Source: Clostridium zeae (GTDB taxonomy: Bacteria > Bacillota > Clostridia > Clostridiales > Clostridiaceae). From it: DNA of 24,000 nucleotides. This document shows, piece after piece, positions 1 through 24,000 of the stretch. Each line of letters starts with the position of its first letter. The stretch's first letter is position 1. The notes beneath the pieces are model-generated. The model saw only the letters and a list, made by a program, of their open reading frames with translations. It was not told where the DNA came from and searched no databases. Location: positions 672,396 through 696,395 of the forward strand of contig NZ_BMBA01000001.1 in NCBI RefSeq assembly GCF_017312485.1, read 5' to 3'. The translations under genes and the position numbers were made by a program.

Positions 1-266
1 CACATTAATTGATTTTTATATTTATCTGTTAAACATGCCATTCTATGATAAAAAGCCATAGCATCCTTATCATAATTAATAAACTTCTTATTGAGGTTTC
101 TAATAATCTTCACCTCAATAACCTTTTTGTTCTCCAATTTCAACAGAACAATACGCTACAATTCCTTCAAATTCACTTCTAAAAACTTCAGATTTCTCAA
201 GATCAAATTCATTTTGTCTTTAACGTATTTTTTCTACTCTTAATCTAAAATATCTTTTGAGGTCCA
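1..266 (-). pseudogene. Possible decayed ORF remnant (unknown family) running off the left edge
   Basis: The minus-strand translation is protein-like but broken. It reads MDLKRYFRLRVEKIR*RQNEFDLEKSEVFRSEFEGIVAYCSVEIGEQKGY*. One frame over, at the homopolymer run 124-128, it reads VIEVKIIRNLNKKFINYDKDAMAFYHRMACLTDKYKNQLM and stays open to base 1. That is one in-frame TAA plus one apparent frameshift, and the ORF track has no ORF here. Alternatively a short intact CDS could start at GTG 113 and leave the window. Confidence 0.2.
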
Positions 267-336
267 TGTGTATAACAGCTATTAGAAACAATGCTACATA
301 TTAAACTTTATTTCACTAAAATATGCCATTCCATCT

Positions 337-1965
337 TTAACATATATGTATGTTGATATACTTTGCAAAATACTCTCTTAAATTATCATCACAGACATAT
401 ACATATGTCCCTTTTATACCACGAGTGAGGAGCACTGCATATGTATTAAGTATGTACTTCCTTAACTCTTCATCTGTTGCACCATTTTTTACTTTACTAT
501 CAAAAAAATTACCTCTATCTACACTTATTGTATTATTAGTCTTATCAAAAAACAGGTCTGGGCCGATCACAACTCCTGTATAATTTAGATCAAGTCCTGG
601 TAATGTATAAATACTCCCCATCTCTCTTTTAGCATCTTGATTACTTAACCAACCGCTCGTCTGACTATTCCATTTAATATTAATACCTTCAATGCTTATA
701 TCCGTAGATGTATTATCTTCTCTTCCTTTCCACTCCCAAGCATATCCTGTACAAAGCCTACATAGTCCAACATCATTTTCCTTTTCTTCAAGAAGCTTAA
801 CCATATCAGAAAATGATGTAAAGAGTTTAAACTCGTAGTCATTAAAGGACTTTACTTCATTTGCTCTTTGATATAATAGGTTATAAATATAAGGCACAAA
901 ACTACTTCCAGCTCCAATTCTCATTTGTTCATCAAGTTTTATGGGACGAATCCCCCTTTTATTATTCTTCAATCTTTCTATAAAAAGTTCGCATGTTATA
1001 TCAGAAGGGCATGTACTTTGTTTCTCATCAAAGAATAAGATTTGGCAGTCTGAATTATTCAAGATCCAATCTAATTCATCATGATTATTATCAAGTTCTA
1101 ATCTTTCATTACCTATTTTAAAGTTTACATAGTATTTCCCTAGATTTTTTCCACGCCTTAGTCTCTGCGCTTCATCACAGATAATAATGTCATAATGTTG
1201 TTTAGTGACTGCAATTGGACTAATAATATCTTTTTTACTAAGTCCTTTGGTATTCTTGAAAACTTCTTGCATTTCGCTACGAGTAGAAGAATTTGCGTAT
1301 ACTAACCCTATTTTTTTATCTCTATATCGTTGATTACTCTTTAAATAATAAAACAATGAAGTCGCCACGACTGTTTTTCCAGTACCCGCATCACCTTTTA
1401 TTAATATTGGTCTTGTTTTATAGTTCTCCATATGAGGTAATGTCTCACCTGAATCTATAGTATTTACAATACTTGTTAATGTTTTTTGTTGCGCTTCTGT
1501 TAAGACAGTATACGGAGAGTATTTATAAGTACTTGAGTTAATGATAAGCTCAAATTCTTTAGTCTTTGCTAGTCCATTTTCCACTAATTTGCCCCATAAC
1601 TTATCAAACTCCAATTCAAATTCATTTTTTCTGTAATAATGTGGTTTTTCGCCATCATTTCTATTTACAATATTAAACCTCTGATCTACTTTCATCAGTT
1701 TTATTAATAAATTTTCATAATGTTTTGCTGGTGTCTCTTCTGCTAACAGCCCAGTAATTATATGAACCTTATTAAAATTATATTTCTTATTTTTGTTATC
1801 TTTTGAATCACTGTTATGTTCCTTTACTCTTCTGATTGGATTGTTGGTTTCACCAATATATGCATCCTTTCCATTTTCTAATATGTAGACACAGTGATAC
1901 TCATATGAAATACCTAAATCATCGATGTTTTTATCAGAATAATCATAAGTCTCTATTTTAAACAT
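337..1965 (-). CDS. GIY-YIG nuclease domain fused to a DUF2075 / Schlafen-group-III-like P-loop ATPase (putative nuclease-helicase)
   Basis: 542-aa ORF with AGGAGG just upstream of the ATG. The N-terminus has a GIY-YIG pattern (HCVYILENGKDAYIGETNNPIRRVKEHN). It is followed by Walker A GDAGTGKT, Walker B IIICDEAQRL and a C-terminal LLTRGIKG motif-VI-like block, as in DUF2075-type SF1-like ATPases. Confidence 0.8.
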   Translation of the reverse strand: MFKIETYDYSDKNIDDLGISYEYHCVYILENGKDAYIGETNNPIRRVKEHNSDSKDNKNKKYNFNKVHIITGLLAEETPAKHYENLLIKLMKVDQRFNIVNRNDGEKPHYYRKNEFELEFDKLWGKLVENGLAKTKEFELIINSSTYKYSPYTVLTEAQQKTLTSIVNTIDSGETLPHMENYKTRPILIKGDAGTGKTVVATSLFYYLKSNQRYRDKKIGLVYANSSTRSEMQEVFKNTKGLSKKDIISPIAVTKQHYDIIICDEAQRLRRGKNLGKYYVNFKIGNERLELDNNHDELDWILNNSDCQILFFDEKQSTCPSDITCELFIERLKNNKRGIRPIKLDEQMRIGAGSSFVPYIYNLLYQRANEVKSFNDYEFKLFTSFSDMVKLLEEKENDVGLCRLCTGYAWEWKGREDNTSTDISIEGINIKWNSQTSGWLSNQDAKREMGSIYTLPGLDLNYTGVVIGPDLFFDKTNNTISVDRGNFFDSKVKNGATDEELRKYILNTYAVLLTRGIKGTYVYVCDDNLREYFAKYINIHIC

Positions 1966-2065
1966 ATTTCCTCCTATATACCATGTTTACACTTTTACTT
2001 GCACTCTATTTATAATTGATCAAGCTTTATATCTTTCCATAATTAATTTAATAAGCAATATAGAT

Positions 2066-3427
2066 TTATTCCAAAATAGATTTCATAAAGTTATTTAAAA
2101 CCCATAGTGAATTTTGATCAGAATAATTATAAAGCTGATTGATTGTCTCTTGAGGTATTTCTACTTTTCTATTATGCCAAGTATTAGTCGCTTTCCAGCT
2201 ATATCCGAGATATAGTAGATTGTTTTTTTTACTCACGTGATACAGAACTTCATTTAATACTTCTGCAATCATTCTAAATAATATCGGAGACATTTTTTTA
2301 TATTCATAATTGATAACAACGTCCAGTAGAATTGTTAAGCAATCATGGCATTTATCAAAATTAATATATGTAGTCGTCTGTCTAACTTTATTTATACATC
2401 TTGTAAGAAATTCAATATATGAATAAATCATGTGATACTCAAAGTCTGATGCTTGCTTAAGTAAATCTATTCTGAATTTTTGTTCATTCATAAACCTATC
2501 TACTAATTCTGGATCATCGATTTCTAATTTTCCAATAAGTTCATTTAAATCCTTTACCTTAATATCATATTCTTTTTTCCTTTCTAATAAATTTGTATTT
2601 AATTCCTCCAGAAATTTTTTTAAATCGCTAATTTCAATTATTATGTTTCCATTCTCATCTATGTATGGATCATCTTTAGGATTAGAGGTCCAAACAGCTT
2701 GTATAATCTCATATGGATACTCATTTTCTATTGTATAAATATTTTTTGACCAATCTAATGCAGAAAGAACATTCATATCTCCTAAACTATAACCAAGAAC
2801 TAAAGTTGTAGATTCTCTAATAGTCATCGCCAGCTTTGATTGTCTGTATTCATTAGGTCTAAAAAGTGGTATATAATCATCTTGAGTAATTATTATAGAA
2901 TCACAGTCTAATCTCGTACCATGAATATGATAGATAGGTATTACATTTCTTGGAGCTGATAAATAATTAGATGGACCTAAGCTCTTGCTTATTCCAGTAA
3001 GAATTGATTCCAAAACTAAATCATAGTTTGTAGTGACAATCCAATCTGGCTTGATATTATCAAATATATTTCTAAAAAATTTTATGTTATCTTCATCAGG
3101 CAGCCAGCTACTCAAGTCACAAATAGTACTCTTAAATTTACTTTTAGCTTCTTCATAGCTAATTTTTTCTACTTTGGATAATTGCTTACATAATACTGTT
3201 GACAATTCAGGTAATGAAATTCCTATTAATTTTTCACCCTCAGGGAACTCAAGACTTAATTTTTCACTAGTCTCCTTAATTAATTCAAACCAATTCAATG
3301 CTGGTTGAATTACATCACCTATAGCAGCCTTAGAAAAACCAGCTCCAACAAACATTCCTAAATTACCATAATTATATGAATTAAATAGTTTTTCAAGCAC
3401 CATTTCTTTAGTTAAACTCTCACTCAT
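2066..3427 (-). CDS. SIR2_2-family (defence-type sirtuin-like, putative NADase) protein with a helical C-terminal domain
   Basis: Signature blocks GAGFS (GAGxS), TTNYD, HIHG and GYSLGDMNV appear in the order seen in ThsA/DSR-type SIR2 domains. The C-terminal ~170 aa are helical with no recognisable SLOG, TIR or STAND. I moved the start from the ORF-track 3457 to ATG 3427 (MSESLTKE...), which has a GGGGAG RBS 5 nt upstream. Confidence 0.85.
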   Translation of the reverse strand: MSESLTKEMVLEKLFNSYNYGNLGMFVGAGFSKAAIGDVIQPALNWFELIKETSEKLSLEFPEGEKLIGISLPELSTVLCKQLSKVEKISYEEAKSKFKSTICDLSSWLPDEDNIKFFRNIFDNIKPDWIVTTNYDLVLESILTGISKSLGPSNYLSAPRNVIPIYHIHGTRLDCDSIIITQDDYIPLFRPNEYRQSKLAMTIRESTTLVLGYSLGDMNVLSALDWSKNIYTIENEYPYEIIQAVWTSNPKDDPYIDENGNIIIEISDLKKFLEELNTNLLERKKEYDIKVKDLNELIGKLEIDDPELVDRFMNEQKFRIDLLKQASDFEYHMIYSYIEFLTRCINKVRQTTTYINFDKCHDCLTILLDVVINYEYKKMSPILFRMIAEVLNEVLYHVSKKNNLLYLGYSWKATNTWHNRKVEIPQETINQLYNYSDQNSLWVLNNFMKSILE

Positions 3428-3517
3428 TCTGACTCCCCTTTCTTTTACCATACACATAATATTAAAATAGAGTTAATTATCTAATAGATTACTTCCTTTT
3501 CAACGAATAATATATTT

Positions 3518-4432
3518 CTACTCAAACCTTAATGCCAAATGTTTTAGATTCGCAATATTCACTTGTAATGATTCCACCTTTTTACCATTATGCTCGTATG
3601 TACTTGGTTCAGGGTAAACTCCTACGAAATAGCAAAATACTTTCTTATCCTTATTATTTATTATGTATTCCATATCTTCTCTGAATATTTTTCTTTTCCC
3701 ATATCTATCAATAAGCTCGCTGCTTATATATATCGAAACTGGCATATATTTTTCAACCCAAACTTTATCTTTGAAAAAGATTTTATAGTTATCTCCATAT
3801 TTTTTTACCAAGCCTACTTGCCCATAGTATACAAGTCCTTTTTCATCATAGAAGTATTTTATATTCTTAAACATTTTATAAAACTTTTTAGTTTTATCAC
3901 CCAGTGTAAAATCCATATTCTCTAATATTTCTTTGTTTCCATTTTCATAACAATCAACTATATGTTCAAAAGACTTAGTTCCAAATTTAGTCCATTCACT
4001 TGTACTTCCATCTCCATGTGTCGAAGGATTTTTTATTTCTTCATCTATTTCTTCATCAGTCCACGGTGTAGTAATTTTATTTTTAGACTTACCTTTATTA
4101 TCAACTAATATAAGTTCTGAAGGATATCTTGTCATCTTAAAAGGGTCATCTTCACCAGTTTTTGTACCACTTTTCCCTGCTTCTTCTCCTTTATAGGTTA
4201 AGCATGTGTGATCTTTAACAGACTTTGCTCTAAAATGAATAGCTCTCTTTGATCTTCTTTGTATGTATACTCCTACTGGTACCAACTCTGCTCTACAATC
4301 TTTATCTACGCATTTAAAAGATAAATCTTTCTTCATGTAGCGTTCGCTATCTTCATCAAAGTATATTTCTCGAACTTCATACGGTGTAACTGCTCTACCC
4401 AAGTTTTCACAAAATGCTTTTTCGAAGCTCAT
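3518..4432 (-). CDS. Hypothetical protein with an N-terminal Cys/His zinc-ribbon-like motif and an unassigned C-terminal domain
   Basis: 304-aa ORF from ATG 4432 (GTG at 4435 is also possible), with a GGAG RBS at 4441-4444. The N-terminal pattern FKCVDKDCRAELVPVGV...AIHFRAKSVKDHTC (CxxC...HF...HxC) resembles CoiA-type Zn ribbons. It is followed by a Gly/Lys/Asp/Glu-rich linker and a ~150-aa domain with no motif I recognise. Confidence 0.7.
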   Translation of the reverse strand: MSFEKAFCENLGRAVTPYEVREIYFDEDSERYMKKDLSFKCVDKDCRAELVPVGVYIQRRSKRAIHFRAKSVKDHTCLTYKGEEAGKSGTKTGEDDPFKMTRYPSELILVDNKGKSKNKITTPWTDEEIDEEIKNPSTHGDGSTSEWTKFGTKSFEHIVDCYENGNKEILENMDFTLGDKTKKFYKMFKNIKYFYDEKGLVYYGQVGLVKKYGDNYKIFFKDKVWVEKYMPVSIYISSELIDRYGKRKIFREDMEYIINNKDKKVFCYFVGVYPEPSTYEHNGKKVESLQVNIANLKHLALRFE

Positions 4433-4459
4433 CACTTCATCTCCTTCTACCGCAGTTTA

Positions 4460-4488
4460 CATATACTTATATAGACTATTACTTTCAA
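4460..4488 (-). promoter_or_regulatory. Putative sigma-A-type promoter for the Zn-ribbon/SIR2 cassette
   Basis: The minus strand reads TTGAAA (4488-4483), a 17-nt spacer, then TATATG (4465-4460), about 15 nt upstream of the GGAG RBS. The -10 is imperfect. Confidence 0.35.
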
Positions 4489-4537
4489 GTAAAAACTGAT
4501 TCTCTAATTTATGCTATTTTAATTTCTAAATAGTTTT

Positions 4538-4576
4538 GCTTTAAAGCTGGTTATATTTTATCAACAGCTTTAAAGC
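4538..4576. repeat. Perfect 12-bp inverted repeat (two copies of the self-palindrome GCTTTAAAGC); probable end-of-operon hairpin after hsdR and/or a protein-binding site
   Basis: GCTTTAAAGCTG (4538-4549) and CAGCTTTAAAGC (4565-4576) are exact reverse complements separated by a 15-nt loop. The repeat lies 65 nt downstream of the hsdR stop. No U-tract follows on the minus strand, so it is not a canonical intrinsic terminator. Confidence 0.5.
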
Positions 4577-4640
4577 ATTAGCTTATTTAGATGTTTCAAT
4601 GTAGTCTATCTGTAAATACTACTAATTTTTGCATAAATTT

Positions 4641-7600
4641 TTATATGTTGTATTCTTTTCCCTTTTCAGCAACCCTGTCAGCTGTTATTTCATCTAAGTC
4701 AACATTTCCACACATAAGCTCTGCTTGTCTCATTACTGTTTCTAATGCATGTTTTGCATGTTCTGGTGGATAGTTGTATTTTTTTAATAACCGCTTGATT
4801 ATTTTTCTCATACCAGCCTGAGCACTCTTTCTTACACTCCAATCTATAGTTATATTATTTCTTATAGATAGTGTTAGCTCATGAGCAATTTTCTTTAGTG
4901 TATCATCATCCATAAATTCTTTAATTATGTTATCTTCTGTTAATGCATCATAGAAGGCAATTTCGTCTTCATTAAGACCTAAATCTTTTTCTTTGTCTTT
5001 CATGTTTTTTATTTCTTGAGCCATTCTCATTAGTTCTTCTATAACTTCTGCATTAGTTATTGCTTGATTTCTATATTTATTTAAGGCTTTCTTTAGTTTT
5101 TCTGAGAACTTTTCTGACTTTACAAGGTTTTTCTTTTCCATTGCCTTTAGATTACCTTCAAGTAGCTTCTTTAACATTTCAACAGCTAAATTCTTGTGTT
5201 TCATGGTTCTTACTTCTTCTAAGAATTCTTCTGAAAGTATTGATATCTCAGGCTTGCTTATTCCCATTACATCAAATACATCTATAACATCCTCTGATAT
5301 AATTGATCTTTCAAGCATTTGATTAACTCTTGCTTCAATTTCTTTTTTAGTCTTTTTAGCTACACCTTTTGTATCTAATTTTGTAAGACTTGCTTTCACT
5401 GCTTTAAAATAGCTGACCTCTAAAGCTGCATCTTTCCCCTCATCAGTAGCTGCACATAAGGAGTGGGCTTTAGCAAGTTCTGTTGCAAATAGTTTAAAGT
5501 CTTTCTGTTCTTTTTCTTCCATACCTAGTATAAAGTTCATTCCACTGGTAATTGCTCTTATTCTAGCCGCTTGTGATATTCCCATATAAGCTGAGTAATC
5601 TAGCCCGTGAACCATATCTTGAAGTATTTCAAGTTTTTCAAGCATAACAGCTATTGCTGCAGATGTATCTATACCAGTATTCTGCTTATCGCTATCGGTA
5701 TACTCGTTTAGAGCTTTTTTCAAGCTTTCAAGAATTCCTAGATAGTCAACTACTACTCCTCCAGATTTATCTTTGAAGACTCTATTAACTCTTGCAATAG
5801 CCTGCATTAGGTTATGTCCTTGCATCGGCTTGTCTATATACATAGTATGCATAGAAGGAACATCAAAACCTGTGAGCCACATATCTCTAACTATTACTAT
5901 CTTTAAATCATCTTTATTATCTTTCATCCTTTTTGCTAGAGTATCTCTTCTTTGTTTGCCGCCTATATGTTTTTGTAATTTCTCATTTTTTTCACCAGCA
6001 GAACCTGTGATTACTACCTTTATCTTCCCTTTTTCTACATCATCACTATGCCAATCTGGTCTAAGCTTAACTATTTCATCATATAAATCAGCTGCTATTC
6101 TTCTACTCATGCATACAATCATAGCTTTACCATCAATAGTCTTTGCTTTTTCTTCATAGTGAGTAACTACATCCTGTGCCAACTTTTTCAATCTATTAGG
6201 TGAACCTATTACCGCTTCTAGTCTTGACCATTTTGACTTATATTTTTCTTTATCAAAGATTTCTTGACCTTCTGTTATTTCATCAAACTCTTCATCTATA
6301 TTTTTAAGTTCTTCTTCATCTGTCTCTAACTTTATAATTCTATTTTCATAATATATTTTTACAGTAGCTTCATCCTCAACTGCTCTAGTCATATCATAAA
6401 TATCTATATATTGTCCAAAAACTGCAGGAGTAGACTTGTCTTCTGATTCTATTGGCGTTCCTGTAAAACCTATGAAAGAAGCATTAGGCAGTGCATCCCT
6501 TAGGTATTTTGCGTAACCATATTTAACTTCTCCAGTTTTAACATCAGTTTTTGCTTCTAATCCATACTGACTTCTATGTGCTTCGTCAGCAATTATAATT
6601 ACATTTCTTCTGTCGGTTAAAACTGGCATTTCACCATTTTCAGGCTTAAATTTTTGTATAGTTGTAAAAATAATTCCTCCAGATTGTCTTTCATTCAATA
6701 AGTCAAACAATCCGTTTATTTCTTTTGAATTATCTTTAGCTTTAATATTAGTTTTTTTCTGCTCATCTGTTAGTTTTCTTACATTTGCTTGTTTGGGAGT
6801 TTCTCTTAAAATGCCTATAGAATTAGCAAAGGTTCCAAACAACTGGTCATCTAGATCATTTCTATCTGTTAATATTACTAAAGTTGGGTTATTAAGATTT
6901 TTTACGATTTGTCCAGCATAAAAAAGCATTGAAAAACTCTTTCCTGAACCTTGAGTATGCCAAATTACCCCTGCCTTCCTATCTCCATCTTCACTGCTTG
7001 CAAGCCTAGTCTTTTCAACTGCTTTCTTTACTGCAAAGTACTGATGGTATCCAGCTAGTATTTTTATTAGAATCTCATGATCACCAATTTTATTTCCTTC
7101 TGAATCATAATCATCCTTTTTCGATTTATGAAATAACAAAAAGTTCTCCACAATATCCAAAAATCTGTCCTTTTGAAGCATTCCTCTAAGCATTACTTCA
7201 TATTGAGGTAGATCTAATGAAGTAACATTAATTCCATCAATACTTCTCCAATTCATAAATCGCTCTTGATTTGAAGTAATAGTTCCAGCCTTGGCGTTTA
7301 TTCCATCTGATAGAATGCAGAAAGCATTGTAATTGAAAAGACTTGTAATATCTTGCTTATAGGTCTGTATTTGATAATAAGCATTTTCAATCCCTACATT
7401 TTCATCAGTAGCTGATTTTAGCTCAATTACTACTAACGGAATACCATTAACAAATATAATTAAATCAGGTCTTCTCTCTTCATTTTCAATTATAGTAAAT
7501 TGATTAACTACTAAAAAATCATTGTTTTTAGGATTTTTAAAGTCAATTATATATGCCTTTTCTGTTTTAGGCTGCCCATCTTTTCTAAAAGATACATCTA

Positions 7601-7898
7601 TACCTTCAATTAAAAGCTTATGAAATTCCTTATTGTTTTCTTCTAATATCGGACTGTTAAAGGTAATTATTTTTCTATAAGCCTCATCTAATGCATCCTG
7701 TGGTAAATCTCTATTTATAGTAAACAAAGCATCTTTAACTCTTTGCTCTAAGATACAATCCCTATAGTTTTTTCTCTCTGGATATTCTCCACCATAGCTA
7801 ATATCTGGACCAAAAGCATAGTTATATCCCATTTCTTGAAGTATCTCAATAGCTGCTTCTTCTAATAAATCCTCTGTAAAATTCTCAAGTAAACTCAA
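4641..7898 (-). CDS. hsdR: Type I restriction enzyme R subunit
   Basis: 1085 aa. N-terminal PD-(D/E)xK ([20 protein letters not shown]). SF2 motor motifs [24 protein letters not shown] and [11 protein letters not shown] start with an AAAGGGGGA RBS. It is the last gene of the hsdM...hsdS-hsdR array. Confidence 0.95.
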
Positions 7899-7924
7899 AA
7901 TGCATCCCCCTTTAATACGAGTTA

Positions 7925-9214
7925 TTAACTTTCACTAACTTCCACTGGCACTCTTATTTCGCCTGACATAAGTTTTGGTAGTAATAAATCTCTTAATTTT
8001 GCTAGTCTTGTGATCTCTTTATTAAGACTTGATATTTCTTCGAAAAGGCTTTCTCCTATTCGATCAAATTTATCGTAAATTGCATTTGGCGCTTGCACTA
8101 TTTTATAGCCTTTTAATAAATCCAATTGAACCCTTTGCCTTCCCGAACTACCACTCATACTTTTTATAGCATGTGCTCTAAAGTTTTCTTCTCTGGCTAG
8201 ACAATATATATATACTTTTTTATTTTTTTCCTTTCCTCTCATCACAATAAACTCTGTTGAACCAACAGCAACTTCTTTTTCTTCAAGGATGCTAATATAA
8301 GCAGTTTTTCCATTTTCTAAACAAGGTGTAATCCTTGCAAGTAGTGTATCACCATTTCTGAATTTGCTTCCACTGTTTAATTTTCTTAACTCCCAATACT
8401 TGATATTAGATGTATTGTTATCTATAGCAGCCATTTCAACGAATTTATATTCATTATCTTTTTTTAAAACTTCCTTTGGATTGAAGTAAATAATCTCTTC
8501 CAATTTACTTACTTCCCATCCCTTTGGAATCATCCCCAACTCACTCTCAATCATTTCTCCACCACTAGATTTATAAGGCTCCCCATCTTCATTAGGAAAC
8601 TCAAAATCAACAAACCATTGTTTAAAAATAGCTTGAGCCATTTTTTCTAGCTTTTTATTGATTTTGTTGTTTGTATCTATTTTTTCATCTATAGTTACAA
8701 GAATACTCGATATAGCTTTTTGCTCTTTTATAGGAGGTATTGTTATTAAAACCTTTCTAAACTCAGATTGTTTTATTCCTGATACAGTTGTTCCTGATGC
8801 TCTTATATTTAACTGATGTTGGCCTATTGGCGACTTCAAGTAATACATTAAATAGTCATTTTCTAGATAATTGGACTTTCCTCTTAATGTAAGCAATCTC
8901 TGTGCGATGGCAATACCATCTTTATCCAATCTTGCAACTAACCCTAGAGGAGCTTCTGTAGTCATAAGTATATCACCTCTTTTAGGGATTCCTCTTACCA
9001 TAAAGTTTGTATATGTTTCTTCTGATATATGATAAGCTAGATCATAGTCTATATATCCATCTTTAACACTTTTTGCGCTAAGAGTTTTTATTCCTTTATC
9101 AGATTTTCCAGGAGTTTTTCCCCTATAATCTATTATAGAACACAATGAATTTTCCATAGTATCTATGGTCCATTCATCAGGGAATATTCCTAACTCTGTT
9201 TCTCTAATCCCCAT
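7925..9214 (-). CDS. hsdS: Type I restriction-modification specificity subunit
   Basis: 429 aa with two target-recognition halves. The halves begin [12 protein letters not shown] and [13 protein letters not shown]. They are separated by a conserved central helix ([21 protein letters not shown]), and the protein ends with the conserved C-terminal helix [16 protein letters not shown]. Confidence 0.9.
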
Positions 9215-9245
9215 GCCTAATCACTCCAATCCTAACTTAATTTTA

Positions 9246-10271
9246 TTAACTATCAATCTCCAGCATCTCTCTATCCCTATTTATCTCCCTCTTCAATTCC
9301 TCTTCCGTAGGCATATAGAGTATATACTTTGAAGCAAATATTTGCTTGCTTTCTTCTAAGATTGAGTATTTTACTATAGTTTCATTCTTTTCGGAGCATA
9401 ATATAATCCCTATGGTTGGATTATCATCTTCTCCTTTTATTTCTTTCTCGTAATATCTCACGTAAAAATCCATCTGTCCTATATCTTGGTGAGTTAGTTT
9501 TCCTAGCTTTAGATCTATGAGAACAAAGCATTTAAGCAAATAATTATAAAAAACTAAATCAACATAGAAGTGTTCTCCATCTGCTGTTATTCTTCTCTGT
9601 CTTCCTATAAAGGAGAATCCTTTTCCAAGTTCCAATAGAAAATCTTGCAGGCTATCTATTAAGCCCTGCTCAAGATCTCTTTCTAAGAACTTCTTATTCT
9701 CTTTCAGATTTAAGAATTCCAATATATAAGGATCCTTTACCATATCATTTATACTTTTAGAAGGTTCTAATCCTTTTATTTCATTTCTAACTTCATTTTT
9801 ACTGTTTTCTTGAGTAGATAACAGTCTTTCATAATAGAATGAATTGATTTGTCTTTCTAACTGCCTTGTACTCCAATTGCTTTTTATACATTCATCTATA
9901 TAAAAATCTCTTTTCTTTTTGTCTTTAACTTTAATCAACAGTCTGTAATGAGTCCAACTTAATTCTTGACGCAGTGCGCCAACATTGTCAAACATCATAT
10001 AAAATTTTCTCATTCTTGATAAATTGCTTTTATCAAATCCACTACCAAAATCCTTTGTGAGATTTTTAGATAATTCATTCATCAATTCTTTGCCATACTC
10101 TGCTCTTTCACTACCCTCTAGTTCTTCATAAATTATTCTACCTATTTCCCAATAGGCTTTTACCATATAAAAATTTACGGCAGAATAAGCCTTAGAACGT
10201 GCTTCTTCTAATGTGCTTTTTATATTTTCATAAAGTACATTAGTTGAAATCTTGTCTTGCTTAGAACTCAT
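9246..10271 (-). CDS. DUF1016 / YhcG-family PD-(D/E)xK nuclease-like protein nested between hsdM and hsdS
   Basis: N-terminal helical region ([18 protein letters not shown]) and C-terminal nuclease core ([39 protein letters not shown]), both typical of YhcG. I chose ATG 10271, which has a GGAGG RBS 8 nt upstream and overlaps the hsdM stop by 11 nt. The ORF-track start at 10286 is a TTG without an RBS. Confidence 0.8.
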
Positions 10272-11778
10272 ATCCAATGCCTCCAAGATTCTTTCTTATC
10301 TCATCCTCTAATCTTCTTGATTTTGCAAATAATTCGCCAAGCTCACTTGTTAGAGCTTCCATCTTTTCTTCAAATGGAACTCCGTCATCTTCTACTTCCT
10401 CTATACCTACATATCTACCTGGTGTTAATACATATTCATGTTCTCTTACTTCTTCTAACTTAGCTGCTTTACAGAATCCTTGTATATCTTCATATTTTCC
10501 TTCTGTATTTCTATAATTATGATAAGTTTCAGCTATTTTCTTAACATCTTCAGTGTCCAATTCCCTATGTCTTCTATCAATCATTGCTCCTAGATTTCTA
10601 GCATCTATGAATAATATTTCATCTTCTCTGCTTCTAAACTTAGGATTATCCTTTTTATTTCTATTTAATATCCATAAGGATACCGGAATACCAGTTGAAT
10701 AGAATAGCTTATCTGGTAATGCTACTATTGCATCCACTAACTTCGCTTCTATTAAGTTCTTTCTTATTACTCCTTCATTGGAAGTATTTGAACTTAAGGC
10801 ACCATTTGCTAGTACTATTCCAGCGCAGCCATTTGGTGCAAGGTGATATACCATATGCTCTAGCCATGCATAGTTAGCATTTCCTTCTGGTGGAGTACCG
10901 TATTTCCATCTAACATCTTCAGTTAATTTATTTCCACCCCAGTCACTAATATTAAACGGAGGATTTGCTAAGATGTAATCTGCCTTTAAAGTTTTATGAA
11001 GATCCTCATGGAAAGTATCTGCATGATGTGGTCCTATATTACCATCTAGTCCTCTAATTGCAAGGTTCATCCTACAAAGTTTCCAAGTTGTTGAATTTAA
11101 CTCCTGGCCGTAAATAGATAAGTTCTCTATCTTTCCTTGATGCTCTTCTACGAACTTTTCACTTTGTATAAACATACCACCTGATCCGCAAGCAGGGTCA
11201 TAAATTCTCCCCTCATAAGGTTCTATCATTTCTACTAAAGTTTTAACTACTGAAGTTGGTGTATAGAATTCTCCACCGCCTTTTCCTTCTGAACTAGCAA
11301 ACTGTCCTAAGAAGTATTCATATACTCTACCTAACAAATCTTTTTCTCCATTTTTATGAAGCTTTACTGTTGAAATAAGATCTATCAGTTCTCCAAGTCT
11401 TCTTTTATCAAGCTCTGGTCTTGCATATCTTTTATCCAAAACACCTTTTAAAGTTGGATTTTCCTTTTCTATTAATATCATTGCATCATCTATGAATTGA
11501 CCAATCTTTGGATCCTTCGCATTATCTTTTATGAAATCCCATCTTGCTTCCTTTGGAACCCAGAAGATATTTTCTGATTCATATTCATCTCTATCTTCTT
11601 CAAATCCGTCCCCTTCTTCAACAAGTTCATTGTATTTAGTTTCAAATCTATCCGATATATATTTTACAAATATAAGCCCTAATACCACGTACTTATATTC
11701 TGCTGAGTCCATACTCCCTCTTAGTTTGTCTGCTGCTTTCCATAACGTTTCCTCAAATCCGATATTTGCTGTTGACAT
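10261..11778 (-). CDS. hsdM: Type I restriction-modification N6-adenine DNA methyltransferase subunit
   Basis: 505 aa. HsdM N-terminal domain ([10 protein letters not shown]), SAM-binding motif [10 protein letters not shown] and catalytic NPPF ([12 protein letters not shown]). An AGGAGG RBS lies 8 nt upstream of the ATG. Confidence 0.95.
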
Positions 11779-11801
11779 AAGTAACTCCTCCTAAATGTTT
11801 T

Positions 11802-12236
11802 TTATTCAGCTATATTAAATAAATCATAAAAATACTCAAAATCATCTTCTAAATCTTTGTTAATTTCTGCATATTCTACAAAGGTTTCTTTATCATAGAT
11901 GCAATATATGTGTTTCGTAGTAAATTCATCTTTGTGATCAATCTTATACGCTGTCACAACTTTTTTAACGTGTTTTTTATAATCATCTATAACAACTCTA
12001 TATATGTCTCCATTAAAATTCTTTTCATAGTAATAATCCTTACTTTTGTTTGATCTCTTGTATACATAATCAGGTGCATATAATATTTCCTCAATTTTCT
12101 TAAGATTTATATCTGAATGTCTCTTTTTAATGTGATTAATGTAATTATTGTTATGTAGAACTATTTTTTCATGCAATTTTCCGTTTATTTTAAAACATAA
12201 TAGTTTATCTTCATAGAAATATTTCACAATTCTCAT
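11802..12236 (-). CDS. Small protein, possibly a PBECR-type (phage Barnase-EndoU-ColicinE5/D-RelE-like) nuclease or toxin
   Basis: 144-aa ORF 15 nt downstream of the HTH gene and 23 nt upstream of hsdM. The layout (...NHIKKRHSDI...ILYAPDYVYK...IYRVVIDD...VVTAYKI) matches my recollection of PBECR-family small proteins (H-x3-H block, PD-Y-V block, central beta strands). This assignment is by eye only. The true start may be GTG 12227, because the GAGG RBS abuts ATG 12236. Confidence 0.55.
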   Translation of the reverse strand: MRIVKYFYEDKLLCFKINGKLHEKIVLHNNNYINHIKKRHSDINLKKIEEILYAPDYVYKRSNKSKDYYYEKNFNGDIYRVVIDDYKKHVKKVVTAYKIDHKDEFTTKHIYCIYDKETFVEYAEINKDLEDDFEYFYDLFNIAE

Positions 12237-12251
12237 CCTCTATTTAACACT

Positions 12252-12845
12252 TTAAAAATTATTATCGTCAAAGACTTCAAAAATTTCATTTTCAAACTCA
12301 TCCTGTTCTGATCCAGTGGATACTCTATCTGGTAATAACTCTAGATAATGAGCCAAAGCCTCAATAGTTTTTTGGACAATAACCTCATGTTGAGCCTTTT
12401 CCATGAGTTCAACTATTAATTTATAGGTTTCTATATAAGGATTATCATCGACAATATCCATAGCATTTTTAAATCTAGAGATTAGTTTCGCTTTTTCAAT
12501 TGTTCTCTCCATAGTATTTATTTCTTCTTTATCGTAAACTGGAACCTTTTCAAAATCATTTATTTCACCTAATTGATACTTTTTTTCATGCTCTCTGATA
12601 ACAGGATTTAGATCCTTTTTAAGCTTCTCTTTCTGTATTTCTAATTTTTCAATTTCACTTAATTCTTTAGTAAAATATTGTTGATCTATTCCAAATAAAT
12701 CTTCTAATATCGGAAGATACTTTTTAGAAATGTTTTGCTTACCTTTAATCCAGAGATTAATATTTTGCTTTTTTATTCCTAGCTTATCAGCCAACTCTAT
12801 ATGTTGCATATTATATAAACCAAGTATATATTCTAATCCAATCAA
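12252..12845 (-). CDS. XRE-family helix-turn-helix protein (putative autoregulator, antitoxin or controller) with a ~130-aa helical acidic C-terminal region
   Basis: HTH_XRE pattern LEYILGLYNMQHIELADKLGIKKQNINLWIKGKQNISKKYLPILEDLFGI. I placed the start at TTG 12845, which has GGAGGTG 5 nt upstream. The ORF-track extension to 12941 (also a TTG) encodes a hydrophobic AT-rich artefact and contains the promoter. Confidence 0.8.
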   Translation of the reverse strand: MIGLEYILGLYNMQHIELADKLGIKKQNINLWIKGKQNISKKYLPILEDLFGIDQQYFTKELSEIEKLEIQKEKLKKDLNPVIREHEKKYQLGEINDFEKVPVYDKEEINTMERTIEKAKLISRFKNAMDIVDDNPYIETYKLIVELMEKAQHEVIVQKTIEALAHYLELLPDRVSTGSEQDEFENEIFEVFDDNNF

Positions 12846-12864
12846 GTGGTCACCTCCAGCAAAA

Positions 12865-12913
12865 TATTGTCTTAGCAAATATATTAATATTATAACGTCA
12901 ATTATTGTCTTAG
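12865..12913 (-). promoter_or_regulatory. Two exact 11-bp direct repeats CTAAGACAATA (minus strand), operator-like, overlapping the promoter
   Basis: The plus-strand sequence tattgtcttag occurs at 12865-12875 and at 12903-12913. One copy lies in the -35/-10 spacer and the other in the 5' leader just after the -10. The flanks are also similar (TTGA/TTTG on one side, AT/TT on the other). Confidence 0.45.
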
Positions 12914-12917
12914 TCAA
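12889..12917 (-). promoter_or_regulatory. Near-consensus sigma-A promoter for the HTH / PBECR-like / type I R-M operon
   Basis: The minus strand reads TTGACT (12917-12912), exactly 17 nt, then TATAAT (12894-12889). This is ~37 nt upstream of the GGAGGTG RBS and TTG start at 12845, and immediately downstream of the terminator at 13051-13089. Confidence 0.65.
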
Positions 12918-13050
12918 TATACATATGGTAATAAAAAGCAATTACCTACATCAGATTTTTGTTTATGTATCTGCATATTTAATCCTCAAAACTTTTCTAC
13001 CTATATAATAACATTCGCAAAGTAATCACTAGTAGCATCTATGTTTTTTG

Positions 13051-13089
13051 CAAAAATAAAAACTGCTAATATCATCCCCATTAGCAGTT
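13051..13089 (-). terminator. Rho-independent terminator ending the Mrr-like/McrB-like/McrC-like operon
   Basis: The minus strand reads AACTGCTAA, an 11-nt loop, TTAGCAGTT, then TTTATTTTTG. The 9-bp stem is perfect, its 5' arm overlaps the TAA stop at 13081-13083, and it is followed by a T-rich tract. Confidence 0.65.
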
Positions 13090-15504
13090 CATCTTCATTA
13101 TTCTTCTCATTACCTCTCTAGGTTTCCTATTAAATTCTTCCCTTGTAAACTCTTTAACATTATTATTAACCTCTACCCTTATATTGCTATTATCTATCTC
13201 AATCTTAATTTCATCACTTTTAAACCCTTTAATGCTGCTATCGTTACTTAACTTTTCGCCTATTTGCGTTTCGGTTAAAAAATTCACTCTTTTAAGTTCT
13301 TGCCATAACCTATATTCTTCTTTGGATCTTATACAAAGATCAGTTACAACTGAAGCATTGTTAAGTAAGAATTCTGTTGTATAAAGAACCTTTAGCACTT
13401 GATATCCCTTTACTTCAATTTTTTTATCAAGCTTTTTCCATTCCTCAATTTGAAAAACGTAATAGTCATCCTCCGATTCACTTGGTAATTCCTTTATAGC
13501 ATTTCTTTGCATTATCTTTATCTCTGAAACCTTACCATAGTAAATTATACCTGCTTCGTCACCAAATTGTCTCTTGGATTGAGCCAAAGCAATAAACTTA
13601 ACGTTGTGCTCAGCTAAGTTTACATTACTACAGCTAGTGTGATAAAATTTACTTTCTAAGTTTACCTTCAGTTGCTCTTTATTTCTTAATGCTCCTACAA
13701 GAACATTTCTATCTTTAAAGTATTCCTCTTTGATATACTCTTCTCTTCCTGTTGAATCTAGAGACCTCTCAAAATTTGAGTAGCCTGATTCATTTATTAG
13801 ATTGTCTAAAAACTCTTCCATCAATGATGTAGTTGAAGGAAGAAATGGTATACCTCCAATATTTACTTCTTCAATACTCTTATAAAAATCATGATTTCTA
13901 TATTCCTGCTCATCTTTATAAGGAAAAAGTACAAAAGCTCCAAAGACACTGTTATTAAGAGTTTCTGTTTTTTTATTTCTATATACTATAGCATCTCTGT
14001 ATCTATGCATTGTATTTATGTCTTCTTCCTTTGGTCCTATTCCACCATATTTTTTTTGATATTCTTTCGATGTATCAATCTTATACTTAGCATCAAATAT
14101 AAATTCATAAGCGTTCTCACTGCCCTGTTTATCTAAGACCAATATATTATCAGGCTTTTGAGTTACTGTCCTACTACCTTCATTATCAGAACCACTTTTA
14201 ATTGCTCTTGTTGATTTAATAGAATTATAGCACACCTTAAAGGTTTCTTTAGTTTTAGGATTTTCATATTTTAATGTAGATGTGGTCCCCTTTTTAAGTG
14301 AAACAAATATTCCTTCTCTATTAACTGTAATAAAATCTGAGCTTATTAGTTTGTATTTCTTTCTGAGCAAAGAGTTTATCTTAATAAAACACCAGTACTC
14401 ATAAAGCAAGCTTAACTCTTTCATTGATAAAGAAAAAATATTGCTATTAATGCTTAATCCTTTCTGGAGCATTAAATAGTACTTATAAATATCCTTATAT
14501 CCATTTGCCATACTAAAAACCATTGATATTGATGTATTTCTATAATCACTATTTACATTATTTAAAAAGGATGTTTTAAGTCTCTTATTTATTCCCCTCT
14601 TCATAATTGTTAGTTTATCAATAATATCACTATCTTTATTCCAGTACGAAGATGAATAAGTCTTAATAAACATATCTATCTTTTCGATAATCTTTATAAG
14701 CATGAACTTTAAATACTTATTTTCCTTTGTATCTAAAGTAACCTGCTTTGTAACCTGTAAAGCCTCAGTTGGTATATACTTTCCATTAATATTTTCTAAT
14801 AAATGTGGTCTTTTCTCTATCCATTTAATTGTATCCATACTGATATTTTTCAAGCTCTGATATTTATAGACTCTTGCATCCTTTGTAAGCTCATGATGAG
14901 GATTATATATAACTATATCAATAGCTTTCATCAGCCTTTCATATACATAATTTAATATACTGTAAAACTCAGTATAGCTATTACCTATCTTATTATTTAT
15001 TTCTGCACCCAAGTAGGTTCTACTTAAAAATCCATAAGCTAAATTATATATTTCTTCATTAACATCTTGTAGAATTGCTTTATAATCTTCCTTATAATCA
15101 ATTTTACTCGGAAGCACCTCAATAGTTACCTTCATGTGGATCTTTCCGTTTATCTTTATATAAAGATCTGAATATCCTATATCGCCCTTAAAATTAATTA
15201 TGCCACTTAAGATATTTCCGCCTCTTCCAGTTGGAGTCACTTTATTTCTTATGTTTGGATTTTCATGATAAAACTCTATAGCAGCTTTACCTTTTCTTTC
15301 AATTACTATCTCATAGTTGGTATATTCTTTAAAACAAAGATATTTATTACTATCCACTTCATATACCTTACCCTCTACCAAAACAGTAAGTGACTTTAAA
15401 TCTCCATATTTCACACTATCATCATTTCCCTTAATAGAGAAATAGAACTCATCAGTTTCTATAAATAAAAGCTCCAAACTATTGCCAGAAGGTTGTGAAT
15501 CCAT
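13081..15504 (-). CDS. McrC-like / DUF2357-type PD-(D/E)xK nuclease subunit with a long C-terminal extension
   Basis: 807 aa. Nuclease core KPDNILVLDK...YEFIFDAKYK followed by MHRYRDAIVY, as in McrC/DUF2357-DUF524 proteins. The ATG at 15504 has a GGAGG RBS (15515-15519) and overlaps the upstream McrB-like gene by 26 nt. About 230 aa after the core are unassigned. Confidence 0.85.
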   Translation of the reverse strand: MDSQPSGNSLELLFIETDEFYFSIKGNDDSVKYGDLKSLTVLVEGKVYEVDSNKYLCFKEYTNYEIVIERKGKAAIEFYHENPNIRNKVTPTGRGGNILSGIINFKGDIGYSDLYIKINGKIHMKVTIEVLPSKIDYKEDYKAILQDVNEEIYNLAYGFLSRTYLGAEINNKIGNSYTEFYSILNYVYERLMKAIDIVIYNPHHELTKDARVYKYQSLKNISMDTIKWIEKRPHLLENINGKYIPTEALQVTKQVTLDTKENKYLKFMLIKIIEKIDMFIKTYSSSYWNKDSDIIDKLTIMKRGINKRLKTSFLNNVNSDYRNTSISMVFSMANGYKDIYKYYLMLQKGLSINSNIFSLSMKELSLLYEYWCFIKINSLLRKKYKLISSDFITVNREGIFVSLKKGTTSTLKYENPKTKETFKVCYNSIKSTRAIKSGSDNEGSRTVTQKPDNILVLDKQGSENAYEFIFDAKYKIDTSKEYQKKYGGIGPKEEDINTMHRYRDAIVYRNKKTETLNNSVFGAFVLFPYKDEQEYRNHDFYKSIEEVNIGGIPFLPSTTSLMEEFLDNLINESGYSNFERSLDSTGREEYIKEEYFKDRNVLVGALRNKEQLKVNLESKFYHTSCSNVNLAEHNVKFIALAQSKRQFGDEAGIIYYGKVSEIKIMQRNAIKELPSESEDDYYVFQIEEWKKLDKKIEVKGYQVLKVLYTTEFLLNNASVVTDLCIRSKEEYRLWQELKRVNFLTETQIGEKLSNDSSIKGFKSDEIKIEIDNSNIRVEVNNNVKEFTREEFNRKPREVMRRIMKMNC

Positions 15505-17170
15505 CTCTCTGGAACCTCCTGATCATAAATATAATTTTTTCACTACTTAATTTATATTTACTGTTCTCACACTGTTTCTCCATAGCTTTTATCTGTATAT
15601 CATCTAAATACCCTTCACTTTCATAATCAGAGTCATTTAGATTATTAAATAACTTAATGAGTATATCCAATACTTCTCCTCCACTACCCCCTATCTTAGG
15701 TAGTATCTTTTGAACAATTGAAAAGTCCATTGCTTTTTCAAAGGAAAATAAATCATCTCTTACTGCATAGATTACATAAAACACAATCTCATCTCTTACT
15801 CTATATGCAAAATGCTGTTGGTACTTTTCAAGTATATTATTTATCTCAATCAATTTGTCTATAACCTTTAAGGCTATATTTTTTTCATGTTTACATTGTG
15901 ATAAGTTTAAATACTCAGACTTTAAAAAGTCATTGTGAAATTTTTTAGTTGAAAGCTCCTGTACTTCTGTTTCTTCAAAATTATATGTTAAATTAACCTT
16001 ATTAAATTCTATAGTGTTAGCTCTATCCAAGACCTTTTTACTAAAAGGAAATGTAGTCTCATCCATATTTACAGTACCAACAATATATAGATTTTGTGGA
16101 ATATACACATCTCCATACCAACCATAAGCAGCTTCATCTCTTCCAAACTGAGCCCTGTTTATAAGTTTCTGTGTAATAATCCCCTCATCACTTATTTTCC
16201 TTGTCTCCATAACTGATAAGATGTCACTAAAGTAATACTCTACCCTTGCTAGATTCATTTCATCTAGGCATAAGAAATAAGGTTTGTCTGGTTTTTTCAT
16301 TGCTTCATTGGCAATATCAATAATAATTCCTGGTACAAATTTGTTTTCGATATTTCTATAACCTAATAAATCTGTCGCATCCGACCAATCTGGCCTAACA
16401 GATATTAATCTAAATCTTCCATTGCCCCTATTTGCACCAACTGCTTCTGAAAAAAGTTCTATTACTTTACTTTTACCAGTACCTGATATACCTGAAAGAA
16501 TTGCAAATGGCTTAGTTTTTAGGCTAAGATATAAATTTGTAATTAAGTCTTTTGAATAATAGAAGCCCTTGCTTGAAATGTAATTATGAATAAAATCAAT
16601 CTCTGAATTGATATTAGTTATAGCTGCAAACTCATCTTCTGATTCTAAGTCTTCATATAGATCATCTTCAGGCTCTTCATCTTCTATAGTGATATTATCC
16701 TTATTAATAAGATTTATGATAAAATTATTAGGCTTATCTCCTTTAAAGAAATCTATATATTCAGAATACTCGTCTGGTATATTGACCGGCTTCTTGCCAG
16801 TGTCTTTTAAATAATTCATTATGTAATCATAGCTTACCGATAACTTATTTTGCAGCAATTCCTTTAAAGCCTTATTACTGTATAGTAACTGTATCGTAAC
16901 TCCTTTTCTATCTTTTGAGTTAGGCCATCTAATAACAGCATTATATTCTTTGTCTTTAAAAAACAATTTAATTTTTACTTGCTTACCTTTGGTAACTTCC
17001 TCAGATAGATTATCTAGAAAAACTTTATGATACCTTTCTGGTATTGTAGTTCCTTTATCAAAAGTACTATAGTCAACTCTTTTTCTTCCTAGAAAGCTTT
17101 TATCATCACTATTCATATCAACCCATGAATCTGGCCTTTTCTTTCTTTTGTTAACAATATTATTATCCAT
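15479..17170 (-). CDS. McrB-like AAA+ GTPase motor subunit with an unassigned N-terminal (DNA-reader?) domain
   Basis: Walker A GISGTGKS, McrB-type Walker B FLCLDEMNLARVE and signature GTVNMDETTFPFSKKVLDRAN. The N-terminal ~185 aa are followed by an acidic linker (EDEEPEDDLYEDLESEDE). I chose ATG 17170 (GGCGGTG RBS 6 nt upstream) over the ORF-track GTG 17179. Confidence 0.88.
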   Translation of the reverse strand: MDNNIVNKRKKRPDSWVDMNSDDKSFLGRKRVDYSTFDKGTTIPERYHKVFLDNLSEEVTKGKQVKIKLFFKDKEYNAVIRWPNSKDRKGVTIQLLYSNKALKELLQNKLSVSYDYIMNYLKDTGKKPVNIPDEYSEYIDFFKGDKPNNFIINLINKDNITIEDEEPEDDLYEDLESEDEFAAITNINSEIDFIHNYISSKGFYYSKDLITNLYLSLKTKPFAILSGISGTGKSKVIELFSEAVGANRGNGRFRLISVRPDWSDATDLLGYRNIENKFVPGIIIDIANEAMKKPDKPYFLCLDEMNLARVEYYFSDILSVMETRKISDEGIITQKLINRAQFGRDEAAYGWYGDVYIPQNLYIVGTVNMDETTFPFSKKVLDRANTIEFNKVNLTYNFEETEVQELSTKKFHNDFLKSEYLNLSQCKHEKNIALKVIDKLIEINNILEKYQQHFAYRVRDEIVFYVIYAVRDDLFSFEKAMDFSIVQKILPKIGGSGGEVLDILIKLFNNLNDSDYESEGYLDDIQIKAMEKQCENSKYKLSSEKIIFMIRRFQRDGFTTFWQ

Positions 17171-17254
17171 ATATTTCACCGCCTGTTATAGATTATATAA
17201 GTAATTTATATATCAAGTTTGTTATACATCACTATCAAAATAAGTTCATACTTC

Positions 17255-18829
17255 TTACTTATAATATCTCTTTATTAAACTAACTTCATTATCGCAATTA
17301 TTCTCAATTAATAGCTTAATTAATTTTTCCCTATCATAATAAACATCTAATTTACTCGATTTAAATTTGTTCATCATATTCATTTTTTCTATAGCTGCAT
17401 TTTCTATTTTGCCTGTAGTTATATAGCAAGCCCTGATTTTTCTATCAGAATCATGTAACTTTTCTAAAGCTTTATTTAAAGTGTGTGAGAAAAACCACTT
17501 TATAGTATACTTTTCCGGTCTTTTCTTATCTTCTACGAATTTTCCAAGCTTTATTATATTATCTTTCTTTCGCCCCTTTAACTCACATATAATCTTTTCA
17601 TCATCTGTTTCTATTATATAATCGTATTCAAATGTATACCTTTCTCCATTCTCAGTATAATTTAATACGTAATTTTGTCTTATAATACTGCCTTTAAATA
17701 TCTTAGCAAAAACCTTGTACATCAATGCCTCAAAGAAAACGCCTTTCAAATTTTGCAAATTTTCTTCCTGACCTGTGATTGCCAATGTTTCTAATGAGTT
17801 CGCTATTATATCAGTTACATCATTATAGTCTTTAAACTTTTCTCCATATATATCTGAAAATGATATTATTTTTAAGTCATCTAAAATATGTACTATCTTA
17901 TCTCCAAAGATAACCTTTATATCAAAACATAATATGTTTAATTTCTTAATCTCTTTTTTTATTTCTTTAGATATATTTGATGAAAAAATTATAGGTATTA
18001 TTCTTCTCTTATTATTTTTAACACTGTTCCTGAAAATTTGAAGCCTTTCATAGAATCCTTTTAAATCATCAATAGTATAATCCCTAGTAATACATATATC
18101 TATAAAAACAAATGATTTGCTATCTTTTTCTTTATTAACAATATTATCATTAAATCCAACAGTTCCAGTAAATGCGCATGCATCCCATACTAATTTACTA
18201 CTCACAATACCATTACATGGTGTGTTTTTATTTCTATATAAAACATCTTCGCTGTCTATAATATTATTTTTTTGTAACCACACCAAAACCATTGGAAGGA
18301 ATGTACACTCTATTTTCATACTTGAATAATAGTTTTTCATGTAATTTATATTTCTACCTTCGGAATTTACTTCCGCAATATATTTAACTCCCTGGTCATC
18401 GATTGTCTGTACATTCTTAAGCTTATTTAGTATTTCTAATATATCTCCAAACTGAGTTATTTTTGAATTGGTTTTCTCAGTTGTGCACGCAGCTATTTTA
18501 TATATCTCAAAGTACGAAATTATTCCTTTATTATCTTCAAACCTATTTAAAACCCTATATATATTAGGTCTAGTATCTCTAAATTTATCTCTAATTATAT
18601 TTTCGCTTATCTCATAGTTCTTTCCCCAATATAAATATTGTCCTTTACCGAATGTAATTTCTTTATTGGTTTGTATAATAGATGATTTGACTGCTAATTC
18701 AATAAGTTTTCTAGCATAACTATCTTTACAGTTAAACTTTTCTATTAGCTTGTCCTTAACTTCCCCACCCAGAAGGTAATTCTTTTCTGTATTAAATAAT
18801 TCATTTAGATATGATTCATACTTATTCAT
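17255..18829 (-). CDS. Hypothetical protein with a C-terminal Mrr-catalytic-like PD-(D/E)xK nuclease domain and a large unassigned N-terminal region
   Basis: 524 aa with an AGGAGAGAG RBS. The C-terminal ~150 aa follow the Mrr_cat order: FFEALMYKVF (E helix), EYDYII (D), IICELKGRK (ExK), ACYITTGKIENAA, VYYDREKLIKLL. The N-terminal ~370 aa may contain winged-helix-like modules but show no motif I can name. Confidence 0.7.
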   Translation of the reverse strand: MNKYESYLNELFNTEKNYLLGGEVKDKLIEKFNCKDSYARKLIELAVKSSIIQTNKEITFGKGQYLYWGKNYEISENIIRDKFRDTRPNIYRVLNRFEDNKGIISYFEIYKIAACTTEKTNSKITQFGDILEILNKLKNVQTIDDQGVKYIAEVNSEGRNINYMKNYYSSMKIECTFLPMVLVWLQKNNIIDSEDVLYRNKNTPCNGIVSSKLVWDACAFTGTVGFNDNIVNKEKDSKSFVFIDICITRDYTIDDLKGFYERLQIFRNSVKNNKRRIIPIIFSSNISKEIKKEIKKLNILCFDIKVIFGDKIVHILDDLKIISFSDIYGEKFKDYNDVTDIIANSLETLAITGQEENLQNLKGVFFEALMYKVFAKIFKGSIIRQNYVLNYTENGERYTFEYDYIIETDDEKIICELKGRKKDNIIKLGKFVEDKKRPEKYTIKWFFSHTLNKALEKLHDSDRKIRACYITTGKIENAAIEKMNMMNKFKSSKLDVYYDREKLIKLLIENNCDNEVSLIKRYYK

Positions 18830-18870
18830 ACTCTCTCCTATTAAAAATTCACACTGCCCTTATAAATTAA

Positions 18871-18899
18871 TTAATATTTTTTATTTAGAGACATCTCAA
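18871..18899 (-). promoter_or_regulatory. Putative promoter of the three-gene Mrr-like/McrB-like/McrC-like operon
   Basis: The minus strand reads TTGAGA (18899-18894), a 17-nt spacer, then TATTAA (18876-18871), ~35 nt upstream of the RBS. Both hexamers are imperfect. Confidence 0.35.
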
Positions 18900-19047
18900 T
18901 ATTAACTTTAAGTATTTTCAATTCATACTATTTTATTGATAATACTTAGATAAAGCCATTCGTATCACTTACTTTTAATACTTAACCCATAAGAACATAA
19001 AAGTAACTTTAAACATTAATTCTTTACACAAACTTAATAAATAATCA

Positions 19048-22000
19048 TCACAATATACTCTTATTAGCCCCCACCACAAACCTAGGAGGCATCTCCTCAT
19101 TCAATCTCCACACAATACTCATTGGCTTTTCACCACTATGACTTACATACTCACAGGTTCCAAGGAATATAAATGGTGAAGTATAGCCATTTGAAGTTTT
19201 GTATTCTCTTGCAAATAGTGCAATTGAGTTTCCTGTTCTTCTATGATTTATATATCTTTGTCCTGTGACACTTTTCTCTACGGTTTTGCTTTGAGACTGC
19301 CAGTGAAAGAGTTTTTCGTTTATGGCATAATCCTCATATAAGGTGGATGGTGAAAAGTCCTTATCTGATTTATTTAAGGTTATGAAGAATACATCTAGTT
19401 TATTATCTTCAAAATACTTAACTCCTTCTCTAAAGGATGGACATCTTTCTTCATTAAAGTAACCTAATGATGCTAGTATTTGATTAGTGGTATAGCTGCA
19501 GTGAACATCTAATGGACATGGAAAACTAAAGTCATTTTCTAGGTTCATCATATCCACCTTAGAAAGTTTGTATGTTAAGATATCTATAATTTCCTTTTTA
19601 AAGCTTTCGCAGTTTTTTATATTACTTAGCCCAGCATTAAAGTTATCAAAGCCTTCTTTCTTTGGCTCACTACTATAAAAGGTATAGTAAAGCATTGAGA
19701 GCATTAGCTTTTCTTCATTATTTAGCACTTCTTCGAGCTCATCTTTTAGATATTTAATTATAAAGCCTATAAACTTTAAGGAATCTATATGAAATAAATT
19801 TGGTAGTCTTTTTACTAGCTTAGCTTCATTTTCCAAAGCAAAAGCTTCAGCTACTCCTGCTTCTACAGCCATTCTCATGAAGCTTCTATCACCACTTTTT
19901 CCGTAGAAATCATATAGTGATAAATTATAGTGCTTTAAGAAGTTTGGTAGATTTAGCTCAAATCCAGTATCCTCACTGAAATATTTCATCTTTTCTATGA
20001 GATTTCTTTTACTGTTAGTAGAGGTTTTTATATTCCTCAAAATATAGTCTTTGGCTTGTTTTTCTAGAGCTATAAAGCATCCCTTAGGAACATTTAGAAA
20101 GCCATTTTCCACATAATGAGCTATGGAGTGCTTTGTCTTTCCTATCAAGGCTCTGAACTTTTCTTCAAAGTTATAATTTGCATGTGCCTGACCTACAAAG
20201 TCTAAAACAGTTAGACATTCTTTGCCTTCACTTAGTCTTAAGCCTCTTCCTAGTTGCTGCAAGAATACTGTTAAACTTTCAGTAGGTCTTAAAAATAGAA
20301 CTGTATTTATTTCTGGTATATCTACCCCTTCATTATAAAGATCCACAACAAAGATAAAGTTTATTTCTCCATTTACAAGTCTATGCTTTGCTGTTTCTCT
20401 TTCCTCATCACTTACCCCTGCGTATAATGCTATAGAAGGAATATTTGCTTTATTAAAAGCCTCAGCCATGTACTTAGCATGTTCTATTGAAACACAGAAA
20501 CCAAGTCCTTTTACCTCTTCAATTGAGGTTACATAATCCTTTAGGCTTTTTAAGATCTGATTGGTTCTTATATAGTTTGAAGTATAAACTCCTTCAAGCT
20601 CTTTTATATCATAGCCCTTCCTGCTCCATTTAAGCTTTGAAAGATCTACGTTATCTGTAACACAAAAATATTGAAAAGGACTTAAAAGCTTTCTGTCTAT
20701 AGCTTCTGTAAGTCTCATCTCTGCTGCAATTCTATCATCAAAATGCTCTAGAACATTTTTACCATCCATTCTCTCTGGAGTAGCTGTTAAGCCTAAAAGT
20801 ATCTTAGGATTATAGTAATCTAATAAAGTTACATAAGAAGGTGCAGCTGCATGGTGAAATTCATCCACTATTATAAAATCATAAAAATCACTTGAAGTAT
20901 TTTCATATAATTTCTTAGAATTAAAGCTTTGAATACTTATAAATAAATGATCTAAGCTTTCTGCTCTGCTTCCAGCAACTAATAATTCTCCAAAGTTAAA
21001 ATCCTTTAAAACAGCTCTAAAAGTTGTTAAGCTTTGCTCTAGTATTTCTTCTCTATGAGCAACGAAAAGTAATCTTCCGCTGCCTTTATTATTTCTCAAA
21101 AATCTTTTGTAATCAAAAGCTGAAATTATGGTCTTTCCAACTCCTGTAGCAGCTACTAGAAGATTTTTATTCCTATAAAAGATTTCTCTTTCCACCTGAA
21201 GCTTTTCAAGGATTTCCTTTTGATAAAAGTATGGAGTTATATCCAAGTTAAAATTTATATCGTTCTGGGCAATATCTTTTTTACTACTAAGGGCCTTATG
21301 TAATCTTACTGCCTCCTGCTCATCTTCCCCATTAAAGCTTACAAACTCCTTGTCGTTCCAATAACTTTCAAAGGTTGCTTCAAACTTCTTTATGATATCG
21401 AAGGAATCCTTTTCTGTGACCTTTAGATTCCACTCAAGTCCAGAGGTTAAGGCTGGATTTGATATATTGGAAGAACCTATATAAGCTGTTGAAAAGCCAG
21501 TTTCCCTTTTGAAAAGATAGGCCTTTGCATGAAGTCTTGTTCTTTCTACATCATAACTAACTTTTATCTCAGTGTTTTGAAGTTTGCTAAGCTCCATAAT
21601 AGCCTTAAAGTCTGTAGCTTCCATATAAGAGGTAGTTATTACTCTTAGCCTTGTACCTTCTCTATTAGTAAATTCCTTTAGCTGCTCAATAATGCATCTA
21701 AGTCCACTCCATTTTATAAAGGAAACTAACATATCAATACTATCTGAACTTAAAATCTCCTTTTGTAGCTCAGACATCATGTTAGGTTCATAATGAGAGC
21801 CTGTAAATAGCGAACTTTCAGACAAAGGCGTTGCTGGTCTTACATCCTCCACTTTTCTAAGAGCTCTAACACTATTAAGCTTAGAATAAACTGAAGTTAA
21901 AACTTCTCCTTCTTCTGAAAGCTTTAACTTTTCAAACTCATCATCCTCTAGGTTCTGAGCTAAGATCTCAATTATCTCATTGCAGGTTTTAATCTGTTTA

Positions 22001-22215
22001 AGTAATGCTTCCTTGCTTTCATTTGCACTGAAATCATCTCTTATATATCTCAAAGCCTTTCTAGTTACCGCTGATATATAACTAGAAAGACGTTTTCTTG
22101 CCTCTTCCACATCTATTTTTTCCTTAGAGATATCATACTTACCATCTTCTAAGGCATCTAAATCACCTTCTAGCTTTTCGCTTATTAATTCTTCATAAAG
22201 TCCTTCTTTTATCAT
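19048..22215 (-). CDS. SauUSI-like type IV (modification-dependent) restriction enzyme: PLD nuclease + SF2 helicase + DUF3427
   Basis: 1055 aa with a GAGGAGG RBS. HKD motif RLHAKAYLF...YIGSSNIS. Helicase motifs LLVAATGVGKT, IIVDEFHHAAA, GLTATPER and QQLGRGLR. The C-terminal block (LFHWQSQSKT...IALFAREYK...PFIFLGTCEYVSHSGEKPMSIVWRLNEEMP) is typical of DUF3427. The domain order matches S. aureus SauUSI. Confidence 0.88.
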   Translation of the reverse strand: MIKEGLYEELISEKLEGDLDALEDGKYDISKEKIDVEEARKRLSSYISAVTRKALRYIRDDFSANESKEALLKQIKTCNEIIEILAQNLEDDEFEKLKLSEEGEVLTSVYSKLNSVRALRKVEDVRPATPLSESSLFTGSHYEPNMMSELQKEILSSDSIDMLVSFIKWSGLRCIIEQLKEFTNREGTRLRVITTSYMEATDFKAIMELSKLQNTEIKVSYDVERTRLHAKAYLFKRETGFSTAYIGSSNISNPALTSGLEWNLKVTEKDSFDIIKKFEATFESYWNDKEFVSFNGEDEQEAVRLHKALSSKKDIAQNDINFNLDITPYFYQKEILEKLQVEREIFYRNKNLLVAATGVGKTIISAFDYKRFLRNNKGSGRLLFVAHREEILEQSLTTFRAVLKDFNFGELLVAGSRAESLDHLFISIQSFNSKKLYENTSSDFYDFIIVDEFHHAAAPSYVTLLDYYNPKILLGLTATPERMDGKNVLEHFDDRIAAEMRLTEAIDRKLLSPFQYFCVTDNVDLSKLKWSRKGYDIKELEGVYTSNYIRTNQILKSLKDYVTSIEEVKGLGFCVSIEHAKYMAEAFNKANIPSIALYAGVSDEERETAKHRLVNGEINFIFVVDLYNEGVDIPEINTVLFLRPTESLTVFLQQLGRGLRLSEGKECLTVLDFVGQAHANYNFEEKFRALIGKTKHSIAHYVENGFLNVPKGCFIALEKQAKDYILRNIKTSTNSKRNLIEKMKYFSEDTGFELNLPNFLKHYNLSLYDFYGKSGDRSFMRMAVEAGVAEAFALENEAKLVKRLPNLFHIDSLKFIGFIIKYLKDELEEVLNNEEKLMLSMLYYTFYSSEPKKEGFDNFNAGLSNIKNCESFKKEIIDILTYKLSKVDMMNLENDFSFPCPLDVHCSYTTNQILASLGYFNEERCPSFREGVKYFEDNKLDVFFITLNKSDKDFSPSTLYEDYAINEKLFHWQSQSKTVEKSVTGQRYINHRRTGNSIALFAREYKTSNGYTSPFIFLGTCEYVSHSGEKPMSIVWRLNEEMPPRFVVGANKSIL

Positions 22216-22410
22216 GGAGACACCTCCTCATCTATATATAACTGTATTACTTTTTAATAAAATCTGAATTTATAATTAAATTACCGATAATAGTTAGCAA
22301 TTTTACTATATAAGTTTTATTAGATAGAGCTTGGGTATTTATTGCTAATTCAATTTTAGCAAAATTAGACATAATATACCATAGTTATAGAAGTGTAAGT
22401 TTTTGTGTAT

Positions 22411-22442
22411 AAAAAAATCACTGGCTTTTATTTACCAGTGAT
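22411..22442 (-). terminator. Rho-independent terminator after hepT
   Basis: The minus strand reads ATCACTGG, a 10-nt loop, CCAGTGAT, then TTTTTT. The stem is a perfect 8 bp (22417-24 with 22435-42). It lies 38 nt downstream of the hepT stop. Confidence 0.7.
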
Positions 22443-22479
22443 TGAACATTCTATTTTAAGATTGAGTTTGATAACTTTT

Positions 22480-22917
22480 TTATAAATCAGCCGTGCTATT
22501 TCCCAAAGTATTTGCTATACATCCTATAAATCTTTCAAAATCAACAATATTATTCTGAACAATATCATATATCATTTCGTCACTTATATTAAAATACATA
22601 TGAACTATTCTATTTCTAAATTTCGCCATATTAAAATACACTGCTACATCTTTAATATCTATGACTCCATTATCAGCTAATATTTGAAAATGGTCTTTAT
22701 TATCCTTTGGCTTTCCCCATCTATTTCTTGCAATTAAATGACTAGAAATATCTAGCATTGCTTCTATACTCACTTGTAATAGATATTTAGCACTATCTAC
22801 TTTTGTGAAATCATCTATGAATTCATCTTTATTAATTGATTGCAATTTTCTTAACTTATTTAAGCATGTATTCATAAATACTAATTTTTGATCTATCTTA
22901 TTTTTATCAAATTCCAT
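22480..22917 (-). CDS. hepT: HepT-family HEPN (DUF86) RNase toxin
   Basis: Rx4HxY HEPN motif in FRNRIVHMY. It sits directly downstream of the nucleotidyltransferase gene. I prefer ATG 22917 (MEFDKNK...), which overlaps the mntA stop by 11 nt and has AGGAG 11 nt upstream. The ORF-track start at 22950 lacks an RBS. Confidence 0.85.
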   Translation of the reverse strand: MEFDKNKIDQKLVFMNTCLNKLRKLQSINKDEFIDDFTKVDSAKYLLQVSIEAMLDISSHLIARNRWGKPKDNKDHFQILADNGVIDIKDVAVYFNMAKFRNRIVHMYFNISDEMIYDIVQNNIVDFERFIGCIANTLGNSTADL

Positions 22918-23335
22918 TAATCTCTTTACTCCTAACCCCATAACTTTCATAAAAATCTTGCATAAATCTATCTAAATAGTATTTCTCATCTCTATATCTA
23001 TTAAAAATCTCCTCCATAAAATCACAGACTTTATAATAATCTTTCTCGTAAAGGCTTTTTCCTTCATCTATAACTTTAAATTGTAATGTTATAGGCGCAG
23101 AAAGTAGGTTAATTGTATCAATATTATCAAACTCCACGATTTCACTAATTCTACAGGATATGTCCATCTCATCCATGATCCCAATTTGCTTATCAAATAA
23201 CAATGCTATATCAATATCACTGTCTTCTGTTTGTTTTTCTGTTCCATAAGATCCTATAAACCATGCTGCTAGAATATTATCGTTATTTTTAAAGTAATCT
23301 TTTAAATCGTCTAGTTTTGCATCGATATTAATCAT
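22907..23335 (-). CDS. mntA: MntA-family minimal nucleotidyltransferase antitoxin
   Basis: Pol-beta-type NTase motif GSYGTEKQTEDSDIDIALLF (GS...DxD). 142 aa with a GGAGGAG RBS, paired with hepT. Confidence 0.85.
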   Translation of the reverse strand: MINIDAKLDDLKDYFKNNDNILAAWFIGSYGTEKQTEDSDIDIALLFDKQIGIMDEMDISCRISEIVEFDNIDTINLLSAPITLQFKVIDEGKSLYEKDYYKVCDFMEEIFNRYRDEKYYLDRFMQDFYESYGVRSKEINGI

Positions 23336-23398
23336 AAAATTCTCCTCCTTTCCAAGGTTCTCCTATTTTTATATGCTAAAAATATCTTATTTACATTA

Positions 23399-23427
23399 AT
23401 TATACCCTAAATTCAGATTTCTTAAAA
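23399..23427 (-). promoter_or_regulatory. Putative mntA-hepT promoter
   Basis: A perfect TATAAT sits on the minus strand (23404-23399). With a 17-nt spacer the -35 is only a weak TTTTAA (23427-23422). The site is ~60 nt upstream of the mntA ATG. Confidence 0.3.
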
Positions 23428-23492
23428 TATAGTTACCCAACTGATGATAAAAATTTTGTTTTTAAGTTAATTATTATGTACTTTTACTTTAA

Positions 23493-24000
23493 CTATACCT
23501 CTGAAGTAAATCTGCACTTTGGATAAGCACTACAGCCTTTAAACTTGCCATATTTTCCATTTCTAACTACTAACTGCGCGCCACATTTTGGACAGATATC
23601 TTTGCTGACTTTGTTATTATTTTCAGATACATTTTTACGGATAGCTTGTACATGTGCTTTTCTATTATCTTTACTGTCCACATTTAAGCCAATCAGTTTA
23701 TTGTATATTTGCTCTTTCATCGTATTTGTTATAGTTTCATCTTTATACGCTTTTATGGTTTTAGGTAAGTTAATAGTATACACAACTGGTGTTTTTGTTT
23801 TTACTTTTAAATCTGCTTTTGTAGTAAAGGTTACTATTGGAATATAATTAATTTCCTTGAATTCAGCCAGTGTCTCCTTCAAAGCTTGCACATGCCCATA
23901 ATTCTGCTTTATTGGATTATGTAAGAATTCTCTTCGTTTATATATTGTTTGTCTCCATTTATCATCAAACTCATTTCCAGTAATCCATCCCTTATAGTTC
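23493..24000 (-). CDS. NERD-domain protein with a C-terminal topoisomerase-type C4 zinc ribbon (5' end outside the window)
   Basis: The C-terminus CPKCGAQLVVRNGKYGKFKGCSAYPKCRF is a zf-C4-topoisomerase pattern. The ORF-track start at 23891 is an internal GTG. The frame stays open to 24000, reading ...NYKGWITGNEFDDKWRQTIYKRREFLHNPIKQNYGHVQALKE, which matches the NERD core (GxIxG...W.Q...NP..QN..H). Confidence 0.85.
   Translation of the reverse strand, partial: NYKGWITGNEFDDKWRQTIYKRREFLHNPIKQNYGHVQALKETLAEFKEINYIPIVTFTTKADLKVKTKTPVVYTINLPKTIKAYKDETITNTMKEQIYNKLIGLNVDSKDNRKAHVQAIRKNVSENNNKVSKDICPKCGAQLVVRNGKYGKFKGCSAYPKCRFTSEV

Follow-up and report, generated by a model that had tools for sequence, protein, structure and literature searches.

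Hydrolysis of NAD+ has been shown experimentally to abort infection in the SIR2 systems DSR2, ThsA, and SIR2-HerA. DSR1 and DSR2 are single-gene systems in which an N-terminal SIR2 domain is followed by a non-catalytic C-terminal region, and the same organization is found in gene B of the Clostridium zeae locus described here. A profile of the B family matches the SIR2 domains of ThsA (7uxt, 9.7e-9), DSR2 (8k98, 2.3e-7), and KomC (2.7e-7). N134 and H169 of B are invariant in 29 sequences, and the catalytic Asn and His occupy nearly the same positions in both proteins (N134/H169 in B; N133/H171 in DSR2). However, DSR1 and DSR2 are ~1000 aa or more in length, compared with 453 aa for B, the PADLOC Dsr models were unmatched, and the ~200-aa tail of B has no detectable similarity to the MID or CTD of DSR2.

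A preliminary description of this DNA had proposed that gene B and its upstream neighbor, gene A, form a two-gene system, with A as the sensor and the SIR2 protein as the effector. We consider it more probable (approximately 0.6) that A and B are functionally independent, co-oriented genes of a C. zeae defense island, and that their adjacency is a lineage-specific arrangement, carried in a 2.39-kb block inherited by C. zeae and C. manihotivorum.

Layout of the locus

The window (the whole stretch of C. zeae DNA that was analyzed, 24,000 nt) contains the following features at this locus, where every gene lies on the minus strand:

337–1965, minus strand: downstream context, protein with GIY-YIG (1.8e-8) and Schlafen-group-3 helicase (SLFN-g3_helicase, 1.5e-63) domains
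2066–3427, minus strand: gene B, 453 aa, identical to CSC2_06320, matching PF13289 SIR2_2 (3e-17)
2066–2677, minus strand: B residues 251–453 plus stop codon, family-specific C-terminal domain with no known homolog
2678–3427, minus strand: B residues 1–250, SIR2_2 NADase-type domain, with the GAGFS Rossmann loop, N134 in TTNYD, and H169 in HIHG
3428–3517, minus strand: A–B spacer, 90 nt, holding the promoter-like TTGAAA-16-GATAAT at 3503–3476
3518–4432, minus strand: gene A, 304 aa, identical in sequence to CSC2_06330, from a rare unannotated family
3521–3985, minus strand: A residues 150–304, predicted small alpha/beta lead-in and OB-fold barrel (pLDDT 91–98)
3986–4195, minus strand: A residues 80–149, variable, charged, disordered linker (pLDDT <50 at 80–99 and 112–147)
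4196–4432, minus strand: A residues 1–79, Cys/His domain, presumed zinc-binding (C8, C41, C46, H75, and C77; pLDDT ~78–92)
4460–4488, minus strand: promoter-like TTGAAA-N17-TATATG upstream of gene A, read directly from the sequence
4537–4577, no strand assigned: palindrome 64 nt 3' of the hsdR stop codon (inverted repeat I1; 19-nt arms, 89% complementary)
4641–7898, minus strand: upstream context, hsdR of a type I restriction–modification (R-M) operon (Pfam HSDR_N 6.5e-49, SWI2_SNF2 1.1e-76, T1RH-like_C 3e-115)

The ORF layout given in the preliminary description (304 aa, 90-nt spacer, 453 aa) agrees with the public records, both ORFs being matched. The pair had also been placed between a type I R-M operon and a “nuclease-helicase”; Pfam confirms hsdR, but the helicase is more exactly a GIY-YIG and Schlafen-group-3 protein, for which PADLOC returned partial matches to AbiO and PDC-S14. 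The surrounding defense island is dense, comprising type I R-M, McrBC-like genes, a PLD-helicase type IV enzyme, HepT/MNT, and the GIY-YIG helicase. Searches of the window for Rfam families and tRNA genes gave no matches.

The spacer after hsdR measures the 205 nt reported if counted to an in-frame GTG (4435), and 208 nt to the ATG of gene A (4432). The palindrome within it, previously credited with a 12-bp stem, is perfect over its outer 13 bp (TGCTTTAAAGCTG/CAGCTTTAAAGCA). It could be the terminator stem of hsdR; no T-run follows the stem, and the terminator scan made no call there. Because it lies outside the conserved A+B block and fits an hsdR terminator equally well, we rejected it as a sign of gene A regulation. 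The promoter-like hexamers are present as claimed (TTGAAA at 4488–4483, then 17 nt, then TATATG at 4465–4460). Such sites are not enriched, with 21 found vs. 18.2 ± 4.3 in shuffled sequence, so that this pair provides no evidence of a promoter; it also falls outside the block common to C. manihotivorum, in which homology stops at 4452.

Gene A: sequence family, predicted structure, and mobile-element contexts

By sequence, gene A belongs to no described family. Neither A itself nor 39 family members scanned singly gave a match in Pfam, NCBIfam, PHROG, or PADLOC, and nothing meaningful was obtained with its profile against PDB sequences. The family amounts to 94 clusters among 1.84 billion (1.84e9) representatives, with full-length relatives of ~300–334 aa, and a further protein search with the gene A profile returned six proteins.

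The N-terminus of A had been described as a zinc-ribbon-like CxxC...HF...HxC region; a conserved Cys/His domain is indeed present, but its motif is C41-x4-C46 rather than CxxC. Across 39 sequences, C41, C46, and C77 are invariant, C8 and H75 are at least 90% conserved, and H66 is not conserved. No fold match was obtained for this domain, which is characterized by five conserved Cys/His residues, Cx4C spacing, and a confident model. The linker includes a short conserved strand motif, FKxTRYPSEL (approximately residues 98–109; pLDDT 83 at 101–110), in which P104 is nearly invariant in the 39 sequences.

For the C-terminal region, to which the preliminary description could assign no domain, the AlphaFold2 model (pLDDT 80.8 and pTM 0.80 for the protein) and Foldseek indicate an OB fold in which many of the conserved residues are aromatic or basic. 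Foldseek matches in the PDB include the SSB proteins of E. coli (1.1e-3, probability 1.0), Klebsiella, and Pseudomonas (probability 0.99–1.0 and E ~1e-3 for the three), as well as Teb1, the AspRS anticodon-binding domain, MCM10, and RPA; those in BFVD are phage SSBs and baculovirus LEF-3. These matches are modest (best E ~1e-3; TM ~0.5 on target). In the predicted model, the C-terminal domain superposes on SSB, and also on the OB folds of Teb1, AspRS-N, and MCM10, with which it has no sequence similarity. Unlike SSB, gene A has no SSB match in Pfam or among PDB sequences and no acidic C-terminal tip (it ends ...LALRFE); it further differs from SSB and other OB-fold binders by the addition of the Cys/His N-domain and the 70-aa disordered linker. 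A is most likely a nucleic-acid binder, for which ssDNA is the leading candidate.

Homologs of A are present on 27 plasmids, all predicted to be conjugative or mobilizable. On pPT23A-type plasmids of P. syringae, A is located downstream of a ParA-like AAA ATPase and a small protein, in a maintenance region; on Vibrio pVA1-type plasmids, it lies between H-NS and transfer genes. Defense genes crowd most of the chromosomal contexts, and in many contexts complete known systems (Lamassu, PDC-M30/41, and Wadjet) adjoin A. No gene A homolog was found in the viral contigs and phage genomes searched. A would be a mobile-element gene, borne by genomic islands and plasmid backbones and independent of SIR2.

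It is possible, if short of likely, that A has a non-defense role, as an SSB-like ssDNA binder that functions in the maintenance, establishment, or anti-defense of mobile elements. The plasmid settings, the OB fold resembling those of plasmid and phage SSBs, and the report that SD7, a par-like determinant of pPsv48C that was cloned without its A homolog, had no stabilizing activity (PMC6354349) are all consistent with such a role, whereas the defense-rich chromosomal contexts, the absence from phage collections, and the missing acidic tip of canonical SSBs argue against it. This alternative bears on the role of A only, and is compatible with the independence of A and B. With its confidently predicted zinc/OB architecture, and its occurrence in defense islands and plasmid backbones, this rare, unannotated gene is a candidate for an unrecognized mobile-element function.

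Linkage between genes A and B

Sixteen distinct contexts were compared for each family. The gene A loci include those retrieved using a 13-sequence family alignment as query, and SIR2 was sought within ~6 kb by tblastn and a SIR2 HMM; for gene B, the sample includes C. zeae and C. manihotivorum, and scanning genome contigs with a single SIR2 query yielded nine loci. A SIR2 neighbor was identified in 2 of the 16 A contexts and gene A in 2 of the 16 B contexts, in both cases only in C. zeae and C. manihotivorum. The SIR2 HMM, applied to 24 gene A homolog loci (13 distinct contexts besides the window), matched in C. manihotivorum only, and the A-family HMM had zero matches in the 14 other B contexts. 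The closest relatives of A (36–52% identity) adjoin Abi_2, HNH_2 plus a methyltransferase, or KAP NTPase plus PLD, or stand alone; A is flanked by opposite-strand genes at two loci (L024 and L029; ORF scan) and on Vibrio pVA1-type plasmids. The closest relatives of B (62–69% identity; L008–L012) lack A and have no neighbor in common, and in a Pseudomonas prophage (L039) B stands alone between opposite-strand genes, next to an S24 repressor. Homologs of A therefore show no conserved adjacency to SIR2, which the preliminary description had itself named beforehand as counting against a two-gene system. Because each family occurs almost everywhere without the other, among the ~16 sampled contexts per family on which independence rests, A and B are probably two separate modules rather than a new two-gene system.

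The A+B block (2065–4452; 2392 nt) is 88.7% identical to its counterpart in C. manihotivorum, the only genome in which it is shared, with amino acid identities of 89% for A and 91% for B. It ends sharply, 20 nt upstream of the ATG of A and at the stop codon of B, and the flanks are unrelated; thus, A and B have traveled or persisted together. The block borders carry no direct or inverted repeats of the kind that would indicate a transposon or cassette, and the paired copies of A and B have neither lost nor gained a domain. This co-inheritance is a single evolutionary event.

A genuine two-gene system confined to this Clostridium lineage, in which binding of phage nucleic acid by A would activate or license the SIR2 NADase, is unlikely. 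It would account for the sharp-ended block in two species with different flanks and similar divergence of A and B, for the arrangement on one strand with a 90-nt gap, and for the exclusion from the block of the promoter-like region upstream of A, which fits a single transcription unit entered from outside. As had been claimed, the A–B spacer has no hairpin: scans detected neither an inverted repeat nor a terminator-like site between the genes. The TTGAAA-16-GATAAT within it, a better promoter-like match than the hexamers upstream of A, would speak for independent genes, but it is not kept in C. manihotivorum, and such sites are at chance frequency. Against a joint system, this spacer is poorly conserved in C. 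manihotivorum, with a 24-nt indel. Furthermore, linkage is missing from all other sampled contexts of either family, full-length relatives of both B and A stand alone, no fusions were seen among relatives of either family, and the support for a joint system comes from one event. The two-gene proposal is an adjacency within a defense island taken for a system, for which the linkage test was negative.

We regard as quite unlikely the broader proposition that A represents a new class of zinc/OB nucleic-acid sensor of mobile elements, either giving protection by itself with no enzymatic domain (e.g., by sequestering phage ssDNA replication intermediates) or acting as a portable trigger of effectors including SIR2, and that the short-SIR2 family is at the same time a widespread, unnamed single-protein NADase defense with a new sensor tail. 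It also appears improbable that A serves as a portable sensor or adaptor module, paired at each locus with the effector gene that happens to adjoin it. SIR2 is directly downstream here, Abi_2 is downstream at L005, HNH_2 is directly downstream and 20 nt from A at L006, and unknown proteins adjoin A elsewhere, including one encoded by a 334-aa gene that overlaps A at L018; but the Abi_2 gene is 427 nt distant, many neighbors are complete known systems, A follows the parA-like pair in the maintenance region of P. syringae plasmids, and it is monocistronic at L024/L029 and on pVA1.

Gene B compared with known SIR2 systems

All of the SIR2_2 blocks attributed to B (GAGFS, TTNYD, HIHG, and GYSLGDMNV) were confirmed. 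Across 29 family members, G28-A29-G30, T132-T133-N134-Y135-D136, H167, H169-G170, G212, L215, D217, and N219 are invariant, whereas F31, S32, Y213, and G216 are nearly invariant only. The tail (residues 251–453) has no significant Pfam or PDB match, and its conserved positions include F312, R319, F357, D369, and G408. Homologs align over 94–100% of the query, relatives are 429–496 aa in length, and phrog_7567 matches B over its full length. These short SIR2 proteins, typically of ~450–480 aa, form a widespread family (>300 clusters), occurring in Clostridium, Bacillus, Listeria, Vibrio, Pseudomonas, and prophages; it is also carried by six viral contigs and found in variable hot spots. In Listeria, a separate nSTAND3 gene precedes the B homolog.

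Judging from homology and genomic context, B is most likely a self-contained NADase-type abortive-infection protein. By analogy, it would combine sensor and effector, with the C-terminal domain restraining the SIR2 domain as long as no infection cue is received; the triggered SIR2 domain would then hydrolyze NAD+, leading to abortive infection. A housekeeping role for B as an NAD-dependent protein deacylase, the name given to its relatives at NCBI, is hardly credible, given that only database names favor this, that B matches SIR2_2 with no classical sirtuin family among its Pfam matches, that its nearest solved relatives are defense NADases, and that prophages, viral contigs, and variable hot spots all carry members of the family.

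The earlier statement that no named SIR2 partner or fusion is present withstood Pfam and PADLOC analysis, in which no SLOG, TIR, HerA, APAZ/pAgo, STAND domain, or LmuB was identified. Unclassified status in PADLOC applies fully to A, which has no match, but to B only with the qualification of partial matches, restricted to the SIR2 part. ThsA of Thoeris provides the best solved SIR2 match and is similar to B in overall length (PADLOC ThsA1, 3e-14); however, B has no SLOG domain (no Pfam match), the ThsA match is limited to SIR2 (5–254 of 478), and no TIR (ThsB) gene is found among the window proteins by Pfam. The best PADLOC match of B is PDC-S25 (1.5e-20), likewise a single-gene SIR2 candidate, for which the literature searched appears to contain no experimental test; the match covers B 11–224 and the model 14–238 of 517, and the C-terminal halves are unrelated. 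LmuA-SIR2 of Lamassu shares an N-terminal SIR2, a non-catalytic tail, and a length of ~430 aa (PDLC03856, 3.2e-10), but its model matches the SIR2 part only, and neither LmuB nor LmuC adjoins B. In contrast to SIR2-HerA (Nezha), B neighbors gene A and the GIY-YIG/SLFN helicase, with no HerA match; in contrast to SPARSA, there is no APAZ, PIWI, or MID match among the window proteins; and in contrast to Avs5/SIR2-STAND, B lacks a P-loop domain. The absence of the partners or domains that define these systems led us to reject B as a ThsA or a DSR, or as a partner of LmuA or HerA. In the literature searched on stand-alone or short SIR2 systems, PDC-S25, and OB/zinc defense proteins, neither the A nor the B family is described. 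If B functions as we infer, it would constitute a compact, 450-aa single-protein SIR2 defense, ranging from Clostridium to Pseudomonas and prophages, that would help to explain how SIR2 NADases are switched on, with a sensor domain unrelated to those of DSR, ThsA, and Avs5.

Organisation of the defence island

The window comes from Clostridium zeae; the gene A and gene B products correspond to CSC2_06330 (exact sequence match) and CSC2_06320 (100% identical), respectively. All genes in the window are encoded on the minus strand, and the surroundings of A and B form a defence island, as the preliminary description had proposed.

Features of the island, in transcription order
minus strand: HepT/MNT toxin-antitoxin pair, first in the island
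minus strand: PLD-helicase-DUF3427 type IV enzyme
13081-18829, minus: McrBC-like trio
17255-18829, minus: trio, 524-aa protein without a Pfam or PADLOC match
15479-17179, minus: trio, AAA_5 protein (PADLOC candidate PDC-M26A, 1.9e-50)
13081-15504, minus: trio, DUF2357 + PDDEXK_7 nuclease, overlapping the AAA_5 gene by 26 nt
11802-12941, minus: HTH_3 protein (229 aa), then a 144-aa PBECR3 nuclease, directly upstream of hsdM
minus strand: type I restriction-modification (R-M) operon (hsdM, YhcG/DUF1016 nuclease, hsdS, hsdR)
3518-4432, minus: gene A
2066-3427, minus: gene B
337-1965, minus: GIY-YIG + Schlafen-group-3 helicase protein, directly after gene B and last in the listed island

PBECR3 is Barnase/EndoU/RelE-like, and the HTH_3 and PBECR3 genes may represent a regulator-toxin pair. 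The YhcG/DUF1016 PD-(D/E)xK nuclease gene (9246-10286, minus) sits inside the R-M operon between hsdM and hsdS, and shares 26 nt with the end of hsdM. The PADLOC models AbiO and PDC-S14 each match part of the GIY-YIG/Schlafen helicase, and a relative of this protein that also carries an S24 peptidase domain is encoded near the gene A homologue in L003/L004 (L-numbers denote loci with A or B homologues in other genomes or plasmids).

The spacer lengths first noted were correct, including the hairpin-free 90 nt between A and B, and the palindrome is present (4537-4577). The TTGAAA-N17-TATATG element is also present, but such promoter-like sites occur at chance density in this AT-rich window (21 found vs. 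18.2 +/- 4.3 in shuffles), and the A-B spacer contains a higher-scoring one (3503-3476).

Association between gene A and gene B

The proposal that A (as sensor) and B (as effector) constitute a two-gene SIR2 defence system is not supported. When a SIR2 HMM was applied to every ORF of 24 non-plasmid A loci, the sole match was the Clostridium manihotivorum gene, and the A-family HMM gave zero matches across B contexts from Clostridiaceae, Listeria, Bacillus, a Pseudomonas prophage, and viral contigs. Each family is thus autonomous in the other contexts covered, and A and B occur side by side in just two related genomes.

At the DNA level, window and C. manihotivorum locus are homologous solely over window 2065-4452 (2392 nt, 88.7% identical), a block that extends from 20 nt upstream of the ATG of A to the stop codon of B, with different flanking genes. 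This is real evidence that A and B moved or persisted together, although it amounts to one event only. No repeats were found flanking this block, and the A-B spacer is poorly conserved between the two genomes, including a 24-nt indel.

The gene A family

Gene A belongs to an uncharacterised family, with zero matches in Pfam, NCBIfam, PHROG, or PADLOC, in agreement with the preliminary description. Searched exhaustively with phmmer, 1.84 billion representatives yielded 94 clusters; full-length relatives are ~300-334 aa and alike in layout and, because the longest is 334 aa, there are no fusions. Across 39 sequences, C41, C46, F67, and C77 are invariant, and conservation of C8, H75, and P104 is 90% or higher. 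The Cys/His N-terminus described earlier is present, although the Cys motif is Cx4C rather than CxxC. An AlphaFold2 model using the 39-sequence alignment (pLDDT 80.8, pTM 0.80) predicts residues 1-79 confidently as an N-domain and residues 150-304 very confidently as a C-domain (pLDDT 91-98); the charged linker between them is disordered apart from a single short conserved strand.

Genomic contexts of gene A homologues
C. manihotivorum (89% identity): SIR2 gene after A
L002: A alone, preceded by an AAA/S8 protease pair
L003/L004: PLD, KAP NTPase, unknown gene, A, AlpA
L005: A, then Abi_2
L006: methyltransferase, A, HNH_2
L016: LmuB, unknown gene, A
L017: IS integrase, A, NUDIX gene
L018: A, then unknown gene
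L019/L020: PDC-M30/41 pair (PADLOC candidate systems), then A
L021-L026: two A paralogues beside SmpB and type I R-M genes
L024/L027/L029: A flanked by opposite-strand ORFs, or preceded by an hsdR homologue and a PDC-S06 fragment
L040: DUF3825, A, then Lamassu and Wadjet genes
L041/L042: AbiTii, then A
P. syringae pPT23A-type plasmids: ParA-like ATPase and small protein, A downstream
Vibrio pVA1-type plasmids: A alone, H-NS on one side, transfer genes on the other

L021-L023, L025, and L026 (about 5990-8700) carry two A paralogues in tandem, with an hsdM fragment of 111 aa and an ORF of 100 aa between them; smpB and the hsdM/hsdS pair of a type I R-M system lie alongside. In L025, L026, and L028, a frameshift or truncation affects the first copy. 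In L027 (1418-6879), the hsdR upstream of A has 46% identity to that of the window, with a 217-aa PDC-S06 fragment between. Type I R-M genes neighbour A or its homologues in the window, in L021-L026, and in L027, which are three independent contexts, an adjacency that may simply reflect chance within defence islands. Full-length homologues (34-35% identity) also occur in the maintenance region of the P. syringae plasmids pDC3000B, pHelB, and pPsv48C (L049, L050, L052), where a ParA-like AAA ATPase and a small protein are encoded upstream. The pPsv48C par-like determinant SD7, cloned without the adjacent A homologue, had no stabilising activity and was reported as non-functional (PMC6354349).

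We propose that A would be a zinc-stabilised OB-fold nucleic-acid binder carried by mobile elements, most likely with ssDNA as ligand, and would act without dependence on SIR2. It may function in defence, or in helping a mobile element to establish or maintain itself; the plasmid-backbone contexts make the latter a serious option.

The gene B family and its relation to known SIR2 systems

The SIR2_2 motifs reported for B are present (PF13289, 3e-17). Its top PADLOC matches (PDC-S25, ThsA1, and SIR2-type LmuA) are each confined to the N-terminal half, and the protein was rightly regarded as unclassified. A word-indexed search recovered 315 B-family clusters, the majority 429-496 aa with 94-100% of B aligned, from Clostridium, Sarcina, Bacillus, Listeria, Lysinibacillus, Paenibacillus, Vibrio, Pseudomonas, Pedobacter, and Desulfotalea; phrog_7567 also spans the full length of B. 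Among 29 diverse members, G28-A29-G30, T132-T133-N134-Y135-D136, and H167-x-H169-G170 are invariant, as are several further positions in the C-terminal 200 aa. Against solved structures, the family profile matched solely SIR2 domains (ThsA 7uxt, DSR2, KomC, and FAM118B); neither this comparison nor Pfam and PADLOC scans gave a known relative of the C-terminal tail.

Genomic contexts of gene B homologues
Five Clostridiaceae loci (62-69% identity): neighbours including Mrr_N, HxlR, HEPN_Swt1, integrase, HNH protein
Listeria: rlmH site; nSTAND3 gene, then B
Bacillus paralicheniformis: rlmH site; B, then reverse transcriptase (RT)-like gene
Pseudomonas prophage: B alone between divergent and convergent genes, adjoining an S24 repressor
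Six viral contigs: full-length B relatives

In Listeria monocytogenes (L031-L034, 1596-6413), a 1127-aa nSTAND3 gene at the rlmH hot spot stops 22 nt short of the B-family gene, and together they may form a two-gene STAND + SIR2 system that resembles a split Avs5. In B. paralicheniformis (L035-L038, 6461-8170), the 569-aa gene 84 nt past the SIR2 gene has a weak reverse-transcriptase match, and is in two pieces in some strains. The B-family gene of a Clostridiaceae MAG (L012, 6001-7347) is broken across several frames and looks like a pseudogene.

Based on homology to DSR2/ThsA, intact catalytic positions, and prophage and hot-spot contexts, B is proposed to be a single-protein sensor-effector, in which the family-specific C-terminal domain would keep the SIR2 NADase off until an infection cue, whereupon NAD+ depletion would abort the infection. 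B is thus a predicted NADase, a variant of the already known SIR2 kind; its likeness to the defence NADases ThsA, DSR2, and KomC lies in the SIR2 domain only.
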